Origin: a bacterium
GTDB taxonomy: Bacteria; UBA10199; 2-02-FULL-44-16; JAAZCA01
Assembly (NCBI GenBank): GCA_021810905.1
Contig: JAJZQH010000007.1
Coordinates: 70,455-134,454 of the forward strand
Reading direction: 5' to 3'
DNA: 64,000 bases
Shown: positions 1-64,000 of the stretch, piece by piece
How the letters are laid out: every line of letters begins with the position of its first letter
Numbering within the stretch: position 1 is the stretch's first letter
Notes under the pieces: generated by a model
Told to the model about the DNA's origin: nothing
What the model saw: the letters and a program-made list of their open reading frames with translations, nothing else
Databases searched by the model: none
Program-made: the position numbers and the translations under genes

Positions 1-2
1 GA

Positions 3-191
3 GTTCCCGTCAGCACGACTCACGTCATCACGAGCACCATCGTCGGGGTCGGCGCGGCAAAACGCAGGGGCGGCGTAAGGTGGATCGTCGGCAAAAAGAT
101 CCTGTACGCCTGGATATTGACGCTGCCATTCTGCTTTCTAGTGGGATTCGGCCTGACAAAGGCATTCCAACTCATCATGACCAATCCATAG
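3..191 (+). CDS. PiT-family inorganic phosphate transporter, C-terminal fragment (5' end lies outside the window)
   Basis: The frame starting at nt 3 reads VPVSTTHVITSTIVGVGAAKRRGGVRWIVGKKILYAWILTLPFCFLVGFGLTKAFQLIMTNP*. This matches the conserved PiT/PitA C-terminal motif (TTH..TS.IVGVGA....V.W....I...W..T.P). Stop is at 189-191. Confidence 0.75.
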   Translation, partial: VPVSTTHVITSTIVGVGAAKRRGGVRWIVGKKILYAWILTLPFCFLVGFGLTKAFQLIMTNP

Positions 192-221
192 AGCGCGGAC
201 CCAACTCCCGAATCGAACGAA

Positions 222-803
222 TTGCGAGAGATGCCGATGAAGAGCGAAACACTCGATGGCACGGCGCTGCTGGTCATCGACATGCAGAGATATTTTCTGT
301 CGAAGGGCGCGCCAGCCTATATCTCACCGCCTGCAACCCTGCTACCTAACGTATGCTCGTTGATCGACTCTTTCAGGGCGACTGCCAGGCCCCTCGTCTT
401 CACGCGCCACGCGCATCGCCGCGGCTCCGACACGGGCGAGATGGGGCGCTGGTGGCGCAATCGTCTCCTCTGGGAAGGCACGCGCAACGCGGAGCTGATC
501 CCGGAGATTCAACCGGCTCGCGGAGAATTGCTGATTACGAAGACGCGGTACAGCGCGTTCGAGGAAACAAAGCTCGCGGCATACCTGAAGAAAAAGCGCG
601 TCCGCAAAATAGTCATCTGCGGAGTGATGACGAACTTCTGCGTGGAGACGACGGCAAGGCACGCGTTCATGAAAGACTTCGAGGTCTTCGTAGTCAGCGA
701 CGCGTGCGCCTCGAGCGATAAGAGATACCACAAGGCATCTCTCCTCAACCTCGCCCACGGCTTTGCGCGCATAGTGAAAACGCGCGAGATCGTTGCGACA
801 TAA
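222..803 (+). CDS. isochorismatase-family cysteine hydrolase
   Basis: 193-aa ORF with LLVIDMQ..F near the N-terminus and a VICGVMTNFCVETTAR catalytic-Cys segment typical of isochorismatase-like hydrolases. The real start is probably ATG 231 or 237. Confidence 0.85.
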   Translation: MREMPMKSETLDGTALLVIDMQRYFLSKGAPAYISPPATLLPNVCSLIDSFRATARPLVFTRHAHRRGSDTGEMGRWWRNRLLWEGTRNAELIPEIQPARGELLITKTRYSAFEETKLAAYLKKKRVRKIVICGVMTNFCVETTARHAFMKDFEVFVVSDACASSDKRYHKASLLNLAHGFARIVKTREIVAT

Positions 804-805
804 AC

Positions 806-872
806 AGCGCCAGCAACGCGAGAAACGCCAGCAAGGCCAGCAACGTGGCAATAACAATGCGTTGCTTGCGGC
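806..872. repeat. hairpin element built from CCAGCAA/CGCGAGAAACG words (copy A of 3)
   Basis: AGCGCCAGCAACGCGAGAAACGCCAGCAAGGCCAGCAACG...CGTTGCTTGCGG lies between convergent gene ends. The same words recur at 60795-60866 and 61623-61738. Confidence 0.7.
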
Positions 873-880
873 ATTTGTTT

Positions 881-1564
881 TCAGTCTTTCTTCATGATGA
901 AGAGATAGTTGAAGCCGCGGAGGAAATAATTGCCCTTGAGCGCTTCGGTCTGCCAGTGGTGTTTCTTGAGCTTGCGGTTGTGGCGGACCACTGAGATGAT
1001 GTCGAGCGGGCGGAAACATTTGCAGAGGAGTTCGAAGAGCCTGAAGCCTATCGGCACAAATCCCTTTTTCTTCTGGTACGTATCCGAGACATACAGCGCC
1101 ATACAACGCTTGGGCCGCAGGATGCGATCGCTTTCCTCGATGACCCTTCGCATCTCTCTGAAGTAGCTCTCGGTGAATGCGGAGATTTTGCCGATGCAGT
1201 TCTTGTCGTCCGAGTATTCGATGTGATCCGAATAAGGAGGATCGATGAAGACGAAGTCCGCCTTCCCATCCTCGAGCGGCAATTTGCGTGCGTCCGCGCG
1301 AAAGATGTCCTTGCGCGCGGGCTTGAGGTCATAGCCCAGCGCGCGGCGGCCTAGCTCGCGCGCCACGTCGAGGGTCGTGCCGCTGCCGCACATCGGGTCG
1401 ACCACAAGGTCGCCCTCGCGCGTATATCGCTGGAGGAGGTTCCACACGATGTACGACGGCGTGGCGCCGATGTAGTCCTTGTCGCCCTGCATCGCGTCGC
1501 CGTAATGCTGCGAGGGATATTCCCATAGCGTGGTGGTCTGAGGCGTGAGCGGAGGTTTCTTCAT
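881..1564 (-). CDS. SAM-dependent N6/N4-type methyltransferase (DPPY motif), with no adjacent restriction partner
   Basis: Motif I is VVDPMCGSGTT and motif IV is FIDPPYSD. LWEYPSQ and RILRPKRCMALYVSD resemble N6_N4 DNA methylases. Start is taken at MKKPPL (ATG 1562-1564), preceded by GGGAG. Confidence 0.75.
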   Translation of the reverse strand: MKKPPLTPQTTTLWEYPSQHYGDAMQGDKDYIGATPSYIVWNLLQRYTREGDLVVDPMCGSGTTLDVARELGRRALGYDLKPARKDIFRADARKLPLEDGKADFVFIDPPYSDHIEYSDDKNCIGKISAFTESYFREMRRVIEESDRILRPKRCMALYVSDTYQKKKGFVPIGFRLFELLCKCFRPLDIISVVRHNRKLKKHHWQTEALKGNYFLRGFNYLFIMKKD

Positions 1565-1658
1565 GATCTGACTCCCATCGGCGCGCCACGGGGCACCAAG
1601 CGGTCGCGGCAAGGCCTGAAGTTGCCAGCGTTACCCCTGTAATATCAAGTAAAATTAC

Positions 1659-1813
1659 GCGAAAATTTCATACCTATCCAGATAACGCACCCAGCCCCGG
1701 ACGACATCCCGCAGCTTGACCGCGGGATCCAGTTGAGCCCCCTGGATTCCGACTTTCGCCGGAATGACAAACGCTTGGGTGCGTTATCTGGAGAGGCATG
1801 GAAAATTTCCCGC
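1659..1813. repeat. MITE/REP-like structured element of the 'LDSxFRxND' type
   Basis: ~35-nt terminal inverted repeats (GCGAAAATTTCATACCTATCCAGATAACGCACCCA / TGGGTGCGTTATCTGGAGAGGCATGGAAAATTTCCCGC) enclose three consecutive stem-loops: ATCCCGC..GCGGGAT, ATCCAG..CTGGAT, ATTCCG..CGGAAT. It translates as LDSDFRRNDK. Confidence 0.6.
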
Positions 1814-1870
1814 AACTTATTTCTCCTGCCGACGATAAGGGTGAGAATCCAAAATCGGCAAGGAGAGAGC

Positions 1871-3145
1871 ATGTCCGGTCCAGCTGCGGCGTTGTCACCC
1901 TTCATTCCCTGTGGGAGCGAATTCGGCTTCGACGCTTCGCTCGATGAGATGACCGATCTCGTCTCCTCCGCAGCGCCATTGATCGAGGCCGGGGATTCGG
2001 AGGCAATGCAGGAACTCCTCGACGAAAAGGGCATTTCCTCCAACCTTCGTCCTGACGCCGTGAGCAGCATCTCGCTCGCGGCTGCTTTTTCACGTCTCTT
2101 TTCAGCCGATCCGCGCGAGACCTACGAAAGTGCCGTTGCGGTCAAGAGGGCCGTGACGCCCCGCTCCCCTCTCCAGCAGGAGGCAGTGGCGAAGTCGCAC
2201 GCCGCGATGGCAGAATGTGAGAGCGCGGAGTGGACCAGTCGCATGAAGGGCGTGGAGACGCTCTGGGAACTCGCATCGCGACTCGAAGCGCACGATCTGG
2301 AGGATGCGGTTCATTGCCTTGAACGGCGGCTGAACGACCCGGTCAGTCACGTAAGGCACTCCGCGGCAAGGGCGTTGCTCTTTGACGGCATGGCCAGGTT
2401 GCCGACTCCGTTGCGGGTCTCCATTGCCGGACATCTCCTTGCATCGCTACTCTCCGATCCCGAGGCGGACGAAAACCTCACCACATCGCTCGCGCTCATC
2501 ACCCTGCATGAGGCGAAATCATTCGGGCAAAGCGATCTCCTGACGCTTGCGGAATCGATGCGCAGGGCCCTCGACGGGGAGAGATATGCAAGCCCGGATG
2601 TGGCGATCTATCTCCTGACGAAGCTCATCCCGCTCGTCTCCCCGAATCGGCGTGTGCCGATGCTGCAGTGCATGGAGCCCTACCTCTTCGTCCCCGTCGG
2701 GAGCGGCGACCAGTACTATCTCGCCTGTGCCCGCGCACTTGAGGGGATCGTGACGAATATCGGGCTGGTTCCGCAGGAAGAGAGGGACCGGCTCGGCCGT
2801 ATCGTGCTCGCGCTTTTTCAACATCCCGACTTCGAGAGGGGACTGACCGATCTCGCAGTCGCCGTCTCCATGATGGCGCCGTCGCTCAGCGACGAAATGG
2901 CCGCGGAGGCGGCCCGGACGCTCTCGGAGCTGTTCGACCGGAAACAGGCCGCCATCCGCACCGCCGCGCTGAAGGCGCTGCAAAAGGTCTTTCCGCGCCT
3001 CTCCGACCGCTCCAGGCGATCGGCCATCTTGAGGCGCGTGGCGGTCATGACGAACGATCGGGACAAGGCCGTGAGCCGATCTGCCGCGGATTTCATCCTC
3101 AGCAGCGATTACTGGATCCAGCAGGAGCGGCGCCAATCCAAATAG
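1871..3145 (+). CDS. hypothetical HEAT/ARM-like helical repeat protein
   Basis: Start is taken at MSGPAAAL after AAGGAGAG. It contains repeated L..RL.DP...VR..AA.AL-type HEAT signatures (LERRLNDPVSHVRHSAARALL, AIRTAALKALQKVF, DRDKAVSRSAADFIL). Confidence 0.55.
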   Translation: MSGPAAALSPFIPCGSEFGFDASLDEMTDLVSSAAPLIEAGDSEAMQELLDEKGISSNLRPDAVSSISLAAAFSRLFSADPRETYESAVAVKRAVTPRSPLQQEAVAKSHAAMAECESAEWTSRMKGVETLWELASRLEAHDLEDAVHCLERRLNDPVSHVRHSAARALLFDGMARLPTPLRVSIAGHLLASLLSDPEADENLTTSLALITLHEAKSFGQSDLLTLAESMRRALDGERYASPDVAIYLLTKLIPLVSPNRRVPMLQCMEPYLFVPVGSGDQYYLACARALEGIVTNIGLVPQEERDRLGRIVLALFQHPDFERGLTDLAVAVSMMAPSLSDEMAAEAARTLSELFDRKQAAIRTAALKALQKVFPRLSDRSRRSAILRRVAVMTNDRDKAVSRSAADFILSSDYWIQQERRQSK

Positions 3146-3364
3146 CGTCGCGCGGATCCGCCGCGACAGGAGCTTGACATTCACCATGCGCTCCACTAAT
3201 GACGCACCTTTCCCGGCGCTCAGCGAGTACAGCGCGCCGAATAGAAATCCTTTTATCTACATAGAGCAGCCTGCAGCGGGACTTAAGCTATCTGCTATTT
3301 CGTCCGCAGCGCACCGGCGTTTCCTGCGGCTGGGACTGTTTTTTTCTGATGAGGGAATACCGGC

Positions 3365-4774
3365 TTGAGTTCTGCTTTCGACACATGGGGTTCAAGGATC
3401 GCCCTGGGCGCCACGCTCCTGGGAGGCGGGCTGGGCATAGGCATGTCCTGCGAGCAGGACGAAAGCGGCGACAACACGACAATTTCCGCCGAATCCAGGA
3501 CTGATGATCCTCCAGAATCCGTCGCTGATCCAGCCGCATCGCAAGACGTCGTCGCCGTGCAGATGCCAGAGCTCGACAAGGAGAGATCAAAAGGAATCTT
3601 TGCAATACCCGCCAGCGGTAATCCCTACGAGATCAGCAGGTACGGAAGACAGGTCCTGGCGCCTGCAACTGAGTTCTTTACGACTCCCACGAGCCTCTTC
3701 CTGCAGAGCAGGGGAAGATACCGCATGGGATACGAACATCGCGTGCGCGAAAGAGACAATGTGATGTACGGCAAGCCTGGAGAACGGGCTGCGTTCAGCC
3801 GCAAGACATATATCGGCCGATTCATGAGATGGCTATATCTTCCGAAATCGATGAGGAACAGGCCCCTGACACCCGAAGATCATGAATGGCTCCGCGCCAA
3901 TGGAGCGTATTCGCAGAGCATATCAAACCGCATCCTCATCCTCCCCTATGCAGTGAGGCTTGGCGTAAATATCTACGGTTTCACGCGGACGCAGGACGAT
4001 GGGAGAAACGGCCTGGGCCACGTCGAGACCGCAGTCATGATCACTGACACCGCTTCGATCACGAGCCACATCGTCGATCTGAGCCTCTGGTCGCGGGGGC
4101 TGGGGCAGGTGGCAGGCGCCTCGAATCCGAGCCTTGTCGAGCGAGCGCTTCAGCCTGGCCGGATAGCGCCGATGAGGCGATGGATGACGTTGGGAGGTTA
4201 TGAGGGTGCGGCTAAATCTCTCACCTTGAGCCATCGCATCAGTTTAGGAAGTAATGTGCTGATGATGGTGACCGGCGCCGTTCGTCTCTATTCTGAATAC
4301 GTAAGAATGGAACGCACCGGCGCTGAAAATCTGAGCACGCTCCTGGTAGGAGGTTTCGAATTCTTCGGTGGACTCAGCTCATGCGTCCTCATTCTCTTTC
4401 TGCTGCAGCGTGCGCGCCAACTCAAAGAATCGGCTGAAGAAGAGGCAGTCGACTATCGGAAGGTGTGCGACAGGCTCGTGGGGTTCACACCATTTCCAGG
4501 CCTGATCCAGGCATGCGTCCGTGCCCCGGGCATGGTGATGGCGTCAGCGATGATAAGCATGAATGGAGTCGCTCTCGCGAGCGCATTGGACCACATGGCT
4601 GCGGGCGTTCCCGCAAGTCACGCAGTGCTGGTTCCAGTTCTGGGGCTCGCCTCTTCTGGGCTCGCGTTGGTGTCTTCGTACATGAACACGCCCGGCAAGC
4701 TTGCCGTATCGCAGTTCGTCTTCCTCGGCAGCTTCGTTCTGTGCGGCCTGCAGAGCCTCCTCGAACTCGGATGA
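3365..4774 (+). CDS. hypothetical membrane protein (N-terminal signal-like segment, soluble domain, C-terminal multi-TM region)
   Basis: 469-aa ORF with a TTG start. Hydrophobic stretches occur at the N-terminus and across the last ~170 aa. I recognise no family motif. Confidence 0.5.
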   Translation: MSSAFDTWGSRIALGATLLGGGLGIGMSCEQDESGDNTTISAESRTDDPPESVADPAASQDVVAVQMPELDKERSKGIFAIPASGNPYEISRYGRQVLAPATEFFTTPTSLFLQSRGRYRMGYEHRVRERDNVMYGKPGERAAFSRKTYIGRFMRWLYLPKSMRNRPLTPEDHEWLRANGAYSQSISNRILILPYAVRLGVNIYGFTRTQDDGRNGLGHVETAVMITDTASITSHIVDLSLWSRGLGQVAGASNPSLVERALQPGRIAPMRRWMTLGGYEGAAKSLTLSHRISLGSNVLMMVTGAVRLYSEYVRMERTGAENLSTLLVGGFEFFGGLSSCVLILFLLQRARQLKESAEEEAVDYRKVCDRLVGFTPFPGLIQACVRAPGMVMASAMISMNGVALASALDHMAAGVPASHAVLVPVLGLASSGLALVSSYMNTPGKLAVSQFVFLGSFVLCGLQSLLELG

Positions 4775-4930
4775 AAGTCGCGCTCGCCCTGAACATCTGC
4801 ACAGATCACGCACATGCTGGGGATGTAGAATTTTCGTTCGGACTCAAGCGATCGCTTTCTTTGCATCCTTCAAAAATTTGCGGACGATGCAAAAAAAGCG
4901 AGCATCTCTGTGAGATCCGAGAGCGATTTT

Positions 4931-5509
4931 TCAAACTTGCTTTCTTTTTTTCGTCCCATGGAGAACCCCCAGGAAAAAGGCCCATGCGTTCGGGTCGCCG
5001 GCAAGAAACACGGGCTCATAAACGATGCCTCTCAAAAACCATTCTGGCGCCGCGTCCAGGTTTACGAAATCAACGTTGCGCGGAAGTTCATCCACGAGTT
5101 CCTCTACGCTTCGCTTCACCCGGAAGAACTCCACGCCGCCAAGCGGCCTCCTTCCGCGCGTAATCCCGAGATCCCAGTCTGAATACTTACGCCCTCTACC
5201 CTCAGCGCGCGATCCCAGGAGACCGACCGCGATCTCTTTGTCGAAGATCGCAAGCTTTCTGGCAACGGGCATGATCTCAGATATGCGTTCGATCTTCGAT
5301 TCGTATTCCTGGGAAAGCAGAGAGACGGGATCGGCATCGAGTGCATCGCAGATGGCATAATACGCCTCTGAAAAAGGCCCCTGTCCCTTCATGAAATGAT
5401 TGAGTGTTACGCGGTTGAATCCGTGTGCCTTGGCAAATTCCGTGAGGTGGGCGTACCCGTGGCTCAAGACGAGGCGTTTCAATTTTTCGGCATCCAGATG
5501 ATAACGCAT
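4931..5509 (-). CDS. XRE-type HTH fused to an MNT-like nucleotidyltransferase domain
   Basis: The N-terminal helix-turn-helix is LTEFAKAHGFNRVTLNHFMKG. The C-terminal half carries GSRAEGRGRKYSDWDL, the GS..G...SD.D pol-beta/MNT nucleotidyltransferase signature. Confidence 0.8.
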   Translation of the reverse strand: MRYHLDAEKLKRLVLSHGYAHLTEFAKAHGFNRVTLNHFMKGQGPFSEAYYAICDALDADPVSLLSQEYESKIERISEIMPVARKLAIFDKEIAVGLLGSRAEGRGRKYSDWDLGITRGRRPLGGVEFFRVKRSVEELVDELPRNVDFVNLDAAPEWFLRGIVYEPVFLAGDPNAWAFFLGVLHGTKKRKQV

Positions 5510-5559
5510 CGCCTTTATTTTCTCGCAAACGAAGCTTGTGTCAATTATTTTATATTTAT

Positions 5560-5575
5560 GTATATTTAAATATAC
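5560..5575. promoter_or_regulatory. perfect 16-bp palindrome GTATATTTAAATATAC in a divergent AT-rich promoter region (candidate operator)
   Basis: It lies between the divergent starts of the HTH-NTase gene (5509) and the 5658 ORF. It is the only perfect palindrome in that spacer. Confidence 0.4.
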
Positions 5576-5657
5576 TCAGATCCTTTCGACGTAAAATGTC
5601 GCGCAACTTTCCCGGAAGGCTGCCGATACATCTCGGGAACAATGGAGGGATCACAAA

Positions 5658-6614
5658 ATGGATTCCAAAGTAAGAATCGACAGAATAGCGCCCAGCCTCT
5701 TTCCCGACGCTCCCTATATACACGACCGTGACGCCAGGAAAATCATTGTCCTCATGAGCGAGCGCAGGCGTTTCGACGACCTCGGCGCAATTGCTGAAAA
5801 CTGGAGGAAGTTCAGCGAAGGTTCGCGGATGCGTTTTGGGTGGCTCATGACGGCGGCGACTCAACTGCGGCTCTGGAGCGATGCCGATAGCATCGCTCCC
5901 GTGATTCCACGCTGGAAGTCCGCGGCCATAGACGCCCGGGACAGGCTGATAAAAATCGAAGGTTCGTCCGAGCTGCCCCGATGCATCGCATCCGACGATA
6001 TCGATCGGATCAGCAGGCGCGACGATCCGCTCATAACCTCTCTCGGAATCTACGCGAAAGCCTGCAAAGTGATGGATGATTACACATCCGAGACCAGAGG
6101 GCGCGAATGCCTGAAGAGAGCGGCTCTCTTATTGAAACAGTCCGCCGACCTGATGGCCGCCCTTTCTACAGAGAGTTTTCAGGATCTCCAGAAACTCTGC
6201 TCGCTGCGCCTCTCGTTCTACGATCAGAGCCGCACCGTCTTCCGCGATGCTTTCGGGGGGCATCTGAAGAGACCTGAATCGCGCGCTTTCCTTGATGCGC
6301 TGAATTCAAAGATCAGCGACATGACTTCCACCATCGAGACGGGAGCAATCATCTTCGACGGCAAAAAGAGCGGCGGCAAAGGAGGCAACGGCACGGGCTC
6401 CCTGCCGCCGATCGGAGGCATTGGAAGTCCTGGCGCTACCGGCGGTTCCGGCGGCGCCTCAGCCAAAGGGCTCGAGCAGGAAGAATCGTCTGCAGAGGAT
6501 TGCGCGTTCGATGATTCATATGCAGCTTCGACCGATCCATACGGGTTGGAGCTCGGCGCGGAGACGGCGCTCTTCGGAGTTCAGCCCTTTCCGGCGGCAA
6601 CAGGCCTGGTATAG
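5658..6614 (+). CDS. hypothetical helical protein with a Gly-rich C-terminal tail
   Basis: 318-aa ORF preceded by GGAGGG. It contains GKKSGGKGGNGTGSLPPIGGIGSPGATGGSGGAS low-complexity sequence. One Rx5H (RDAFGGH) occurs in the helical part. Confidence 0.5.
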   Translation: MDSKVRIDRIAPSLFPDAPYIHDRDARKIIVLMSERRRFDDLGAIAENWRKFSEGSRMRFGWLMTAATQLRLWSDADSIAPVIPRWKSAAIDARDRLIKIEGSSELPRCIASDDIDRISRRDDPLITSLGIYAKACKVMDDYTSETRGRECLKRAALLLKQSADLMAALSTESFQDLQKLCSLRLSFYDQSRTVFRDAFGGHLKRPESRAFLDALNSKISDMTSTIETGAIIFDGKKSGGKGGNGTGSLPPIGGIGSPGATGGSGGASAKGLEQEESSAEDCAFDDSYAASTDPYGLELGAETALFGVQPFPAATGLV

Positions 6615-6684
6615 AAGATATCCGCATCAGCAAATGAATGCTCCCCGCGGCAAGCCGCGGGGTATCACCGGCAACATCTCCGAC

Positions 6685-6756
6685 CACCCTCACCCTTCCC
6701 TCTCCCCTCAAGGGAGAGGGGGGCGGAAACCCCGCAGCAAGCTGCGGGGAATCATC
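6685..6756. repeat. 72-bp double-hairpin dispersed repeat (copy 1 of 2)
   Basis: CACCCTCACCCTTCCCTCTCCCCTCAAGGGAGAGGGGGGCGGAAACCCCGCAGCAAGCTGCGGGGAATCATC is nearly identical (2 mismatches) to 46055-46126. A related hairpin CCCCGCGGCAAGCCGCGGGG sits at 6646-6665. Confidence 0.85.
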
Positions 6757-6819
6757 TCATTGACAACATCAAGCGCTTGCTGCTAGTTGATTTCTGCTTT
6801 GAAAATTCGATCGCACGGC

Positions 6820-6970
6820 GTGCAAGGGAAGCGGGTGTGAATCCCGCGCGGTCGCGCCACTGTGATGGGCATGATGTCCGCCGCCTCAGTCACTGTCCTT
6901 TTGGGATGGGAAGACTTTGGCGGGAGAGATGGCCCTGAGCCAGGAAACCTTGCGCCGATGTTTTTTTCAG
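6820..6970 (+). promoter_or_regulatory. cobalamin (B12) riboswitch
   Basis: AAGGGAAGCGGGTGTGAATCCCGCGCGGTCGCGCCACTGTGA matches the conserved core. GAGCCAGGAAACCTTGCG matches the B12 box. The P1 candidate is CGGCGTGCAAGG / CCTTGCGCCG, followed by a T-run. It lies directly upstream of a TonB-dependent receptor. Confidence 0.85.
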
Positions 6971-7003
6971 CGCGTATTACTCTTCGCGTAAAAGAGGCGG
7001 CGC

Positions 7004-9043
7004 ATGTCCTTGATTTTCTGTTTTCATCCATCGGCCTTCATACATCGACAAAAGATCCTCATCACCCTCTTCTGTTGTGTCGTCGCCATTCCTGTGCAGA
7101 TGGCTGCGGGGGATTGCTTCGCTTCCGCTCGCAATGACACACTAGGCGCTACGTCTGAAGAAGCGCAGCCTGCAGATATCGGCGAGGTCGAGGTGGGCGC
7201 GTCGCGGGATCACGAATCCGCGGAAATGCCCGCTGCCTTCACAACGGTCATCAAACCCGAGCGCTTCGAACGCCGCACAAAATCCGCAGCCGAGGTGCTC
7301 TCAGAAACTGCAGGCGTGGACGTCACCACCCTCGGCGGCGAGGGGAGCCTCTCCACGGTCTCCATCCGCGGCTCTTCAGCCGAAGAGGTGGCAGTCTTCG
7401 TGGACGGGGTGCGCATCAACAGCGCGCTCTACGGCTCCGTCAATTTCGCGACCATTCCGATCGACTCGATCGAGCGCATCGAGGTGATCCGCGGCGCTGC
7501 GTCAGCACGTTTCGGCACGGACGCCATCGGCGGCGTCATCAACATCGTGACTAAGAAGGCCGGGGGCAAGCGCGCCATCGACCTCAAGCTCACCGGCGCT
7601 TCATTTGATACGCTGCACACCTCGGAATCCTGGAGCGAGCCGCATGACAAATGGTCTCTCGTGCTCGCGCACAACCACCGCTCCACCGCAGGCGACTTCA
7701 CGTTCAGGAGCGCGGGCATTTCGCTGGCCGGCGGCACGGTCGCGGACCCCAAGACATACACGCGGTTCAACAACCGCTCGGTTGCAGAGGACGTGCTCGC
7801 AAAGGGGGACGTGGATTTAACTGAGCTTATGCACCTCTCCGCATCCAACGATTTTTTCTGGACCGATGCGCAGGTGCCAACGACGGAGATCGAGACCACG
7901 CTGCTCTTTCCCGCTAACCCGCTGGAGGCGCACGAGGAGATCTTCCGCGACACCGCAGGGCTGCGCGCCGCACTCGACCGGCTCTTCGTGGACGGACTCT
8001 CTCTCAAGTCGGGCGTCAGCAACGCCTACATACGCGATCATTTCACCGACCCCTCGCCCGCGATAGGCGATCCAATAGACGTCACATCGGTGGGAGTTTC
8101 GCCCGAAGCGTATCTTGAACTCATGCACTCGGCGGACGCGGGTCCGGCGAGCTTTACGACCGTTCTCCGCTATCAGTACAGATACGATCACTCCGACGAT
8201 TCATCTCCCTATCCCACCGCCCCGCTCGCGGGCGAACACGGCAGGAGCACGAACGCGGCCTTCCTCGAAGAAGAGGTCGATCTCTTCGGCGACAAACTGA
8301 GGGTGATTCCATCGGGCCGCGTGGAGACCGCATCCGACAGGACCACGCGCGCGAGCTGGCGTGCCGGCGCCGTCGGCAGCCCCGTTGAGTGGATCGACAT
8401 CAAGGCGAACGTTGGCACCGCGTTTCGCTATCCGACTTTCATGGAGCTCTATTTCCCGGATCAAGGATATCTGCGCGGCAACCCCAACCTGAACGACGAG
8501 CGATCTTTCAACTGGGACGCCGGAGTCATTGTTCGGCCGCCTCGCTCGTCAATTGAAATTTCGTATTACCAGAACCGCATCTACAACCAGATCATGTTCG
8601 TCCCTGTATCGGCCACCACGATCCAGCCCATCAACACCGGGCGCGTGAACTCGCATGGCATCGAGGCAACGGTCACTGCCGAGCCCTGGAAATGGATGCG
8701 TCTCGATGCGAACTACACCTGGCTCGACGCGATCTTCGCCAGCAACGGGCTCAAGCTCCCGGGCAGGCCGCAGCACAAGGCCAACGCGCACCTCGAACTC
8801 AAGACGGGCTGGGCGTCGATCTTCGGAGAGGTGCAGTACGTGGGTTCGTATCCGCTCAATACCTCTAACACCGTGACCATATCGAGCCATGTTGCTGCGA
8901 ACGCGGGCACCACCATCGCCTTTGCGAAGCACTTCTTTTTTACTTTTGAAGTGAAGGACGTGAACAACGTGCAGATCTACGACGCGCGCGGGTTTCCGCT
9001 GCCGCGAAGGAGTTACTGGGTGAGCGTGGGAGCGAAAACTTAA
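7004..9043 (+). CDS. btuB: TonB-dependent outer-membrane receptor, BtuB-like
   Basis: The plug domain reads VDVTTLGGEGSLSTVSIRGSSAEEVAVFVDGVRIN...IERIEVIRGAASARFGTDAIGGVINIVTKK, followed by a long beta-barrel region. The gene is controlled by the B12 riboswitch. Confidence 0.9.
   Translation: MSLIFCFHPSAFIHRQKILITLFCCVVAIPVQMAAGDCFASARNDTLGATSEEAQPADIGEVEVGASRDHESAEMPAAFTTVIKPERFERRTKSAAEVLSETAGVDVTTLGGEGSLSTVSIRGSSAEEVAVFVDGVRINSALYGSVNFATIPIDSIERIEVIRGAASARFGTDAIGGVINIVTKKAGGKRAIDLKLTGASFDTLHTSESWSEPHDKWSLVLAHNHRSTAGDFTFRSAGISLAGGTVADPKTYTRFNNRSVAEDVLAKGDVDLTELMHLSASNDFFWTDAQVPTTEIETTLLFPANPLEAHEEIFRDTAGLRAALDRLFVDGLSLKSGVSNAYIRDHFTDPSPAIGDPIDVTSVGVSPEAYLELMHSADAGPASFTTVLRYQYRYDHSDDSSPYPTAPLAGEHGRSTNAAFLEEEVDLFGDKLRVIPSGRVETASDRTTRASWRAGAVGSPVEWIDIKANVGTAFRYPTFMELYFPDQGYLRGNPNLNDERSFNWDAGVIVRPPRSSIEISYYQNRIYNQIMFVPVSATTIQPINTGRVNSHGIEATVTAEPWKWMRLDANYTWLDAIFASNGLKLPGRPQHKANAHLELKTGWASIFGEVQYVGSYPLNTSNTVTISSHVAANAGTTIAFAKHFFFTFEVKDVNNVQIYDARGFPLPRRSYWVSVGAKT
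7108..7142. repeat. half copy of the GGATTGC...CGCTCGCAATGACAC element, inside the btuB coding sequence
   Basis: GGGGGATTGCTTCGCTTCCGCTCGCAATGACACAC matches the right half of the element at 14416-14500. It encodes GDCFASARNDT just after the predicted signal peptide. Confidence 0.7.
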
Positions 9044-9045
9044 AC

Positions 9046-9080
9046 CGTCGTTCGTGAATCGTCGTTCGTCGTTCGTGAAA
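9046..9080. repeat. tandem heptamer tract (CGTCGTT/CGTGAAT words)
   Basis: CGTCGTTCGTGAATCGTCGTTCGTCGTTCGTGAAA lies between the btuB stop and the next start. It uses the same word family as the hairpin arms at 17699, 18679, 35173 and 63199. Confidence 0.6.
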
Positions 9081-9101
9081 ACATGTAGAAGAGAGGACAT
9101 A

Positions 9102-11024
9102 ATGAAACGCATAATCACGATAGTTGCATTCATCGCCATATGCTGCAGCGCCTGTGGCAACAGCACCATCACCGGCCAGACGCCGCAGGAGTCTCAAAGC
9201 AGCACGTCGGCGTTGCGTTCATTCGCGCTGGCAAGCGACTTTCCCTCGGACGTCGTAATTCCAGATATCGAAGGGATGCGCTCGACCGCGTTCATCGTCT
9301 CTGCCGCAGATCCAGCAGGAGTTCTTGCAGTAGATATCGATGCCACCCCCTTGCAGCTCTCCGCCGCATTCAAAACCTTCACGGTGCCGAACGGCGCGGG
9401 CATACCCTCAAGGCTCGCGGTTGCAGCAAAGGACCGCGCGTTCCTGCTCACATCAAACGCCGTTATTTCGTTTAATCCCGAGAGCGGCAGCGTCATCGAC
9501 ATGCAGAGCGTCATCGCGCCGATCGCCATATCCGGTACGCACAACAATTCCGACGGCAGCCTGTCCGCTCCGACCGTGACGCCATCGTACCCCGGCGGCA
9601 TCGCGACAGCCGGGGGCAGATTGTTTGTCTCATCCGCGAATTACATCCGCACGCAGGCCCCTGCGGTCACCGCGCCCGGCATTGTTCAGGTATTCGATAT
9701 CGCATCAGACGGAACGCTCGCGCCGGCCTCGCACTTTGTGACGAGCGGATTCAATCCTACGGGGCTTGCGATCAGAAACGCCTCTGAGCTCCTGGTCCTC
9801 AACTCAGGGGTGATCGATATCGTCAATGCGCAGGGCGTAGCGCAGACCGACGCATCAATAGATGTAGTGGATCTCGATACGCTCGCCATCAAGGCAACGA
9901 TTCCCTTGGGTCCGATCGCCGCCGCGCCTTACGGTATCGCCCTCACCCTCGACGGCTCGCGCGGATTCGCAGGTTCCGCTGCGTATGGCGACGCATATGA
10001 GATCGATCTGATCAACCGCCAGGTGCTCAGAGGCAAAGACAACCCGATCGTAGTGAGCGATTCTTCAGACTATGTGTCCGCGCTAGCCCTCTCCGTGGAC
10101 GATCAGTATCTCTATGCGTCGAGTTTTGAGCAGAGCGCTGTCGTGCCGTTCGATCTCTCGGCGGCAGATCCTGCACGCGGCAATCCATTTGTCGTGGGAT
10201 TTCCCTCCGGCGTCACTGACGAAAATCCATCAGGCGCAAACACCGGCGCTGGGCCGCTGGCGGTGAGGCCGGGCTCGCGCGATATCGATTATCAGGGCGA
10301 GGACCTCTTCATCCTCACGGGTTATCCCGGAACGATGATTGCGGTAAACAGCGGAGCGCCCGCGCAGAAATATACCCAGCCAACGGACGATTCAGCGTCG
10401 CAGGATAATAGCGCCGCCCAGCCGCCTCCGGCGCCGCCTTCAGGCAGCAACGGCACGCCGTGTCAGGGTTTTGCGCAGGCGGTGAAGGGCGTCGCTTACG
10501 GAACCGGCGCCGGGTTCGGCCAGGCGTCATTTCCCGACATCGTGCTTGGAGCGCCGCGCGGCGCGGGCGAACTCAGCGGAGGCACTCACGTGCTCTCGCT
10601 GGGCAAAGGCGGTGAAATAACTCTCGACCTCGGAAATTGCCCGGCCGTCGACAAAGCCGGAGACGATTTCATCGTATTCGAAAACGCATTCTACATCGGC
10701 GGCAACCCGCTGGCGCCTTACGCTGAACCGGCAATCGTGAGCGCATCTGAAGACGGCACGACATTCGTGGACTTCGCCTGCTCATCCGCCGCCTATCCGT
10801 ATGACGGATGCGCGGGCTGGCACCCGGTCTATTCCAATCCGCAGAATGCGATCAGCCCGTTCGATCCGACTGTTGCAGGCGGAGAGGCGTATGACCTGAG
10901 CGCAATAGGACTGGCGAAGGCTCGCTACATCCGCATACGCGACGCAGGAAACGGAGGAGGCGCCGGAAGCGCCGGCTTTGACCTTGATGCAATAGCGGTG
11001 ATCAACGGAGAGATAGTAAACTAA
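9102..11024 (+). CDS. lipoprotein, beta-propeller-like repeats plus a C-terminal FIVFEN...GFDLDA domain
   Basis: Start MKRIITIVAFIAICCSAC (lipobox) follows GAGAGGA. Repeated strand-rich blades are present (GGRLFVSSANY, GFNPTGLAIRNASELLVLNSG, ASIDVVDLDTL). It is a paralog of the next gene. Confidence 0.7.
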   Translation: MKRIITIVAFIAICCSACGNSTITGQTPQESQSSTSALRSFALASDFPSDVVIPDIEGMRSTAFIVSAADPAGVLAVDIDATPLQLSAAFKTFTVPNGAGIPSRLAVAAKDRAFLLTSNAVISFNPESGSVIDMQSVIAPIAISGTHNNSDGSLSAPTVTPSYPGGIATAGGRLFVSSANYIRTQAPAVTAPGIVQVFDIASDGTLAPASHFVTSGFNPTGLAIRNASELLVLNSGVIDIVNAQGVAQTDASIDVVDLDTLAIKATIPLGPIAAAPYGIALTLDGSRGFAGSAAYGDAYEIDLINRQVLRGKDNPIVVSDSSDYVSALALSVDDQYLYASSFEQSAVVPFDLSAADPARGNPFVVGFPSGVTDENPSGANTGAGPLAVRPGSRDIDYQGEDLFILTGYPGTMIAVNSGAPAQKYTQPTDDSASQDNSAAQPPPAPPSGSNGTPCQGFAQAVKGVAYGTGAGFGQASFPDIVLGAPRGAGELSGGTHVLSLGKGGEITLDLGNCPAVDKAGDDFIVFENAFYIGGNPLAPYAEPAIVSASEDGTTFVDFACSSAAYPYDGCAGWHPVYSNPQNAISPFDPTVAGGEAYDLSAIGLAKARYIRIRDAGNGGGAGSAGFDLDAIAVINGEIVN

Positions 11025-11043
11025 CGCAACTCAGGAGGATTCT

Positions 11044-12426
11044 ATGGCAATGGTTCAGGACATCTGTGCGGGGTTGGCTATGGGAGTCGCATTGGGTTTA
11101 GGCGGATGCGACGGATCGGATGCTGCGACTAATGATCCAGTGGTCAACGGGCAGGATTCGGGCATTGATTCATCGATCGATGCAGCCGATGCGATCGCGG
11201 ACAACGACCTTGATACGGGAGTATATGTTGATGCCGAAGCCGGCGAAGACATAGGCGCCCCAGACGTATATGAAGCTGCATCGGATGCATTCGATGCGCC
11301 GATAGAGAGCGGGCCGCCCGAGACTCCAGCGTCACCTATAGTGAATTTCTACTCAGATGCACCCTGCGCGTTTCCCGCGAGCATCGCGTACGATCCCACC
11401 GCCAACGCGCTGATGATGGCGTGCGGCGGCGCGACAAACGAGCTATTCATGTCTCCTCCGCTGGGCGACAGCGGCGCCTGGTCTTCCATCGGGACGATCG
11501 GTGGATATCCGTCGTATCACCTCCCGCTCGACTCTCGCTATCATGTCGCGAACCATTCCATGCCTGACGGCGCAACGATCATCGACGCGCAGACCGGTCT
11601 TGCCACTGCAGAAGTCGCATTCTCCGCGCTCGCGCTCAAGGACGAAACAAATCAGGCTCTCGGATTTGTCCCGAACAACCCAACCGGAGCGCTGCTCGCA
11701 GGCGGAAGGTTATGCGTCGCCACGTCGAATCTCGACCACATGGATATGGATCCAGCGCTCACCACTTTTTTTCCAGGCACCGTGATCTGCATTCCCTATA
11801 ATGGAGGCGGAACACTGGATACATCGTCCGCGCGAGCGATCCATACATCCGGCGTAAACCCAACCGGCATGACGCTCATCGATGCGACTCTCAAGCCGGA
11901 TGGCACGCAGCGCTTTGCAGTGCTCTCCTCCGGAGGCTATGCGCCATCGCCCGACAAGACGGCCGCCTTCGACGTCTTCACCTGGTCTTCAGCGGCGCAA
12001 TCATTTACGCGTTCGTCAACGCCCCTTGGGCAGATCACCGCGCAGATATCGCCAGTCATGCCCATGACCGATGGAGGGCTGATATTGTTCGGCGTGCAGA
12101 AGCCCGATAACAGGTTGATGGGCATCGACGCTACGACGGGCCTGGTAAGCTTTGACCGCGAGATGCCGGACGTTCAGAATTTCATCGCGGCCGTCAATAC
12201 AAACGGACACGTAGCAGCGGCATCGGATTTTGGCGTCTTCGGCCAGGGAGGCAGCGTGCTCTTCTACGATCTGAATGCGAACGGATGGCAGGGCACACCG
12301 ATTTCTCCGCTAGAGGGCTCGGCAGGACCTGCCCTGGTCATAGGTGGCGTGCTCTATCAGACGGTCACGTCGAATGATGCTTCGAGCGGCAGCGTCTGGA
12401 CGGTCGATATGGGAGGGATGCAGTGA
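11044..12426 (+). CDS. lipoprotein, paralog of the preceding gene (acidic linker plus propeller-like body)
   Basis: Signal/lipobox is LAMGVALGLGGC. Motifs shared with the 9102 gene are GGRLCVATSNL vs GGRLFVSSANY and GVNPTGMTLI vs GFNPTGLAI. Confidence 0.7.
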   Translation: MAMVQDICAGLAMGVALGLGGCDGSDAATNDPVVNGQDSGIDSSIDAADAIADNDLDTGVYVDAEAGEDIGAPDVYEAASDAFDAPIESGPPETPASPIVNFYSDAPCAFPASIAYDPTANALMMACGGATNELFMSPPLGDSGAWSSIGTIGGYPSYHLPLDSRYHVANHSMPDGATIIDAQTGLATAEVAFSALALKDETNQALGFVPNNPTGALLAGGRLCVATSNLDHMDMDPALTTFFPGTVICIPYNGGGTLDTSSARAIHTSGVNPTGMTLIDATLKPDGTQRFAVLSSGGYAPSPDKTAAFDVFTWSSAAQSFTRSSTPLGQITAQISPVMPMTDGGLILFGVQKPDNRLMGIDATTGLVSFDREMPDVQNFIAAVNTNGHVAAASDFGVFGQGGSVLFYDLNANGWQGTPISPLEGSAGPALVIGGVLYQTVTSNDASSGSVWTVDMGGMQ

Positions 12427-13358
12427 TCACGCGCGATGCAGAGCGGTACGTCAGTACGTTGGTACGTTGGTACGTTGGCACATCAGTAAAACTGTGCGTT
12501 CTTGCCAGCGCGCTGATCTGTTGCATAATGGCAGGATCATCTGCAGCATACGCAACGGCTCCGCAGAGGGTCGTGTCGCTCAAGCCTTCGATCACCGACG
12601 TGGTCTATGCGCTGGGGCTTGGAGATCGACTGATCGGCGTGACGCGCTATTGCTTCGCGCCGGATGGCATGCGCAAACCCGAGGTCGTGGCCGACTACAC
12701 GCGGCCGTATTCCGAGCGCATCGTTGCGCTCTCGCCTGATATCGTCCTCGGTTCTATGGAGAACTCGAGCCGCAGATCGATTGAATCGCTCGAACAGACC
12801 GGAATCAGGGTGGAGCTCTTTCCATTCACCACGCTCGCCGATACGATGCAGTCGATACGAAAAATTGCCGCGGTTCTCGGCGAGCCCGCACGCGGGGAGG
12901 CTCTGGCGCGGGATATTCAAGCGAAGCTCGACGCCCTGAAAGCGCGTTGGTCCGGCAGCGCCCCATTGCGCGCGGTCGTCGTGTGGGGCACAAGGCCGCT
13001 GGTCGTGGCAGGGCCGGGCGCATACATGGACGAGCTCCTCGCGTCAGTGGGCGCGGAGAATGCGGTGCGCGCAACGAAGATCAAATACCCGCGCATCGGC
13101 CTTGAGGAGCTCATCGCCATCGACCCTGACGTGATCGTGGATCTGTCGATGGGCAGCGAGGCAGCAAAATCCGCTCAAGGCGATCGGCCGTGGAACAATG
13201 CTTCAACGCTCAAGGCAGTTCGCGAGGGGAAGGTAATAGCCATGGACGCAGGGATGTTCCGCGCCGGGCCGAGGCTTGTGGAGGGACTGACGCGCCTCGC
13301 GGAGTTGCTTCATGAAGACAAATCCCCCTCCTTTGTAAGGAGGGGTAAGGGGAGGTAG
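12423..13358 (+). CDS. btuF: ABC-transporter periplasmic binding protein, BtuF/TroA-like
   Basis: RVVSLKPSITDVVYALGLGDRLIGVT, SPDIVLG and IDPDVIVDL are typical class III (cobalamin/siderophore) binding-protein motifs. The start is uncertain: GTG 12423 overlaps the upstream stop, and later TTG codons are possible. Confidence 0.85.
   Translation: MITRDAERYVSTLVRWYVGTSVKLCVLASALICCIMAGSSAAYATAPQRVVSLKPSITDVVYALGLGDRLIGVTRYCFAPDGMRKPEVVADYTRPYSERIVALSPDIVLGSMENSSRRSIESLEQTGIRVELFPFTTLADTMQSIRKIAAVLGEPARGEALARDIQAKLDALKARWSGSAPLRAVVVWGTRPLVVAGPGAYMDELLASVGAENAVRATKIKYPRIGLEELIAIDPDVIVDLSMGSEAAKSAQGDRPWNNASTLKAVREGKVIAMDAGMFRAGPRLVEGLTRLAELLHEDKSPSFVRRGKGR
12446..12478. repeat. tandem octamer tract (GTACGTTG x3 plus one degenerate unit) inside the btuF 5' region
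   Basis: GTACGTCAGTACGTTGGTACGTTGGTACGTTGG encodes RYVSTLVRWYVG ahead of the hydrophobic signal core. Confidence 0.7.
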
Positions 13359-13402
13359 ATCCAGATCTACCCCCTCCAACTCCCCCTTACAAAGGGGGAG
13401 GG
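13324..13402. repeat. palindromic element CCCCTCCTTTGTAAGGAGGGG...GATCT...CCCCTTACAAAGGGGGAGGG (copy 1)
   Basis: This composite palindrome overlaps the btuF 3' end (encoding SPSFVRRGKGR*). The same family occurs in-frame in queG (56759-56846), with a degenerate copy at 52386-52466. Confidence 0.8.
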
Positions 13403-13409
13403 AATTATT

Positions 13410-14408
13410 ATGAAACCCTTTCTCACATACCGCCGTTGGGTCGGTGCAAATCTCTTGCTCCTCGCGCTGCTTGCGCTGGCGGCAATTGCCGCGCTCTCCA
13501 TCGGTTCAGAATCGGTGAGTCTTGGCGATGTATTCACTCCCGGCACCAGGGCGCACGCCATCGTATTCGAGTCGCGGCTTCCGAGGGTTCTGCTGGCTGC
13601 TCTCGTGGGCATAGCGCTCGCCTCATCCGGGAGCGCGTTCCAGGCCCTGCTCAGAAATCCGCTCGCGGATCCTTTCATACTGGGAGTGTCGGGCGGCGCG
13701 GCCCTCGGCGCCATAGCATCGGTGGGTTTCGGACTTTCGTTTGCAGGACAATCCGCAGCCGCGTTCGCCGGCGCCGGAGCTTCGATGCTCATGATCTTCG
13801 GACTCGCCCGCGCGCGCGGACGACTCTCGCCGACTACTCTTCTGCTCACCGGAGTCATATTCAACGCGTTCTGTTTTGCTCTCATCCTCTTCGTGAACGC
13901 CATCGTCACCATGGAGGAATCGTACCAGATCCTCTTCCTGTTGATCGGAAATCTGGAAGCGACCGGCATGCGAGTGGTGCTCATGCTCGGCGCGTTTGTA
14001 GTTACCGGCTTTGCCCTGCTCTGCGCGTGCGCGTGGCGCATGAACCTCATGGCGCTGGGCGAGGACGAGGCCATAAGTATGGGCGTGGACGTTTCGCGCC
14101 TCAAGGTCTGGGTCTTTGCCGCCGCGTCGCTCATGGTGGGCGCCGCGGTCGCCGCATCCGGGCTCATCGGCTTTGTTGGACTCTTCGTACCGCACATTGT
14201 GAGGCTTGTGGCGGGGAGCGACCACAGGCTGCTGGTGCCCGCATCCGGGCTCGCGGGAGCCGCGTTCCTGATCATGGCTGATGCTGCGGCGCGAACCATA
14301 CTCATGCACACGGGCTATGCGACCGAACTGCCGGCCGGCGTGGTAACGGCGCTCGTCGGCGCACCGATGTTTCTGCTGCTGCTGAGGAGGCAACAGACTC
14401 GCATATGA
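13410..14408 (+). CDS. btuC: FecCD-family ABC permease, BtuC-like
   Basis: 332-aa polytopic membrane protein with RLPRVLLAALVGIALASSGSAFQALLRNPLADPFILGVSGGAALG, the FecCD/BtuC signature. Confidence 0.9.
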   Translation: MKPFLTYRRWVGANLLLLALLALAAIAALSIGSESVSLGDVFTPGTRAHAIVFESRLPRVLLAALVGIALASSGSAFQALLRNPLADPFILGVSGGAALGAIASVGFGLSFAGQSAAAFAGAGASMLMIFGLARARGRLSPTTLLLTGVIFNAFCFALILFVNAIVTMEESYQILFLLIGNLEATGMRVVLMLGAFVVTGFALLCACAWRMNLMALGEDEAISMGVDVSRLKVWVFAAASLMVGAAVAASGLIGFVGLFVPHIVRLVAGSDHRLLVPASGLAGAAFLIMADAAARTILMHTGYATELPAGVVTALVGAPMFLLLLRRQQTRI

Positions 14409-14415
14409 TGCCCTG

Positions 14416-14500
14416 AAGTGTCATTGCGAGGACGCAGTCCGAAGCAATCCCACGGAGTCCTGGGGATTGCCACGCCGCTTCGCGGCTCGCAATGACACTT
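14416..14500. repeat. cruciform element GTGTCATTGCGAG...GCAATCC...GGATTGC...CTCGCAATGACAC
   Basis: The outer 13-bp and inner 7-bp inverted repeats lie in the btuC-btuD spacer. A half copy occurs at 7108-7142. Confidence 0.75.
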
Positions 14501-14515
14501 GGGCTGAGGATTTCT

Positions 14516-15295
14516 ATGTCGATTATTTTGGAAGCAAACGATGTTAGCTTTTCCTTCGGCGCCCTCAACGTGCTGCGCGGGGTGAGCGTCACCGTGTGCA
14601 AAGGCACGGTGACCGGAATCATCGGTCCCAACGGCGCTGGAAAATCCACGCTCATGCGCATTCTCGCGGGGACGCTCTCCCCTGCTTCAGGAAGCGTAAT
14701 ACTGGACGGAAAGCCTGTGGCAAGGATGCATCCTGGAGAACGCGCACGGCACATCGCGGTCGTGCCTCAGGAGACGCACATACCGTTCCCTTTCACCGCA
14801 CTCGAAATCGTGCTCATGGGCCGCGCGCCATACCTGCCCGCGTTCGGCTTTGAGTCGCGGCACGACGTAGACGTCGCAATGGCGGCGCTTAACGCCACCG
14901 ACTGCACCCATCTCGCGGGACGCGACATCGCCGAACTCTCCGGCGGCGAACGAAGACGCGTGATCATAGCGCGCGCGCTTGCTCAGGAGACCTCGATCCT
15001 CCTGCTCGATGAGCCGATGAGCTTTCTCGACCTGCGCCATTCGTCGGAACTCGCAAGGCTCCTGAGGGAGAAGGCGCGCTCCTCAAATCTCGCTTCAGTT
15101 GCGGTCATGCACGATCTCAACCTCGCGGCCGCGTTCTGCGACAGGATAATTATCCTCAAGGACGGGTCGATCTCCGCGGAAGGAACGCCCGCCGAGACGA
15201 TCTCCTCAGGCGTGATCGGCTCCGCATTCAACGTCCGCGTGAGCACCGGACGCGACCCCGCCACCGGCGCACCGTATTGCATACCTGCGCAATAG
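14516..15295 (+). CDS. btuD: ABC transporter ATP-binding protein, BtuD/FepC-like
   Basis: Walker A is GPNGAGKST, the signature is LSGGERRRV and Walker B is LLLDEP. Start is taken at ATG 14516 after TGAGGA; the ORF-track start 14492 lies inside the repeat. Confidence 0.9.
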   Translation: MSIILEANDVSFSFGALNVLRGVSVTVCKGTVTGIIGPNGAGKSTLMRILAGTLSPASGSVILDGKPVARMHPGERARHIAVVPQETHIPFPFTALEIVLMGRAPYLPAFGFESRHDVDVAMAALNATDCTHLAGRDIAELSGGERRRVIIARALAQETSILLLDEPMSFLDLRHSSELARLLREKARSSNLASVAVMHDLNLAAAFCDRIIILKDGSISAEGTPAETISSGVIGSAFNVRVSTGRDPATGAPYCIPAQ

Positions 15296-15379
15296 CAGGG
15301 ATCTCCGTGACTGCTGCGCAAAATCGAACTTTACACTCATTCGAGGCATTGCTAACTTGCGCGCGTGAAAGGGGGCCTG

Positions 15380-16255
15380 ATGGCGGCAGAGATCAGAAAG
15401 GCCGTGATTCCAGCTGGCGGTCTCGGTACGCGGTTTCTACCGGTCACAAAGTCGGTCCCAAAGGAACTTTTGCCGATAGGCAACAGGCCTACCATCCAGA
15501 TAGTGCTCGAAGAAGCCGTTGAATCGGGAATCGAAGAGATCATCCTCATCACCTCTCCGCAGAAAGCGCACATTCTGGATTTTTTCATGCGCGACACGCA
15601 CTACACGCGCGAACTCGAACAGCGCGGCAAGGGAGAGTTGTTGGGCGAGCTGCGCGAACTGCTCGAATGCGTCCGCGTCATTGAGGTTCTTCAGAATGAA
15701 GCACGCGGCCTCGGCCACGCAGTCTTCTGCGCGAAGGAAGCAGTGGGCGACGAACCGTTTGTCGTGATACTGCCCGACGTGCTGATAGCCAGCCGCGTCC
15801 CGTGCTGCCTGCAGCTGATGAACGCCTATGAGGAATGCGGATGTTCGGTGTCGGCCACGGAGCACACGCCGCGCGAGAGAATTTCGCTCTACGGAATCTA
15901 CGACGTGGCGCACAGCGAGGGCAGGCTCCACTGGGCGCGCGGGGTTGTTGAAAAACCCTCGCCAGACAAGGCGCCGTCCGATTTATCGGTAGTGGGGCGC
16001 TATCTCTTCTCGCCCGAGATCTTCGACGAACTTGCGAAGACAAAGCAGGATCGCAGCGGAGAGATCCAACTGGCCGATGCGATGAACGCCCTCGCCGCAA
16101 AGGGAAGGATGGCGGCATTTGAATACGAGGGCCGCCAGTTCGACACCGGCGACCCGATAGGGTTTCTCAAGGCGAATATCTACTACAGCTGGAATTCGGC
16201 GCCAAAGGAACTGACCGAATTCATGAACGAGATGATAAGAGGGACACCTCAATAA
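15380..16255 (+). CDS. galU: UTP--glucose-1-phosphate uridylyltransferase
   Basis: KAVIPAGGLGTRFLPVTKSVPKELLPI, LGHAV and VGRYLF are GalU hallmarks. Confidence 0.9.
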   Translation: MAAEIRKAVIPAGGLGTRFLPVTKSVPKELLPIGNRPTIQIVLEEAVESGIEEIILITSPQKAHILDFFMRDTHYTRELEQRGKGELLGELRELLECVRVIEVLQNEARGLGHAVFCAKEAVGDEPFVVILPDVLIASRVPCCLQLMNAYEECGCSVSATEHTPRERISLYGIYDVAHSEGRLHWARGVVEKPSPDKAPSDLSVVGRYLFSPEIFDELAKTKQDRSGEIQLADAMNALAAKGRMAAFEYEGRQFDTGDPIGFLKANIYYSWNSAPKELTEFMNEMIRGTPQ

Positions 16256-16263
16256 ACCTTGTT

Positions 16264-16394
16264 TTAGGGGACCTCTAAGAACCGTCCAGATGCAAGGCGC
16301 CCGACTGAGGCCGGCCGAGTCGTACTTGAAGTACGTCGCAGGCCGTGCCGATGGAGGGCAACGCAGCAGATGGGCGGTTATTAGAGGTCCCCGG
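16264..16394. repeat. 131-bp long-stem structured element (possible MITE or ncRNA)
   Basis: TTAGGGGACCTCTAAGAACCGTCC pairs with GGGCGGTTATTAGAGGTCCCCGG. The interior holds further stems (CGACT..AGTCG, CGTAC..GTACG). It lies between galU and asnS. Confidence 0.5.
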
Positions 16395-16411
16395 AGGAAA
16401 AAAGTAAAGCT

Positions 16412-17701
16412 ATGGACATCTTCATTCATGACATCGCAAAACACATCGACCACGAAATCACGGTCAAGGGCTGGGTCTACAACGCGCGCTCGTCGGGCAA
16501 GATAACGTTTTTGCAGATCCGCGACGGCTCCGGCTTCGTGCAGGGCATCGTCCACCAGCCGGACGTGTCCGCGCAGGTCTGGGACGATGCGCACCGCGCC
16601 ACGCTTGAGAGCTCGGTGATAGTCACGGGCAAGGTCGCAAAGCATCCGAAGCGGGACGAGTACGAACTCCACGTCACAGGCCTCACCCTCGTGCAGATAT
16701 CGCCAGAATACCCGATTGGAAAAAAAGAGCACGGCCCCGATTTTCTGCTCGACCAGCGCCACCTGTGGCTTCGCTCGAAGAAGCAGTGGGCGATCCAGCG
16801 CGTGCGCAACACGATCATCAACGCGACCTACGAGTGGTTCAACAACAACGGTTTCATAAAGATCGACTCCCCTATTCTCACGCCCGCTGCCTGCGAAGGG
16901 ACGTCCACGCTCTTTGAGGTCGATTACTTCGATCTCGGCAAGGCGTATCTCTCGCAGTCGGGCCAGCTCTACATCGAGGCGGCCATAATGAGCCACGGCC
17001 GCGTCTTCGACTTCGGCCCCGTCTTCCGCGCGGAGAAGAGCAAGACGCGCCGGCACCTCACGGAGTTCTGGATGATGGATGCGGAGATGGCCTTCTGCGA
17101 TCATAAATTGAATTTGGAGATCCAGGAACAGCTCATAGGGCACATCGTTGCCCGCGCGATAGAGATGAGTACGGAAGAACTGGTGATACTCGAGCGCGAT
17201 ATCGAAAAGCTCAGCAAGGCCGTCCCGCCCTTCCCGCGCATGACGCACGCGGAGGCGGTGACGAAGTTGCGCGCTATGGGCAGCGACATCCCATTTGACG
17301 ACGATCTGGGCGGAGACGACGAGACCCTGCTCACTCAGGATGCGGACAAGCCCATCTTCATCGAGAAGTATCCGGCCAAGGTGAAGGCGTTCTACATGAA
17401 GCGCGACCCGCAGAACGAGGAGCTGGCACTCTGCGCGGATATGCTGGCGCCGGAGGGATTCGGCGAGATCATCGGCGGCTCGCAGCGCGAGGACGATTAC
17501 GATACATTGATCCGCCGCATCGACGAGAACGGCCTGCCGCGCAGCGCATTCGAATGGTATCTCGATCTGAGGAAATACGGCAGCGTGCCGCACTCGGGCT
17601 TCGGCTACGGACTTGAGAGGCTCACGGGCTGGATCTGCGGCGTGCGCCACATCCGCGAGACGATCCCGTTCCCGAGGATGATAACGAGATTAACTCCGTG
17701 A
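16412..17701 (+). CDS. asnS: asparagine--tRNA ligase
   Basis: Class IIb synthetase, 429 aa. Motifs: FRAEKSKTRRHLTEFWMMDAEMAF, GGSQRE, GFGYGLERL..W..G..HIRE.IPFPR. Confidence 0.9.
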   Translation: MDIFIHDIAKHIDHEITVKGWVYNARSSGKITFLQIRDGSGFVQGIVHQPDVSAQVWDDAHRATLESSVIVTGKVAKHPKRDEYELHVTGLTLVQISPEYPIGKKEHGPDFLLDQRHLWLRSKKQWAIQRVRNTIINATYEWFNNNGFIKIDSPILTPAACEGTSTLFEVDYFDLGKAYLSQSGQLYIEAAIMSHGRVFDFGPVFRAEKSKTRRHLTEFWMMDAEMAFCDHKLNLEIQEQLIGHIVARAIEMSTEELVILERDIEKLSKAVPPFPRMTHAEAVTKLRAMGSDIPFDDDLGGDDETLLTQDADKPIFIEKYPAKVKAFYMKRDPQNEELALCADMLAPEGFGEIIGGSQREDDYDTLIRRIDENGLPRSAFEWYLDLRKYGSVPHSGFGYGLERLTGWICGVRHIRETIPFPRMITRLTP

Positions 17702-17762
17702 TTCGTGGATCGTGGTTCGTATAACCCTGAGGGGTTGCGATTCACGAATCACGATTTACGGC
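17699..17762. terminator. heptamer-arm hairpin (CGTGRWT words), type-2 loop
   Basis: GTGATTCGTGGATCGTGGTTCGT, loop ATAACCCTGAGGGGTT, then GCGATTCACGAATCACGATTTACG. The asnS TGA is the first word of the 5' arm. Confidence 0.6.
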
Positions 17763-17766
17763 TTTT

Positions 17767-18696
17767 ATGCGCTCACACTCCCACAGCCCCAAGGAATTCC
17801 AGTGCCACTATCCGCAGCGGCCGGCTGACTCGGCTTACTGCTCGCTGGAACAGAGGCGGCTCATAATCTCTATCGTCATCACCGGCCTCACGATGGTGTT
17901 GGAGATCATAGGCGGCATCTGGAGCGGATCTCTCGCGCTGCTCTCCGACGCCGGCCACATGTTCTCGCACCTCTTCGCCCTCGGTGTGAGCTATTTCGCC
18001 ATCCTGCTCGCGTGCAGGCCGGCCACGGAGGAGCAGAGCTTCGGCTTCTATCGCGCCGAAATCCTCGCTGCGCTCGCAAACGGGATCACGCTAATCATCA
18101 TAGTAGTATGGATTCTCTATGAGGCCTGGGAGCGGCTTCAACACCCCGCCATGGTATCAGGCACGCACATGTTCATCATCGCCACGATCGGCCTCATCGT
18201 CAATGCGATCACGGCGCTACTTTTGCGCGACGCCTCGCACCACGATCTCAACATACGCGGAGCCTTCATCCACGTGCTGGGCGACCTGGGTTCGTCCGTT
18301 GGCGTCGTGATTGCGGCTTTGCTCATATGGTGGACCGGCTGGGCAGCTATCGATCCGATAGTCTCGGCGATGATCGCGCTCGTGATACTGTGGTGGTCGG
18401 GAAAAGTTTTGTGGGACGCGGTGAGAATCCTGCTGCAATCTATGCCCAGGCACCTCACGCATGATGCGATCAGGCGCGCCATCATGGATGAGGTCCCGGA
18501 GGTCCACGACGTCCACCACATCCACGTCTGGGAACTCACATCTCACATGTACGTGATGACCGCACATGCCGAGGTGGACGACATGCCCCTCAGCTCCGTG
18601 GCCGCAATCCGCGAGCGCGTTCAAACCGTTCTGGCCGACCGCTTCTGCATCACTCATGCGGACATCCAGTTCGAAACGGTGGATCGTGGTTCGTGA
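17767..18696 (+). CDS. cation diffusion facilitator (CzcD/ZitB-like) metal efflux transporter
   Basis: LSDAGHMFSHL, HVLGDLGSSVGVV, six TM segments and a C-terminal cytoplasmic domain with HHIHVWELT. Confidence 0.9.
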   Translation: MRSHSHSPKEFQCHYPQRPADSAYCSLEQRRLIISIVITGLTMVLEIIGGIWSGSLALLSDAGHMFSHLFALGVSYFAILLACRPATEEQSFGFYRAEILAALANGITLIIIVVWILYEAWERLQHPAMVSGTHMFIIATIGLIVNAITALLLRDASHHDLNIRGAFIHVLGDLGSSVGVVIAALLIWWTGWAAIDPIVSAMIALVILWWSGKVLWDAVRILLQSMPRHLTHDAIRRAIMDEVPEVHDVHHIHVWELTSHMYVMTAHAEVDDMPLSSVAAIRERVQTVLADRFCITHADIQFETVDRGS

Positions 18697-18776
18697 CTCG
18701 TGGATCGTGAATCGTGAAGGCCTCAAGTGCTCGGGCGGTTTTGCGATCCGCGAATCACAAATCACGATCCACGCGC
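18679..18776. repeat. heptamer-arm hairpin, type-1 loop (GAAGGCCTCAAGTGCTCGGGCGGTTTT)
   Basis: Arms are GGTGGATCGTGGTTCGTGACTCGTGGATCGTGAATCGTGAAGG and TTTTGCGATCCGCGAATCACAAATCACGATCCACGCG. They overlap the 3' ends of both convergent genes, and both proteins end in RGS*. Confidence 0.75.
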
Positions 18777-21700
18777 CTTTTTCATCACCTTGTAAAAATA
18801 TCCCTGGCTCACGCGCAGATTGGCGATTGCGGCGGTAGGCTTGTTGCCTGACGCCTGCAGCGCAGCTGCAAAGACAAGCGGGAGATATTCGTCAAGCTTG
18901 GCGCCTCGCTCGTAGACGAACGCGCCGCGATAGGAATCGGACTTTCGATCCTCCAAACCGTATTCCTTGATTCGACTGTATAGAGTTGTTACGGCGATAC
19001 CCAGTTCGACCGCTGCGGGCCGCGCCTTGAATCCGTTCGCTTCGTAGCACTTGGCCATGATCACGCGCTCGTAATCGCGCCACGATTTACGCGCATCATA
19101 TTCGTTATATTCGTCGATGCGCGCTAGCGGCGCCGCTGTTTCTCCGCCGCGAGCAGGCGCCGCATCCAAAGGCCATTCCTTTCGTCGTTCCTTCGCAGGG
19201 CGCTGCGGCGCAATGGACGCTCGCGCCAACGGATGGTTGTCCGGTATCGCGCGCTCGTCTATCACATCCCCTTCCGATAGCGCGCAGCATACCTGCATCA
19301 GATTCTGCAGCTCGCGCACGTTGCCCGGCCAGTCGTAAGAGAGCAGGCGCCGCATGAACCTCGGGTGCACTTCGAGGCCTCGGCCCGGCGCGGTTTCGGC
19401 TATAAATCTCACGGCGAGTTCCGCGATATCCTCGGGTCTCTCTCGCAGCGGCGGCACCTCTATCTTTATCTGGCATATTCGATAATAGAGGTCTTCGCGA
19501 AATCCCCCTGACTGAACCATCTCTTCCACGTCCTGGTTGGACGCGGTTATCACGCGCAGATCCACGTTCACGGGTTTGGTGTCGCCGATGCGCGTGCATT
19601 CTCGTTCCTGAAGCACGCGAAGCAGTTTCACCTGAAGTTCGGGCGCAAGATCGCTCACCTCGTCCAGAAAGAGCGTGCCGCCGTTCGATTCCTCTATGAG
19701 GCCGCGCTTGTCTCGCGTGGCGCCGGTGAATGCCCCTGCCTTGTAGCCGAAGAGCTCCGATTCTATGAGCGTCGCCGGGATGGCGCCGCAGTTTATCGCC
19801 ACGAATTTTCCCAGGCGGCGCTTTGCGTGGTTCGCGTGCAGCGCCCTGGCAATCAATTCTTTGCCGGAGCCCGATTCTCCGCAGATGAAGACCGACAGAT
19901 CCGTATCAGCGATCTTGTCCAGCGTCCTGAATATCCTCTGCATCGCGGGGCTTCTGCCGGCAATCGCTCCATAGTCGAATTTGAATCCGGCAGGCTCGCG
20001 GCCCAGAAGCGCCTCATATCGCTCGGCGCGGCGCGACGCATCCGCCAGCTCGCCGGAGAGCGTATTCTGTCTTTGCGCCGATGCAGCGAGCAGCTTCGCC
20101 GTCTCTATGGCGAGTCCAACCTGATCGGTGAACGCGTCGAGCAGCGTCATATCCGCGTGCGAGAACGCACCAACGTGGAAGCGGTTTTCAAGATAGAGGA
20201 CTCCGATTATCATCTTTCTCGCGCGCACCGGAAGACATAATATTGAACGCAGGGAATGAACTGCGACCGATTCTTCTTTTGAGAAGCGCTCATCCGTCAC
20301 GGCATCGTCCGTTCTTATCGGAAATCCTCCTTCGAGCACCCGCCTTGCGACCGTGCGGCTGAACGCCAGCTCGCCCTCGCGCGATTCCATGTTCCTCTGG
20401 CACGCGGAAGTTATATCCCCGTCGTCGCCCGTAAGCAGGATTGCGCCCGCCTCGGCTCCCGTGAACTCAAGTGCGTAGAAGAGCACCGTCTTGAGCACGT
20501 AGTCCAGATCGCTCTCGGCCGCTATGAGTTTGTTTATCTCAAGAATCCTGCGATAGCCGGAAGACGTATCCTGCGTTACGGGTTGAACCTGCATCGGCTG
20601 AGAAGGAGCGGTTTCGCCGGGAGCCTCCGCCCGGGAAATTGCAGCGGAAAGAGCAGCGTCGGTTTTGGAACCTATGCGCCCCCTGAGTTCTTCGAGCGCC
20701 CCCTTTTCAGCGCTGCTCGATGCGAGCGGTTCCAGCATGGAGATGATGTCCGCGAGCTCGCCCTTGCGCTTCTGCTCATGCGCCACTTCCGCGAGCGCCG
20801 TCATGATCCAGAAGCGCTGCGACGAGGCCTGTTGAACGCGCGACGCGATACCGCGCGCCTCCTCCAGCCTCTCGCGCGCCTCGTCGTATCTTCCGCCCCG
20901 CCGCGCGATGTCGCCCAGCTCCAACAGGCCCCTTGAGAGCGCGGCCCAGTCCGCGGCCCCCTTGGACGGCATGCTCCTCAGGTACTCCACCGCGGGAACG
21001 AGATGATCGAGCGCCGCCTCTATCCTTTCGCGCGCGGCCTCAACTATGCCCATGTTGATCGCGATTGCGGCGCCGCCCCGCATGTCGCCGATCATCTCGT
21101 GCAGGGCCATTCCGCGCTCGTAAAACACGACGCACTGATCGGCATCTCCGCTGATCTGGCAGGCGTTGCCGAGCCCGTTGTAGGCGCGCAGCATGAGCTC
21201 CGTGTTATGCGATCTGCGGCAGACCTCTATGCACCGCTGATATTCCTCGACTGCCGCACCGTATTCTCCCTTCGCCTGTGCGAGTTGGGCGAGATTGTAA
21301 TGCGCCCTGCCGAGCAGGAGGTCGTCGCCCATATTCTGCGCCTTCGTGAGATCTTCCGCCAGAATCTCACCCGCAGCGGAAATCTCGCCGCGCGCTACAA
21401 GCACTATTCCAAGGTCATTGTTTGTAACGGGCCTTGCATCCGGAGGGAGATTTGCCGCAGCAATGCGCGTCTTTGAAAATATCTCCTTCGCCTCGTCGAG
21501 CCTGCCTTCGAGGTAATGGATGCTGCCTATAAAATTTTCTATGGAGATCTCGCGCGATCTGTCTCCTCCCGCCTGATTGAGCGCCGCGCCCGCGTCGTGC
21601 AGTGCAGCCCTCGCGCGGTCCATCTCGGCCAGCTTGATGTACGTGCCACCCAGTCGGATGAGCACTTCGGCCCGCCACCTTGCCATCGCATCGCTCTGCG

Positions 21701-23825
21701 CGCACGCGGCTATGAGCGCCTCTACTGCGGAGAAGTGTTCGGTCGCGGTGGTGTAAGAATGGCTTATGAGATACGCCTCGCCGAGTTCCATCTGAACAGC
21801 CACGCAGCGCTCTACGTCGTCTTCGGGAACGAGCTTCAGCGCGCGCGCGAGAAAAAGCGCCGCCTGCTCGCCGCGGCCGGCCTTGAGCGCCTTTTCGCCA
21901 AGAGCTGTCGCGGCTTCGAGCGCCGCCTTTTGATCGGAGCCCCTGCTCACGTGTTCGAGTATTTCATCTTCGCTGCCGTTCGCCGCCGTAAGAGACGCGG
22001 CGATTGCGTCATGCAGCCTCAGGCGACGCTCCGAGGGGAGAGATTCGTAGATCGCCTGACCCATGAGGGCATTGTGGAAGCGGACTGCAAATCCCTCGGC
22101 GCGGTCGAGAATTCCATCGCGCAAGAGATCGGGCACCGCGCCCCTTGCCGCTGGATTGCCGCTCCACTCGGACAGTTCGACCGCGGTAGCTGGGCGTCCT
22201 GCCACGGCCAGCGCCTCGACCAGCGCCCGCCCATCGCTTCCCAGCATCGACTCGCGCTCGAGCAGCAGATCGCCGACTGTGCGCGGAATCACGGCCTTTG
22301 AAAAATCCACGCCCACGTCTTCGAATATCGTCTCGTTCCACCTCCCTCGCTCGTCGAAGAGCCCTCCGCCCGCTATGAGCGACTTCAATAGCTCGGTGAC
22401 AAAGAGCGGATTTCCCTCCGTTCGCTCGTAGAGGCCGTTCAGCAGCGGGGCCGGTGGGCTTGGAAGGCCGGTGAGCGACACCAGATATTCGCCGAGCTCG
22501 CCGCGCGTGAACGGCTCCACTACGACGCGCAAAGGAAGCATCGCTTCGAGAGTCGCCTTTGAGGTCTCGTCCGGAATAGATCTCGCCGCAACGGCTATCC
22601 ATGCGGACGCCGAGGGCGCGGGCCTTCTCGCCCTGGTTATCAGCGTGAGCAGCCGCACCCTCGCGACTTCGTCGTCGGCCAAGGCCTGCAGATCGTCGAG
22701 CATGAATATTGCCGGCCCCTTGCCTTCGGAGAGGTGTTTCGCGAGCGCATCGCACCACTCGGAAAATCTTGCCGCCTCCGAAGCGCTGGCCCACTCCACC
22801 CGAAGCTCCTTGAGCTGCGACCGATACTTGAGTTCCTTGAGCAGGCGCGTCTTTCCGCAACCGACGTCACCCATCACCAGGCAACCGCTGGATGCGCCGA
22901 GCGCGCCCTTTATTCGCGCTATCTCTTCTTCCATCTTCCACAGTTCGCCCGTCCGCCCCACGAAGCGTCCTTCGTCAGGGAGATAGGAGAGCAGCGTCTC
23001 GCGCGTCTCAAACGGATACTTGTCTCCGACGTGCCTGTTGATCTCGCGTATCACAGCAGACGCGTTGGGAAAGCGGTTCGCAGGATTCTTCTCCAGCAGC
23101 CGCATGACGATCGCATCGATCCAGGTGGGAAGAGTCGGGACAAGTTTTGAAGGAAGCGGCGGTACGAAATGAAGCTGACGCGAGAGCGTCTCGCTATTCT
23201 CTGTGCATCGAAAAGGATTGCGGCGCGTGAGCGCCGAATACCAGAGCACCCCCAGCGAATAGAGATCCGCCCTGTTGTCCGCGCGCTCCCGCGCCACGAT
23301 CTCGGGCGCCATGTACGAAGGCGTGCCTATGAGCCTGCCCCGCGGGTCTATTCCGGCCAATCCGAAATCGATAATCTTTACCTCGGGGCGCTCCTTCTCC
23401 ACGACTAGAACGTTCGCAGCTTTTATGTCGAAGTGATAGATGCGATACGAGTGGAGATATGAGAGCGCACGCAGCGCCTGCACGATGAGGCCGGTCATCG
23501 TCTCAAGATTGAAACCTTCGGAGGCCTTGATGATGTCTTTGCCTTCGATCAGTTCTGTCGTGTAATAGTATCGTTCGAGAGATTCATCGAATCCAAAGTC
23601 GAGTATCTCGGCTATGTTCGGGTGGCGCATGTCCTTGAGGACTGAAAATTCATTCTTGAACTCGTCCAGCGCGGATTTCTTGAGCGAGTCGATAGTGCTC
23701 TTCAGAAGCTTGAGCGCGCACCTGCCCCCTGGCCCTTCAACGAGATAGACATCGCTGAATCCACCGCCGCCAAGCTTTTCTATGATCCTGTATTTTGCGT
23801 CGATGTTCTTGATAACCTGTTCCAA
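18762..23825 (-). CDS. multidomain regulator: Ser/Thr protein kinase, AAA_16/STAND ATPase, TPR array, GAF, sigma-54 AAA+ activator, two Fis-type HTH
   Basis: Kinase: GGGGFSDVY, ALKLLK, HFDIKAANVLV, DFGLA, GTPSYMAPE. P-loop: GDVGCGKT. Long TPR-like region, then GAF. Sigma-54 module: GESGSGKELIARALH, ESELFGY, GAFTGA (nt 19719-19736), GGTLFLDEV. HTH: AAVELGIAVTTLYSRIKEYGL and AAIANLRVSQGYFYKVMKK. Confidence 0.9.
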   Translation of the reverse strand: MEQVIKNIDAKYRIIEKLGGGGFSDVYLVEGPGGRCALKLLKSTIDSLKKSALDEFKNEFSVLKDMRHPNIAEILDFGFDESLERYYYTTELIEGKDIIKASEGFNLETMTGLIVQALRALSYLHSYRIYHFDIKAANVLVVEKERPEVKIIDFGLAGIDPRGRLIGTPSYMAPEIVARERADNRADLYSLGVLWYSALTRRNPFRCTENSETLSRQLHFVPPLPSKLVPTLPTWIDAIVMRLLEKNPANRFPNASAVIREINRHVGDKYPFETRETLLSYLPDEGRFVGRTGELWKMEEEIARIKGALGASSGCLVMGDVGCGKTRLLKELKYRSQLKELRVEWASASEAARFSEWCDALAKHLSEGKGPAIFMLDDLQALADDEVARVRLLTLITRARRPAPSASAWIAVAARSIPDETSKATLEAMLPLRVVVEPFTRGELGEYLVSLTGLPSPPAPLLNGLYERTEGNPLFVTELLKSLIAGGGLFDERGRWNETIFEDVGVDFSKAVIPRTVGDLLLERESMLGSDGRALVEALAVAGRPATAVELSEWSGNPAARGAVPDLLRDGILDRAEGFAVRFHNALMGQAIYESLPSERRLRLHDAIAASLTAANGSEDEILEHVSRGSDQKAALEAATALGEKALKAGRGEQAALFLARALKLVPEDDVERCVAVQMELGEAYLISHSYTTATEHFSAVEALIAACAQSDAMARWRAEVLIRLGGTYIKLAEMDRARAALHDAGAALNQAGGDRSREISIENFIGSIHYLEGRLDEAKEIFSKTRIAAANLPPDARPVTNNDLGIVLVARGEISAAGEILAEDLTKAQNMGDDLLLGRAHYNLAQLAQAKGEYGAAVEEYQRCIEVCRRSHNTELMLRAYNGLGNACQISGDADQCVVFYERGMALHEMIGDMRGGAAIAINMGIVEAARERIEAALDHLVPAVEYLRSMPSKGAADWAALSRGLLELGDIARRGGRYDEARERLEEARGIASRVQQASSQRFWIMTALAEVAHEQKRKGELADIISMLEPLASSSAEKGALEELRGRIGSKTDAALSAAISRAEAPGETAPSQPMQVQPVTQDTSSGYRRILEINKLIAAESDLDYVLKTVLFYALEFTGAEAGAILLTGDDGDITSACQRNMESREGELAFSRTVARRVLEGGFPIRTDDAVTDERFSKEESVAVHSLRSILCLPVRARKMIIGVLYLENRFHVGAFSHADMTLLDAFTDQVGLAIETAKLLAASAQRQNTLSGELADASRRAERYEALLGREPAGFKFDYGAIAGRSPAMQRIFRTLDKIADTDLSVFICGESGSGKELIARALHANHAKRRLGKFVAINCGAIPATLIESELFGYKAGAFTGATRDKRGLIEESNGGTLFLDEVSDLAPELQVKLLRVLQERECTRIGDTKPVNVDLRVITASNQDVEEMVQSGGFREDLYYRICQIKIEVPPLRERPEDIAELAVRFIAETAPGRGLEVHPRFMRRLLSYDWPGNVRELQNLMQVCCALSEGDVIDERAIPDNHPLARASIAPQRPAKERRKEWPLDAAPARGGETAAPLARIDEYNEYDARKSWRDYERVIMAKCYEANGFKARPAAVELGIAVTTLYSRIKEYGLEDRKSDSYRGAFVYERGAKLDEYLPLVFAAALQASGNKPTAAIANLRVSQGYFYKVMKKARGS

Positions 23826-24042
23826 TACGCCTCCTTGTGCCGTGTCTATGTGCCAAGCAAGGATATAATATCACAATTCAAACAACGATCACTGCACATT
23901 CTTTTTATAGTATATATTACGTTTATTACTTAAATCGAACCATTTGTTTGATTTGGAGGTGATATATATACTCCATATTTTGAATTTTACCGTTATACGA
24001 TGTAACTCGATAATTATTAAGAAAAAATATTTAACAGACAAC

Positions 24043-24058
24043 TGGCATCCATATTGCT
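24043..24058 (+). promoter_or_regulatory. sigma-54 (-24/-12) promoter
   Basis: TGGCATCCATATTGCT has GG and GC with exact consensus spacing (TGGCAC-N5-TTGCW). It sits ~50 nt upstream of the 24108 start, in an AT-rich spacer divergent from the sigma-54 activator gene. Confidence 0.65.
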
Positions 24059-24107
24059 AAAATATCAAGGTGGTAGAGGGAAGATATAACGTCAGGGGGA
24101 AGCCCAG

Positions 24108-25721
24108 ATGAAGATCAATAACATCATCAAAATACCATTCATTCTCGCCTTCATTATAGGCGCTTTGTACACGGCCGGCTGCGGAGCGTCGGCATCCTCG
24201 GCCCCACCGGTTGATCTCCCCGCACCGATCACTGGAAGGGTCGACGTGTCGGCGCCTGACGCAAACGGCAACGTCACGATCACGGGCGTCGAAGGAGCGG
24301 TGCCTGCGGGCACCACGGTCGTAGCGATAAACGATAGCGTAGCAACCTCTGCAACGTTGAAATTCCTGGATAGGTTAGTCGCCAATGCCTATGCCCAGGA
24401 ACTGGGACTGCCCGTTATCTGCAGCGATCTGGGATATGCGTGCACAGTGGCCGGAACTGACGGATCGTTCGTGCTGGTAATCGCCGCGAGCGAGGGCGAT
24501 ATAATACGGCTGGGTCTGATCGATCCTACTTCCGGTGCATTCATCAGCGAATTCATCCAGATACTCGTCCCGTCGTCAGGCACGCCGCTGCCGCAGGCAA
24601 ACTGCGCCGGTCAGGGAGTGAGCGGCTCCGTAGTCGACGTGAAGATCGCACCAACTCTGGGCGTGCCCATACTGCTCAAGCAGGGGAGCGACACCAGCAC
24701 CAACGAACTGGTCATCGGATTATCGACGCCGGTCACCATACCGATAACCGGCTGCTTTGCGCATTCGCTCGCCCTTTTCAAAAGCGCAACCGCCGATGCG
24801 ATCGCGGTCACAAGCAAGGACGACAAGATCCTGTGGACCGCGAAACTCGCGAGCGGTGCGGTGTCCGGTGCACGCAGCTTTACGCTTGCAAAAGAACCTA
24901 TGCATACGATGTTCGTAGACTCGCGGACGAGCCTGCTCGTCGCGCTCAAGACCGTCGACACGGTTGAACTCGCATCCATATCGCTCGGCACGGGCGAAGT
25001 GCTGGCTACGATGTCCCCGCAGGTTGTGGGCGGCACCACGATCACCGGGCTAACCAGGAGCACAGACCTGGACATAAAGGCCATGGAGCAGGGTGTATAT
25101 CAGAATAACTACGTTGGGATGCTCATCGCGGACAACGGCAGTGGAGCAGGTGCATATGTAACTATATTTGTGCCTCAGACGCTTTCGCACAAGGGGAGCT
25201 GGGGCATAGCGGAAATAAACTCGGCTAATGCCAACGCCCCGATCGACACGATAGACGCCGGCGCCCTCTTCATTTCAGCTGCGGGCCAGAATGTTATGAG
25301 ATTCTCCGTGCTCGGCAATTCATCGGTATTGGGAAGCATTGAAGAAACCTACAATATCCAGGTATCGCCTACCATCCCTCTGTTCTTTACGGGCAGCATT
25401 GATGGTCTGACTTCCCTTTTATCGCCGCCACTGCATGTCAAATTCAATCGTTGCGTCAATGAAACCTTGCGCAACATAGCGATCTCCCAGAATATAGAAA
25501 CAGGCAAGATATCGCCGGCGATAAGCCTTATCACAACAACGTCCGGAAGCCTGTGCTTGGACCAGCTGGAGACTGACAACCCGCCGGCTCCGGTCGCGCC
25601 TGTCTGGACTTCCGGGGACGACATAGTCGCCATTGCGGTCGATACTGTTACAAAGCAGATATTCGGCGCCGACAACACTATCGGAGCGGCGCTCAATGGC
25701 AGCAGTTACTACACATGGTAA
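24108..25721 (+). CDS. hypothetical lipoprotein (predicted sigma-54-dependent target)
   Basis: MKINNIIKIPFILAFIIGALYTAGC lipobox signal, preceded by GGGGGAAG. The sequence is Thr/Ser/Val/Gly-rich and strand-like. I recognise no family. Confidence 0.65.
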   Translation: MKINNIIKIPFILAFIIGALYTAGCGASASSAPPVDLPAPITGRVDVSAPDANGNVTITGVEGAVPAGTTVVAINDSVATSATLKFLDRLVANAYAQELGLPVICSDLGYACTVAGTDGSFVLVIAASEGDIIRLGLIDPTSGAFISEFIQILVPSSGTPLPQANCAGQGVSGSVVDVKIAPTLGVPILLKQGSDTSTNELVIGLSTPVTIPITGCFAHSLALFKSATADAIAVTSKDDKILWTAKLASGAVSGARSFTLAKEPMHTMFVDSRTSLLVALKTVDTVELASISLGTGEVLATMSPQVVGGTTITGLTRSTDLDIKAMEQGVYQNNYVGMLIADNGSGAGAYVTIFVPQTLSHKGSWGIAEINSANANAPIDTIDAGALFISAAGQNVMRFSVLGNSSVLGSIEETYNIQVSPTIPLFFTGSIDGLTSLLSPPLHVKFNRCVNETLRNIAISQNIETGKISPAISLITTTSGSLCLDQLETDNPPAPVAPVWTSGDDIVAIAVDTVTKQIFGADNTIGAALNGSSYYTW

Positions 25722-25724
25722 AAA

Positions 25725-25846
25725 TCAGAAGTCAGAATACAGAAGTCAGAATACAGAAGTCAGAATACAGAATACTATCTGAATAGGCCTCAACACCTTG
25801 CCGTCTTTATTCTGACTTCTGTATTCTGGATTCTGACTTCTGTAGT
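25725..25846. repeat. hairpin with arms of tandem CAGAAGTCAGAATA units
   Basis: Three direct 14-nt units form the 5' arm, and the complementary ATTCTGACTTCTGTATTCTGGATTCTGACTTCTGTA forms the 3' arm. The loop TAGGCCTCAACACCTTGCCGTCTTT resembles the type-1 loops at 18721 and 35213. Confidence 0.8.
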
Positions 25847-25854
25847 ACCCGCGC

Positions 25855-26598
25855 ATGAATGACGGACCGATCATAATTCATGAAGATGACTGCCTGCTCG
25901 TAGTCTATAAACCCGGGGGCATGCCCGCGGTATCGCTCAAGAGCGGAGAACGCGGAACGCTCGCCTCATGGATTTTGGATATCTATCCTGAACAAGCCGA
26001 AATCGGACCTGGAAATCGCGAGGCAGGACTGTGCCACCGCCTTGATAACGACACGTCCGGGCTCATGGTGGCGGCACGCACGGCGCAATCCTATGAATCG
26101 CTGCGCGCGCAGTTTATTTCGGGAGAGATCGTCAAAGAATATACCGCTCTCGTTATCGGAATTCCTCCAGAAGAGTGCGCTATCGACGCGCCCATCGCAC
26201 ATCATCCGCGAAAGAAGGCGAAGATGGTCGTTTGCGATTCCGCAGCGCGCGCGGATGAATGGAAGGGGCGGCCCGCGCGCACATTTTTTTCAGTCGTCAA
26301 GAGATACGAACTGAATGACAAGGGACGAACCACGCATTACGCGCTTGTCTCCGTGCGAATTGAAACCGGTGTGCGGCACCAGATCCGCGCGCATATGGCG
26401 CACGTCGGCCATCCGCTCGCAGGAGACTGGCTCTACCAGAATCCCGCCAAGCGCGCCGCTGACACATTGCCGCTCGCACGTCACTTCCTGCATTGCAGCA
26501 GACTCTCATTCAGGCATCCGGCGAGCGGAGGGCTCATGAGCTTTACCTCCCCGCTGCCGGATGAGCTCCAAGATGCGCTTAACCTCATGACGGAATAA
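25855..26598 (+). CDS. RluA-family pseudouridine synthase
   Basis: HRLDNDTSGLMVAART carries the catalytic Asp motif, and GVRHQIRAHMAHVGHPLAGD is present. Confidence 0.9.
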   Translation: MNDGPIIIHEDDCLLVVYKPGGMPAVSLKSGERGTLASWILDIYPEQAEIGPGNREAGLCHRLDNDTSGLMVAARTAQSYESLRAQFISGEIVKEYTALVIGIPPEECAIDAPIAHHPRKKAKMVVCDSAARADEWKGRPARTFFSVVKRYELNDKGRTTHYALVSVRIETGVRHQIRAHMAHVGHPLAGDWLYQNPAKRAADTLPLARHFLHCSRLSFRHPASGGLMSFTSPLPDELQDALNLMTE

Positions 26599-26714
26599 CG
26601 CGGAGTAATGGTACACAGCAAGCGCCGGTCTCGACCCCTCGCCGGACGAACGGGAACGCGATGGCTCGCGTTCATCGGATTGACATGGGGGCCGTCTGTT
26701 ACTATACAGTCCGC

Positions 26715-27392
26715 ATGACCCGCAAAACCGCAAAAGTTCTGCTTTCTACAGCATTGATGCTCATCGTCGCCTCGGGAGCGTTCGCCGCTACCGGCGCGTG
26801 GACGCTCGACGACCTGAGTTCTTCCAAGGTCGGCAGCTTCCCGAAACGCTGGCGGACGTGGCCGTTGCAGAGAGGCAAAGCGGCGATGGTTTACACGGTG
26901 GCTGAAGAGAACGGAAAACGCTTCATCCATGCCGTTGACAGCGAAGACATCTCACAGCAGATCTTTTTCAACTTCGACTGGCCCATCGAAGACAGGCCCA
27001 TGCTCTCCTGGCGCTGGCGTGCAACCAAACTGCCCGAGGGCGCGGCTGAATCGAACGACGCAACAAACGACAGTGCGTGTGGCGTCTACGTCGTTGTGGG
27101 CAAATACAGCGGACACTCGATCAAGTACGTGTGGAGCACTACCCTGCCTGCAGGCTCGGTTATCTCGAGGCACGAGGGAAAGCTCAAGATCAAGGTGCTC
27201 GATAGCGGCTCCGGAAAGCTCGGACAGTGGATGAACCATTCGGTCGACGTCATGGCAGATTATCAGGCGCTCTTCGGGAAGCCCCTCGACAAGCAGCCTT
27301 CTGGCGTAGGCATTCTCACGGACGGCAACGCCGTGCACAAGCCGGCCGGATGCGACTACGCCGACTTCGCCATCAGCGGGAAGGGACGGTGA
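26715..27392 (+). CDS. secreted DUF3047-like protein
   Basis: Signal peptide is MTRKTAKVLLSTALMLIVASGAFA. LSWRWRATKLPEGA...DSACGVYVV resembles the DUF3047 signature as I remember it. Confidence 0.6.
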   Translation: MTRKTAKVLLSTALMLIVASGAFAATGAWTLDDLSSSKVGSFPKRWRTWPLQRGKAAMVYTVAEENGKRFIHAVDSEDISQQIFFNFDWPIEDRPMLSWRWRATKLPEGAAESNDATNDSACGVYVVVGKYSGHSIKYVWSTTLPAGSVISRHEGKLKIKVLDSGSGKLGQWMNHSVDVMADYQALFGKPLDKQPSGVGILTDGNAVHKPAGCDYADFAISGKGR

Positions 27393-28468
27393 TGCAGATG
27401 CGTTTTGCAACGGCAACGATAGCCATAGCGGCAGCAATCCTCATGCCGCTTTCTGTCTGTGCAAAAACAAAGGCAAAAGCGAATCCGGTTTCGCCGGCAA
27501 AATCCGCGGCCGTGACGGAACCGGCTGCTGAGGAGGCCTCGCCTCCATCGGTCGAAGTGCCGGAGTCCATCGTTACGGCGCTTGCAAAGGGAGATCTGAA
27601 CGGAGCTCTCATACAGATGCGCGATGAGAAACCTACTCCCAAGCTCAAACAGGTAATGAATGATGTATCGCGCGCGGCCACGTTCGACATGCGCGGGAAG
27701 ATCGACCGCTCCGAGGCGCACAAGGCTTACCAGAACGTGGCTGTGAGCTATCACAACCTCTATCTCTTTCTCAAACGGCGCGATATCGATCAAAAGAAAT
27801 ATTTCGAGATGGCCAGGAAGTACTATTCAAAAGCGCGTTCCGCGGCCACGCTGCTGCATAAGTCTGAATGCGACCTGCTGATGGCTGCCCTGCTGGCTTC
27901 CGCGGGCGAAGGAGAAAAGGCGAGAAAGATATTCGACAAGATCGACATTGCCTCCATGCGCGGCGACTTCGAATCTGTGGAATACATGGCCGCTTATTAT
28001 GCGGCATCCGGTCAGACGGAAGACGCGTTGGAAGCGCTGGGCCAGGCATACAAAATATCACCTGATCGGACGCTCGCATGGCTGGCCGCGGGGGATGATT
28101 TCGCGCAGATCGAAAACGACCCGCGGTATCAGGGTCAGCTCGATTCATGGCGATCCAATAAAAAGGATCGCAACGAAGTCACGCTGTCGATACCGAGGAA
28201 AGGTGAACCTCGCCTGGAGATGAGCTCCCCGGAGATACAGTTCGCGCCGCAGAAGATGATGAAACACGCCTCAAGCAAGGAATCCGCCGTCGTTTCCAAA
28301 AAACGGGCCGTGCAGAAATCCGCTGCCTCGTCGCGCGAAGGCAAAAAAGCTGCGGCAAAGAAATCAACCGTCAAGTCCGGCAAGTCTACTGCAAAAGTTG
28401 CCGTTGCATCAAAAAAGACTACGCCTCAACAAAAATCAACGGCAAGAAAGAGCCAGAAAAAGCGATAA
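27392..28468 (+). CDS. secreted TPR-like protein with a Lys/Ala/Ser-rich basic tail
   Basis: The ATG overlaps the upstream TGA (GTGATG). Signal peptide is MQMRFATATIAIAAAILMPLSVCA. A helical repeat body is followed by a C-terminal ~70 aa KK.A..KS-rich tail. Confidence 0.6.
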   Translation: MQMRFATATIAIAAAILMPLSVCAKTKAKANPVSPAKSAAVTEPAAEEASPPSVEVPESIVTALAKGDLNGALIQMRDEKPTPKLKQVMNDVSRAATFDMRGKIDRSEAHKAYQNVAVSYHNLYLFLKRRDIDQKKYFEMARKYYSKARSAATLLHKSECDLLMAALLASAGEGEKARKIFDKIDIASMRGDFESVEYMAAYYAASGQTEDALEALGQAYKISPDRTLAWLAAGDDFAQIENDPRYQGQLDSWRSNKKDRNEVTLSIPRKGEPRLEMSSPEIQFAPQKMMKHASSKESAVVSKKRAVQKSAASSREGKKAAAKKSTVKSGKSTAKVAVASKKTTPQQKSTARKSQKKR

Positions 28469-28470
28469 CA

Positions 28471-28500
28471 AAAAAGGCCCCGCAATCGCGGGGCCTTTAA
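28471..28500. terminator. bidirectional intrinsic terminator
   Basis: AAAAAGGCCCCGC-AATC-GCGGGGCCTTTAA: an 8-bp GC stem flanked by an A-run and a T-run, between convergent genes. Confidence 0.7.
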
Positions 28501-28517
28501 GTTTATACATCGGGCGA

Positions 28518-28751
28518 TCACTCTCCGTCGTCGCCTATCGCCTCAACCGGACACGAATCCTTTGCCTCACTGCACTGCTCTTCTTCTTCGTCCCCGTTCG
28601 GCTGCTTGCTGACGTACGCGTAACCTGCCTCTTCCTGATGAGCAAAGTTTCCTGGAGCTATGTCACGGCAGAGGTTGCAGTCTATGCACTGGGTATCGAC
28701 GTAGTAGCGCCCTTCAATATTCTCCGGTACCTTATCGTCACGATTTGCCAT
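28518..28751 (-). CDS. small 4Fe-4S ferredoxin
   Basis: MANRDDKVPENIEGRYYVDTQCIDCNLCRDIAPGNF...CSEAKDSCPVEAI shows the C..C..C...CP cluster motif. Start is taken at the internal ATG after GGAGGAG. Confidence 0.8.
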   Translation of the reverse strand: MANRDDKVPENIEGRYYVDTQCIDCNLCRDIAPGNFAHQEEAGYAYVSKQPNGDEEEEQCSEAKDSCPVEAIGDDGE

Positions 28752-28843
28752 TGGCTCCTCCTTGATATGCGTTATGAATGTGGAGGCGAAATAGCTACAC
28801 GCCCTCCAAGTGTCAAGCCAAAACGAGCTGCAAGCAACGACTC

Positions 28844-29479
28844 TCAGAACATGTCCGCAGACGGGCACAGCTCCCGCACGGGACAGGTCGGACAGGACGG
28901 CTTTCGCGCAAAACAGCAGCGGCGTCCGTGCGTCATAAGGGCGGTGGAAAAGGCCGTCCAGTCACGCTCCGGAAGCAGCGCGGCGAGATCAGCCTCAACC
29001 TTGTCGGCGTCCTTCTGCTTTGTGAGCCCGAGGCGCTCTGAGACCCGCAGGACGTGCGTATCGCAGATAATGCCCGGCTTGCCAAAGGCGTACGCGCGCA
29101 CGAGATTGGCCGTCTTGCGGCCCACCCCTGCCAGTTTAATCAACTCCTCCATGGATTCGGGCACCTTGCCGCCGTGCTCCATCGCGAGCTGCGTGCAGCA
29201 GTTCTGGATCGAGCGGGCCTTGTTCTTGTAGAATCCGGTGGAGTGGATGAGTTTTTCAAGCTCCGCAGTTGATGCCTTTGCATAGGCCTGCGCGGTTTTA
29301 AATTTCGCGAAGAGCGCTGGCGTGACCTCATTGACACGAGCGTCCGTGCATTGAGCGGATAATATCGTGGCGACGAGCAGCTCGAGCGGAGTCTTGAAAT
29401 CGAGCTCGCAATGCGCATTCGGATACGCCTTCTTGAGCCTCCTGAGGAGCTCGTGCACATGTTCGAGTGTGGGCTTCAT
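28844..29479 (-). CDS. nth: endonuclease III
   Basis: HhH-GPD motifs LIKLAGVGRKTANLV and DTHV.RV, plus the C-terminal Fe-S cluster loop C......C..C.....C. Confidence 0.9.
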   Translation of the reverse strand: MKPTLEHVHELLRRLKKAYPNAHCELDFKTPLELLVATILSAQCTDARVNEVTPALFAKFKTAQAYAKASTAELEKLIHSTGFYKNKARSIQNCCTQLAMEHGGKVPESMEELIKLAGVGRKTANLVRAYAFGKPGIICDTHVLRVSERLGLTKQKDADKVEADLAALLPERDWTAFSTALMTHGRRCCFARKPSCPTCPVRELCPSADMF

Positions 29480-31357
29480 CTATGCCTTCTGATCGAATCT
29501 GAACGACAGCGTGTATATCCCCTCTTCAAAACTCGTCTTGAGCGAATAGCCCGCGTTATGAAACACGGCCATCATCTGTTTGTTGTCATGCAGAACGGAC
29601 GCCACAAATCCCTCGATGCCGTTCATCTTCGCTATCTCGATGAGTTGTTCCAGCAGCGCCCTGCCCATGCCGCGGTTCTGCCATTCGTCGCGCACCATGA
29701 AGGCTACCTCCGCCATCTTCTCTTCCTGTGAGCTGCGGATGTAACGGCCGACAGCGAGGATTTTCTCTCCAGCCACGTCGTTTATCGTCGCCACTATGGC
29801 CATATCCTTCTCGTAATCTATGCTGACCAGCGGCATCACCTTTGAGTGTGGGAGCGACTTCACAGGCTGGAAGAAACGATGGTAGATCGACGCTGGCGAC
29901 ACGGAATAAAAAAATTCGCGCGTAGCGTCTTCGTCCGTGAACCGCACCGGGCGGAAGAAGACCTGAGTGCCGTCGGCTATGACCTGGCAGCGCTCGAACT
30001 CTTCCGGATAGCGCGTCCGCTCCCATGGCAGCTCGATCTGGTCCTCATAGGCATAGTGCAGCTGTTTGGCCTCGCGCAGCAGCTGCGAGCGGAACTTGGG
30101 ATGCGCGATATTGATGAGCTCCATCGTGCGCTCGCGGATGTTCTTGCCGTGCAGATCGGCTATGCCATATTCGGTGACCACGTAGTGGACGTCGCCGCGG
30201 GTTGTGACCACGCCCGCACCGGGCGAAAGCATTGAGACGATGCGGGAGATTGTTTCGTTTTTCGCCGTGGATTTCATGGCGATGATCGGTTTTCCACCCG
30301 GAGACCGCGCCGCTCCGCGGATGAAATCCAGCTGGCCGCCGATCCCGCTGTAGAACTTGTGCCCAAGCGAATCGGCGCATACCTGCCCAGTAAGATCGAC
30401 CTCGAGCGCCACGTTGATGGCCACCATCCTCGGATGCCCGCTGATCACGAACGGATCGTTGACGTATTCGGACGGATGCAGCTCGATCATCGGATTATCA
30501 TTTACGAAGTCGTAGAGCTTCTGCGTCCCCATTATGAAAGAGGCCACGACCTTGCCGCGTTCGTGGATCTTCTTGCTTCCGCTCACCACTCCGGACTCGA
30601 TAAGATCCACGAGCTGATCCGTGAACATTTCGGTATGAATTCCGAGATCGCGCTTGTCCTTCAAAAATTCCAAAATCGCCTGCGGTATGGCGCCGATTCC
30701 CACCTCGATGGTGGAACCGTCTTCAATGAGCGAAGCCACGTTCCTGCCGATTCTGCGAATCGTATCGTCGACTTCGACCGGATGATACGTGAGCAGCGGC
30801 CGGTCCGATTCGACAAAGAAATCTATGTAGTCTGCAGGTATCTGGGAACTCCCGCAGGTGCGCGGCATGCGGGGGTTGACCTCGGCGATGACGAGGTTGG
30901 CGTTCTCGGTGGCGCTCTTCACTATGTCCACGGAGATGCCCAGGTTCACCATACCGTCCGCTGTCGGCGGCGCCACCTGGATGAGCGCAACGTCAAGGGG
31001 CGTGCGCCCGGATTCGAAGAGCCTCGGTATCTCCGAGAGAAAGACCGGCGTGTAGTCTCCGAGCCCCTGTTGCACGGCATCTCGAACGTTTTCTGCGATG
31101 AAGAAACTGTTGAAGCGGAAGCGTTCGGGAAACTTGTCCCGCGCGTAGGGGGCAACGCCCATGGTAAGCAAATGAAATATCTCCGCATCAGTTACGCCCT
31201 GGCGCTCTGCGGTCATGGCTTCGATGAGCGTCTGCGGCGCAGCGCAACCCGTGCCCACGAAGATCTTGTTGCCCGCTTTGATGTGGCTCATCGCCTCGGC
31301 AGCGCTCACGATTTTATTCGCGTACTGCGTCTTCCAGTCTGTTTTATTCATGAGCAT
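29480..31357 (-). CDS. acetyl-CoA hydrolase/transferase-family domain fused to a Pat-type GNAT acetyltransferase domain
   Basis: The N-terminal ~430 aa look like the ACH1/Cat1/ScpC family (GTGCAAPQTL, GIHTEMFTD, GGQLDF.RGA). The C-terminal ~190 aa (FRPVRFTDEDATREFFYSVSPASIYHRFF...IDYEKDMAIVA...AEVAFMVRDEWQNRGMGRALLEQLIEIAK) match the GNAT domain of Pat/AcuA-like protein acetyltransferases. Confidence 0.8.
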   Translation of the reverse strand: MLMNKTDWKTQYANKIVSAAEAMSHIKAGNKIFVGTGCAAPQTLIEAMTAERQGVTDAEIFHLLTMGVAPYARDKFPERFRFNSFFIAENVRDAVQQGLGDYTPVFLSEIPRLFESGRTPLDVALIQVAPPTADGMVNLGISVDIVKSATENANLVIAEVNPRMPRTCGSSQIPADYIDFFVESDRPLLTYHPVEVDDTIRRIGRNVASLIEDGSTIEVGIGAIPQAILEFLKDKRDLGIHTEMFTDQLVDLIESGVVSGSKKIHERGKVVASFIMGTQKLYDFVNDNPMIELHPSEYVNDPFVISGHPRMVAINVALEVDLTGQVCADSLGHKFYSGIGGQLDFIRGAARSPGGKPIIAMKSTAKNETISRIVSMLSPGAGVVTTRGDVHYVVTEYGIADLHGKNIRERTMELINIAHPKFRSQLLREAKQLHYAYEDQIELPWERTRYPEEFERCQVIADGTQVFFRPVRFTDEDATREFFYSVSPASIYHRFFQPVKSLPHSKVMPLVSIDYEKDMAIVATINDVAGEKILAVGRYIRSSQEEKMAEVAFMVRDEWQNRGMGRALLEQLIEIAKMNGIEGFVASVLHDNKQMMAVFHNAGYSLKTSFEEGIYTLSFRFDQKA

Positions 31358-33449
31358 TACCTCGAATTCTCACGCGGGCGTCCACTGCCACCGCCCTTGC
31401 ACGCTCGGAGCTGACCTTGAGCGGATTGATATCCATCTCCTCTATCTCGGGAAAATCCACGGAGAGCTGCGAGATGCGCTGGATGCATTCCGCCACCAGC
31501 TGCATGTCCACGGATTTTTCACCGCGCACGCCCTTGAGCAACTTATAAGTCCTGGTTCCGACGAGCATCTGATAGGCCTCTTCGTCCGTGATGGGCGCCA
31601 ACTGAAACGAGACGTCACGCAAGACCTCTACGTATACGCCTCCCAGCCCGAACATGAGCATGGGACCGAACTGCGGGTCGCGCGTCATGCCGATGATGAT
31701 CTCGCGCCCTTCCCTCACCATCTCCTGAATGAGCACGCCGTGCAGGCGAGCATCGGGTTCGCGCTCGCGTATGCGCTTCATCATGAGCTCATACGCATCG
31801 CTCACGTCTGACGGTCCCGCAAGTCCCACCTTCACGCCGCCAACGTCTGATTTATGCACTATGTCGGGGGAGACTATCTTCATCACCACTGGAAAACCGA
31901 TTGTGCCGGCCGCCGAGACCGCTTCGTCGGCGCTTCTCGCCATAACGGCCTGGGGCACGGTGAATCCGTATGCCGCGAGTATAGACTTGGATTCCTGCTC
32001 GCCCACGTTCATCTGGCCGCGCTTGCGGCAGAGATTTATCACACGGCTCACCTTCGTCGTGTTGACCGCGAACCGCCTGATAACGCGCTGCGGCCGCTCG
32101 CGCCACTTCATGTAATCGACCATCATGAGCAGCGATTCCACGGCGCGTTCAGGCGTGGGATAATGAGGAATTCTGTTTTTCTGCAGGAACTCGATGCCGC
32201 TCGCCACGCGTTCCGCGCCGATGAAGGATGCGACAACCGGCTTATTGAATTTTTTCGCGGCCGCGGATATTTGCTCCGCCGCCTTCCTCACGTCTACCAT
32301 GGCCTGCGGCGTGAGGAGCACCACCGCCGCATCCACGCCGTCATCCGCAAGCACCGCGTCGAGCGCCTTTCCGTAAACCTCCGCCGCGGCGTCGCCCAGG
32401 ATGTCCACCGGGTTCATCACGTTTGCGGCGGCGGGAAGAAAGGATCTCAGGTTTTCGTGGCTCTCCTCGGAGAGCGCGGCAAACGCGAGCCCCGCGTTCT
32501 CTATCGCGTCGGCTGCCATGATGCCCGGGCCGCCGGCGTTTGTGACGACCGCCACGCGGTTTCCGCGCGGAAGCGGCTGATATGAAAAGGCCTGAGCATA
32601 ATCGAAGAGCGCCTCTAGCGAAGAGGCCTGCAAAATGCCGCTGGAGCGAAACGCGCACTCGTAAGCCATTCGCGCGCCGGCGAGGCTGCCGGTATGCGAA
32701 GAAGCGGCGCGCGCGCCGGCGGTCGTGTTCCCAGCCTTAATCAGAATGACGGGTTTGCGCTTTGTCACGCGTTCCGCGGAACGCATGAAATGAGGACCGT
32801 GAAGGATATTCTCCAGATAGCCCACGATTACCTTTGAGTTATCGTCTTCGCCAAGCGCCTCTATCAGCACCTCCTCGTCTATATCGACCTTGTTCCCTAT
32901 GCTGATGAGTTTTGAAAATCCGATATGATTACGAACCGCCCAGTCGAGGATAGCTGTACAGAGCGCGCCTGATTGGGAGAGAACCGCGATGTCGCCATCC
33001 TCCGGAAAATGAGCTGCAAAGGACGCATCGAGCCTGTGCTTCGTGTTGATGAGGCCCAGGCAGTTGGGGCCCAGTATGCGCACGCCGCTCACCATCGCGG
33101 CGTTGAAGAGCCGCTTCTCAAGGTCCTTGCCCTCTTCGCCCGCCTCCTTGAAGCCGGCCGAAATGACTATTGCAGCGCCTATGCCCTTGCGGCCCAGCTC
33201 CTCGACCGTGCTGGGAACGAACTTCGCCGGAATCGCTATCACGGCGAGATCTATGCCGTCAGGAAGGGAGTTCACGTCGCGATAACACGCAAGGCCCATG
33301 ATATCGGCGGCCTTGGGATTCACCGGGTAGATCTTCCCGGCAAAGCCGTGCTCGATCATGTTTTTTATGACCGAGTGGCCCACCTTGCCTTCCTCGCGCG
33401 AAGCTCCGATTATCGCCACCGATTGCGGCGTGAAGAGTTTTTCAAGCAC
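31344..33449 (-). CDS. ADP-forming acyl-CoA synthetase-like protein (fused alpha/beta: CoA-binding, ligase-CoA, ATP-grasp)
   Basis: PQSVAIIGASREEGKVGH, QSGAL and GPNCLG motifs, with a C-terminal ATP-grasp region (PVVMKIVSPDI.HKSDVGGV). There is a 14-nt overlap with the downstream gene. Confidence 0.85.
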   Translation of the reverse strand: MLEKLFTPQSVAIIGASREEGKVGHSVIKNMIEHGFAGKIYPVNPKAADIMGLACYRDVNSLPDGIDLAVIAIPAKFVPSTVEELGRKGIGAAIVISAGFKEAGEEGKDLEKRLFNAAMVSGVRILGPNCLGLINTKHRLDASFAAHFPEDGDIAVLSQSGALCTAILDWAVRNHIGFSKLISIGNKVDIDEEVLIEALGEDDNSKVIVGYLENILHGPHFMRSAERVTKRKPVILIKAGNTTAGARAASSHTGSLAGARMAYECAFRSSGILQASSLEALFDYAQAFSYQPLPRGNRVAVVTNAGGPGIMAADAIENAGLAFAALSEESHENLRSFLPAAANVMNPVDILGDAAAEVYGKALDAVLADDGVDAAVVLLTPQAMVDVRKAAEQISAAAKKFNKPVVASFIGAERVASGIEFLQKNRIPHYPTPERAVESLLMMVDYMKWRERPQRVIRRFAVNTTKVSRVINLCRKRGQMNVGEQESKSILAAYGFTVPQAVMARSADEAVSAAGTIGFPVVMKIVSPDIVHKSDVGGVKVGLAGPSDVSDAYELMMKRIREREPDARLHGVLIQEMVREGREIIIGMTRDPQFGPMLMFGLGGVYVEVLRDVSFQLAPITDEEAYQMLVGTRTYKLLKGVRGEKSVDMQLVAECIQRISQLSVDFPEIEEMDINPLKVSSERARAVAVDARVRIRGNAHE

Positions 33450-33452
33450 GTT

Positions 33453-35171
33453 TCACCTCTTGTGAAAGTATCTGACAAGGTCTTCGGCGTTCAGATTATT
33501 GAGGACATCGCGCTTTGTCAGCCAGCCCTTGCGCGCTACCCAGATTCCGAACTCGACGTGGCGTATCTCTTCCGTGGAGTGTGCGTCGGGACCTATGATC
33601 ATTTTTGCGCCCTGCTCCTTTGCGTATTTACACCATCGCCAATCGAGATCAAGCCTCATGGGATGTGCGTTGATCTCCAGCGCCACGTCGTATTTTACCG
33701 CGGCCGCGATCACGCGGCGGAGATCCACGGCGTAGGGCTCCCTGGTGAGCAAAAGTCTCCCCGTCGGATGCGCCAGCACCTTCACGAATGGATTCGCAAT
33801 GCCGCGCACTATTCTCTCCGTCATCTCGGCTTCAGGCATGCCGAAGCCGGAATGAATCGCAGCCATTACTATTTCAAATGAAGAGAGAAGTTCGTCGTCG
33901 AAATCGAGAGCGCCGTCGGAAAGGATGTCGAGTTCCACTCCCTTGACGACCCTGAATCCCTTGAGCTTGCGGTTGAGCGCATCGATCTCCTTGTGCTGGT
34001 GACGCACGTCAGCGGGCTTCATTCCGCCGGCGATACGCACCGCCTGGCTGTGATCGGCGATCACTATATATTTGTATCCCAGAGAACTGGCGGCATCGGC
34101 CATCTCCGCAATGCCCGCCTTGCCATCGGTGTATGTCGAATGTACGTGAGGAACTCCCATCACGTCTTTGCGCTCGATCAGGCGCGGGAGCGCGCCTTTT
34201 GCGGCGGCCTCTATCTCTCCCATGTTCTCGCGCAGCTCAGGTGGAATGAATTCGAGTCCCAGCTTCTTGAAGAGCGCCGTTTCGTCCGCGCAGCTGACCG
34301 ATTTATTGGAAGCGCCCTTGAACAAACCGTATTCGTTCAATTTGTATCCCTTGGCCTTTGCCCTGCCTCGCATCTCGACGTTATGTTCCTTTGAGCCTGT
34401 GAAGTAGTGAAGCGCAAACGGATACTCTTCATCGGAAACAGCTCGAAGGTCGCACTGTATTCCAGACTTGAGCATGACCTCGGATTTTTTGCTTCCGTGC
34501 TGAATAACCCGCTCCACCTGAGGCATGGCAATGAAGCGCTCCATGATCTTCTCCGGCTTTTCGGTGGAGACGAGTATGTCGATATCGTGAATTATCTCCT
34601 TGCAGCGCCGTATCGATCCGCCTATCTCGCTGCGGATCACATCCGGCCAGCGGCTCACCTCTTTATGCACGTCGAGTGCGGCGCCGAGCGCTTCGTCCAG
34701 CCTGCAACTGCCCGCAAAACTCTTGAGCATATCGATGCCGGCAAGTATTTTTTCCTCTGTCTTCTCTCCGAAGCCGGGATCTCCCGCCAGCAGGTGGCGT
34801 CGGCAGAGAATTTCCAGCTCTCCTATCGACTTGATCCCCCGCTCCTTCCAGAGGTATCTGGTCTTTTTCGGACCAACGCCGGGTATCGAGAGCATCTTGA
34901 TCACGTCTTCAGGAACGGAGGCGCGAAGTTTGTCGTATTCCTTGATGCTGCCGCTGCGCGCTATCTCGGCTATGTGATCCGCCAGCGCCCTGCCGATTCC
35001 CTTGAGCTTGACTAGTTCGTCGCGCTCTATCAGCTGGGCGATGTCGTCATGGAGCGACTCCACTATGCGCGCCGCGTTGTGATATGCGCGCACCTTGAAG
35101 GCGTTCTCGCCCATGAGTTCGAGCAGCACCGCTGTCTCTTCGAGGATATTTGCGATCTGGTGGTTGTCCAT
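33453..35171 (-). CDS. polX: DNA polymerase X family protein with a C-terminal PHP domain
   Basis: MDNHQIANILEE..LLELMGENAFKVRAYHNAAR, HhH motifs IPGVGPKKT, the nucleotidyltransferase core GSIRRCKEIIHDIDILV, and PHP with HVHSTYTDG. The ORF-track extension upstream of Met-25 is repeat-encoded. Confidence 0.9.
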   Translation of the reverse strand: MDNHQIANILEETAVLLELMGENAFKVRAYHNAARIVESLHDDIAQLIERDELVKLKGIGRALADHIAEIARSGSIKEYDKLRASVPEDVIKMLSIPGVGPKKTRYLWKERGIKSIGELEILCRRHLLAGDPGFGEKTEEKILAGIDMLKSFAGSCRLDEALGAALDVHKEVSRWPDVIRSEIGGSIRRCKEIIHDIDILVSTEKPEKIMERFIAMPQVERVIQHGSKKSEVMLKSGIQCDLRAVSDEEYPFALHYFTGSKEHNVEMRGRAKAKGYKLNEYGLFKGASNKSVSCADETALFKKLGLEFIPPELRENMGEIEAAAKGALPRLIERKDVMGVPHVHSTYTDGKAGIAEMADAASSLGYKYIVIADHSQAVRIAGGMKPADVRHQHKEIDALNRKLKGFRVVKGVELDILSDGALDFDDELLSSFEIVMAAIHSGFGMPEAEMTERIVRGIANPFVKVLAHPTGRLLLTREPYAVDLRRVIAAAVKYDVALEINAHPMRLDLDWRWCKYAKEQGAKMIIGPDAHSTEEIRHVEFGIWVARKGWLTKRDVLNNLNAEDLVRYFHKR

Positions 35172-35172
35172 G

Positions 35173-35272
35173 ATTTCGTGGATCGTGGATCGTTGATCGT
35201 GGATCGTGAAGGCCACAAGCACTTCGGCGGTTTTACGATCCACGATTCACGAACCACGAATCACGTTTTTTT
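35173..35272. repeat. heptamer-arm hairpin, type-1 loop (GAAGGCCACAAGCACTTCGGCGGTTTT)
   Basis: Arms are ATTTCGTGGATCGTGGATCGTTGATCGTGGATCGTGAAGG and TTTTACGATCCACGATTCACGAACCACGAATCACG. It fills the whole spacer between the response-regulator stop and the polX start. Confidence 0.75.
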
Positions 35273-36631
35273 CTGCACGATCCCGTATTGTCTGATCTTT
35301 CGATAGAGCGTATCGCGGCCGATACCGAGCATATGCGCCGCCTGTGAGATATTCCACCCGCACTGCGTGAGCACTTCCGCTATGTGCGAAGCCTCGACCG
35401 CGCGCAACGGCGCAAGAGCGCCGGCCGATGCGGCATGTTCGTGGACGGCCTGGCGAAGCGGTCCAAGTGTTATATCCCGCGCAGCTATCGATGGAGGAAT
35501 CCCGAAGACCACGGCCCTCTCGATTGCATTCTGCAGCTCGCGCACGTTTCCCGGCCACGAATATGAGGCGAGCATGTCGCGAGCCTCTTTTGAAAAGTCA
35601 TGAAAAGGTTTGCCCGTTTTCTGAGAATAGAATTCAAGGAAGTGCTGCGCGAGAAGAAGTATATCCTCAGGCCGGTCGCGCAGCGGCGGAATGGTTATGG
35701 GCAGAACGCTCAGCCTGTAGAATAGATCCGCGCGGAATATGTTCGCCGCGACCTCGGCCTGAAGATCCTTGTTAGTCGCCGCAATCACCCTCACGTCCAC
35801 CTTTATCTCCTTGAGCCCGCCGATGCGCGTAAAGCTCCTCTCCTGGAGCACCCTCAGGAGCTTCGTCTGTATCATCGGCGAAAGATCGCCGATCTCATCG
35901 AGGAAGATCGTTCCGGTGTTGGCGAACTCGAACCTGCCCATCTGGCGCTCGAACGCGTCCGTGAATGCGCCCCGCTCGTGTCCGAAGAGTTCGTTCTCTA
36001 TGAGCGTTTCAGGCACGGCGGCGCAGCTCACCGTGACAAACGGTTTTAGCCTGCGCGGGCCGTTGTAATGAAGTGCCCTTGCGGCGAGTTCCTTGCCCAC
36101 GCCGCTCTCCCCCGTGACGAGCACCGTGGCATCGGATTCCGCGAGCTGCCTCAGGTGTTCGACCGTGTCATGCATCGCCTGGCTCTTGTATATGAACTGA
36201 TCGAATCCGTAAGATACCGACATCTCCTTCTCAAATGTGGCGATAGTCTGCCTTGCCTGACGGGACTGCGTCGCATTTACGATCTTGATCCACAGTTCCT
36301 CAAAATGGATCGGCTTGACTATGAAATCGTAGGCGCCCTTTTTGATGACGCTCACTGCGGTTTCCAGATCATTGCGGCCTGTAACGATAATTATCGCAAG
36401 CGTCGCGTCGATGCACAGTATCCGTCCTATCAATTCCATGCCAGAGACGTCTGGCAGGCCTAGATCGAGCAGCACGACGTCGAACGGATAATCCTGCAGG
36501 GTCTGCATGGCTTCGGCGGCGCTGTTCGCCGTCTTGACGTTGGCGCCCTCCGCGATGAGGCGGTCGGCGAGATTGGATGCGAAGTCCTGATCGTCATCCA
36601 CCACAAGGATGTCCATTTTCTTGTTGTCCAT
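35261..36631 (-). CDS. NtrC-family sigma-54-dependent response regulator (REC, AAA+, Fis HTH)
   Basis: REC: ILVVDDD...DVVLLDLGLPD. AAA+: GESGVGKELAARALH, ENELFGH, GTIFLDEI. HTH: AAHMLGIGRDTLYRKIRQYG. The sigma-54 contact loop reads GAFTDA (nt 35954-35971) instead of GAFTGA. Confidence 0.9.
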   Translation of the reverse strand: MDNKKMDILVVDDDQDFASNLADRLIAEGANVKTANSAAEAMQTLQDYPFDVVLLDLGLPDVSGMELIGRILCIDATLAIIIVTGRNDLETAVSVIKKGAYDFIVKPIHFEELWIKIVNATQSRQARQTIATFEKEMSVSYGFDQFIYKSQAMHDTVEHLRQLAESDATVLVTGESGVGKELAARALHYNGPRRLKPFVTVSCAAVPETLIENELFGHERGAFTDAFERQMGRFEFANTGTIFLDEIGDLSPMIQTKLLRVLQERSFTRIGGLKEIKVDVRVIAATNKDLQAEVAANIFRADLFYRLSVLPITIPPLRDRPEDILLLAQHFLEFYSQKTGKPFHDFSKEARDMLASYSWPGNVRELQNAIERAVVFGIPPSIAARDITLGPLRQAVHEHAASAGALAPLRAVEASHIAEVLTQCGWNISQAAHMLGIGRDTLYRKIRQYGIVQKKT

Positions 36632-36671
36632 GATCGCCTCGGCCTGTTCGACTCATCAAATCATAATATCG

Positions 36672-36694
36672 ACAGTGCAATAATATTACACTGT
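36672..36694. promoter_or_regulatory. 23-bp near-perfect palindrome ACAGTGCAATA-A-TATTACACTGT (candidate operator)
   Basis: It has one mismatch between arms and is AT-rich 7-1-7-like at the centre. It lies in the spacer between the divergent response regulator and peroxiredoxin genes. Confidence 0.3.
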
Positions 36695-36847
36695 AGTATT
36701 GTAATACACTACCAATTTCATATCTGGCTTCTCCATATCAGTTGTGATTAATGCCTGCCCCGGTCTGACATGAATATTTTCGGTTGACCCATCAAGAATA
36801 AATGCTAAAAATATCAGCCAAGGTCAATAACACACCAAGGGGGGGGT

Positions 36848-37654
36848 ATGGATAACCGCATCCGAAACATAACAGTCTTCGTAGCCATAGTTGCGGCCAT
36901 CTCTGTTTCAGGCTGCAGGATCAAGGCTGACGTAAAACATGTGATCGAAAAGATCGGCGAAGCCGGCAAGCCTGCCGAGCAGGTTTACCAGATGCCGATC
37001 ATAGGGCAGGTGGCGCCGTCTTTCACCGCCGACACCACGCAGGGATCGATCAACTTTCCCGAGGATTACAAGGGCAAGTGGGTGATCCTCTTCAGTCATC
37101 CAGCGGATTTCACGCCGGTCTGCACCACGGAATTCATGACGTTCGCATCAATGGAGAAGGAATTCGACGCCCTCAACACGAAACTCGTAGGCCTGTCTAT
37201 CGACAGCATCTACAGCCACATCGCCTGGCTGCGCACGATCAAGGAAAAGATCGAATACAAGGGGATGAAGAAGGTGGAGATCAATTTTCCTGTCATCGCC
37301 GACATAAGGATGGATGTAGCGAAGAAATACGGAATGCTGCAGCCGACGGCAAGCAACACGCAGGCAGTGCGTGCGGTATTCTTCATCGACCCGGAATCGA
37401 AAATACGCGCAATCATCTACTACCCGCTCTCCAACGGCCGCAATTTCGACGAAATCAAGAGGCTTCTGATCGCCATGCAAACCTCGGACAAATATAAAAT
37501 TGCGACGCCTGCCGACTGGAAGCCTGGAGACGAAGTGATCATCCCGCCGCCTGGAAGCTGCGGTACGGCAAAGGAACGCGTGGCCAACCAGCAGGCTGAG
37601 GGCTACCATTGCTTCGACTGGTTTCTCTGCATGAAGCCGCTCGCGGCAGAATAG
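36848..37654 (+). CDS. 1-Cys (Prx6-type) peroxiredoxin with an N-terminal lipoprotein-like signal extension
   Basis: WVILFSHPADFTPVCTTEF carries the peroxidatic Cys motif. There is a ~50-aa N-terminal extension, MDNRIRNITVFVAIVAAISVSGC. Confidence 0.9.
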   Translation: MDNRIRNITVFVAIVAAISVSGCRIKADVKHVIEKIGEAGKPAEQVYQMPIIGQVAPSFTADTTQGSINFPEDYKGKWVILFSHPADFTPVCTTEFMTFASMEKEFDALNTKLVGLSIDSIYSHIAWLRTIKEKIEYKGMKKVEINFPVIADIRMDVAKKYGMLQPTASNTQAVRAVFFIDPESKIRAIIYYPLSNGRNFDEIKRLLIAMQTSDKYKIATPADWKPGDEVIIPPPGSCGTAKERVANQQAEGYHCFDWFLCMKPLAAE

Positions 37655-37674
37655 CGAAACAGGATTTGCAGGCG

Positions 37675-37704
37675 AAGGCCCCGGGACACCGGGGCCTTTT
37701 TTAT
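37675..37704 (+). terminator. intrinsic terminator
   Basis: AAGGCCCCGG-GACA-CCGGGGCCTT followed by TTTTATTT. Confidence 0.7.
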
Positions 37705-38133
37705 TTATGGGCCCTTATGATAAGGTTCTCCCTTGAGGATCGAACACGCTCGATAGAGCTGCTCGAGAATCATCACCTGCGCAAGTTCGTGGGGAAAGGT
37801 CATGAGCGAGAGCCCGAGTGCAAGGCCGGCGCGGGCGCGGATCTCCTGCCCCGCCCCATCGGGCCCGCCGATAAAGAACGCCATCCTCTTCGTGCCGCGC
37901 ATCTGGTGTCTGCGGATGAACTCGGCCAGTTGCTCCGAACTCATCTGCCCGCCTCTGCTGTCGAGCAGCACCAGAAAATCGCCCGGCTCCAGCTTTGACA
38001 GCGCCTGCCGATCATCTTTGCAAACGATCTCTTCAATTGGAAGATAGTGCGCTAGCCGCCTTGCATACTGAGAAGCAAGTTCGGCAATCGGCCGAGACCT
38101 GATCTTGCCTATTGGGAGTATGACCAGCTTCAT
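37705..38133 (-). CDS. rlmH: 23S rRNA (pseudouridine1915-N3)-methyltransferase
   Basis: MKLVILPIGKIRS...LLDSRGGQMSSEQLAEFI...FFIGGPDG...LSLMTFPHELAQVMILEQLYRA is the SPOUT RlmH pattern. The ATG overlaps the upstream stop (ATGA). Confidence 0.85.
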   Translation of the reverse strand: MKLVILPIGKIRSRPIAELASQYARRLAHYLPIEEIVCKDDRQALSKLEPGDFLVLLDSRGGQMSSEQLAEFIRRHQMRGTKRMAFFIGGPDGAGQEIRARAGLALGLSLMTFPHELAQVMILEQLYRACSILKGEPYHKGP

Positions 38134-38798
38134 GCCATCTCGATGACCGCGTCTACCAGCTTCTTGATCCCCTGCCACGCCTCGTCGATCGATTTGGCGT
38201 TCATGTACGCGGGCGAGGTGACGATCCTGTGCTCGCGGTCTATCACGCATTCAGTCGGCAGGCAGTTCACATGGGTATGGCCCATATCCTCGATGGCAGC
38301 TGCTACGTCGACGTCCGTTCCGCAGGTAATTGTGGCGGATATGCCTTCGAGCTCCAGGACCCGCGCTAGGGTGGTCGGGGCGATGCAGATCGCACCTATA
38401 GGTTTTTGCGCCTTGGCCATATTGGCAATGAGCCGCTGCACGTCAGGGTCCACCTTGCAGTCAACTCCGTCGACGAGAAAACTGGAGAGATTCAGAGCCG
38501 CGCCCTGACCGCCGGGAATAATCAGCGCATCGATATCAGCGACGGAGACCTGGGCTGCGTAGCGTATCACGCCCCTGGCGATGCGCGCGGACTCCACGAT
38601 CATATCTCGCTTTTCATGGACCTCGGCGCCTGTAAGATGATTTCTGACCAGGAGGGTAGTGCCCGCTGGAGCCATGCAGACCGCTGCTGCTCCCGCCATA
38701 TCTATGGCAAGCAGCGAGAGCGTCGCCTCGTGTATCTCGGAGCCGTCGCGATGGCCGCACCCGCAGAGCATAACGCCGATGCGCTTCTTTTGTTCCAT
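38130..38798 (-). CDS. elbB: ElbB-like DJ-1/PfpI-family protein
   Basis: KRIGVMLCGCGHRDGSEIHEATLSLLAID...DALIIPGGQGAA.NLS...PIGAICIAP...IVTSPAYM is collinear with E. coli ElbB as I remember it. Confidence 0.85.
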   Translation of the reverse strand: MEQKKRIGVMLCGCGHRDGSEIHEATLSLLAIDMAGAAAVCMAPAGTTLLVRNHLTGAEVHEKRDMIVESARIARGVIRYAAQVSVADIDALIIPGGQGAALNLSSFLVDGVDCKVDPDVQRLIANMAKAQKPIGAICIAPTTLARVLELEGISATITCGTDVDVAAAIEDMGHTHVNCLPTECVIDREHRIVTSPAYMNAKSIDEAWQGIKKLVDAVIEMA

Positions 38799-38891
38799 GG
38801 AAGCCTCCAGTTGTTGCTTGCGTTTCTAGCCTGTGCAGTCTGCCTTGGCAAGTACTTGCGGGCTGCCATCTTATGGGCTAGACCGCAATAC

Positions 38892-40955
38892 ATGCGGTTT
38901 GCAAATATCGCCATTCCCTCGCCTCTGCGTACCACCTTCAGCTACGCCCTGCCGGAGTCACTCGACGCCCGCCCTGGAATGCGCGCGGTCGTTGAATTTC
39001 GCAAGAAACGCATGACGGGCGTCATCATGGAAGTCACGGAAGATCCGCCGACGGGCCTTGCCGGCAAGGCCATCAAGGATGTGCTGGAAATTCCGGACGA
39101 GACGCCGGCGCTCTCCGCAAACCTCCTCAAGCTCATGCGATGGATGTCCGATTACTACTGCACGCCCATCGGAGAAGTAGTGCGCGCTGCCATGCCCGCG
39201 CGTCTGCTTCAAATCAGCGCGCCCAGGACCACCAGGCCCACGGAGCCGCACGAGACGATCCCCCTCGTCGAGGAAGAAATCACGCTCAATTCGGATCAGC
39301 AGCTTGCCCTCGACGCGATGCTCGCGGCTGCAACGTCGGACAGCCCGCGCGTCACGCTCCTGCACGGGGTTACAGGCAGCGGAAAGACGGAGGTCTATCT
39401 CCGCTTTTTTGCGGAGCTCGCGCTGCGCGGAAAACAGGGACTTGTGCTCGTGCCTGAAATCGGTCTCACGCAGCAGCTCGCAGGCCGCGCGGCCGCGCGA
39501 TTCGGCGACCGCGTGGCGGTATATCACTCCGGCCTCACTGACGCGCAGCGCCACGCCCAGTGGCTCAGGATGCGCGATGGGGAAGTGGACGTGGTCATAG
39601 GCACGCGCTGTGCGCTCTTCGCGCCGCTTGCGAATCTAGGCGCAATCGCCGTGGACGAGGAACACGACGCATCCTATAAACAGGACGAGGGATTCTCATA
39701 CAACGGCCGTGACGCCGCGGTGATGCGCGCGCATATCGAGGGGATTGGGGTAGTGCTTGGCAGCGCGACGCCATCGCTCGAGAGCGTGGCCAACGCGCGC
39801 TCAGGAAAATATGCGATCCACTCCCTGCCCTTGCGAACTGCCGGGGCATCCCTCCCTGATATCGAAATCGTGGACATGAGAATCGCACGAACCGCGGATA
39901 AAAAAATCCGGCGTTCGGAGGGAGAGGATAGAAAACGCGAACTCCACGCGCTCTCTCCCAAGCTTTACGATGCGATCGCAGAGACGCTGGACCGCAAAGA
40001 ACAGGCGCTGCTTTTCATGGGGCGCCGCGGTTTCGCGAGCTCCATGCAGTGCGAGGGGTGCGGGGATGCGATCGAATGCCCCAACTGCGACATCGCGCTC
40101 ACCGCGCACATCGGCAGGGCAAAAAACGATACAGGCGCCGCGCTCGTCTGCCACTACTGCGACTATCAGATCCCCCTACCCTCGGAGTGCCCCTCGTGCG
40201 GTGGAAGCGAAATCACGCCCGTAGGTCAGGGGACGCAGAGGCTGGAGGGCGAGATAGCGGACTTCTTCCCAAATGCGCGCGTGGCAAGGCTCGACAGCGA
40301 TATGGCTGCCGCGCCAAAGGAACGCCGCCGCATACTCGGCGGCATGAGGGAGAAAAAAATCGACATACTGGTGGGGACACAGATGGTCACCAAGGGGCAC
40401 GACTTCCCCGACGTGACGCTCGTGGGCGTGATCTGTGCGGACATGTCGCTGCACATCCCGGACTTCCGCGCTGCCGAGCGCACGTTCCAGCTGCTCACGC
40501 AGGTGGCCGGCCGCGCGGGCAGGGGCGACAAGCCCGGCCGCGTGATCATCCAGACCTGGCAGCCCGAGCATCCGAGCCTTGTCATGGCGTCGCTGTACGA
40601 CTTCGAGGGATTCGCGTCGGAAGAGCTGAAATATCGCGAGAAGCTCTCATACCCGCCGTTCGGCAGGCTCGCCATAATAAGGATATCATCCAACTCCAAC
40701 GACGCCGCCTCAAAGGCCTCGCTCGCCGTGGCTGGGATAATCAAAAATTGCACAAATGCAGGGATCGCCGTCCTGGGCCCCGCACCCGCTCCGATCGCGC
40801 GCATTCGGAACCGCTATCGGTGGCAGATCCTCATAAAGGCCTCAACCCCAGGTCAACTCGGCCAGTTCCTTGCACGCGCCAGGCATGGAATGGAGAGGGC
40901 GCTGCCTCGAAACGTACGGCTCGCCATAGACGTGGACCCACTAAATCTCATGTAA
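38892..40955 (+). CDS. priA: primosomal protein N' (replication restart helicase)
   Basis: MRFANIAIPSPLRTTFSYALP, Walker A GVTGSGKTEVY, DEEHD, the Cys-rich zinc region C..C.....C..C...C..C....C..C, and GTQMVTKGHDFP. Confidence 0.9.
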   Translation: MRFANIAIPSPLRTTFSYALPESLDARPGMRAVVEFRKKRMTGVIMEVTEDPPTGLAGKAIKDVLEIPDETPALSANLLKLMRWMSDYYCTPIGEVVRAAMPARLLQISAPRTTRPTEPHETIPLVEEEITLNSDQQLALDAMLAAATSDSPRVTLLHGVTGSGKTEVYLRFFAELALRGKQGLVLVPEIGLTQQLAGRAAARFGDRVAVYHSGLTDAQRHAQWLRMRDGEVDVVIGTRCALFAPLANLGAIAVDEEHDASYKQDEGFSYNGRDAAVMRAHIEGIGVVLGSATPSLESVANARSGKYAIHSLPLRTAGASLPDIEIVDMRIARTADKKIRRSEGEDRKRELHALSPKLYDAIAETLDRKEQALLFMGRRGFASSMQCEGCGDAIECPNCDIALTAHIGRAKNDTGAALVCHYCDYQIPLPSECPSCGGSEITPVGQGTQRLEGEIADFFPNARVARLDSDMAAAPKERRRILGGMREKKIDILVGTQMVTKGHDFPDVTLVGVICADMSLHIPDFRAAERTFQLLTQVAGRAGRGDKPGRVIIQTWQPEHPSLVMASLYDFEGFASEELKYREKLSYPPFGRLAIIRISSNSNDAASKASLAVAGIIKNCTNAGIAVLGPAPAPIARIRNRYRWQILIKASTPGQLGQFLARARHGMERALPRNVRLAIDVDPLNLM

Positions 40956-41168
40956 CTCATTGCCAAAATCCAGGTTACCTGACCGCAGGCCTACACCCCA
41001 CGGCATCGCAACATGCTGTTTTTAATAACCTTTTCTTGCTCCGTCTGACGAACCTTCACCTTTTTTTAAAAAAATCGCGCGAGACGCAACTTGGGCATCC
41101 GCGCGGCCGATAATAACTATGGAAGTTGAAAATCAGTAAAGCAGGTCGAAAATATCGACCCCCCCTTT

Positions 41169-41205
41169 GGGCCCTTCTGCAATAGTGTGGAAGGGTCCTT
41201 TTTTA
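41169..41205 (+). terminator. intrinsic terminator-like hairpin in the priA downstream spacer
   Basis: GGGCCCTTC-N12-GAAGGGTCC followed by TTTTTT, and preceded by a second hairpin GGTCGA-AAATA-TCGACC (41144-41160). Confidence 0.5.
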
Positions 41206-41271
41206 TCTGCGGCAATTCAGAGCAGGTTAAAATGACCTTTTCAACGACTGCCGGTACTTGGGTTTGACATG

Positions 41272-41293
41272 ATCCATTTTACGCGTAAAATGG
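41272..41293. promoter_or_regulatory. perfect 22-bp palindrome TCCATTTTACGCGTAAAATGGA
   Basis: It ends 6 nt upstream of the 41300 start codon. Confidence 0.35.
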
Positions 41294-41299
41294 ATTATC

Positions 41300-42508
41300 A
41301 TGAATCCATATCACGAACAGTTCCGTACGATAGAACGCTATTGGACGTCCGAAAAATGGCTTGGAAACCGGATGCTGTTCCTGTCCGGCCCAAGACAGGT
41401 CGGAAAGACCACGCTCGTCACGTCAACGATCTGCCGCGAGGAAGAGGCCTATTTCAACTGGGATAGCCGCCGCGTACGTCAGCTGTATTTTCAGGACCCT
41501 GATTTTGTCTCCGCCATCAATGCAAAGTGGATCTGTTTTGATGAAATTCACAAGCGCCCGAAATGGAAGGATATCCTCAAGGGTATCTACGACGAATATA
41601 AGAGGAAATTTCACTTTGTCGTCACGGGCAGCGCAAGGCTCGATACCTTCAGGAAAAGCGGCGATTCCCTCGTCGGACGATATTTTCACACGAACCTTTT
41701 CCCTCTGAATCTGCCGGATTTCAAAAAGACCGATTTTGCGCTCCCACGAAACGCCCTGGATTTAATAATAAAAGCTGGCGATATGGCTGATGAAAATACG
41801 CTGGAAGATCTTTTGAACCTTGGCGGTTTTCCCGAACCCTTCTTCTCTTCCTCTGAAACGTTCTGGAAACGCTGGTCGGCAAACCACAGGAATTTGATCA
41901 TTCGCGAGGATATGCGCGACCTGACTCACGTCGTGGAGTTCGACAAGATCGAGCACCTTCTGGACATGCTCGGGAGATCCATCGGCAACACGATCAGCTA
42001 CAGGAACCTGGCGAATGACCTCGAGACCACGCACGCAAGCATCAGGCGATGGCTTGAAATGCTGGGCAAACTTGAGCTGGTTTTTGCCGTTCCGCCGTAT
42101 TCGAAAAAAATCAGCCGTGCGTATAAATCAGAAAAGAAATGGTATTATACGGACTGGAAAAACGCAGGTGAAAATATCTTTGAAAATTATATCGCAGCGT
42201 CGCTGTTGCGCGCGGCAGTTCTTTATTCGGATCGCTACGGTGAAAAGATGTCGCTGCACTTCATCCGCACGCACGATCAGACGGAGATCGATTTCCTGAT
42301 ATGCTTCAACGGCAAACCCTGGCTGCTCGTCGATGCAAAAGAAGGTGCGCCGGACGTGCCGTCGGCAGCGTATCGTTTCGGCAATCTTCTGCAGGTTCCC
42401 TGCCTGATCGTCACACGGAAAAAAGGAATTTTTAAGAAAATGACCGGCGCGGAAAAACAACGCATCTACTGCATATCCTGGTCAAAGTTCGGACAGATGT
42501 TGCCTTAG
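41300..42508 (+). CDS. AAA ATPase with a C-terminal PD-(D/E)xK-like module (AAA_14/DUF4143-type architecture)
   Basis: Walker A is LSGPRQVGKTT and Walker B-like is ICFDEIH. The C-terminal TEIDFLI...LLVDAKEG fits a D...(D/E)xK nuclease-like motif. The gene looks lower in GC than its neighbours. Confidence 0.75.
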   Translation: MNPYHEQFRTIERYWTSEKWLGNRMLFLSGPRQVGKTTLVTSTICREEEAYFNWDSRRVRQLYFQDPDFVSAINAKWICFDEIHKRPKWKDILKGIYDEYKRKFHFVVTGSARLDTFRKSGDSLVGRYFHTNLFPLNLPDFKKTDFALPRNALDLIIKAGDMADENTLEDLLNLGGFPEPFFSSSETFWKRWSANHRNLIIREDMRDLTHVVEFDKIEHLLDMLGRSIGNTISYRNLANDLETTHASIRRWLEMLGKLELVFAVPPYSKKISRAYKSEKKWYYTDWKNAGENIFENYIAASLLRAAVLYSDRYGEKMSLHFIRTHDQTEIDFLICFNGKPWLLVDAKEGAPDVPSAAYRFGNLLQVPCLIVTRKKGIFKKMTGAEKQRIYCISWSKFGQMLP

Positions 42509-42515
42509 ATGGCCT

Positions 42516-45500
42516 CTACAGGACGGAGACCTTGAGCGTCGCGGTAACCCCTACACCGCGTACACCTCCCAGGCTGTCGCTGTATTCGTAGGGAGAGAGG
42601 CCGTCGGGGCGTTCGACCTTCATAGCCTTCTTCTCGCCTATCGAACGCCACGTAGTGATCAGCGGGACGCCCATCTCTCGCGCCTTCTTCTTTGCGAGCG
42701 CGATGATGACGGCGTCCGTATTCGGATCGACCAGCGAGTTGACGTAGTAAGCCCTCTCAAGGAGCAGCGCCGGCTTGCCGTCCGCTTTCACCGCTTTGAG
42801 CATGGCCCTGCCCACTACCGTATCGTCCTGATTCGTGACGCGGATGATCTTCACGCCGGAGTTGAGCACGTATCCCGACAGACCGATCACGAGCTCAGCC
42901 GTGCCGTCCGGCCTCTGGCAAGAACCGGAGTTAGCCGGCTCTCTCCCCGCGAGGATCAGATGCACGGGGTCCGAACTCTCCGACGCCGTGAGGCGCCTGT
43001 TTTTCGAACCTTTCCTCTTCTCAAAGAGGAGCCTGACCAATTCGCCCACGTCCATCTTCGCCTGCAGACTCGCGAGTTCCCGTTCGCTCAGTCCGTAGTG
43101 CTTCGCGAAGAGCATCTTCGTGGCGTTGGCGAGGTTATTGAGCTGCCGCTTTGCCTCACTTTCGTTCTTTTTGATATTCGCGAGGTCCATCCTCTCGATT
43201 GCATCTATGGATACCAGTATGCGTTCTATCTGTTTGAGCTTCTGAAACTCCGTTGAACCTTTTGCCTCGCGCGCGATCCGTGCCCTCAGCGCATCGAGAT
43301 ATTCATCTGTAAACGCGAAATCCTTCTCGCCGCATGCGCGCATGTGGAGCTCGAAGTGGAATTTCATGTCCGCGATGCGCTGAAGCGCGGCGTTCCTTAC
43401 GGCCTCGGCAGCATCGATGCCCTTCTCGACGATCATCTCCTCCTTGAGATCCTTCGTCCATTTCGATTTCATCTCATCGCTCATGAAATCGAGCTGTCCC
43501 GCGGCCTTCATGAGCAACGCGCGCTGCCCGCGCGTGAGATAGCGCATACTGGCGACGCCCTCTTTTGTAGGGAATTTGACCTTGTGAAAATCGCCCATCA
43601 TGATGGCGGCCACAGCGATGTCCATGAGCCCGACGACCTCGTTGAAGTCTCGTTCCGACGCATATCTCGGATAGATCTCGTGCAGCGCCTGGAAAAGCCC
43701 GCTGGAATAGAATTCTCCAACACGCTCCACGAACCTGCGTTTGACTCCCTGGTCGAACGGCCTGCCCCTGATGAACGAGAGTACGACGGCCTCGGCCTTA
43801 TGCCGGAACTCCTCCTGCGTGCGGATTTCGTCCATGTCGAACGACTTATCCACCATCCGCACGACCATCAGCAGGCCGATGTTTTCCACGGCTTTACTGG
43901 CCGAGGATATCTCGATGGTTCGGAAGAATTGATCCATCGACTTTCGATCCGCTCGATGATCCTCCAGAAACCACATCACCTTTTTTCGATAGTCATTCGA
44001 AGTCCGCATCTCCTTTGACTGAAGGAGGCTTCGCATGGGCGCCATCTCCCGGTCCGTATTGGCTACCGCCAGCGTCTGAAGGAGGAAGTGCGCGGGTATC
44101 CCCTGCGGCTCGACGAATCCAGATTCCGCCCATCGCCTGACGCCTTCGTGAATGAGATCCATAGCCTGCGACTGCCTCACCGCAATGATGCCGACGTCGG
44201 AATAGACGCGCCTGAATATCTCCATCGCCCGGACAAGGAGGGCAGGCGGGAGCACGATCTCCGAATCCCGCACGAACGCGCGTTCCATCTCAACCTTGCG
44301 CTTGATATCGCGATCGCCGGAACCAAGGCCCGCCCATATCGACGCCACGATCGCATCGAGTTCTGGGTGCGCAGCCTTGATATGTTCGGGAATTTTCGGC
44401 CAGCAAGAATTGTGCATCGCAGCCAGGGATATGGCGATATCGGCGATCTTCCAGTAGTCCGGGTGATCGACGTTCACGAGCCCAAGCGCGGTCGCATAGT
44501 GCTCGGCCGCATAGGAAGTAGCGCCCTTCCTGACGAGCATCTCCGCTGCCATGAGGCGTAGCTCCATCTTCTTGTCTTCATCCGCTTCGTGGATCGCTGC
44601 AATGAAACACTGGTTCGCGCCATGGTTCTCAGTAGTGACGTGCAGACGGGCCTCTGCCGCAATGAGATTGAACCACATCCTGCGCGCTGGATCGCTTTCA
44701 ATAAAGGAAGCGAAGACATAGCCATTGGCGGCACTTGAAAAATTGGACCTGTCGCCGTGATGGTCTGCATACGCGAGCAACAACCCCACGGTCCTCTCTC
44801 TGAGAAGGGAGAGCTGCCCTTCGTCGCCCATCAATCCCTTCGCTCTCTTGTAGTTATTCTCAAAAAAATCATTGATATCCAGACCGCCGTTCCACACGAC
44901 ACGTTCCATGGCGAGGAACGCGAGCTCGAATTTCCGCGTCGAAACCTCTTCGTATTGAGCGGCTGAAAGATAATATTTTACCGCAGCCTCATATGCCCCA
45001 ACCTTGACCGCTGTTTCGGCAGCAAGCAGATATCGATTCTTTCTTGCTTCGGCTCCGTCTGCCGCAATCGCCAGCAACTCGTGAAAACACGCCTGTGTTC
45101 GATGATCGCCCGCTTCGGCATATTCCTCGATCAGCGGCAAAAAAAACTTCGTCGCCTCCTCGCGGATCTTCGCCGCATCGTCTCCTGCCAGCTCGATGGC
45201 CTCTTCCAGCATCTCTGCCAATCGGTACTCATCGAATCTCTTTCGATCAGTTGAATTATAATGGTCCCTTAAAATATGGCACTCCATCAGCTCCAGCTTT
45301 GCACGCGCGGTCTCCTCTTTTTCCAGGGCGCCCCGGTAGTTATGAATCGCACCTTCGAGCAGCTTCTTGCGAGGGTCTGTAAATGCAGTCTGATAATCGT
45401 AAAAATCCCTCCTCCCGCGGCGTTCTATACCTTCGATCGCCGCCTCGGCAGCCTGTTTGAAGAAGAAGCCGGCGTCCTCAAATGCGCCGTTCTTCTCATG

Positions 45501-45974
45501 CTGCCACGCGACATTCTCCAGCCTTCGCGACTCGCGCATGAACCTGCCGGCTTCGGACCACGGATTCAGATAGAGGTCGGCCGCAAAAAACGTCTCCATA
45601 CCGGGGATGACGTCGTGCAGGAAATGCAGGATGCCCTTTTTTGGCCCAGGCTTTTTTGCAAGTTTGTCGGGATGATCGGCGCGCTGCTCGTCGCGGATGA
45701 ACCTGCTCGCGTCGTATTTGAAACGGCTCGGGCCAGCAGCAACATTCCCGGAAGAGACGTTCACAAAATGATCAGTCGAAGCATTTTCGCAACTGATTTC
45801 ACCTTTGCCGGAGCAAAGAGATCCTTCATGCGCCGATTCGTCGGCGATATCGCAGGAGTCATTGAAGGCCGCGCCTTCGGACAGGGCGCTGCATTCCGCG
45901 GCCTGGGCCGCACCCATAACGCCGCACGAAAAATATGTCTGACCCGAACAGAGCATATCGCCCCTTTTGTCCAC
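42516..45974 (-). CDS. large hypothetical protein (1152 aa), mostly helical with an alpha/beta C-terminal module
   Basis: It is a long uninterrupted ORF with coding-like composition. The N-terminal ~130 aa are Cys/Ser/Ala-rich. TPR-like helices are present (AVKVGAYEAAVKYYLSAAQYEE). I recognise no catalytic motif and the true start is uncertain. Confidence 0.65.
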   Translation of the reverse strand: MDKRGDMLCSGQTYFSCGVMGAAQAAECSALSEGAAFNDSCDIADESAHEGSLCSGKGEISCENASTDHFVNVSSGNVAAGPSRFKYDASRFIRDEQRADHPDKLAKKPGPKKGILHFLHDVIPGMETFFAADLYLNPWSEAGRFMRESRRLENVAWQHEKNGAFEDAGFFFKQAAEAAIEGIERRGRRDFYDYQTAFTDPRKKLLEGAIHNYRGALEKEETARAKLELMECHILRDHYNSTDRKRFDEYRLAEMLEEAIELAGDDAAKIREEATKFFLPLIEEYAEAGDHRTQACFHELLAIAADGAEARKNRYLLAAETAVKVGAYEAAVKYYLSAAQYEEVSTRKFELAFLAMERVVWNGGLDINDFFENNYKRAKGLMGDEGQLSLLRERTVGLLLAYADHHGDRSNFSSAANGYVFASFIESDPARRMWFNLIAAEARLHVTTENHGANQCFIAAIHEADEDKKMELRLMAAEMLVRKGATSYAAEHYATALGLVNVDHPDYWKIADIAISLAAMHNSCWPKIPEHIKAAHPELDAIVASIWAGLGSGDRDIKRKVEMERAFVRDSEIVLPPALLVRAMEIFRRVYSDVGIIAVRQSQAMDLIHEGVRRWAESGFVEPQGIPAHFLLQTLAVANTDREMAPMRSLLQSKEMRTSNDYRKKVMWFLEDHRADRKSMDQFFRTIEISSASKAVENIGLLMVVRMVDKSFDMDEIRTQEEFRHKAEAVVLSFIRGRPFDQGVKRRFVERVGEFYSSGLFQALHEIYPRYASERDFNEVVGLMDIAVAAIMMGDFHKVKFPTKEGVASMRYLTRGQRALLMKAAGQLDFMSDEMKSKWTKDLKEEMIVEKGIDAAEAVRNAALQRIADMKFHFELHMRACGEKDFAFTDEYLDALRARIAREAKGSTEFQKLKQIERILVSIDAIERMDLANIKKNESEAKRQLNNLANATKMLFAKHYGLSERELASLQAKMDVGELVRLLFEKRKGSKNRRLTASESSDPVHLILAGREPANSGSCQRPDGTAELVIGLSGYVLNSGVKIIRVTNQDDTVVGRAMLKAVKADGKPALLLERAYYVNSLVDPNTDAVIIALAKKKAREMGVPLITTWRSIGEKKAMKVERPDGLSPYEYSDSLGGVRGVGVTATLKVSVL

Positions 45975-46054
45975 TATCGGCGGGGCTTAAGAATTGTTGC
46001 TAAAAAACAGTTTGTTATATTATGGTGGGATGTGGTGAAAAACGGTTGTCCAAT

Positions 46055-46126
46055 CACCCTCACCCTTCCCTCTCCCCTCAAGGGAGAGGGTGGCGGAAAC
46101 CCCGCAGCAGGCTGCGGGGAATCATC
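46055..46126. repeat. 72-bp double-hairpin dispersed repeat (copy 2 of 2)
   Basis: It matches 6685-6756 with 2 mismatches and lies in the spacer between the 1152-aa ORF start and def. Confidence 0.85.
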
Positions 46127-46171
46127 AGATTGGCGTTTCTCTGAACCCGGAAGCCGTGTTATGATTACGAT

Positions 46172-46690
46172 ATGATCAGGAAGATAATTACATATCCAAA
46201 TCCACTACTTAACAGCGTCTCAAAGCCGCTTGAAACCGTGGATGATTCCGTGCGCACCCTGCTGGCCGACATGGCCGAGACCATGTACGTGGCCGACGGC
46301 GTGGGGCTCGCGGCCCCCCAGATAGGCGTGGGGCTGCGCGTCATCGTCGTGGACGTTGGCGGAGAGTCAGGGCCTGGGCTGCTCAAGATGGTCAACCCCG
46401 AAATACTCTCACGCGATGGCGAGATCGAGTGGGAAGAGGGCTGCCTCTCGGTGCCGGACCTGCGCGTGATGATGAAGCGCAGCAAGCGCATACGCGCGAA
46501 ATACCTGGACGAAAACGGCGCGATAAAGGAGCTGGACGCGGAGGACCTCCTTGCAGTGGCGATTCAGCACGAGATCGATCACCTCGACGGCAAGCTCATC
46601 ATCGACAACGTGGGCAGGATCAGGCGCGACCTCTATCTGCGCAAGCGCAAGAGGGCAGAGGAACACGCAAGGGAATCGATCGTCCTGTAA
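46172..46690 (+). CDS. def: peptide deformylase
   Basis: GVGLAAPQIG, EGCLSVP and HEIDHL motifs. Confidence 0.95.
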   Translation: MIRKIITYPNPLLNSVSKPLETVDDSVRTLLADMAETMYVADGVGLAAPQIGVGLRVIVVDVGGESGPGLLKMVNPEILSRDGEIEWEEGCLSVPDLRVMMKRSKRIRAKYLDENGAIKELDAEDLLAVAIQHEIDHLDGKLIIDNVGRIRRDLYLRKRKRAEEHARESIVL

Positions 46691-46699
46691 AAAACCATC

Positions 46700-47626
46700 A
46701 TGAAAATCCTCTTCATGGGTTCAGCGGCGTTTGCAGTGCCATCCCTGGATGCGCTCGTGCGCTCGCGGCATCAGGTAGTCGAGATCGTTGCACAGCCGGA
46801 CAAACCCGCAGGGCGCGGCCGCCATATCCATGCGTGCCCTGTTGCGGAATTCGCAAGGTCAAAGGGGCTTGCGCTCTTTCAGCCGACGAGCGTGCGCAAG
46901 GAAGAATCGATCGAGCACTTCCGCTCGCTCGCGCCCGATCTTCTGGTCATCGTGGCTTACGGAAAGATCCTTCCCATCGAGATCATCTCCATCCCGCCGC
47001 GCGGGAGCATCAACGTGCATGCATCCCTGCTCCCGAAATACCGCGGGGCAGCGCCGATCAACTGGGCGATAGCCAATGGCGAGGCCGAGACCGGCGTGAC
47101 TACTATGTTCATAAGCGAAGAACTGGATGCAGGCGACATCCTGCTCGCCAGTTCCACGCCGATAGGAAATGAAGAGAGCGCGGGCGAGCTGCACGACAGG
47201 CTCGCGTGCATGGGCGCCGCTCTTCTGATGGAGACGATAGAGGGCATCGAGAACGGCGAACTGCGCGCGCACCCGCAGGACCATTCAAAGGCCACGCACG
47301 CGCCGATACTGAAAAAAGAGGACGGTCATATCGACTGGAAGATGCCGGCGGCGGCGATCGCGAATCGCGTGCGCGCCTTTACTCCGTGGCCCGGGACATA
47401 TACAAAGATCGGCGATAGAACGCTGCGCGTGCATCGCGCCGCTGTAACGCAGATCTCCCATTGCGGGCAGCCCGGCACGGTGATAGAGGCTAGGGCCAGG
47501 CTCGTCATCGCGTGCGGCAAAGGGGCGCTGTGCATCGACGAGGTGCAGATCGAAGGCGGCCGCAGGATGGCTGCCCCGGATTTCCTGCTGGGTCACAAGA
47601 TAACAGTCGGGACAAAATTCTCATGA
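46700..47626 (+). CDS. fmt: methionyl-tRNA formyltransferase
   Basis: MKILFMGS..FAVPSL, QPDKPAGRG and HASLLPKYRGAAPINWAI motifs. Confidence 0.95.
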   Translation: MKILFMGSAAFAVPSLDALVRSRHQVVEIVAQPDKPAGRGRHIHACPVAEFARSKGLALFQPTSVRKEESIEHFRSLAPDLLVIVAYGKILPIEIISIPPRGSINVHASLLPKYRGAAPINWAIANGEAETGVTTMFISEELDAGDILLASSTPIGNEESAGELHDRLACMGAALLMETIEGIENGELRAHPQDHSKATHAPILKKEDGHIDWKMPAAAIANRVRAFTPWPGTYTKIGDRTLRVHRAAVTQISHCGQPGTVIEARARLVIACGKGALCIDEVQIEGGRRMAAPDFLLGHKITVGTKFS

Positions 47627-48267
47627 CTATAAAAACAGCTCCATCGATATTGTCGGCAGACTTTGCAAGGCTCGGCCATGAGATCGAGGCCGTGGAGAAG
47701 GCCGGCGCGGACGTCATCCACGTCGACGTGATGGATGGTCATTTCGTTCCAAACATCACGATAGGCCCTCCGGTCGTGGCAAAAATTCGCCCGATCACGA
47801 AGCTCCCGCTCGATTGCCACCTCATGATCGAAAACCCGGAGCGCTACATAGGTGCGTTTGCAAAGGCTGGCGCGGACTGGATCTCGGTCCATGTGGAGGC
47901 GTGCGACCTCTCGCAATTATTGCCAGCCATCAAGGCCCTGGGCTGCAAAGCGGGCTGCGTCATCAATCCGCCCACGCCTGTTGAGAAGATCCTCCCCTAT
48001 CTGCCGCTTGCGGATTACGTGCTCGTCATGACCGTCAATCCGGGTTTCGGCGGTCAGAAACTCATAGAGGGCTGCATCGACAAGATCGCGGCGATCCACA
48101 GCATCGCGAAGGAGCGCAATATCCGCATTCCCATCGAGGCCGACGGAGGAATAGGCCCTGCCAACGTCTCCAGGGTGACGGCCGCGGGCGCCGAAATCAT
48201 AGTTGCAGGCTCGGCGGTATTCGAAGCTGAGGACTATACCAAGGCCATCGAGGCCCTTCGCAAATAA
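47623..48267 (+). CDS. rpe: ribulose-phosphate 3-epimerase
   Basis: APSILSADFARLGHEIEAVEKAGADVIHVDVMDGHFVPN, VMTVNPGFGGQ and DGGI. The ATG overlaps the fmt stop (ATGA). Confidence 0.95.
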   Translation: MTIKTAPSILSADFARLGHEIEAVEKAGADVIHVDVMDGHFVPNITIGPPVVAKIRPITKLPLDCHLMIENPERYIGAFAKAGADWISVHVEACDLSQLLPAIKALGCKAGCVINPPTPVEKILPYLPLADYVLVMTVNPGFGGQKLIEGCIDKIAAIHSIAKERNIRIPIEADGGIGPANVSRVTAAGAEIIVAGSAVFEAEDYTKAIEALRK

Positions 48268-48342
48268 TCGACCCGAGAAAAATTCAAAAAAAACAACGCA
48301 ACTTTCCTCGTGCGCATCCGATACAAGCGACCGGAGGCCGAC

Positions 48343-49092
48343 ATGTCACTAACCGCCTATGGAACCACTCTTTTAGAAGCATGCGCGTTTGCAACGATGC
48401 TGGAAGGCTGCACGCCGCGAGAGCCCGCGGAAGATCCGTCCGGCTCAGGCTGGGTCACGGCCGAGGGGCTCACGCCAGAAATGCTGGAGCAGATGGGCGG
48501 CGGGGCTCAATCGGAAGATGCAGGCGGCGTGGAGATAACTGACTATGACGGAGGTACGCGGGGCGATGGCTCGACGGTTGCTTCGGACTACTCGACGACC
48601 CCCGAGATCCTCGATCTCGTCAACAAGGCGCGCGCCACGGGCCGCATGTGCGGCGACACTTTTATGGCCGCGGTGCCGCCCGTGAAGTGGAGCGATACGC
48701 TGGCCGCGGCAGCGCTCGGGCACTCGAGGGACATGGCTGGAAACGATTACTTCTCGCACTGCGGACGCAACGGCAGCCGGAAACCCGGGCCAGACGATGG
48801 TAAAAATGGCAATAAGTGTCCCGCTGGTTTGACCGAGCCATGGGACCGCGCAAAGGCTGCCAGATATCCATCAGGTTTTGTCGGGGAAAATATCGCCCTC
48901 GGACAAATATCCGTTGAAGCGGTTATGGCATCATGGCTCAAGAGTGCGGGCCACTGCTCAAACATCATGAATCCCCAATATACGGAAATAGGCACGGCGT
49001 ATGCCCTTGGGTGGAACAGCAATTTAGGGTTCACTCCTTCTTCCACTTTAGGAAAGGCGCGCTACTGGACGATGAACCTCGGCAAACCGTAA
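48343..49092 (+). CDS. CAP/SCP-domain lipoprotein
   Basis: Lipobox-like ATMLEGC. AAAALGHSRDMAGNDYFSH...GENIALGQ...VMASWLKSAGHCSNIMNPQYTEIG is the CAP (SCP/PR-1) signature. Confidence 0.8.
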   Translation: MSLTAYGTTLLEACAFATMLEGCTPREPAEDPSGSGWVTAEGLTPEMLEQMGGGAQSEDAGGVEITDYDGGTRGDGSTVASDYSTTPEILDLVNKARATGRMCGDTFMAAVPPVKWSDTLAAAALGHSRDMAGNDYFSHCGRNGSRKPGPDDGKNGNKCPAGLTEPWDRAKAARYPSGFVGENIALGQISVEAVMASWLKSAGHCSNIMNPQYTEIGTAYALGWNSNLGFTPSSTLGKARYWTMNLGKP

Positions 49093-49093
49093 T

Positions 49094-50404
49094 TCAATGC
49101 CGTAAATTGAACCTGAGCAGCGGCAGCTTCAGGTGCTGCCGCTTTGTCTCTCCCTTCAGAGGCCTGGATTTTCTTTCCGCCGTCAATCCCCGCTCGCCCG
49201 CATGCTGTTCTGATAGTACCGCTCCGTCCGCCAGGAATATCGTGTGTTTGCCGAAGCGCTCCGCTATCTCATCCACCGCCTCAAACGCACGCTCCGATGC
49301 GAGCGCATGACCCACGTCTTCAAACAGCGTAAACTGCGCGGGCCTCTCGTCCGCAAGCTCCGCGAGCACCACGCCCGTAGCGCGGTAGAGAGTGCCAGGC
49401 TTGAATATTTTTTCGAACATCTCCGCGAGCACCGGCACGAGTTCGTTGGTCGAGGAGCTGGCGCGCACGAGTTTCGCCTCAAGGCCTGCGCCCTCGAACT
49501 GCTGCGTGCGCAGATGGAGCACGAGCCTTCGCGCAGCAAGGCCATGCCGCCGCGCCTTGATACACGCGGATTCCAGGTTCCGCAGCGCGCGCGCCCATAC
49601 GTAATTTCGATCCGCAGACGGCGGCGTGAAGGTCTTTGTCTTTGAGATGGAGAGCTGCCGATCCGCATCTTCAGCCGATACCTTGTAGACGTATTCTCCG
49701 CGCAGCTCGCCCCAAAGCTCCCGGCCGATCTTCCCCATGAGGTTCGACGCGAATGACTCCGGCCGATCCACGAAGTCGAGTGCATTCTTCAGGCCGTGCT
49801 TTGCGAGCAGAGCCACCGTGTTTGAGCCAAAGCCCCACACCTTCTCCAGAGGCGTGCGTGCGAGCAGCAGGTGTATGTGCCTGCCGCCCACCGCGGTGAT
49901 ACCGTGCGGCTTGCGAAACTTGGAGCAGAGCTTTGCGAGCGACTTGGAGAGCGATATACCGACGGACGCCGTGATATCGAGTTCCGTCAGTATCGCCTCC
50001 TGCATGCGCGCCGCGATTCCGCGATAGTCGCAGTGAAAGAGCCTGCGCAATCCCGTGAGCTCGCAGAATCCCTCGTCTATGGAATATTCCTCTACGATCG
50101 GCGAGAAACGCCGCATGATCTCAAACATGCGCTTTGAGTAGAGCGAATACGTCTCGTAGTCGGACGGGAGGATGACGCAATCCGGGCAGAGCTTCTTCAC
50201 GTGATGCAGCGGCACGCCGCGGGCCACGCCGCGCGCCTTTGCCTCATAGGAGGCCGCGGACACGATGCCGCGTTCGGCGCCGGTGATGACCGGCCTCCCC
50301 TTGAGCTCGGGGTGCACGGCCTGCTCCACCGAGGCAAAGAATGCATCGGCGTCGACGTGGGCGATAGCGCGAGGCCAGCTGCGCAACATGATCGGTCGGT
50401 CCAT
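49094..50404 (-). CDS. dinB: Y-family DNA polymerase (Pol IV-like)
   Basis: IAHVDADAFFASVEQ, SAASYEAKARGV and SIDEGF motifs, followed by little-finger-length C-terminal sequence. Confidence 0.85.
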   Translation of the reverse strand: MDRPIMLRSWPRAIAHVDADAFFASVEQAVHPELKGRPVITGAERGIVSAASYEAKARGVARGVPLHHVKKLCPDCVILPSDYETYSLYSKRMFEIMRRFSPIVEEYSIDEGFCELTGLRRLFHCDYRGIAARMQEAILTELDITASVGISLSKSLAKLCSKFRKPHGITAVGGRHIHLLLARTPLEKVWGFGSNTVALLAKHGLKNALDFVDRPESFASNLMGKIGRELWGELRGEYVYKVSAEDADRQLSISKTKTFTPPSADRNYVWARALRNLESACIKARRHGLAARRLVLHLRTQQFEGAGLEAKLVRASSSTNELVPVLAEMFEKIFKPGTLYRATGVVLAELADERPAQFTLFEDVGHALASERAFEAVDEIAERFGKHTIFLADGAVLSEQHAGERGLTAERKSRPLKGETKRQHLKLPLLRFNLRH

Positions 50405-50586
50405 AGCTACGCGCTAGCGGCACCGCCGTTCACTTGTCAAACAGCGCTTTGACTGAGAGGCGGTTGTCTAGGTATCCATGCGCCGCGTCAGTCCGCTGTT
50501 TGATCTCTCTCGCGACGAGCGCCATGCTTGTGCGGCATGTGCCTGGCATTGCATCGCGCGAGGAGCCTTGCTGCCGTGGCACGGAA

Positions 50587-51429
50587 TCAATCGGTGAATT
50601 CGCGCAGCACAGGGGCTTTGAGGAATGCCTGCAGCTTGTCGGGATTGCCTGCGCAGCTCAAACCCGCGCGCAGGTCTCCCACGGCCGTCCTGACCGAACG
50701 AGCGGTAAAGAAGGATGAAACCAGCGCGACCCCGCAGATCGCCAGGGAACCGGTATCCACAAACCCCCTTTTGCTCGTAACCGCAGCCGCGATTCCGCCC
50801 ATCATCATGAATTGAACCATCACCAGATAAAACCCCATCATCTGATGGGAACGCAGGGTCGTTATCAGCGCCTCCCTCTTCTCTTCGGCCGTGGGTGTGG
50901 TGACGGCATCGATCAATTTCGCAAAGTCATCTTCCCCAAACATCGTCTTGAGCGATCTGATCATCGCTACTGAAGGGTCTATTGATATGACGCCGTGTGT
51001 GCGGCCCTGAGTAACGAGCCCTGTAAAATGCTCGACGGATTGAAATCCATTGGCCCTGAGGAATGCATAATATGTTTTCCTGCCGCCATTTACGTTTTCA
51101 GCGAACATCGATGCCTTTCTATCCAGATAGCTCCTGGCGTCGACGAGTCCCATCTTCTTCACGTGATCAAAATCGGACCGCTTCCTCAGCAGCACGGAAG
51201 GCTCATCGAAATACTCCGTCCACCCAGGATGTTCCGGAAAGATATCGCACCTCGCGGCTTCGTACTCTTCCATAATCTCCGCAGGTGTATCCGCATCAGC
51301 GAGGGCGATCGCCGAATCGAGTTGCGCCGCAAATGGCGTCACAGCTATTATTGCCGTCATATAAACTTCCTCCCGTTGCCGTATCGTGAACTCCGGGAGG
51401 GGGCATATCACGAGCAAATCCAATTTCAA
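50587..51429 (-). CDS. hypothetical protein with a C-terminal pair of TM helices
   Basis: ORF with coding-like composition. Hydrophobic segments are MMGFYLVMVQFMMMGGIAAAV and SLAICGVALVSSFF. The start is possibly the internal MTAIIAV (51361). I recognise no family. Confidence 0.45.
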   Translation of the reverse strand: MKLDLLVICPLPEFTIRQREEVYMTAIIAVTPFAAQLDSAIALADADTPAEIMEEYEAARCDIFPEHPGWTEYFDEPSVLLRKRSDFDHVKKMGLVDARSYLDRKASMFAENVNGGRKTYYAFLRANGFQSVEHFTGLVTQGRTHGVISIDPSVAMIRSLKTMFGEDDFAKLIDAVTTPTAEEKREALITTLRSHQMMGFYLVMVQFMMMGGIAAAVTSKRGFVDTGSLAICGVALVSSFFTARSVRTAVGDLRAGLSCAGNPDKLQAFLKAPVLREFTD

Positions 51430-51583
51430 GCGCTATTTGCGGGCGGGGGTATGCGGGATGACGCGCAAACGTCACCTCTCAGATCATCCAAGCAAGAATG
51501 TCAGCGGCACGAATGAAATCCCATGGAATTCCTGGTTGGAAACGAACGAGAGCTTATGATGACCGTATTTGTGAATGGACCGA

Positions 51584-51934
51584 TCAGAGATCGAGCAGTA
51601 TTCGGACAGTGTTTTCTACTGCGGCCATCGCCTGGTCGGAGATGCGGCCCCAGCGCTTTATGATTCGCTCCTTTGATATGGTGCGGATCTGATCGCATTT
51701 GATGAACGAGGCATTACGCACGCCGCCCTCCGGCGGATCGATGCGAATGTGCGCTGGAATCTTCAGATCCGTACTGGTGATCGGCAGCACGATGATGAGA
51801 TCCGCCGGACTGTCATTGAACGTATCGTGAGAAATAGCGAGCGCCGGGCGGGTCTTGTGTATCTCCTTCCCTCTGCCGGGTGGATTGAAATCCACCAACC
51901 ATACTTCCTGCCGCTGCACGGAGATCGCCATCAC
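51584..51934 (-). CDS. mazF: MazF/PemK-family toxin endoribonuclease
   Basis: VWLVDFNPPGRGKEIHKTRPALAIS...IIVLPITS...IKCDQIRTISKERI is the PemK-fold signature. Confidence 0.85.
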   Translation of the reverse strand: MMAISVQRQEVWLVDFNPPGRGKEIHKTRPALAISHDTFNDSPADLIIVLPITSTDLKIPAHIRIDPPEGGVRNASFIKCDQIRTISKERIIKRWGRISDQAMAAVENTVRILLDL

Positions 51935-52182
51935 TCATCCTTATCGATGCCGTCATCAATCGTCGCATCCCAAGTCTCACGCTCGGAGGTTTCTTTCTTC
52001 CAGGCTGCAGCATCAGATCGAAGCGCCCCATAGGCTTCGCCGAGCTTGAGCAAAAAGAGCCTGCGCCGATAATCCACGAGCGCCTTCTGAATAATGCGGC
52101 TGGCCGGCTCATGCTCCTGCGCTGCAAGCTCCTGAAGCAGAACATGAGTCTCACGATTGACTCTTACCGTCGTACTCTGCAT
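51931..52182 (-). CDS. ribbon-helix-helix antitoxin
   Basis: TTVRVNRETHVLLQELAAQEHEPASRIIQKAL is RHH-like. There is a 4-nt ATGA overlap with mazF and an acidic C-terminus. Confidence 0.7.
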   Translation of the reverse strand: MQSTTVRVNRETHVLLQELAAQEHEPASRIIQKALVDYRRRLFLLKLGEAYGALRSDAAAWKKETSERETWDATIDDGIDKDE

Positions 52183-52385
52183 GCCCCTCTCCTCTTCAGA
52201 ACCATATTAATGATACCAACCAGCCACATTTATGTCTACATATTAGTTATCGGTATTGTAGACTATAATGTTGCGTAAAAAATAAAACACCATCTAGTCC
52301 TTTAATATCATATTGTTACATGTTTACCCCAGAAACCATCTTTCAGGCGGAGTTTTCATCGTAGGAACAGTCCAGTGCGAGTACG

Positions 52386-52466
52386 AGATCTACCCCTCCC
52401 CACCTCCCGGGTACTCCCTCGGTCACCCGCTCTGTGGGTCCCCGGCCTCGGTCGCAAAGGGGAGGA
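52386..52466. repeat. degenerate half copy of the GATCTACCCC...ACAAAGGGGAGG palindromic element
   Basis: GATCTACCCCTCCCCACCTCCC...CGCAAAGGGGAGG resembles the right halves of 13324-13402 and 56759-56846, with an internal insertion. Confidence 0.5.
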
Positions 52467-52485
52467 ATGGTTTATTACCCTGATC

Positions 52486-53094
52486 TCACCTCTCACTATC
52501 CGGCGGCGGGGGATCGAGTTTTGCTCGCTGTTTTACTATTCCTTTATACGCGAGCGGTGGCTTCACCTTGATCTTCGCTCGCTCGGCGAGCCCCTGGTAG
52601 AGCCGCAGGGCTTCGCCGTCCGGCGCTGTTACTACGAAGGAGATCGGTTTGCCGTCTTTCTGGAACATGATGACGACCGGCGATTTTATCATCTGAAGCA
52701 CCATCACCAATCGCTGATTGTTGCAGATCTCTTTCTGCGCTGTCGCGAGTTTGTCCTCCTGGGCTGCATAGGCCGCGTCGTAGCCAAAGAGCAGATCCTT
52801 GATCGAGGCATAGGGGATACGCGCGACTTCGACCTCCGTAACGCCCCTGCCCTTTTTCTGATCGATCATGTTGCGCTTGAGCACAACGTCGCTCTGCTCA
52901 AACGAGAGCCGCACGTTGTACTGATAACACGGCGTGGACTGATCGATATCAGGCAGCCCCGTGACGTAGGCAACGGCGATTTCGTCGCCTGCTGCGACCG
53001 GCCTGGTGCTCGCATCGAGGCGCCTCCAGTTTTCCGCGTGGCATACCGATTCCATGAGGAGGATGCAGAGAAACGAGAAGACGATCTTCTTCAT
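52486..53094 (-). CDS. hypothetical secreted protein
   Basis: Signal peptide is MKKIVFSFLCILLMESVCHA. It abuts the OmpA-family gene upstream. Confidence 0.5.
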   Translation of the reverse strand: MKKIVFSFLCILLMESVCHAENWRRLDASTRPVAAGDEIAVAYVTGLPDIDQSTPCYQYNVRLSFEQSDVVLKRNMIDQKKGRGVTEVEVARIPYASIKDLLFGYDAAYAAQEDKLATAQKEICNNQRLVMVLQMIKSPVVIMFQKDGKPISFVVTAPDGEALRLYQGLAERAKIKVKPPLAYKGIVKQRAKLDPPPPDSER

Positions 53095-53128
53095 AAGAAA
53101 CTCCTTTGCACATGTACGCGATTTCAAA

Positions 53129-54421
53129 TCAAGGATTCACCTTAAACTCCACCCTGCGATTCATCGCGCGGCCCTCTTTAGTTTTGTTATCGCCGACAGG
53201 ATTCGCGCCGTCGTTGCCCTGCACGGAGATCCGCTCCGCCGCTATGCCGCTCTCAACGAGATAGGCCTTCATCCTGTTTGCACGCGTAATGGAGAGACGC
53301 GTGTTGTACCGCTTGCTGCCGATGCTGTCCGTGTAGCCTGTGATCGTGATCTTTGCATCGGGCGCTTTTTTGAGCGCGTCCACCACTTTGATCGCTGTCT
53401 CCGCGTCGGCCAGGGTAGCAAAATCCTTGTTGTTGAACGAGAAGTGCACGACCGCGCCCCTCACGTCGTCAAGCGGATCCTTCACCGGCGCAGCAGTCGC
53501 CTGCTTTTTCTCATGTACCGGGGAGCGGTAGACCACGCCGAGGAAGGTCCTGAAGATTGGCGCGCCGGAGCCGCGGATCAGCCCGGCTCCGCCGCCTGCG
53601 TCTACCGTAACACCGCTCTCACCCACGGCGTATTTCACACCGAGATCAGCCTCAATCGGCGACTCCTCTTTGTTGGCGAAGAGATCGGAGAGCTTCGCCC
53701 TGCCCCAGACCTCGGCAGCTATTGATAATTCTTTCGTCGCATCGACAGAAGTGCCCAATCCGTAGAGCAGCTGATTGCTCTGCTCGATGCCGACCGCCGT
53801 GAACTTCGGACGCGCGAGAGCGCCGGCGTTTAGGGCTATGCGCCAGCGATCCACCGGCATGAACTCGACGATCAGTTTTCCGCCGCCGGTCACTCCGCCC
53901 GCGCCGTTGAAGTATTTTCCCGAGCCCGAGGGCAGCGTCATGAAAGGCAGGATCGCAAATCCGATCCTGTGATCGCGCACCTTGACGAGCTCGCTCTTGA
54001 AATTGAGCAGCACGTCGCCCATGGCCATCTTGTTCTGAGACGTGGCCACGGCGACATTGGGATCTGTATACGTCAGCCACCACGCCACCGGCACGTCCAC
54101 GCCGAACTCCAGCCAGCGTCCGATGAGCCCCACCGCTCCGTGCGCGTCCTGAATCAGCGCGTCGTCTATTATGCCCCTTACGCGTGCGCCGTTCTGCGTG
54201 AGCTGAAACAGATGATATGCGTAGTTGCCGGTCGTGCCCACGACCCACTGCCACTGCTCGAGCCCCTCGCTCCCGTAGACGGTGAAATACGGCCCGCCGT
54301 CCGTTGCCGGATGAAATGACGATGCCTCGAAACCCTTGGTAAGGGCCGAGGCATGAGGCGCGCAAAGCATTAAGCTGAGGGCAACAACGAAAAGAGAAAC
54401 AAAAAAGCGAAGTCTACGCAT
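53129..54421 (-). CDS. OmpA-family outer-membrane protein
   Basis: Signal is MRRLRFFVSLFVVALSLMLCAPHASA. The C-terminal OmpA_C domain reads ITGYTDSIGSKRYNTRLSITRANRMKAYLV..G.....I...G.G...P...N.T.EGRA.NRRVEF. Confidence 0.8.
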   Translation of the reverse strand: MRRLRFFVSLFVVALSLMLCAPHASALTKGFEASSFHPATDGGPYFTVYGSEGLEQWQWVVGTTGNYAYHLFQLTQNGARVRGIIDDALIQDAHGAVGLIGRWLEFGVDVPVAWWLTYTDPNVAVATSQNKMAMGDVLLNFKSELVKVRDHRIGFAILPFMTLPSGSGKYFNGAGGVTGGGKLIVEFMPVDRWRIALNAGALARPKFTAVGIEQSNQLLYGLGTSVDATKELSIAAEVWGRAKLSDLFANKEESPIEADLGVKYAVGESGVTVDAGGGAGLIRGSGAPIFRTFLGVVYRSPVHEKKQATAAPVKDPLDDVRGAVVHFSFNNKDFATLADAETAIKVVDALKKAPDAKITITGYTDSIGSKRYNTRLSITRANRMKAYLVESGIAAERISVQGNDGANPVGDNKTKEGRAMNRRVEFKVNP

Positions 54422-54491
54422 GATCCCCCCTGCCTCATAGATGTGAGGCATCATATTAGAGGGGACGAAGAACCTAGTCAACGACTGAGGA

Positions 54492-55778
54492 TCAGATCTT
54501 CTCGAGCCCGCGCCCCATCTCCTCGATGAGCATCTCCGGCTCTTCGAGACCGCAGGCCACGCGCACCCCGCCTGGATCTATTCCAGCGCGAATCTGATCC
54601 TCAGGCGATATCGCGGAGTGCGTCATCGACGAAGGATGTTCTATGAGCGTCTTGCAGTGGCCCAGGCTCACCGCGAGCGTGTATGAGAGCGCGTGCTCGG
54701 CCAGCCAATCCATCAGCTTCGCGCCCTTTGACCTCGCTTCTTTTGGAGAGCCCTTAAGCACGAAGTAGAGTATTGAAGACGGAGCAAAAGAACCGTCGTA
54801 GCTGCGCATCTGTTTGCGCGCGAGTTCATATTGCGGGTGAGTCTCCAGACCGGGATAGAGGACCTTCTCCACCTTCGGGTGCTGGGCGAGAAACGCCGCG
54901 AGTTTACCCGCCGTAGACATGGTCTGCCGCAAGCGCGTAGCGAGGCTCGGCAGGCCGTAGACGAGGAATGGCCATGCGTGCCTGCCTGAGAGCACGCCGC
55001 CGAAGTCCTTGCGATAGAGCATGATGTCGCGAAAAAATTTTTTCGGTCCTATCACTACTCCGCCCATGTCCGTGCCAAATCCTGACAAATGCTTTGTGAG
55101 GCTGGCCACAACGAAATCAACGCCGAATTCAATCGGCCGCTGGCAGAACGGGCTCGCGAACGTGTTGTCCACGATCACGAGCACCTTCTCGTCTTCTCCG
55201 CGCTTCTCGTTGATCTTCGCCACTTCCTTGCAGACCGCTTCTATGTCGATGAGTTCGAGAGTCGGATTTACGGGAGTTTCAAAATATACCAGGCGCGTGG
55301 TGGGACGCACGAGCGACGTGATATCCGCGCCATTGAGGTGAGCGAAGGTGACGCCCACTCCGCGCTTTGGCATCCAGTTGGTGAATAGCGAGTAGGTGCA
55401 GCCGTAGATGGAATCGTTGGAGATGATATGATCGCCCGCCCTGGTGAGCGCGCAGGTGAGTGCGGAGATAGCGGCCATGCCGGTTGAAAACGCGATGCCC
55501 ACCTCTCCGCGCTCCGCCTCCGCGAGCCGGTCTTCGAGCATGCCGGTGGTCGGCTCGTCGATGCGCTCGTAGATGTAGATCGGCTCTTCGGTCATGGCGT
55601 CGTAGTCGCCGAACTGCGCAAATCCCTTTGCCCCGCGCTCGACGGAGCCCACGCGGTAGATCACTGAAGCGGTCATCGGCGGCACGACGTGATGGCTGTA
55701 ATCCCAGCGGGGCGTCACGTCCTCGCCGTGTATCAGGAATGCCTCCATGTGCTTGGGATGATCTTTGGTGTGGGTCAT
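54492..55778 (-). CDS. Cys/Met-metabolism PLP-dependent enzyme (O-acetylhomoserine sulfhydrylase / methionine gamma-lyase family)
   Basis: FSTGMAAI, DNTFASP and SLTKHLSGFG (PLP lysine), plus C-terminal SLG..KTLIEHPSSMTHS. Start is taken at the ATG after GGAGGAG. Confidence 0.85.
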   Translation of the reverse strand: MTHTKDHPKHMEAFLIHGEDVTPRWDYSHHVVPPMTASVIYRVGSVERGAKGFAQFGDYDAMTEEPIYIYERIDEPTTGMLEDRLAEAERGEVGIAFSTGMAAISALTCALTRAGDHIISNDSIYGCTYSLFTNWMPKRGVGVTFAHLNGADITSLVRPTTRLVYFETPVNPTLELIDIEAVCKEVAKINEKRGEDEKVLVIVDNTFASPFCQRPIEFGVDFVVASLTKHLSGFGTDMGGVVIGPKKFFRDIMLYRKDFGGVLSGRHAWPFLVYGLPSLATRLRQTMSTAGKLAAFLAQHPKVEKVLYPGLETHPQYELARKQMRSYDGSFAPSSILYFVLKGSPKEARSKGAKLMDWLAEHALSYTLAVSLGHCKTLIEHPSSMTHSAISPEDQIRAGIDPGGVRVACGLEEPEMLIEEMGRGLEKI

Positions 55779-55873
55779 AGGTGTCTCCTCCATTGCAGAC
55801 TCGGTATATTCAGCTCGCTACCAGATGGTACTGGCGATGTAAACATGCACGGCTACTGCGCCAGAAACGCAGT

Positions 55874-56086
55874 CTACGTGCCGCGGAGGACGCGCCAGCT
55901 CCGTGCCACAAAGAACGCGCGGCTCCCGCCCTCCCGGCGAATGAGCAAGCTACGTGCCACAGAGTACGCGCCGGTCCTGTCCCCTCGGCGGACGAGTCGA
56001 CACCGAGTGATCATCAGTGCATGCGGCTAACGGTAGAGTACTCGCCGCTGCGTTCCAGTTCGTCCGGCGAGGGGACAGGACCGGCG
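55874..56086. repeat. repeat-dense block: four direct degenerate ~24-nt units plus a 27-nt inverted repeat
   Basis: Units are CTACGTGCCGCGGAGGACGCGCC, CTCCGTGCCACAAAGAACGCGCGG, CTACGTGCCACAGAGTACGCGCCGG and GGTAGAGTACTCGCCG. CGCCGGTCCTGTCCCCTCGGCGGACGA (55969-55995) pairs with TCGTCCGGCGAGGGGACAGGACCGGCG (56060-56086). A related unit occurs at 26623-26649. Confidence 0.75.
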
Positions 56087-56274
56087 CTTGCTATGTGCCT
56101 CTCCGCAGTCGTTAAAAGCACAAGGCAAGCGAGGCCGGAGGGGCAGCCGTGGAGCGATCGGGAACGCGTTGACGGAGAATGAAACGTTAGCCATATGAGC
56201 TTGCAGTATTTCGTGTCGACTCGCGGAGCGGCAGACCCCCCTGCCTCGCGTCGTCTATAGCAGAGCGCACGGAA

Positions 56275-57090
56275 TCAGCGCGTGCGATTGTGCGGACATG
56301 CCTCCTGGCAGAGGTCGCAGCCGTAGGAATACCGCGATTCGTGACTCGTGACTCGTGACTCGCAACCACGCTCGATGGTGAGATACGAGATGCAGCGGCG
56401 GGCGTCTAGCATCCGCGGTGCGAGGAGAGCCTTTGTGGGGCATGCGTCGATGCATGCCCTGCAATCGCCGCATTGATTATCAACCGGTGCGTCTGATTCG
56501 ATCTCGATATCGGTTATTATCTCGCCGAGCACGAACCACGAGCCTAGTTCACGGTTCAAGAGCAGCGTGTGCCCGCCGATCCATCCCAGCCCCGCACGCG
56601 CCGCGAGCGCCTTTTCCATGATTGGACTTGAGTCCACGCATAATTTCGCGCGCGCATCCGGAGCATGCTGCCTGATGGCGTCCCAGAGCTGTTCGAGTTT
56701 TTCGCGAACGACCAGATGATAGTCAGCCCCGCGCGCAAACCTGGCACGCCGATCTTTTTCTCCTCCCCTTTGTAAGGGGAGGATGGGAGGGGTAGATCCC
56801 GCGCGATCTACCTCCCCCATCCCCTCCTTACAAAGGAGGGGAGAACTTTTTATTTCAATTCCATCTTCCCCATACCCCAGCGCACAGCATATCACACTCT
56901 TCGCGCCGGTTAGAAGGCTGCGCGGATCGCAGCGAGCTTCGGGATTTCGCGCGAGCCATGCCATCGCGCCGATCCTGTTCTCTTCAATCGCGCACTGCAG
57001 ATGCGTCACTCCATCGACAGGTTCGGCTGCAGTGACGCCGACCAGCGCAAAGCCAAGGGTTTTTGCGGTCGATATGATCGTTGATTTCAT
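56275..57090 (-). CDS. queG: epoxyqueuosine reductase, apparently C-terminally short and carrying two repeat-derived segments
   Basis: ARFARGADYH, VDSSPIMEKALAARAGLGWIGGHTLLLNRELGSWFVLGEI, CGDCRACIDACPT, DARRCISYLTIE and GCDLCQEACPHNR. The protein ends 3 aa after CPHNR. Confidence 0.8.
   Translation of the reverse strand: MKSTIISTAKTLGFALVGVTAAEPVDGVTHLQCAIEENRIGAMAWLARNPEARCDPRSLLTGAKSVICCALGYGEDGIEIKSSPLLCKEGMGEVDRAGSTPPILPLQRGGEKDRRARFARGADYHLVVREKLEQLWDAIRQHAPDARAKLCVDSSPIMEKALAARAGLGWIGGHTLLLNRELGSWFVLGEIITDIEIESDAPVDNQCGDCRACIDACPTKALLAPRMLDARRCISYLTIERGCESRVTSHESRYSYGCDLCQEACPHNRTR
56759..56846. repeat. palindromic CCCCTTTGTAAGGGGAGG...GATC...CCCCTCCTTACAAAGGAGGGG element inserted in-frame in queG
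   Basis: It belongs to the same family as 13324-13402 and is translated as SSPLLCKEGMGEVDRAGSTPPILPLQRGGE within QueG. Confidence 0.8.
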
Positions 57091-57118
57091 TGCTACACTG
57101 GAAGTGGCGCGCAGTCCT

Positions 57119-59233
57119 TTACGACTGCTGCAGATCTCCCGGGAATACGATTGTAAATGTGCTGCCCTCGCCGAAAACGCTCTGCACATCTATTGTCCCG
57201 TGATGCGCCTCAACTATCTGCTTGCATATTATGAGGCCAAGCCCGGATCCCTTTATGCCCACGGTGTCCTTGCTGTAGATCTGGCCGAAGGCAAGGAAGA
57301 GCTTTGGCAGATCTTCTTGCTTGATTCCAATGCCAGTATCGGAAACCCTGATCAGCACTTTGTGATCCGCGCGCTCCAGCGCGAGTTTCACCGACCCGGT
57401 TTCTTTTGTGAACTTCAAAGAATTTGTCACCAGGTTGGTTATCACCTGCCGCATCCTGTCTTCGTCGCAGGTCGCCAAAAGCCCCTTCTCAGGAAGATCG
57501 AGAGAAAGTGCGATACCCCTTTTCTCCGCCACTGGTTTCATACTCATATAGATCTCGCGCATGAGCGAACCCAGATCCGTGTTGGCAAAGTGCATCTCCA
57601 TCTTTCCCGATTCCAGCTTCGCGAAGTCGAGTACGTCGGTAGTGAGGCTCACAAGCCTGTCGATATTCCTCGTGGCGATTCCAAGCGTGCGCTGCTGCTG
57701 CTCGTTGATCGGACCGTTCATCCCTTCCAGCACTATGGCCAGCGCCTCTTTGATAGCCGCAAGCGGCGTGCGAAGTTCGTGGGAGACCATGGACGTGAGT
57801 TCGCTCTTCATGTTGCTGGTGCGAATGAGTTCCTCGCCAGCAAGTTTGATCTTTTCCTCTGCGAGCTTGCGCTCGGTAATGTCGATGAAGCTCTCCACAA
57901 GATATCTGCGGCCCTTGATAATTATACCGCTCACGGATTTAATAATGGGAATTGATCTTCCGTCCGCGGCAAGAAGTTCTCTCTCTGAATTGTCCACCGT
58001 CTGATGAAGGTCCGTCACCGGGCACTTCCCTGTTTCCGCCGGGCATACGAATTGCTGACAGTTTAAGCCGACGATCTCTTCCCTCGGAAGGCCGATCATC
58101 GCGGCAGCGGCCGGATTGAGGTCCGCTATCACATGGCTCTCGGCGTCGATAATCATAAAGCCGGCCTGAGTGGAGTTCAGTATGGCATCCAGCCGCTTCT
58201 CATTCTGCGCCAGTTCATTTTGTGAATGCTCCAGCGAATCGAGCATGCCGTTTATCGACTCTGAGAGCATTCCCAACTCATCGCTGCCGCGCGCTGCAAC
58301 TCTCTTTGACACGTCGCCGCTGGCAGCAACATCGCCCAGATCGTGGTTCAGCGCCGCAACGCGCGAGAGCACCATCGTGTCGATAATAAAGATAACCAGC
58401 AGGATGAATACGAGGTTGATGCCTGCCAATATAAAGCCCAGCGAAGCAAGTGCCCTCTCGCCGAGCATTGCGATCTCGCGAGGCATCTTGACCTCTATTA
58501 CTATCGCAGGATTGCCTTCGATATCTGTTAGCGTTGCATACGCCGTGATAGCGCCGTCATTCGGCTCGCTCGTAGTCACGCCCGCCGGGCGGGAGGGAAT
58601 GCCGGCCTCGCCAAAGCGGTGAATCGCGATCTGCTGATGAGTGACCGCTGAGAGCCGTTCTATCTCGCTCTTATTCAGCCACCGGCCCATCATGAGCAAT
58701 CCGCGCGGAGTGCCCATGCCTTCGCTGGTGAGTATGGGTTTTGCGGCGAACATCATCGGTCCATCCGGAAGCATCAGGATGCCGGAGGAACCATCGGTCC
58801 AATGACGCATGATCGATTTTTCCGGCAGCAGCTCGTCCATCAGTCCCGGGGGAAGGGGCTGCGATTCGCTTTCTTCGAGGTCAAAGAACTTTCCCTCGAC
58901 CATCTTCCCGGAGGGATCGACAAAAACGATGAGGTTCACGCCCAGCGAAGAAAATGCGTTTTCCGTCATATTTATTTTGAGGAATCTCTTATTCCGATCG
59001 TTCATGAACTCGTAACTGTCGTCCCAGTTCGCCCAGTCGCCCACCGATTTTTTTAACTGAAAGATCGCCGTATAGATCGCATCGACTGCGCGGCCTTCGT
59101 TAACGACGGCCTCGCGCACTTCGAGGTCGTGGGTCGCCTGCCTGATCATGATGGAAGCCGATTCAAATATCGCAACGAACAATAAGACGAGCACGACGCC
59201 TATCGCCAGGATGGTTTTTTTGCGAAGAGTCAT
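57119..59233 (-). CDS. sensor histidine kinase (TM, CHASE4-like periplasmic domain, HAMP, PAS, HisKA, HATPase)
   Basis: DWANWDDSYEF is CHASE4-like. A second TM and a HAMP follow. PAS: GFMIIDAESHVIADLNPAAAAMIG. H-box: SHELRTPL. N/G boxes: NLVTNSLKFT, DTGIGI, GSGLGL. Confidence 0.9.
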   Translation of the reverse strand: MTLRKKTILAIGVVLVLLFVAIFESASIMIRQATHDLEVREAVVNEGRAVDAIYTAIFQLKKSVGDWANWDDSYEFMNDRNKRFLKINMTENAFSSLGVNLIVFVDPSGKMVEGKFFDLEESESQPLPPGLMDELLPEKSIMRHWTDGSSGILMLPDGPMMFAAKPILTSEGMGTPRGLLMMGRWLNKSEIERLSAVTHQQIAIHRFGEAGIPSRPAGVTTSEPNDGAITAYATLTDIEGNPAIVIEVKMPREIAMLGERALASLGFILAGINLVFILLVIFIIDTMVLSRVAALNHDLGDVAASGDVSKRVAARGSDELGMLSESINGMLDSLEHSQNELAQNEKRLDAILNSTQAGFMIIDAESHVIADLNPAAAAMIGLPREEIVGLNCQQFVCPAETGKCPVTDLHQTVDNSERELLAADGRSIPIIKSVSGIIIKGRRYLVESFIDITERKLAEEKIKLAGEELIRTSNMKSELTSMVSHELRTPLAAIKEALAIVLEGMNGPINEQQQRTLGIATRNIDRLVSLTTDVLDFAKLESGKMEMHFANTDLGSLMREIYMSMKPVAEKRGIALSLDLPEKGLLATCDEDRMRQVITNLVTNSLKFTKETGSVKLALERADHKVLIRVSDTGIGIKQEDLPKLFLAFGQIYSKDTVGIKGSGLGLIICKQIVEAHHGTIDVQSVFGEGSTFTIVFPGDLQQS

Positions 59234-59488
59234 ACCGATGTCTCTCTGGTTGCTGCCGTTTCGATAAGGGATTCTACCCGGTTTTGGAATGTTATAATAA
59301 TTGCAAATTAAAGCAAAATCCATGTCCTTTTTCCGACGGAATCAATGACATCCCGGACCGGCAGGCCTTCGACGCGCCGGGCACTATCCTCACTGTTTAG
59401 CCGGAGCAGAGCACTTGCGAGTCAACAATCACCTTGTCTAGCGAACTTCCCGGGTATATGTTGGACACCCATTTTTCAAGGAGGCCTC

Positions 59489-60793
59489 ATGTCCACCATA
59501 AAGACGGGCAGTTTTGATACGGACAACCGTTCAATCCAGTCGATAAGCGCATTTGAAAACGCCCTCAAGCAGTTCGACGCGGCGGCGCAGATTTTGAAAC
59601 TTTCTCCCAACCAGATCGCGGTGATCAAGCAGCCCAGAAAAGTCGTAGAGGTAAAGCTGCCCATAAGAATGGACGACGGGCGAATTGAGGTGTTCACGTC
59701 GTATCGCGTGCAGCACAACATAGCGCGCGGTCCCGCAAAGGGCGGCGTGCGTTTTCACCCGGCGGTCAACCTCGACGAAGTCAAAGCCCTGGCCTTCTGG
59801 ATGACGTTCAAGTGCGCGACGGTGGGCATACCCATGGGCGGCGGCAAGGGCGGCGTTATCGTCGATCCGGCAAAGCTTTCGATGGGAGAGCTCGAGCGCC
59901 TCTCGCGTCGATACTTCGCCGAACTCATCGATATGTTCGGACCGGACCGCGACGTTCCAGCGCCCGACGTTGGCACGAACCCTCAGATCATGTGCTGGTT
60001 CATGGATACCTTCTCGATGCACAACGGAGATTACCTGCCGGCGGTCGTTACGGGAAAACCGCTCGAAGTCGGCGGCTCCGAAGGCAGGGGCGAGGCGACC
60101 GCACAGGGCATGGTCTATTGCCTGCGCGAAGCGGCAAAGCATCTCAAGTTCGACATCAAGAAGGCTTCGGTAGCGGTGCAGGGGTTCGGCAATGCGGGCT
60201 CCAACTCGGCAAAACTCCTCGCAAGCGACGGCGCCAGGATAATCGCCATCTCAGACGTATCGGGCGCGTTCCATAATCCCGATGGCATCGACATCGAGGC
60301 AGCGCTGAAACACGTATCGGAGCACCGCACTCTCAACGGTTTTGAAACTACCGGCAAAGCGGAGCGGATGCACGATCCGATGAAACTGCTCGAGCTGCCG
60401 GTGGATATCCTGATCCCTGCAGCGCTCGAAAATCAGATAACCCACTCAAACGCCGACCGCATACAGGCGCGCGTAATCGCCGAATGCGCAAACGGGCCGA
60501 TCACGCCGAGAGCTGATGAGGTGCTGGACAAAAAAGGCACGTTCATAATCCCCGACATCCTCTGCAATGCAGGCGGCGTCACGGTCTCTTACTTCGAGTG
60601 GGTGCAAAACCGCATGGGCTATTACTGGGACCTGGAACACGTGCAGAGCGATCTCAAACAGATAATGACGCGCTCCTTCCAGAACGTGCTCTCTACGTCT
60701 CTCAAGCATAACATCAGCATGCGCGTCGCGGCATTCGTGCTTGCGATTGAGCGGGTGACGCGCGCCGCCGAGATGCGCGGGCTGTACGCTTGA
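59489..60793 (+). CDS. gdhA: Glu/Leu/Phe/Val-family glutamate dehydrogenase
   Basis: GPAKGGVRFHP, KCATVGIPMGGGKGGV and VQGFGNAGS. Start is at ATG 59489 after AAGGAGG. Confidence 0.95.
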   Translation: MSTIKTGSFDTDNRSIQSISAFENALKQFDAAAQILKLSPNQIAVIKQPRKVVEVKLPIRMDDGRIEVFTSYRVQHNIARGPAKGGVRFHPAVNLDEVKALAFWMTFKCATVGIPMGGGKGGVIVDPAKLSMGELERLSRRYFAELIDMFGPDRDVPAPDVGTNPQIMCWFMDTFSMHNGDYLPAVVTGKPLEVGGSEGRGEATAQGMVYCLREAAKHLKFDIKKASVAVQGFGNAGSNSAKLLASDGARIIAISDVSGAFHNPDGIDIEAALKHVSEHRTLNGFETTGKAERMHDPMKLLELPVDILIPAALENQITHSNADRIQARVIAECANGPITPRADEVLDKKGTFIIPDILCNAGGVTVSYFEWVQNRMGYYWDLEHVQSDLKQIMTRSFQNVLSTSLKHNISMRVAAFVLAIERVTRAAEMRGLYA

Positions 60794-60794
60794 T

Positions 60795-60866
60795 GCCGCG
60801 AGAAACGCAAGCAAGGCTAAAATGTTCGTTGCTGGCGTTTCTCGCGTTGCTGGCCTTGCTGGCGGA
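60795..60866. repeat. CCAGCAA/CGCGAGAAACG-word hairpin (copy B)
   Basis: CGCGAGAAACGCAAGCAAGG pairs with CGTTGCTGGCGTTTCTCGCG, followed by TTGCTGGCCTTGCTGGCGG. It lies directly after the gdh stop. Confidence 0.75.
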
Positions 60867-60956
60867 ATTTTCAATATGCCCATAGATAAAATCGGCTCGT
60901 CAATCCTTGGTCTTCCTCCGGCTTGGATCAGCCGCGCGGTCTCTCGCGGCGGTGCG

Positions 60957-61616
60957 ATGAGCAACACCGACGAGATCCGCAAACTCCTGGGCGAGCCGAT
61001 CCCCAGGGTGGTGGATCAGTCGACATTGCGTCCGGAGATCGCCGCATTCTTTGCTCAAGGCGGATTGCTGGAGCGGCTGCGCAAGAAGCTCTCCATTTTC
61101 TCTCGAAAAAAAGGCGGCAAGATCCTGCCGGCGCACGGAACCATCGCATCCGTCGACGAGGATGATAATCTCTACGTTGGCGTGGATTTTCTGGAACAGT
61201 TTGGCAGCGACGAGCAGCTTGTTGCCGGAATAGTGGCGCATGAGTGGGGTCACATGATGAGCGACCTTCCGCGCGGAGTGGACTGGTCGCATCTGACGTG
61301 GGACGAATTGCACTCGATGCGGCGCGATGAAGAGGCCGACGCGGACGGTTTTGCCGGACGAGCGATGTTCCTGATGCGCTATTCGGTGGAGCCGATGATC
61401 AAATTCCTGGAGGAACTGGACAAACTCAAAAAGGAAAAGACAAAGGCAAAGGAAGAGCTCGCCTGCCACAAGTACCACAATCTCGCCACGCGCATCGCGA
61501 TACTGCGCGAATCGTACGAGGCCGAGAAGCGCGCACTCGAGACGGCGCGCCGGATTTTTCTGCAATCGAAGGATTCAACGGGACCAAAGGTTGGCAGGGT
61601 GATCGGGGACGGATAA
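60957..61616 (+). CDS. putative zinc metallopeptidase (HExxH, M48-like)
   Basis: VAHEWGHMMSD followed by RRDEEADADGFAGRAM (E..AD..A third-ligand-like segment). The C-terminus is a coiled coil. Confidence 0.6.
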   Translation: MSNTDEIRKLLGEPIPRVVDQSTLRPEIAAFFAQGGLLERLRKKLSIFSRKKGGKILPAHGTIASVDEDDNLYVGVDFLEQFGSDEQLVAGIVAHEWGHMMSDLPRGVDWSHLTWDELHSMRRDEEADADGFAGRAMFLMRYSVEPMIKFLEELDKLKKEKTKAKEELACHKYHNLATRIAILRESYEAEKRALETARRIFLQSKDSTGPKVGRVIGDG

Positions 61617-61622
61617 AAAGCT

Positions 61623-61738
61623 CGCCAGCAAGGCAAGCAAAGCCAGCTACGCAAGCAACGTTATAAACGATTTTAAAAAATCGACCTGGTGTTTCCAGCG
61701 TTGCTGGCCTTGCCGGCGTTTCTCGCGTTGCTGGCGCT
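61623..61738. repeat. CCAGCAA-word hairpin (copy C)
   Basis: CGCCAGCAAGGCAAGCAAAGCCAGCTACGCAAGCAACG, then an AT-rich loop, then CCAGCGTTGCTGGCCTTGCCGGCGTTTCTCGCGTTGCTGGCGC. It lies between convergent genes. Confidence 0.75.
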
Positions 61739-61739
61739 T

Positions 61740-62060
61740 CTAGCTTTTAGTGTTATCCTTCAGCCACTTGAAATAATCTTCCAGACCGTCGACAACCGGC
61801 ATTACGAGGAATTCCGGCACTTCATAGCTGTGATTCTTTTCCATAAACGCCTTCAGATTTTTTACGCATTCTTCGCGGGATTTGATGATGAGCATGTGCT
61901 CCATGTCGTTGTGTATCTCGCCGTCCCATTCATAGATCGACTGTATTTTCGGCACTATCTGAACGCAGGCGGCAAGCCTCTCCCTCACCATCCTCTCCGC
62001 CAGCATGCGGGCCTCGCGCTCGTTGTTCGTCGTAGTGATTGCTATGACTGCGTCTTTCAT
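61740..62060 (-). CDS. cutA: divalent-cation tolerance protein CutA
   Basis: AERMVRERLAACVQIVPKIQSIYEWDGEI...HSYEVPEF is the CutA1 signature. Confidence 0.9.
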   Translation of the reverse strand: MKDAVIAITTTNNEREARMLAERMVRERLAACVQIVPKIQSIYEWDGEIHNDMEHMLIIKSREECVKNLKAFMEKNHSYEVPEFLVMPVVDGLEDYFKWLKDNTKS

Positions 62061-62068
62061 CGCCCACC

Positions 62069-62626
62069 TCACTTCGTATCGAAAGCTATGCCGGCGCACC
62101 GTTCGATGGCGCGCGCCAGGAGAAAGAGATAGTCGGACAATCTGTTGAGATAGATGAGTCCCTGTTCGTTATTGTAATGTCCGCTTTCCGCGAGAGAAAC
62201 CGTCTGACGCTCCAGCCTGCGAGCGACCGCGCGCGCTACATCCATGGCGGCGGACGCTTCGGTTGCTCCGGGGACGATGAAAGAACGCGGCAATTTGATG
62301 TCGGATTCAAGTTCACGTATGCGGCTTTCTATTCGGCTCACATGCGTTTTTCCTGTCATCTCCACCAGCGGCTGCTCCGCGGGATTTTTTGAAGACAACT
62401 CGGCGCCGAAGCGAAATAAATCCAGCTGCAGCTCTAATATCTCCCTCTCAATCGCGGCTCGACCTCCTCCAGAGATACGTGCCATGAGCGCGCGTGAGAG
62501 CCCAAGCTGGGCGTTCAGCATGTCAATCACACCCATGGCCTCAAGCCGCTGTTCGCTCTTCTTTATCTCTTCTCCGGAAAGGAGCCTGGTGGTGCCTCTG
62601 TCGCCCTGCTTTGTAATTATAGTCAT
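62069..62626 (-). CDS. PduO-type ATP:cob(I)alamin adenosyltransferase
   Basis: TKQGDRGTTRL.....K...R.EA.G..D.LNA..G and FI.PGA....A..D.AR...RR.ER. Confidence 0.9.
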   Translation of the reverse strand: MTIITKQGDRGTTRLLSGEEIKKSEQRLEAMGVIDMLNAQLGLSRALMARISGGGRAAIEREILELQLDLFRFGAELSSKNPAEQPLVEMTGKTHVSRIESRIRELESDIKLPRSFIVPGATEASAAMDVARAVARRLERQTVSLAESGHYNNEQGLIYLNRLSDYLFLLARAIERCAGIAFDTK

Positions 62627-62720
62627 GGGTTGACTTTAGCAGGTCAAGGCCGTCATGGCAACAAGCTGCCTTGACAGAGCACGCATCGACGCTTACCATT
62701 CTATCAACAAGGGGGAAAAA

Positions 62721-63212
62721 ATGTTCGTATTCCGCGCCGTCCTGTGGGGAACGCTGTTTCTTCTGGCTGCTCTCATAGTTGGTCCATGGCTCGCAATGCA
62801 GTTCGACGCGAGTTTTCCCGCACTCTCATTCGGAGGAGCTCGCTACGCGGGCATTTTGCTGGCGGCGATAGGAATTCCGCTCATCATATACTGCGGCGCC
62901 ATTATCTTCATGCCCGGCAAAACGCGCCCAGCTCCATACGATGCCGGCGGCGCATTCACGATCGCGGGTCCCTATCGCTACATTCGGAATCCGTTCATGC
63001 TCGGCGTTATCCTGATCCTCTGGGCTGAGGCGATCTTCATGTCGCGCATCGCGATGATTGCCTACGCATTCATACTGACCTGGGTAATCCATTTTTGGGT
63101 GATCTTCTTCGAAGAACCCGCTTTGGCAGCTGCTTTCGGGAAGGAATACGCTGGATACAAGGCAAAGGTTCCGAGGTGGTTTCCAAAATTCAAAAGATAC
63201 CGTGGATCGTAA
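62721..63212 (+). CDS. isoprenylcysteine carboxyl methyltransferase (ICMT)-family membrane methyltransferase
   Basis: GPYRYIRNPFMLGVILILWAEAIF and EEP.L...FG.EY..Y...VPRW. Start is MFVFRAV after GGGGGAAAAA. Confidence 0.8.
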   Translation: MFVFRAVLWGTLFLLAALIVGPWLAMQFDASFPALSFGGARYAGILLAAIGIPLIIYCGAIIFMPGKTRPAPYDAGGAFTIAGPYRYIRNPFMLGVILILWAEAIFMSRIAMIAYAFILTWVIHFWVIFFEEPALAAAFGKEYAGYKAKVPRWFPKFKRYRGS

Positions 63213-63253
63213 AAACCTGACGGGGTTACGATCCACGAATCACGATCCACGGT
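63199..63253. repeat. heptamer-word hairpin, type-2 loop
   Basis: TACCGTGGATCGTAAAAACC-TGAC-GGGGTTACGATCCACGAATCACGATCCACGGTA. The ICMT gene ends RGS* inside the 5' arm. Confidence 0.7.
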
Positions 63254-63256
63254 ATT

Positions 63257-63793
63257 TCAGAACGATCTATCTACCGGAGACGGCACGATCTGCGTAGACG
63301 ATGGTGTTCCCAGCTCGCTGCGGAGCACGTCGATTTTACTCATCCATTCTTCGTCTGCACCAAGCAGCGCCTCGGCCTTGTCCAGCAAGCCTGCGGCAAC
63401 ATCCGGCTGACCGAGGCGCACGTCGGCCGCGGCAAGATAGTAATAGGCAACGCCATTGGAGGTATCGACATTGACCGCATCCCTGAACTCGCTCGCTGCG
63501 CGCGCGTAGTCCTTCGAATCCATGGATGATTTGCCCTGCTCCACCAGCCGCATCGAGGCCTGACGCTGCGGAGTCAGCACGTCTTCCGTGGAAGGCCTTG
63601 CGTTGGTGCGCATCGGTTCGGCGACCGGCCTCGCCGGAGTCGTCGGAGTCGTTGGAGCTTGAGGAGGCGGGGCTTCCTTGCGAGCCGGCGGCTTTGCGGC
63701 CCTGGGAAATTTCTTGTAGGTGGTCTGCTGCTTTGCACAACCTGCCACGGCGGTTACGGCAAAGATGCATAGAAATATTACAAGCGACTTCAA
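63257..63793 (-). CDS. TPR-like lipoprotein
   Basis: With a TTG start the N-terminus is (M)KSLVIFLCIFAVTAVAGC, a lipobox. A Pro/Ala-rich linker leads to a TPR-like C-terminus (NGVAYYYLAAADVRLGQPDVAAGLLDKAEALL). The longer ORF-track version (to 63958) overlaps the upstream gene end. Confidence 0.55.
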   Translation of the reverse strand: MKSLVIFLCIFAVTAVAGCAKQQTTYKKFPRAAKPPARKEAPPPQAPTTPTTPARPVAEPMRTNARPSTEDVLTPQRQASMRLVEQGKSSMDSKDYARAASEFRDAVNVDTSNGVAYYYLAAADVRLGQPDVAAGLLDKAEALLGADEEWMSKIDVLRSELGTPSSTQIVPSPVDRSF

Positions 63794-64000
63794 AATTCGA
63801 TATCGACCTTTTGATCGGGCTTCGGCTTTGACGGCTGCGGGGCAGCCTGCGGCAGGTCCGCATCCGATGCCGCTGTAGCGGCGTTGATATCTATCTCGTC
63901 GCATGTTTTTACCGGTTCGGTGCCTTCGATGTATGCTTCTACAACGCCTGTCGGACATGAGAAATTCGCAAGCCCGCCCGTGCGCGAATCGACATTTACC
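63790..64000 (-). CDS. C-terminal fragment of an upstream gene, possibly a class A penicillin-binding protein tail
   Basis: The open frame reads VNVDSRTGGLANFSCPTGVVEAYIEGTEPVKTCDE...PKPDQKVDIEF*. Its TGA overlaps the TTG of the next gene (TTGA). The family assignment rests only on resemblance to PBP1A C-termini. Confidence 0.4.
   Translation of the reverse strand, partial: VNVDSRTGGLANFSCPTGVVEAYIEGTEPVKTCDEIDINAATAASDADLPQAAPQPSKPKPDQKVDIEF

Follow-up and report, generated by a model that had tools for sequence, protein, structure and literature searches.

Organization of the locus

The window, the 64,000 nucleotide stretch of bacterial DNA that was analysed, harbors on its plus strand a cobalamin riboswitch followed by six co-directional genes which code for a TonB-dependent receptor, two lipoproteins termed here Lip1 and Lip2, and BtuF-, BtuC-, and BtuD-like proteins. 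The aptamer (positions 6794–6970, plus strand) matches the Rfam model RF00174 over its full length with 79.7 bits (E = 5.4e-18, gathering threshold 31.5), and our own covariance model (R1) scores the same region with 136.7 bits. A first-pass annotation made from the DNA letters had described a well-formed cobalamin riboswitch in a locus beginning at position 6820; the Rfam score bears out the riboswitch, but the start has to be corrected as the aptamer begins ~26 nt earlier.

Between the aptamer and the first gene we place a putative expression platform (6950–7003, plus strand), which is proposed from the minimum free energy fold and from the sequence. Two pairings are available, namely of the 3′ end of the aptamer (GCGCCG) with the CGGCGC directly before the ATG, and of a U-rich/CUCUU stretch with the ribosome-binding site AAGAGG. 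The fold has an energy of −30.4 kcal/mol and a z-score of −1.6, which alone is not significant, and a helix sequestering the ribosome-binding site is plausible from this statistically undistinctive fold.

The genes are spaced from a 4-nt overlap up to 83 nt, and no convincing terminator was found on the plus strand inside the operon. Open reading frames and family matches agree with the tightly spaced series of receptor, two lipoproteins, and BtuFCD-like components that had been noticed at first reading, and we infer that the six genes are co-transcribed as one operon.

Receptor and inner-membrane importer

The first gene (7004–9043, plus strand) codes for a BtuB-like TonB-dependent outer-membrane receptor with clear plug and barrel domains (Pfam Plug 4.9e-24, TonB barrel 1.4e-42). 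Its top-scoring receptor family in NCBIfam is BtuB (TIGR01779, TonB-B12), yet the 186.6 bits stay under the equivalog cut-off of 599.7, and the protein is not a BtuB equivalog by TIGR01779 or NF007926. The receptor is assigned to B12 because of the riboswitch. The last three genes, likewise on the plus strand, code for a BtuF-like periplasmic binding protein (12423–13358, Peripla_BP_2 4e-30), a BtuC-like permease of the FecCD family (13410–14408, FecCD 8.7e-81), and a BtuD-like ABC ATPase (14492–15295, ABC_tran 2.6e-32). Such a trio is a BtuFCD-type (type II) importer, here with the B12 equivalog cut-offs missed: the best NCBIfam matches of the first two proteins are BtuF (NF002894, 116 bits) and BtuC (NF007081, 247 bits), both under cut-off, and the ATPase scores 264.4 bits with the heme ABC ATPase model (passing its cut-off of 261) and 255.6 bits with the corrinoid ABC ATPase model.

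The ATPase score and the sub-threshold scores of receptor and permease would also fit a locus for the uptake of heme, a siderophore, or a different metal chelate, with lipoproteins that act at the surface like hemophores or adhesins and have no role in B12 uptake. We consider this very improbable, as a high-scoring cobalamin riboswitch directly precedes the genes here and in all relatives whose 5′ end is intact and as the best family matches of the receptor, the BtuF-like, and the BtuC-like protein are those of B12 transport. Uptake of B12 thus remains our preferred assignment.

Structure and paralogy of the two lipoproteins

Lip1 (9102–11024, plus strand) is a lipoprotein of 640 aa with Cys18 as the lipid-carrying residue, and Lip2 (11044–12426, plus strand) is one of 460 aa with Cys22 in this role; in both cases the lipobox cysteine is invariant among the homologs. 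Their domain structure was derived from AF2 models and Foldseek searches. The model of Lip1 (pLDDT 87.8) has an N-terminal beta-propeller (residues ~38–415, nucleotides ~9213–10346, plus strand), a low-confidence linker (residues 426–436), and a C-terminal beta domain of ~195 aa, the CTD (residues ~445–640, nucleotides ~10437–11021, plus strand). The C-terminal FIVFEN...GFDLDA segment, which had been singled out as distinct in the first-pass annotation, is indeed a separate and confidently folded beta domain with a riboswitch-linked family of its own. In the model of Lip2 (pLDDT 83.0) residues 1–90 are disordered; an Asp-rich disordered tether (residues ~23–95) is followed by a propeller of the seven-blade type (residues ~96–460). 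Both propeller regions comprise ~28–29 strands and have seven-bladed propellers as their best matches.

Lip1 has 58 word-indexed homologs and Lip2 has 23. Neither the propeller nor the CTD of Lip1 corresponds to a Pfam domain, and the Pfam search with all 37 members of the Lip1 family gave only sub-threshold propeller noise, including weak matches to Lactonase and SBP56. The two lipoproteins are recognizably related to each other by BLASTP (E = 1e-6) and by profile–profile comparison with hhalign (97.7%, E = 1.9e-12, 213 columns), and judged by their sequences the propellers are true paralogs, as had been claimed along with a propeller-like fold. The shared motifs quoted in support of that claim do fall inside the real alignment of Lip1 and Lip2; however, they are conserved between the proteins and do not repeat within each blade.

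Foldseek searches with the two models returned propellers in both cases. The top PDB match of Lip1 is BtuG1 (8blw_B, E = 5.7e-14), with an alignment of 704 columns over approximately the full length of both proteins, and the second-best match (4.6e-10) is four orders of magnitude behind. Among the 50 matches listed there is neither BtuG2 nor BtuG3, whose chains consist of the propeller only. As BtuG1 surpasses them, the extra score most likely stems from a superposition of the CTD on the BtuH part of BtuG1, and with its 704 columns the alignment must run through this H domain. Nevertheless, the full-length alignment has a low TM-score of 0.34 and an RMSD of 17 Å, and therefore a domain-level match is not isolated. 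For Lip2 the top match is E. coli YncE (4.7e-11), and BtuG2 and BtuG3 appear at ranks 22–42, no better than generic propellers.

Sequence type of the propellers

Wexler and colleagues (2018) reportedly used BLASTP homology as the criterion for BtuG; membership is defined by homology to BT1490, BT1954, or BT2095. The PDB sequences include BtuG1–3, and when all of them were searched with Lip1 and Lip2 as single sequences by phmmer and with the profiles A1 and A7, no BtuG was among the matches listed. Likewise, neither A1, which covers the full length, nor A3, the profile of the CTD, found a BtuH match at E ≤ 10 among the PDB sequences, with 7BIZ and 8BLW included. The earlier guess that these proteins form a family different from BtuG is in agreement with the profile searches. 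The propeller family profile A7 did match 1L0Q (E = 7.3e-16, four repeat matches) and YncE (1.8e-5), and in addition hydrazine synthase beta and YbhE, so that at the sequence level the propellers are of the YVTN/YncE type. Among the solved structures, significant similarity to the sequence profile was limited to seven-bladed propellers of the YVTN-repeat and YncE type (PDB 1L0Q, 3VGZ); unlike Lip1 and Lip2 these are not B12-operon lipoproteins, and such functions as are known for them are unrelated.

Some of the lactonase/YbhE- and hydrazine-synthase-type YVTN propellers matched by the broadened profile are catalytic. Together with the weak Lactonase and SBP56 matches in Pfam this could mean that Lip1 and Lip2 are enzymes or processing factors which free B12 from environmental binding proteins or remodel incomplete corrinoids. 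However, these matches reflect the fold and the repeat, a catalytic motif was not identified, and Gly, Pro, Asn, and Asp account for most of the invariant residues of the lipoprotein families, as is typical of structural turns. Moreover, the fusion to a jelly-roll-like domain and the strict adjacency to the receptor favour binding and hand-over. An enzymatic role therefore appears improbable to us, and we keep to a role in binding.

Genomic context of the propeller family

The propeller family amounts to 137 clusters at E ≤ 1e-30. Its context was compared in 12 distinct loci (the window, L001, L002, L004, L005, L007, L008, L012, L042, L067, L092, and L093) whose TonB-dependent receptors share 28–69% identity. 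A TonB receptor is encoded within the gene cluster in all 12, usually immediately upstream of the propeller, and RF00174 was found in all nine loci whose 5′ end lies on the contig. Co-occurrence with receptor and riboswitch, which the first-pass annotation had named as a check, is thus seen throughout. One gene codes for both propeller and CTD in the window, L001, L002, L004, L008, and L012, and two neighbouring genes code for them separately in L005, L042, and L067; in L092 and L007 the CTD protein is found upstream of the receptor. The first gene of the L092 operon codes for a DUF4465 protein (Pfam E = 6.5e-45), and a CTD protein and a propeller are encoded there as well.

Two further lipoproteins were compared by hhalign with Lip1 and Lip2, one of 426 aa preceding a CTD gene in Cystobacter and one of 409 aa following the Lip1 homolog in L004. 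Neither shows a relationship to them in this comparison, and we therefore take Lip2-type propellers to be confined to the close lineage.

The CTD family

The CTD belongs to a family of more than 3,671 clusters which has no Pfam model, consists mainly of lipoproteins of Myxococcota, and was detected in no fewer than 380 species genomes. Members that consist of the CTD alone are lipoproteins on long flexible tethers; a myxobacterial example is the Cystobacter fuscus protein at L021:4872–5570, and Myxococcus xanthus and Corallococcus are further carriers of CTD lipoproteins. When the best locus of each of 80 sampled genomes was inspected, a same-strand cobalamin riboswitch was present upstream of the CTD gene in 59, within 2 kb in 52 of them; a same-strand match downstream was seen once and a match on the opposite strand twice. 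A cross-check with Rfam confirmed 12 of 13 positives and 3 of 3 negatives. This linkage, as well as the DUF4465 neighbour in L092, also speaks against import of heme or a siderophore.

The only curated model that recognizes the CTD is NF033170, the LIC_13355 family lipoprotein of Leptospira (E = 5e-9 to 1.5e-14, ~80–100 residues). The scores of 28–54 bits cover part of the model and are well under its cut-off of 120 bits, so that the CTD is best described as a domain related to NF033170 but not as a member of this family. Like the CTD proteins LIC_13355 is an outer-membrane lipoprotein, but it has been described as an adhesin, namely as a laminin/plasminogen binder (PMC11891782), and has no reported link to a riboswitch. 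That it is itself riboswitch-controlled was rejected, as the reported riboswitches of L. interrogans are elsewhere. An adhesin related to the CTD and not located at a reported cobalamin riboswitch would again fit surface proteins of a heme or siderophore system, which in view of the riboswitch linkage described above we do not favour over B12 uptake.

The DUF4465 family has been shown experimentally to bind B12 (PMC13398666). The DUF4465/BtuJ beta-jellyroll binders resemble the CTD proteins as small secreted or lipid-anchored beta-sandwich proteins of B12 riboswitch regulons in several phyla. Nevertheless, the CTD is a separate family: DUF4465 (PF14717) gave no Pfam match in Lip1, the CTD, or its standalone relatives, and hhalign of the CTD with DUF4465 yields a probability of 0.1%.

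Proposed function and comparison with known systems

In our opinion the locus is probably one corrinoid-repressed B12-uptake operon with lipoprotein-assisted capture at the receptor. By analogy to Bacteroides, the most likely function of Lip1 and Lip2 would be to capture corrinoids at the outer membrane and to feed the receptor. When corrinoid is scarce, the riboswitch would permit expression, and both lipoproteins would be lipid-anchored at the outer membrane. The Lip1 propeller would be positioned next to the TonB-dependent receptor or directly on it, in the way BtuG sits on BtuB, and the CTD could bind corrinoid and so provide an additional site for capture or hand-over, similar to the BtuH domain of BtuG1. 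Lip2 would be a tethered paralogous propeller acting as a second binder or accessory. The corrinoid would then pass via the receptor to BtuF and further to BtuCD. We infer corrinoid binding by Lip1 and Lip2, their surface exposure, their contact to the receptor, and a division of labour between them.

The closest model is BtuB1–BtuG1 of B. thetaiotaomicron (BtuGH, PDB 8BLW), in which BtuG1 comprises a BtuG propeller and a BtuH B12-binding domain (PMC10404256). In both systems a riboswitch-controlled btuB-type receptor is followed by a lipoprotein with a propeller and a C-terminal beta domain, and BtuFCD is encoded at the same locus. Furthermore, the fused BtuG1 and the separate BtuG2 and BtuH2 of Bacteroides have their counterpart in the fused and separate arrangements of propeller and CTD. 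On the contrary, there is no detectable sequence homology, the propellers here are of the YVTN/YncE type and occur as two tandem paralogs, and B12 binding and receptor capping are predictions in our case. Tandem paralogous seven-bladed propeller lipoproteins under a cobalamin riboswitch are also known as BtuK1 and BtuK2 of B. thetaiotaomicron, which we compared by description; these differ in their N-terminal PKD domain and in the position of their genes upstream of btuB. Only BtuK1 of this pair binds B12 (PMC12751083, PMC13616437), an earlier case of the kind of task sharing that Lip1 and Lip2 might show.

The orientation of the lipoproteins has to be considered separately. Outer-membrane lipoproteins outside Bacteroidota and spirochaetes face the periplasm by default, and we know of no route that exposes lipoproteins on the surface in the host lineage; the lipoprotein export signal of Bacteroidota is irrelevant here as the host, a MAG lineage labelled Deltaproteobacteria or Pseudomonadota bacterium, does not belong to this phylum. 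Asp at position +2 after the lipid cysteine causes inner-membrane retention in E. coli; Lip2 carries this residue, and the position is not conserved in its family. Lip1 and Lip2 might be part of the B12 regulon and yet be oriented towards the periplasm, where, anchored in the inner leaflet of the outer membrane, they would relay corrinoid from the receptor to BtuF or stabilise or regulate the receptor instead of capturing corrinoid outside the cell. Such a role is in line with the default orientation, with the best structural match of Lip2, as YncE is a periplasmic propeller, and with the fact that neither a surface-export signal nor a dedicated exporter was identified; the long disordered tether of Lip2 could equally span the periplasm or project outward. 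However, the operon already encodes a periplasmic binder (the BtuF-like protein), BtuG1 as the nearest analogue in structure is exposed at the cell surface, and relatives of the CTD bear PEP-CTERM-type tails and have a PEP-CTERM DUF4465 protein as neighbour, which are traits of exported surface proteins. A periplasmic location is therefore in our view rather unlikely, and we prefer capture at the cell surface.

Implications for a possible corrinoid capture beyond Bacteroidota

Competition for corrinoids shapes microbial communities, and to our knowledge the accessory B12 capture machinery (BtuG, BtuH, BtuK) has so far been described almost only from gut Bacteroidota; BtuG is moreover already in use as a B12 "sponge". 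The literature that we searched held nothing relevant on BtuG- or BtuH-like proteins outside Bacteroidota, on B12 riboswitch regulons of myxobacteria, or on a link between LIC_13355 and B12, and BtuG has been reported to be exclusive to Bacteroidota (PMC6143338). Our analysis suggests that lipoprotein-assisted B12 capture also exists in other phyla and is built there from different protein families. We would give an even chance to the broader proposal that extracellular B12 capture has an independent form in Myxococcota and allied uncultured lineages, which would use YVTN-type propellers and a new corrinoid-binding beta domain, distantly similar to LIC_13355 and with a BtuH-like fold, and that hundreds of species carry this domain as a riboswitch-controlled tethered lipoprotein.

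If Lip1, Lip2, and the CTD bind corrinoids, the strategy of a receptor plus lipoprotein would be widespread among bacteria of soil and groundwater, with the predatory Myxococcota among them, the large unannotated CTD family would obtain a function, and new B12-binding scaffolds would become available. In this case there would also be a testable lead for the LIC_13355 family of Leptospira, which is now described solely as an adhesin.

Organization of the operon

The first-pass annotation had placed a cobalamin riboswitch ahead of a closely spaced series of co-directional genes. The curated Rfam model matches this riboswitch over its full length (79.7 bits, gathering threshold 31.5), with the aptamer at 6794–6970 (+) and not starting at 6820 as proposed, and the series following it comprises six open reading frames spaced from a 4-nt overlap up to 83 nt. 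The first frame, starting 33 bases past the aptamer end, encodes a TonB-dependent receptor with plug and barrel (7004–9043, +), whose top NCBIfam match is the B12 receptor, under its equivalog cut-off. On the same strand follow the lipoproteins Lip1 (640 aa, 9102–11024; no Pfam match) and Lip2 (460 aa, 11044–12426; no Pfam or NCBIfam match), a BtuF-like binding protein (Peripla_BP_2, 12423–13358), a BtuC-like permease (FecCD, 13410–14408), and an ABC ATPase (ABC_tran, 14492–15295). No convincing + strand terminator was seen within the block by a simple terminator scan. In the predicted fold, pairing is possible between the aptamer's 3′ side and the bases immediately preceding the start codon, and likewise between a pyrimidine stretch and the ribosome-binding site AAGAGG. 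This expression platform, whose fold is statistically not distinctive, fits a translational off-switch.

The ATPase also exceeds the NCBIfam equivalog cut-off of the "heme ABC transporter ATP-binding protein" (264.4 vs 261 bits), and automatic annotation would probably mislabel this component of a B12 riboswitch operon as a heme transporter. In the window (15365–17701), and in relatives as distant as locus L004, the operon is followed by genes for a GalU-like nucleotidyltransferase and an asparaginyl-tRNA synthetase; the upstream genes vary, with smpB, tmRNA, and a methyltransferase in the related loci L001 and L002. As the downstream genes are common to the window, L001, L002, and L004, the chromosomal position of the operon is conserved within the lineage.

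Two paralogous propeller lipoproteins

Single-sequence searches found no relatives of Lip1 or Lip2 among the PDB sequences. A word-indexed search yielded 58 homologs of Lip1 and 23 of Lip2, exclusively unnamed proteins of MAGs labelled Deltaproteobacteria, Pseudomonadota, or "bacterium", and all of them retain the lipobox cysteine (C18 in Lip1, C22 in Lip2). AlphaFold2 models built from the homolog alignments predict for Lip1 (pLDDT 87.8) an all-beta propeller (residues ~38–415), a low-confidence linker (426–436), and a separate beta domain (~445–640, here CTD), and for Lip2 (pLDDT 83.0) an Asp-rich, disordered part up to ~residue 90 with a propeller thereafter. Judged by BLASTP (E 1e-6) and profile–profile comparison (97.7% probability, E 1.9e-12, 213 columns), both proteins are true paralogs. 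The initial proposal of paralogous, propeller-like lipoproteins with a distinct C-terminal domain in Lip1 is thus upheld, and the shared motifs on which it relied fall within the profile–profile alignment.

The top PDB structural match of Lip1 is BtuG1 of the B. thetaiotaomicron BtuB1–BtuG1 complex (8BLW chain B, E 5.7e-14, 704 columns), although the whole-chain TM-score is low (0.34); a second match (E 4.6e-10) and a long tail of generic propellers follow. BtuG1 consists of a BtuG propeller and a C-terminal extension of ~250 residues homologous to the B12-binding protein BtuH2 (PMC10404256), so that Lip1 has the same two-domain layout. As the propeller-only chains of BtuG2 and BtuG3 are missing from the 50 matches listed for Lip1, the score excess of BtuG1 most plausibly stems from an alignment of the CTD on the BtuH domain, for which this comparison is suggestive but no proof. 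For Lip2 the top match is E. coli YncE (4.7e-11), and the likeness of the Lip2 model to BtuG2 and BtuG3, at ranks 22–42 amid WD40-type propellers, is non-specific.

With a propeller-dominated profile, an exhaustive HMM search retrieved 137 representative clusters (E ≤ 1e-30), rising to 374 at E ≤ 1e-10, and the family is therefore far bigger than the word-indexed search implied. A profile broadened to 48 diverse members matched the archaeal YVTN-repeat propeller 1L0Q (E 7.3e-16) as well as hydrazine synthase beta, YbhE, and YncE, with no BtuG chain among the PDB matches listed. By profile, the propellers are of the YVTN/YncE type and not assignable to the BtuG family, as the first reading had already considered. 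A functional analogy with BtuG does not depend on membership in the same sequence family.

Genomic context and the mobile C-terminal domain

We compared 12 distinct propeller loci, whose receptors range from 69% down to 28% identity to that of the window. A TonB-dependent receptor is found within the same gene cluster in all of them, mostly directly upstream, and in each of the nine loci with the 5′ end present (the window, L001, L002, L004, L005, L008, L012, L042, and L067) the receptor has a cobalamin riboswitch ahead of it, bearing out the co-occurrence expected from the window; in L007, L092, and L093 the contig end cuts inside or before the first gene.

The placement of the CTD relative to the propeller differs between these loci. 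Fusions with the propeller are found in the window, its close relatives, L004, and L008, the last with an additional copy in the next gene. In L005 the CTD is a separate 262-aa gene directly after a propeller-only protein, and in L042 and L067 its gene lies between those of receptor and propeller. This fusion and fission follows the same pattern as in BtuG and BtuH of Bacteroides. A variant order is seen in L092 (1–5373) and L007 (2–4108): a DUF4465 protein with PEP-CTERM, orthologous CTD proteins with a PEP-CTERM-like tail, the receptor, and a propeller of 531–534 aa. Anchoring in this variant would occur via PEP-CTERM sorting instead of lipidation. The DUF4465 protein is the first, truncated gene of L092 (Pfam E 6.5e-45), and for this family B12 binding has been shown experimentally across phyla (PMC13398666). 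The Lip1-type locus L004 lacks btuFCD; some 2.4 kb downstream, in the same orientation, are genes for a DUF6580 membrane protein and a protein with a TonB C-terminal domain (11780–12888), which might provide an alternative inner-membrane route.

The CTD has no Pfam match and was unrelated in a comparison with DUF4465. Its sole model match is the Leptospira LIC_13355 lipoprotein model, below threshold (28–54 bits vs the 120-bit cut-off). In the searchable literature this Leptospira relative is studied solely as an adhesin (PMC11891782), and it is not located at any reported riboswitch.

A riboswitch-linked domain family

Searching with a CTD profile yielded over 3,671 clusters (90% identity), mostly proteins of 220–380 aa, a few named "cell surface protein". 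When one genome per species was scanned, at least 380 species had relatives; Myxococcota dominate the best 80, which include Cystobacter, Sorangium, Corallococcus, Myxococcus, Pyxidicoccus, Archangium, Labilithrix, Polyangiaceae, and Bradymonadales. Three standalone CTD proteins inspected are lipoproteins with tethers of ~50 low-complexity residues.

A covariance model built on nine riboswitches confirmed by Rfam gave 63 matches when run on these best 80 loci. A same-strand riboswitch lies upstream of the CTD in 59 of the 80 loci (within 500 nt in 20, within 2 kb in 52), compared to one downstream on the same strand and two on the opposite strand; among the 21 negatives are nine with under 1.5 kb available upstream. 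When 13 positive loci were rechecked with curated RF00174, 12 were confirmed, the four weakest included (one via permissive filters; the thirteenth scored 26 bits), and three of three negatives agreed. An independent look-up of three further standalone members was in accord with this. Such a degree of linkage far exceeds chance, which makes the CTD by itself a member of the B12 regulon. Enzymatic or non-B12 roles of the lipoproteins are much less likely because of these riboswitch statistics and the DUF4465 neighbor.

In Cystobacter fuscus (L021, 3229–6058) the riboswitch is followed by a 426-aa lipoprotein, unrelated to Lip1 and Lip2 by hhalign, a 232-aa CTD lipoprotein, and a frame with a Rieske-like CxH...CPCHG motif. 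Riboswitch-to-CTD distances of ~1.3–1.8 kb in many loci suggest that a partner gene of this kind is widespread upstream of the CTD in Myxococcota. In L008 (13537–16519) a second cobalamin riboswitch (63.7 bits) stands ahead of genes for two secreted paralogs, 449 and 427 aa long with 59% identity, both ending in a hydrophobic-plus-arginine C-terminal tail; one contains a thrombospondin type 3 repeat. By BLASTP neither is related to Lip1, Lip2, or the CTD, and both are further unannotated B12-regulon proteins.

Proposed mode of corrinoid uptake

The most economical reading is that of a B12 uptake operon with accessory outer-membrane lipoproteins which would capture corrinoid and pass it to the TonB receptor, functionally analogous to the BtuB–BtuG–BtuH relay of Bacteroides. 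Lip1 would unite BtuG-like and BtuH-like roles and presumably cap the receptor, and Lip2 may be a paralogous accessory by analogy with the tandem BtuK1/BtuK2, where B12 is bound by just one member (PMC12751083, PMC13616437). We infer that at least some of these proteins bind corrinoid and that the Lip1/Lip2-type lipoproteins face outward. The main competing explanation is that they act from within the periplasm, handing corrinoid over there or stabilizing the receptor.

As to corrinoid capture at the cell surface, the principle of lipoprotein assistance at a TonB receptor is already known. BtuH has been described as essentially confined to Bacteroidota plus three Firmicutes, and BtuG as exclusive to Bacteroidetes (PMC6143338). 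In the searchable literature neither BtuG- or BtuH-like proteins outside these groups nor the CTD family turned up, and we saw no account of a B12 riboswitch regulon with a CTD member in myxobacteria. What is new, on a wholly computational basis, is the proposed occurrence of such capture beyond Bacteroidota, where the propellers are unrelated in sequence and a novel riboswitch-linked domain family takes part.

Other features

The tmRNA gene of L002 (6290–6848, 107 bits) directly abuts with its 3′ end a group I intron match (Rfam, 53.9 bits, gathering threshold 50), which has no counterpart at the syntenic tmRNA of L001; this ssrA may be intron-interrupted or intron-flanked. In the window, 18762–23825 (−) encodes a 1,687-aa fusion of Ser/Thr kinase, TPR repeats, GAF, and sigma-54 activator AAA+ domain, and large frames without Pfam match include 1733–3145, 3365–4774, 24108–25721, and 42516–45974.

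Follow-up and report, generated by a model that had tools for sequence, protein, structure and literature searches.

This locus raises the question of whether a single predicted protein that joins a Ser/Thr kinase to a sigma-54 activator is a real gene product, and whether it regulates the lipoprotein gene that it faces. The locus lies in a stretch of 64,000 nucleotides, referred to here as the window. The activator gene and its domains are as follows.

18762..23825, minus strand: activator gene, kinase-STAND-TPR-GAF-sigma54, 1687 aa, intact ORF with a TTG start
23016..23792, minus strand: Hanks-type Ser/Thr kinase domain, residues 12-270, non-RD (HFD), Pfam Pkinase
21981..22970, minus strand: STAND nucleotide-binding oligomerisation module (P-loop NOD, helical arm, winged helix), residues ~286-615, from AAA_16, AF2 and Foldseek
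20640..21971, minus strand: TPR sensor array, residues ~619-1062, TPR_12, TPR_MalT and others (Pfam)
20103..20513, minus strand: GAF domain, residues 1105-1241, Pfam GAF and GAF_2
19236..19964, minus strand: sigma-54 AAA+ activator domain with lid, residues 1288-1530, Sigma54_activat and AAA_lid_14
18960..19079, minus strand: Fis-type HTH_8 DNA-binding domain, residues 1583-1622, 23.7 bits against a cutoff of 22
18774..18917, minus strand: second, diverged Fis-type HTH, residues 1637-1684, ending in LRVSQGYFYKVMK, from hhalign

The sequence AAGGAGG is located 5 nt upstream of the TTG start (23830-23836, + strand). The product is identical to P0001 of the protein collection. An earlier note on this DNA had described one ORF with kinase, P-loop, TPR, GAF and sigma-54 AAA+ modules. 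The ORF is intact and Pfam placed all of these modules in it, with kinase and sigma-54 modules sharing one frame. The motifs that had been quoted (G-loop, ALK, HFDIK, DFG, APE, GDVGCGKT and GAFTGA) are all present. Misassembly or a frameshift had been raised as a concern. Homologues were collected from assemblies at JGI, NCBI, ENA and Logan. The full architecture recurs in more than 100 protein clusters from independent assemblies, at 33-74% identity, with the same domain order and a length of 1620-1730 aa. All carriers are uncultured and are represented by MAGs or metagenome contigs. A chimera or frameshift is excluded because more than 100 independent full-length homologues share this domain order. 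GC content is uniform along the gene, and the catalytic motifs of each module are invariant. No support was found for reading the ORF as an assembly chimera, a frameshift artefact or a pseudogene, and this explanation is refuted for practical purposes.

Residue conservation was scored on 81 aligned full-length members of the family. The Pkinase model matched residues 12-253 (E 6e-40, 137.8 bits). The Hanks kinase motif set is complete, with the G-loop, VAIK Lys, alphaC Glu, HxDxKxxN, DFG, APE and subdomain XI Arg. G21, K39, E59, H131, D133, K135, N138, D153-F154-G155, T168, P174-E175 and R251 are invariant (81/81). The RD motif, with Arg before the catalytic Asp, is absent from all 81 sequences. 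Residue 132 is F in 67, L in 10, Y in three and C in one, giving HFD in the window protein and HRD in none; as it is never R, the kinase is classed as non-RD. The motif E273-T274-x-x-T277-L-L-S280-Y281-L-P283, between the kinase and the NOD, is likewise invariant. The kinase and the AAA+ domain are the two best-conserved parts of the protein (mean identity to the window protein 57% and 62%, respectively) and are almost always found together.

An AAA_16/nSTAND-type P-loop was found by Pfam around residues 289-425, scoring 32.9 bits against a cutoff of 32.6 when the region was scanned alone. No sequence-level match to the NOD was found in the PDB. Its Walker A motif, GxxGxGK[TS]R, has invariant G319, G322, G324 and R327, while K325 is K in 77 sequences and R in four. 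The Walker B motif hhhhDD is largely kept (residue 377: D in 68, E in seven; residue 378: D in 49, E in 12). In the AF2 model of the region (pLDDT 90.5, pTM 0.83) a helical arm and a winged helix come after the NOD, and the repeat sensor forms the C-terminal part. The best Foldseek match in the PDB was the STAND NOD-TPR protein 6mfv_A (E 4.6e-13, 733 columns), with further matches to SAMD9, Avs3 and Apaf-1. The predicted structure shows that the N-terminal part of the activator has a STAND fold. TPR_MalT and TPR_12 matches run from residue 646 to about 1021, and the array was modelled as an all-helical repeat with matches to LGN/Pins-type TPR proteins. The linker ahead of the GAF domain (residues 1041-1095) is poorly conserved, Ser/Thr/Pro-rich and of low AF2 confidence.

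The Pfam GAF match covers residues 1106-1240. Sigma54_activat (PF00158) matched residues 1288-1456 over the full model (positions 1-168, E 9e-69) and AAA_lid_14 matched residues 1461-1530. GAFTGA (1364-1369) is invariant at every position except A1365, which is A in 53 and S in 28 sequences. Walker A (GESGSGKE), the DE of Walker B, R1443, R1449 and R1504 are conserved in 81/81. The relatives of the C-terminal half in the PDB are FleQ, NtrC, NifA and ZraR (E 1e-66 to 1e-72). HTH_8 passed its cutoff when the C-terminus was scanned by itself. The second Fis-type HTH, in the last ~50 residues, was missing from the module list of the earlier note. It was found here by aligning the tail profile to the HTH_8 profile (hhalign probability 96.8%, E 2e-10), and L1670, S1673 and G1675 within it are invariant. 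Judged by these motifs and matches, the C-terminal half is that of a genuine bEBP. Conservation of their motifs shows the kinase, NOD and sigma-54 AAA+ modules to be catalytically competent at the sequence level, and it points to every module being under selection.

On the other side of the intergenic region the following features were predicted.

23826..24042, no strand assigned: AT-rich divergent control region, with putative enhancer sites and the putative promoter of the activator itself
24043..24058, plus strand: -24/-12 sigma-54 promoter TGGCATCCATATTGCT, predicted TSS about 24068-24070
24108..25721, plus strand: target gene, 537-aa probable lipoprotein of no known family
24108-24182, plus strand: lipoprotein signal peptide and Cys25, from the hydrophobic N-terminus and family alignment
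24219-24572, plus strand: Ig-like beta-sandwich, residues ~38-155, from the AF2 model
24615-25718, plus strand: beta-propeller, residues ~170-537, from the AF2 model and Foldseek

No match to the 537-aa protein was found in Pfam or NCBIfam. A hydrophobic helix was modelled at residues 8-21, followed by a lipobox-like ...AGC in which C25 is invariant in 32 lipoprotein sequences. The T at lipobox position -3 in the window copy is atypical. C105, C112, C166 and C216 are also invariant in the family alignment. The AF2 model had a pLDDT of 85.7 and its Foldseek matches were WD40-type propellers.

An exact-consensus -24/-12 element had been noted about 220 bp upstream of the activator on the other strand. 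This was confirmed, with TGGCATCCATATTGCT lying 218 bp from the activator start codon and 49 nt before the lipoprotein ATG at 24108. The 64-kb window contains two matches to the strict pattern TGGCAY-N5-TTGCW where 0.14 would be expected, and 0/100 shuffles reached two. The window also carries an ordinary NtrC-type activator (35261-36631) and a second strict -24/-12 promoter, and therefore the source organism is taken to use sigma-54.

The full intergenic region (23826-24107) has a GC content of 34% compared to 58% in the window. Three blocks are conserved among the seven closest loci (23861-23878, 23905-23959 and 23973-23992), and these are candidates for the enhancer sites and the activator's own promoter. 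No shared enhancer motif was established over all loci, with k-mer coverage no better than in shuffles. The word T[GA][GA]ACA[AT], picked post hoc, occurs 19 times in the control regions against 6.9 ± 2.4. The control region of the window has no forward-strand match to it and one reverse-strand match ~200 nt upstream of the -24 element.

The earlier note had proposed a self-contained regulator-plus-target module. The divergent pairing of the activator with a homologous lipoprotein was found in 17 distinct loci, the window included, with activator identity of 38-74%. The -24/-12 element and lipoprotein beside the activator are thus present in 16 further loci, and the proposal is strongly supported. 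The element precedes every paired lipoprotein gene, 25-136 nt (most 25-60) from the mapped start. All 17 elements retain GG and GC and 13/17 fit the strict pattern, with a 5-nt spacer that differs between loci. Searches starting from the lipoprotein returned only activator-bearing loci where the contig reached far enough. Flanking genes change completely among the 17 loci while the divergent pair stays. In the window the neighbours are housekeeping genes, encoding a CDF transporter, a class II aminoacyl-tRNA synthetase (Asp/Lys/Asn type) and a pseudouridine synthase. No conserved kinase-substrate gene was found near the activator loci. As the same pairing and sigma-54 promoter occur in 17 independent assemblies, the two genes are considered a real regulator-plus-target unit.

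Some relatives depart from this arrangement. The entire AAA+ domain is missing from variant L020 (1417 aa), which keeps the lipoprotein and canonical promoter, with intact kinase, STAND, TPR, GAF and HTH; therefore either the promoter can be served by another activator or the N-terminal part has a separate function. Variants P0049-P0059 and L015 lack the GAF domain. Since both AAA+-less and GAF-less variants exist, the modules can be lost separately. The related locus L022 has lipoproteins and no recognisable -24/-12 element. In two distant loci (33-35% identity) the activator faces MgtC or flhA rather than the lipoprotein.

The earlier note knew of no characterised member, and a full-text literature search agreed, finding no paper on the kinase-STAND-TPR-GAF-sigma54 architecture. 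A 2020 review (PMC7175178) recognises five bEBP classes (RR/PRD; PAS/V4R/ACT; GAF; none; RR without DBD). The window activator shares their clade-6 AAA+ core and HTH output; however, none of the classes has a kinase or STAND regulatory module and the window activator has both. It resembles the Group 3 bEBPs NifA, NorR and FhlA (GAF-AAA+-HTH) in its GAFTGA, Walker A/B, R-fingers and HTH_8, and in a target predicted to be a divergent -24/-12 promoter. Unlike these, it has 1,090 additional N-terminal residues (kinase-STAND-TPR) and a second HTH, and its target is a lipoprotein rather than nif, nor or hyc genes. The NifA model TIGR01817 aligns collinearly, over positions 5-530 of its 534, with residues 1092-1625. 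The score of 337.7 bits is below the cutoff of 528.85, and TGT-N10-ACA sites occur in 0 of 17 control regions against 1.7 expected. Neither result places the activator with NifA itself.

The N-terminal order of kinase, P-loop NTPase and TPR is like that of Mycobacterium tuberculosis PknK (Rv3080c), whose Hanks kinase is joined to an AAA/MalT-like TPR region, and the JGI record for family member P0013 carries the name 'PknK'. PknK has no GAF, sigma-54 AAA+ or HTH and acts by phosphorylating a separate regulator, VirS. A STAND NOD with a repeat sensor is also the plan of MalT and related STAND transcription factors, in line with the TPR_MalT match and the fold match to 6mfv. In MalT, inducer-dependent and ATP-driven oligomerisation brings the DNA-binding domains to the promoter (PMC4381067). 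STAND factors such as MalT and AfsR act on sigma-70 RNA polymerase through a LuxR or SARP domain, whereas the activator has as its output the sigma-54 AAA+ ring, a second ATPase, together with Fis-type HTHs. AfsR is phosphorylated by the kinase AfsK; the activator has its kinase in cis. The FHA-domain EBPs of Myxococcus xanthus also couple a Ser/Thr kinase to a sigma-54 activator, but in these systems the two are separate proteins, and it is the activator that bears FHA, a phospho-threonine reader. In the window activator the kinase is fused and no FHA was found by Pfam.

How the parts would work together can be proposed from these likenesses. The C-terminal third (GAF, GAFTGA-bearing AAA+ and tandem Fis-type HTH) is a complete NifA/NorR-type enhancer-binding protein. 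It would bind the AT-rich region upstream of 24043, and ATP hydrolysis by the AAA+ domain would convert the Esigma54 closed complex at TGGCAT-N5-TTGCT to the open form. The first 1,060 residues make up a PknK-like unit of a non-RD Hanks kinase and a MalT-type STAND switch. Most likely the activator ring would assemble in response to STAND oligomerisation, with the GAF domain and kinase modulating it; GAF ligand binding and phosphorylation are the other candidates for the primary switch. The sequence of steps, the kind of signal and the part played by phosphorylation are inferred as follows. A peptide or protein would be the most likely ligand of the TPR sensor, and on its binding the NOD would swap ADP for ATP and oligomerise. 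The oligomer would gather the AAA+ domains and/or relieve GAF-mediated repression, giving an active hexamer on the enhancer. The kinase would be activated by induced proximity in the oligomer, because it has no RD arginine and no phosphorylatable activation-loop residue except an invariant GT motif. It may then phosphorylate the activator itself or other substrates, and so lock or broadcast the signal.

It is possible, if doubtful, that the kinase is instead the input. It would autophosphorylate the linker, GAF or AAA+ region as the primary switch. The role of STAND-TPR would then be confined to regulating the kinase, which is what has been proposed for the C-terminal region of M. tuberculosis PknK. 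Such a scheme would correspond, in cis, to the action of Ser/Thr kinases on FHA-bearing activators in Myxococcus. In its favour are the invariance of the kinase catalytic residues, the invariant 273-283 motif, the Ser/Thr/Pro-rich linker, the PknK-like label from one source and kinase-to-EBP signalling in trans, which has reportedly been established in myxobacteria. However, the Pfam scan found no phospho-acceptor or phospho-reader (FHA) module, activation-loop phosphorylation usually does not gate non-RD kinases, and conservation of the NOD P-loop and Walker B is left unexplained. Another reading, in line with the loss of single modules in the AAA+-less and GAF-less variants, is that of two parallel outputs, in which the STAND-TPR sensor, perhaps with GAF, would drive lipoprotein transcription and, separately, phosphorylation of other cellular proteins, the kinase having no part in control of the AAA+ ring. 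This is unlikely, given the joint conservation of kinase and AAA+ and the lack of a conserved substrate gene nearby.

It is improbable that another activator, such as the NtrC-type protein at 35261-36631, serves the lipoprotein promoter while the large protein regulates something else. The promoter retained in L020, the putative status of the enhancer sites and the distant members that face other genes are consistent with this, but the pair is kept despite wholly changed flanks and lipoprotein-side searches always bring back the activator where the contig is long enough. Divergent activator-target pairs are also the usual arrangement for dedicated EBPs. An Avs-like anti-phage STAND or kinase defence system in place of a housekeeping regulator is disfavoured and very unlikely. 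The PADLOC kinase models PD-T4-6, mad6 and MkoA and the Avs3 or SAMD9 structures matched single domains; these matches are generic, at the level of kinase or AAA+. No full-length match to a PADLOC defence model, defence-type neighbourhood or effector nuclease or protease was found. The housekeeping neighbours, synteny stable over 38-74% identity and complete sigma-54 output with a conserved promoter target also argue against defence.

The preferred reading, with a probability of about 60%, is that the activator is a single-polypeptide signal-to-transcription device in which STAND-driven events would lead to its conserved job, the switching on of the divergent sigma-54-dependent lipoprotein gene. 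As judged from sequence conservation, the activator and lipoprotein are a real but unstudied regulator-plus-target unit.

The open reading frame (ORF) at 18762-23825 on the minus strand is uninterrupted and encodes a regulator of 1687 aa. The start codon is TTG with AAGGAGG located 5' of it. The regulator is divergent from a lipoprotein gene and the main features are:

18762-23825, minus strand: regulator, kinase-STAND-TPR-GAF-sigma54 AAA+-HTH
24043-24058, plus strand: -24/-12 element, TGGCATCCATATTGCT
24108-25721, plus strand: lipoprotein gene, 537 aa

The order of the Pfam domains in the regulator was as follows:

Residues 12-253: Pkinase, E 6e-40
After the kinase: AAA_16/nSTAND-type P-loop, the AAA_16 cutoff being reached when the region was scanned alone
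Until approximately residue 1021: TPR_MalT and TPR_12 repeats
Residues 1106-1240: GAF
Residues 1288-1456: Sigma54_activat, E 9e-69
C-terminal to Sigma54_activat: AAA_lid_14
Residues 1583-1622: HTH_8, cutoff reached when the C-terminus was scanned alone

Hanks kinase signalling, a STAND/NLR-type oligomerisation switch and sigma-54 activation are therefore fused in one chain, and the scan agrees with the earlier note in placing the kinase and sigma-54 modules in one frame. More than 100 homologue clusters were found in a search space of 5.8 billion protein clusters. They were 1620-1730 aa in size with 33-74% identity, approximately 100% coverage and the same Pfam content, and were drawn from JGI, NCBI, ENA and Logan assemblies. 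The regulator is thus not a chimera, and the reading of the ORF as an artefact was refuted by these like-sized clusters of equal content. Named homologues were annotated as "sigma 54-interacting transcriptional regulator" and one as "PknK". Their recorded taxonomy was limited to "Deltaproteobacteria", "Pseudomonadota", "uncultured Myxococcales" or "bacterium". No rRNA was found in the window.

An alignment of 81 members was used to assess the individual modules. The kinase residues G21, K39, E59, H131, D133, K135, N138, DFG 153-155, T168, P174-E175 and R251 were invariant. The position preceding the catalytic Asp was occupied by F, L, Y or C, with no R in any member, making this a non-RD kinase. 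Its activation loop is short, with an invariant GT and S170 as the only phosphorylatable residues. At the level of sequence and fold the kinase is catalytically intact. Between the kinase and the STAND P-loop, at residues 273-283 (window 22977-23009, minus strand), the motif E-T-x-x-T-L-L-S-Y-L-P was invariant in 81/81 members and could serve as a phospho-acceptor or for docking.

The STAND Walker A residues G319, G322, G324 and R327 were invariant in the same alignment and the Walker B hhhhDD was mostly retained. When the PDB was searched with the STAND-TPR sequence, TPR proteins alone were returned, so the STAND assignment required AF2 and Foldseek. The AF2 model of residues 275-1095 (pLDDT 90.5, pTM 0.83) showed a P-loop alpha/beta domain of five strands, a helical arm, a small element resembling a winged helix and a long helical repeat. 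Its top PDB match was 6mfv_A, a STAND NOD-TPR protein (E 4.6e-13, 733 columns), with SAMD9, Avs3 and Apaf-1 among the further matches. Motifs and predicted fold together support a STAND NOD-arm-TPR module with an intact P-loop.

The C-terminal 597 residues matched FleQ, NtrC, NifA and ZraR (E 1e-66 to 1e-72). The activator Walker A, the G/F/T/G/A of GAFTGA and the Walker B DE were invariant among the 81 members, as were the arginines R1443, R1449 and R1504. The final approximately 50 residues are highly conserved (...LxVSQGYFYKVMK) and were matched by profile-profile comparison as a second Fis-type HTH copy (probability 96.8%, E 2e-10). The regulator therefore ends in tandem HTHs, unlike the classical activators compared here. 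Judged by sequence and fold, the C-terminus is a complete GAF-AAA+-HTH activator. An ordinary NtrC-type response-regulator activator (REC-Sigma54_activat-HTH_8) is also encoded in the window at 35261-36631 on the minus strand, so the organism has a conventional sigma-54 system as well.

The 537-aa product of 24108-25721 had no match in Pfam or NCBIfam. The family comprised 38 clusters at 90% identity, all "hypothetical", and 265 proteins were retrieved when 1.84 billion representatives at 50% identity were searched with a profile. Approximately 50 of these were full length and the remainder shared the N-terminal domain only. The lipobox Cys and four more cysteines were invariant in the family alignment. 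The AF2 model (pLDDT 85.7) contained a signal helix, a beta-sandwich at approximately residues 38-155 and a beta-propeller at approximately residues 170-537. Foldseek with this model returned generic WD40 propellers only, giving no functional lead, and for distant members of the family Pfam gave no more than weak Big_6 and NHL matches. The target is probably an envelope lipoprotein in which an Ig-like domain is combined with a propeller. Tandem duplicated paralogues were observed in some genomes (loci L007:43-3250 and L022:1210-4720) and one MAG, CAYWIG01, carried two separate family loci (L007 and L009). No intrinsic terminator was detected past the end of the lipoprotein gene at 25721. Genes encoding PseudoU_synth_2 and DUF3047 proteins follow at 25855-27392 and are probably outside the regulated unit; their synteny was seen in the closest relatives only (L001 and L002, 65-74% identity).

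The -24/-12 element TGGCATCCATATTGCT fits the pattern TGGCAY-N5-TTGCW, as does only one other site in the window; 0.14 matches were expected and no shuffle reached two. The looser pattern TGG-N9-TGCW occurred at chance level in the window, so the significance rests on the full consensus. The other strict match, TGGCACGTAGCTTGCT, is intergenic at 55944-55959 on the minus strand. It lies approximately 150 nt upstream of a gene for a Cys/Met-metabolism PLP enzyme (54492-55793), which is followed by a gene for an OmpA-domain protein (53129-54481). A CHASE4-HAMP-PAS histidine kinase is encoded near this second promoter region (57119-59323, minus strand). Elsewhere in the window a cobalamin riboswitch (6794-6970, plus strand; Rfam RF00174, 79.7 bits) was located directly 5' of a 679-aa ORF (7004-9043). 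An ORF of 1152 aa (42516-45974, minus strand) had no Pfam match at E <= 1e-4.

The contigs of nine homologues with 35-74% identity to the window protein were compared. Eight carried a gene without a Pfam match divergently upstream at a distance of 140-520 bp, while the ninth, L014, had MgtC opposite. All eight products were homologous to the window lipoprotein, at least across the first approximately 150 residues (CG..SAPPVDLPAPITGR...). Each pairing contig had, 25-60 nt before the start codon, a GG-N10-GC element that agreed fully or almost fully with the sigma-54 consensus. The annotated lipoprotein start of L004 is evidently too far upstream. A long leader separates the promoter from the lipoprotein start in L008 and L009, and a 44-aa ORF lies between the two in L012 (5668-5802). 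A reverse search from the lipoprotein alignment recovered five loci from GTDB species genomes and a further six from JGI metagenomes. Wherever the contig was long enough, the locus carried the divergent big activator and a canonical promoter. L007 only seems to break this rule: its 4-kb contig stops before the promoter, and the lipoprotein gene in question is the second of a tandem pair. No recognisable promoter was found in L022 (39% identity), despite its two lipoprotein paralogues.

Activator, lipoprotein and promoter occurred together in 17 distinct loci, the window included. The GG and GC were retained in 17/17 and the strict pattern in 13/17, whereas the window's own background rate predicts approximately 0.005 strict matches for 17 regions of this kind. 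The 5-nt spacer was locus-specific. Constant GG and GC with a variable spacer are the mark of selection acting at the -24 and -12 elements, not of recent common descent. Other flanking genes were unrelated among the more distant loci, which marks the activator-lipoprotein pair as the conserved unit. The earlier note had proposed a regulator-plus-target module with a -24/-12 promoter and a lipoprotein of no known family, and these results support it. The regulator is likely to be the dedicated sigma-54 activator of the divergent lipoprotein gene (probability approximately 0.8). Less probably, the lipoprotein promoter could be served by another activator. This reading draws on a natural variant, L020:2478-6731 on the minus strand (also P0029 in the homologue listing), an intact ORF of 1417 aa from which the whole sigma-54 AAA+ domain is missing in frame. 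It retains the kinase, STAND, TPR, GAF and C-terminal HTH region and is still opposite a lipoprotein gene with the canonical promoter TGGCACTCTACTTGCT.

Variants without GAF were also found (L015:6001-10818 and P0049-P0059; approximately 1490-1620 aa, 61-68% query coverage). L015, the one examined, kept the lipoprotein pairing and a promoter, TGGCATCTAATTTGCT. A distant clade (33-35% identity) is syntenic with sspB-xseA-xseB. Two of its members are divergent from other genes and may have other targets: flhA (FHIPEP), which has a strict sigma-54 promoter of its own, TGGCATGATAGTTGCT (L023:4373-5000), and an MgtC/DUF4010 gene (L014).

The 282-bp intergenic region has a GC content of 34% compared to 58% for the window. 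Footprinting of the seven closest loci gave three conserved blocks, 23861-23878, 23905-23959 and 23973-23992. In several relatives a TATG-N4-CATA palindrome falls within the first block, which may act as promoter or operator for the activator gene itself. The word T[GA][GA]ACA[AT], picked after the data were seen, was enriched (19 compared to 6.9 +/- 2.4), and in closer relatives it precedes the -24 element by approximately 100-114 nt and 53-65 nt. The window copy has no forward-strand match and one on the reverse strand, approximately 200 nt upstream of the -24 element. Unbiased k-mer coverage of 12 control regions performed no better than shuffles because these regions are very AT-rich. NifA-type TGT-N10-ACA sites were absent from the control regions and sigma-70-like matches were at chance level. 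An enhancer (UAS) is not established, given the post hoc word, its missing forward-strand match in the window and the negative k-mer test.

Sigma-54 activators are a textbook case of a signal leading to AAA+ ring assembly. Accepted control is through receiver, PAS/V4R/ACT or GAF domains or trans-acting partners. The C-terminal half of the regulator belongs to group 3 (GAF type) of the bacterial enhancer-binding proteins (bEBPs) and would work alike. It differs from NifA: residues 1092-1625 are collinear with the entire NCBIfam NifA model and score 337.7 bits, below the cutoff of 528.85. The N-terminal half resembles PknK and MalT-type STAND proteins. Kinase-sigma54 fusions may have been noted in myxobacterial genome papers. 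A full-text literature search found no paper describing this kinase-STAND-sigma54 fusion, passing mentions in such genome papers being possible, and the earlier note likewise knew of no characterised member with the full architecture. None of the five regulatory classes in a 2020 bEBP review has a kinase or STAND module (PMC7175178). Each domain and the overall EBP logic were already known, and sequence databases already list the family, generically named. The new elements are that the architecture is recognised as that of a conserved family, together with the tandem HTH, the non-RD kinase and the conserved promoter-lipoprotein target.

A mechanism can be proposed by analogy with MalT-type STAND regulators (PMC4381067) and GAF-repressed activators such as NorR (PMC2941729; PMC7175178). 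Ligand on the TPR sensor would open the NOD, and ATP-bound NODs would form oligomers. The oligomers would assemble or de-repress the AAA+ ring on DNA, and the non-RD kinase would be switched on through proximity. This model of STAND-driven ring assembly is tentative, at somewhat less than even odds. Its rivals are control through cis-phosphorylation and two parallel outputs. A defence system is disfavoured, as the PADLOC matches that might suggest one are generic and at domain level only. It is less likely than not that the family represents a sixth mode of bEBP control, with one oligomerising ATPase nucleating the other. A peptide- or protein-sensing STAND NOD-TPR switch would then directly bring about assembly of the sigma-54 AAA+ ring on the DNA to which the tandem HTHs are bound, and the fused non-RD kinase, activated by proximity within that oligomer, would record the event in the phosphoproteome. 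The entire device would serve a single envelope lipoprotein, from a new Ig-plus-propeller family, in a lineage that is uncultured and delta-proteobacterium-like.

Because every carrier is uncultured, experiments have to be done in heterologous systems. The regulator is a compact system with a single conserved and readily assayed promoter target. It raises the questions of how non-RD bacterial kinases are controlled, what tandem Fis-type HTHs recognise and whether an AAA+ ring can be driven by a STAND switch. The unannotated lipoprotein family gains its first regulatory context.
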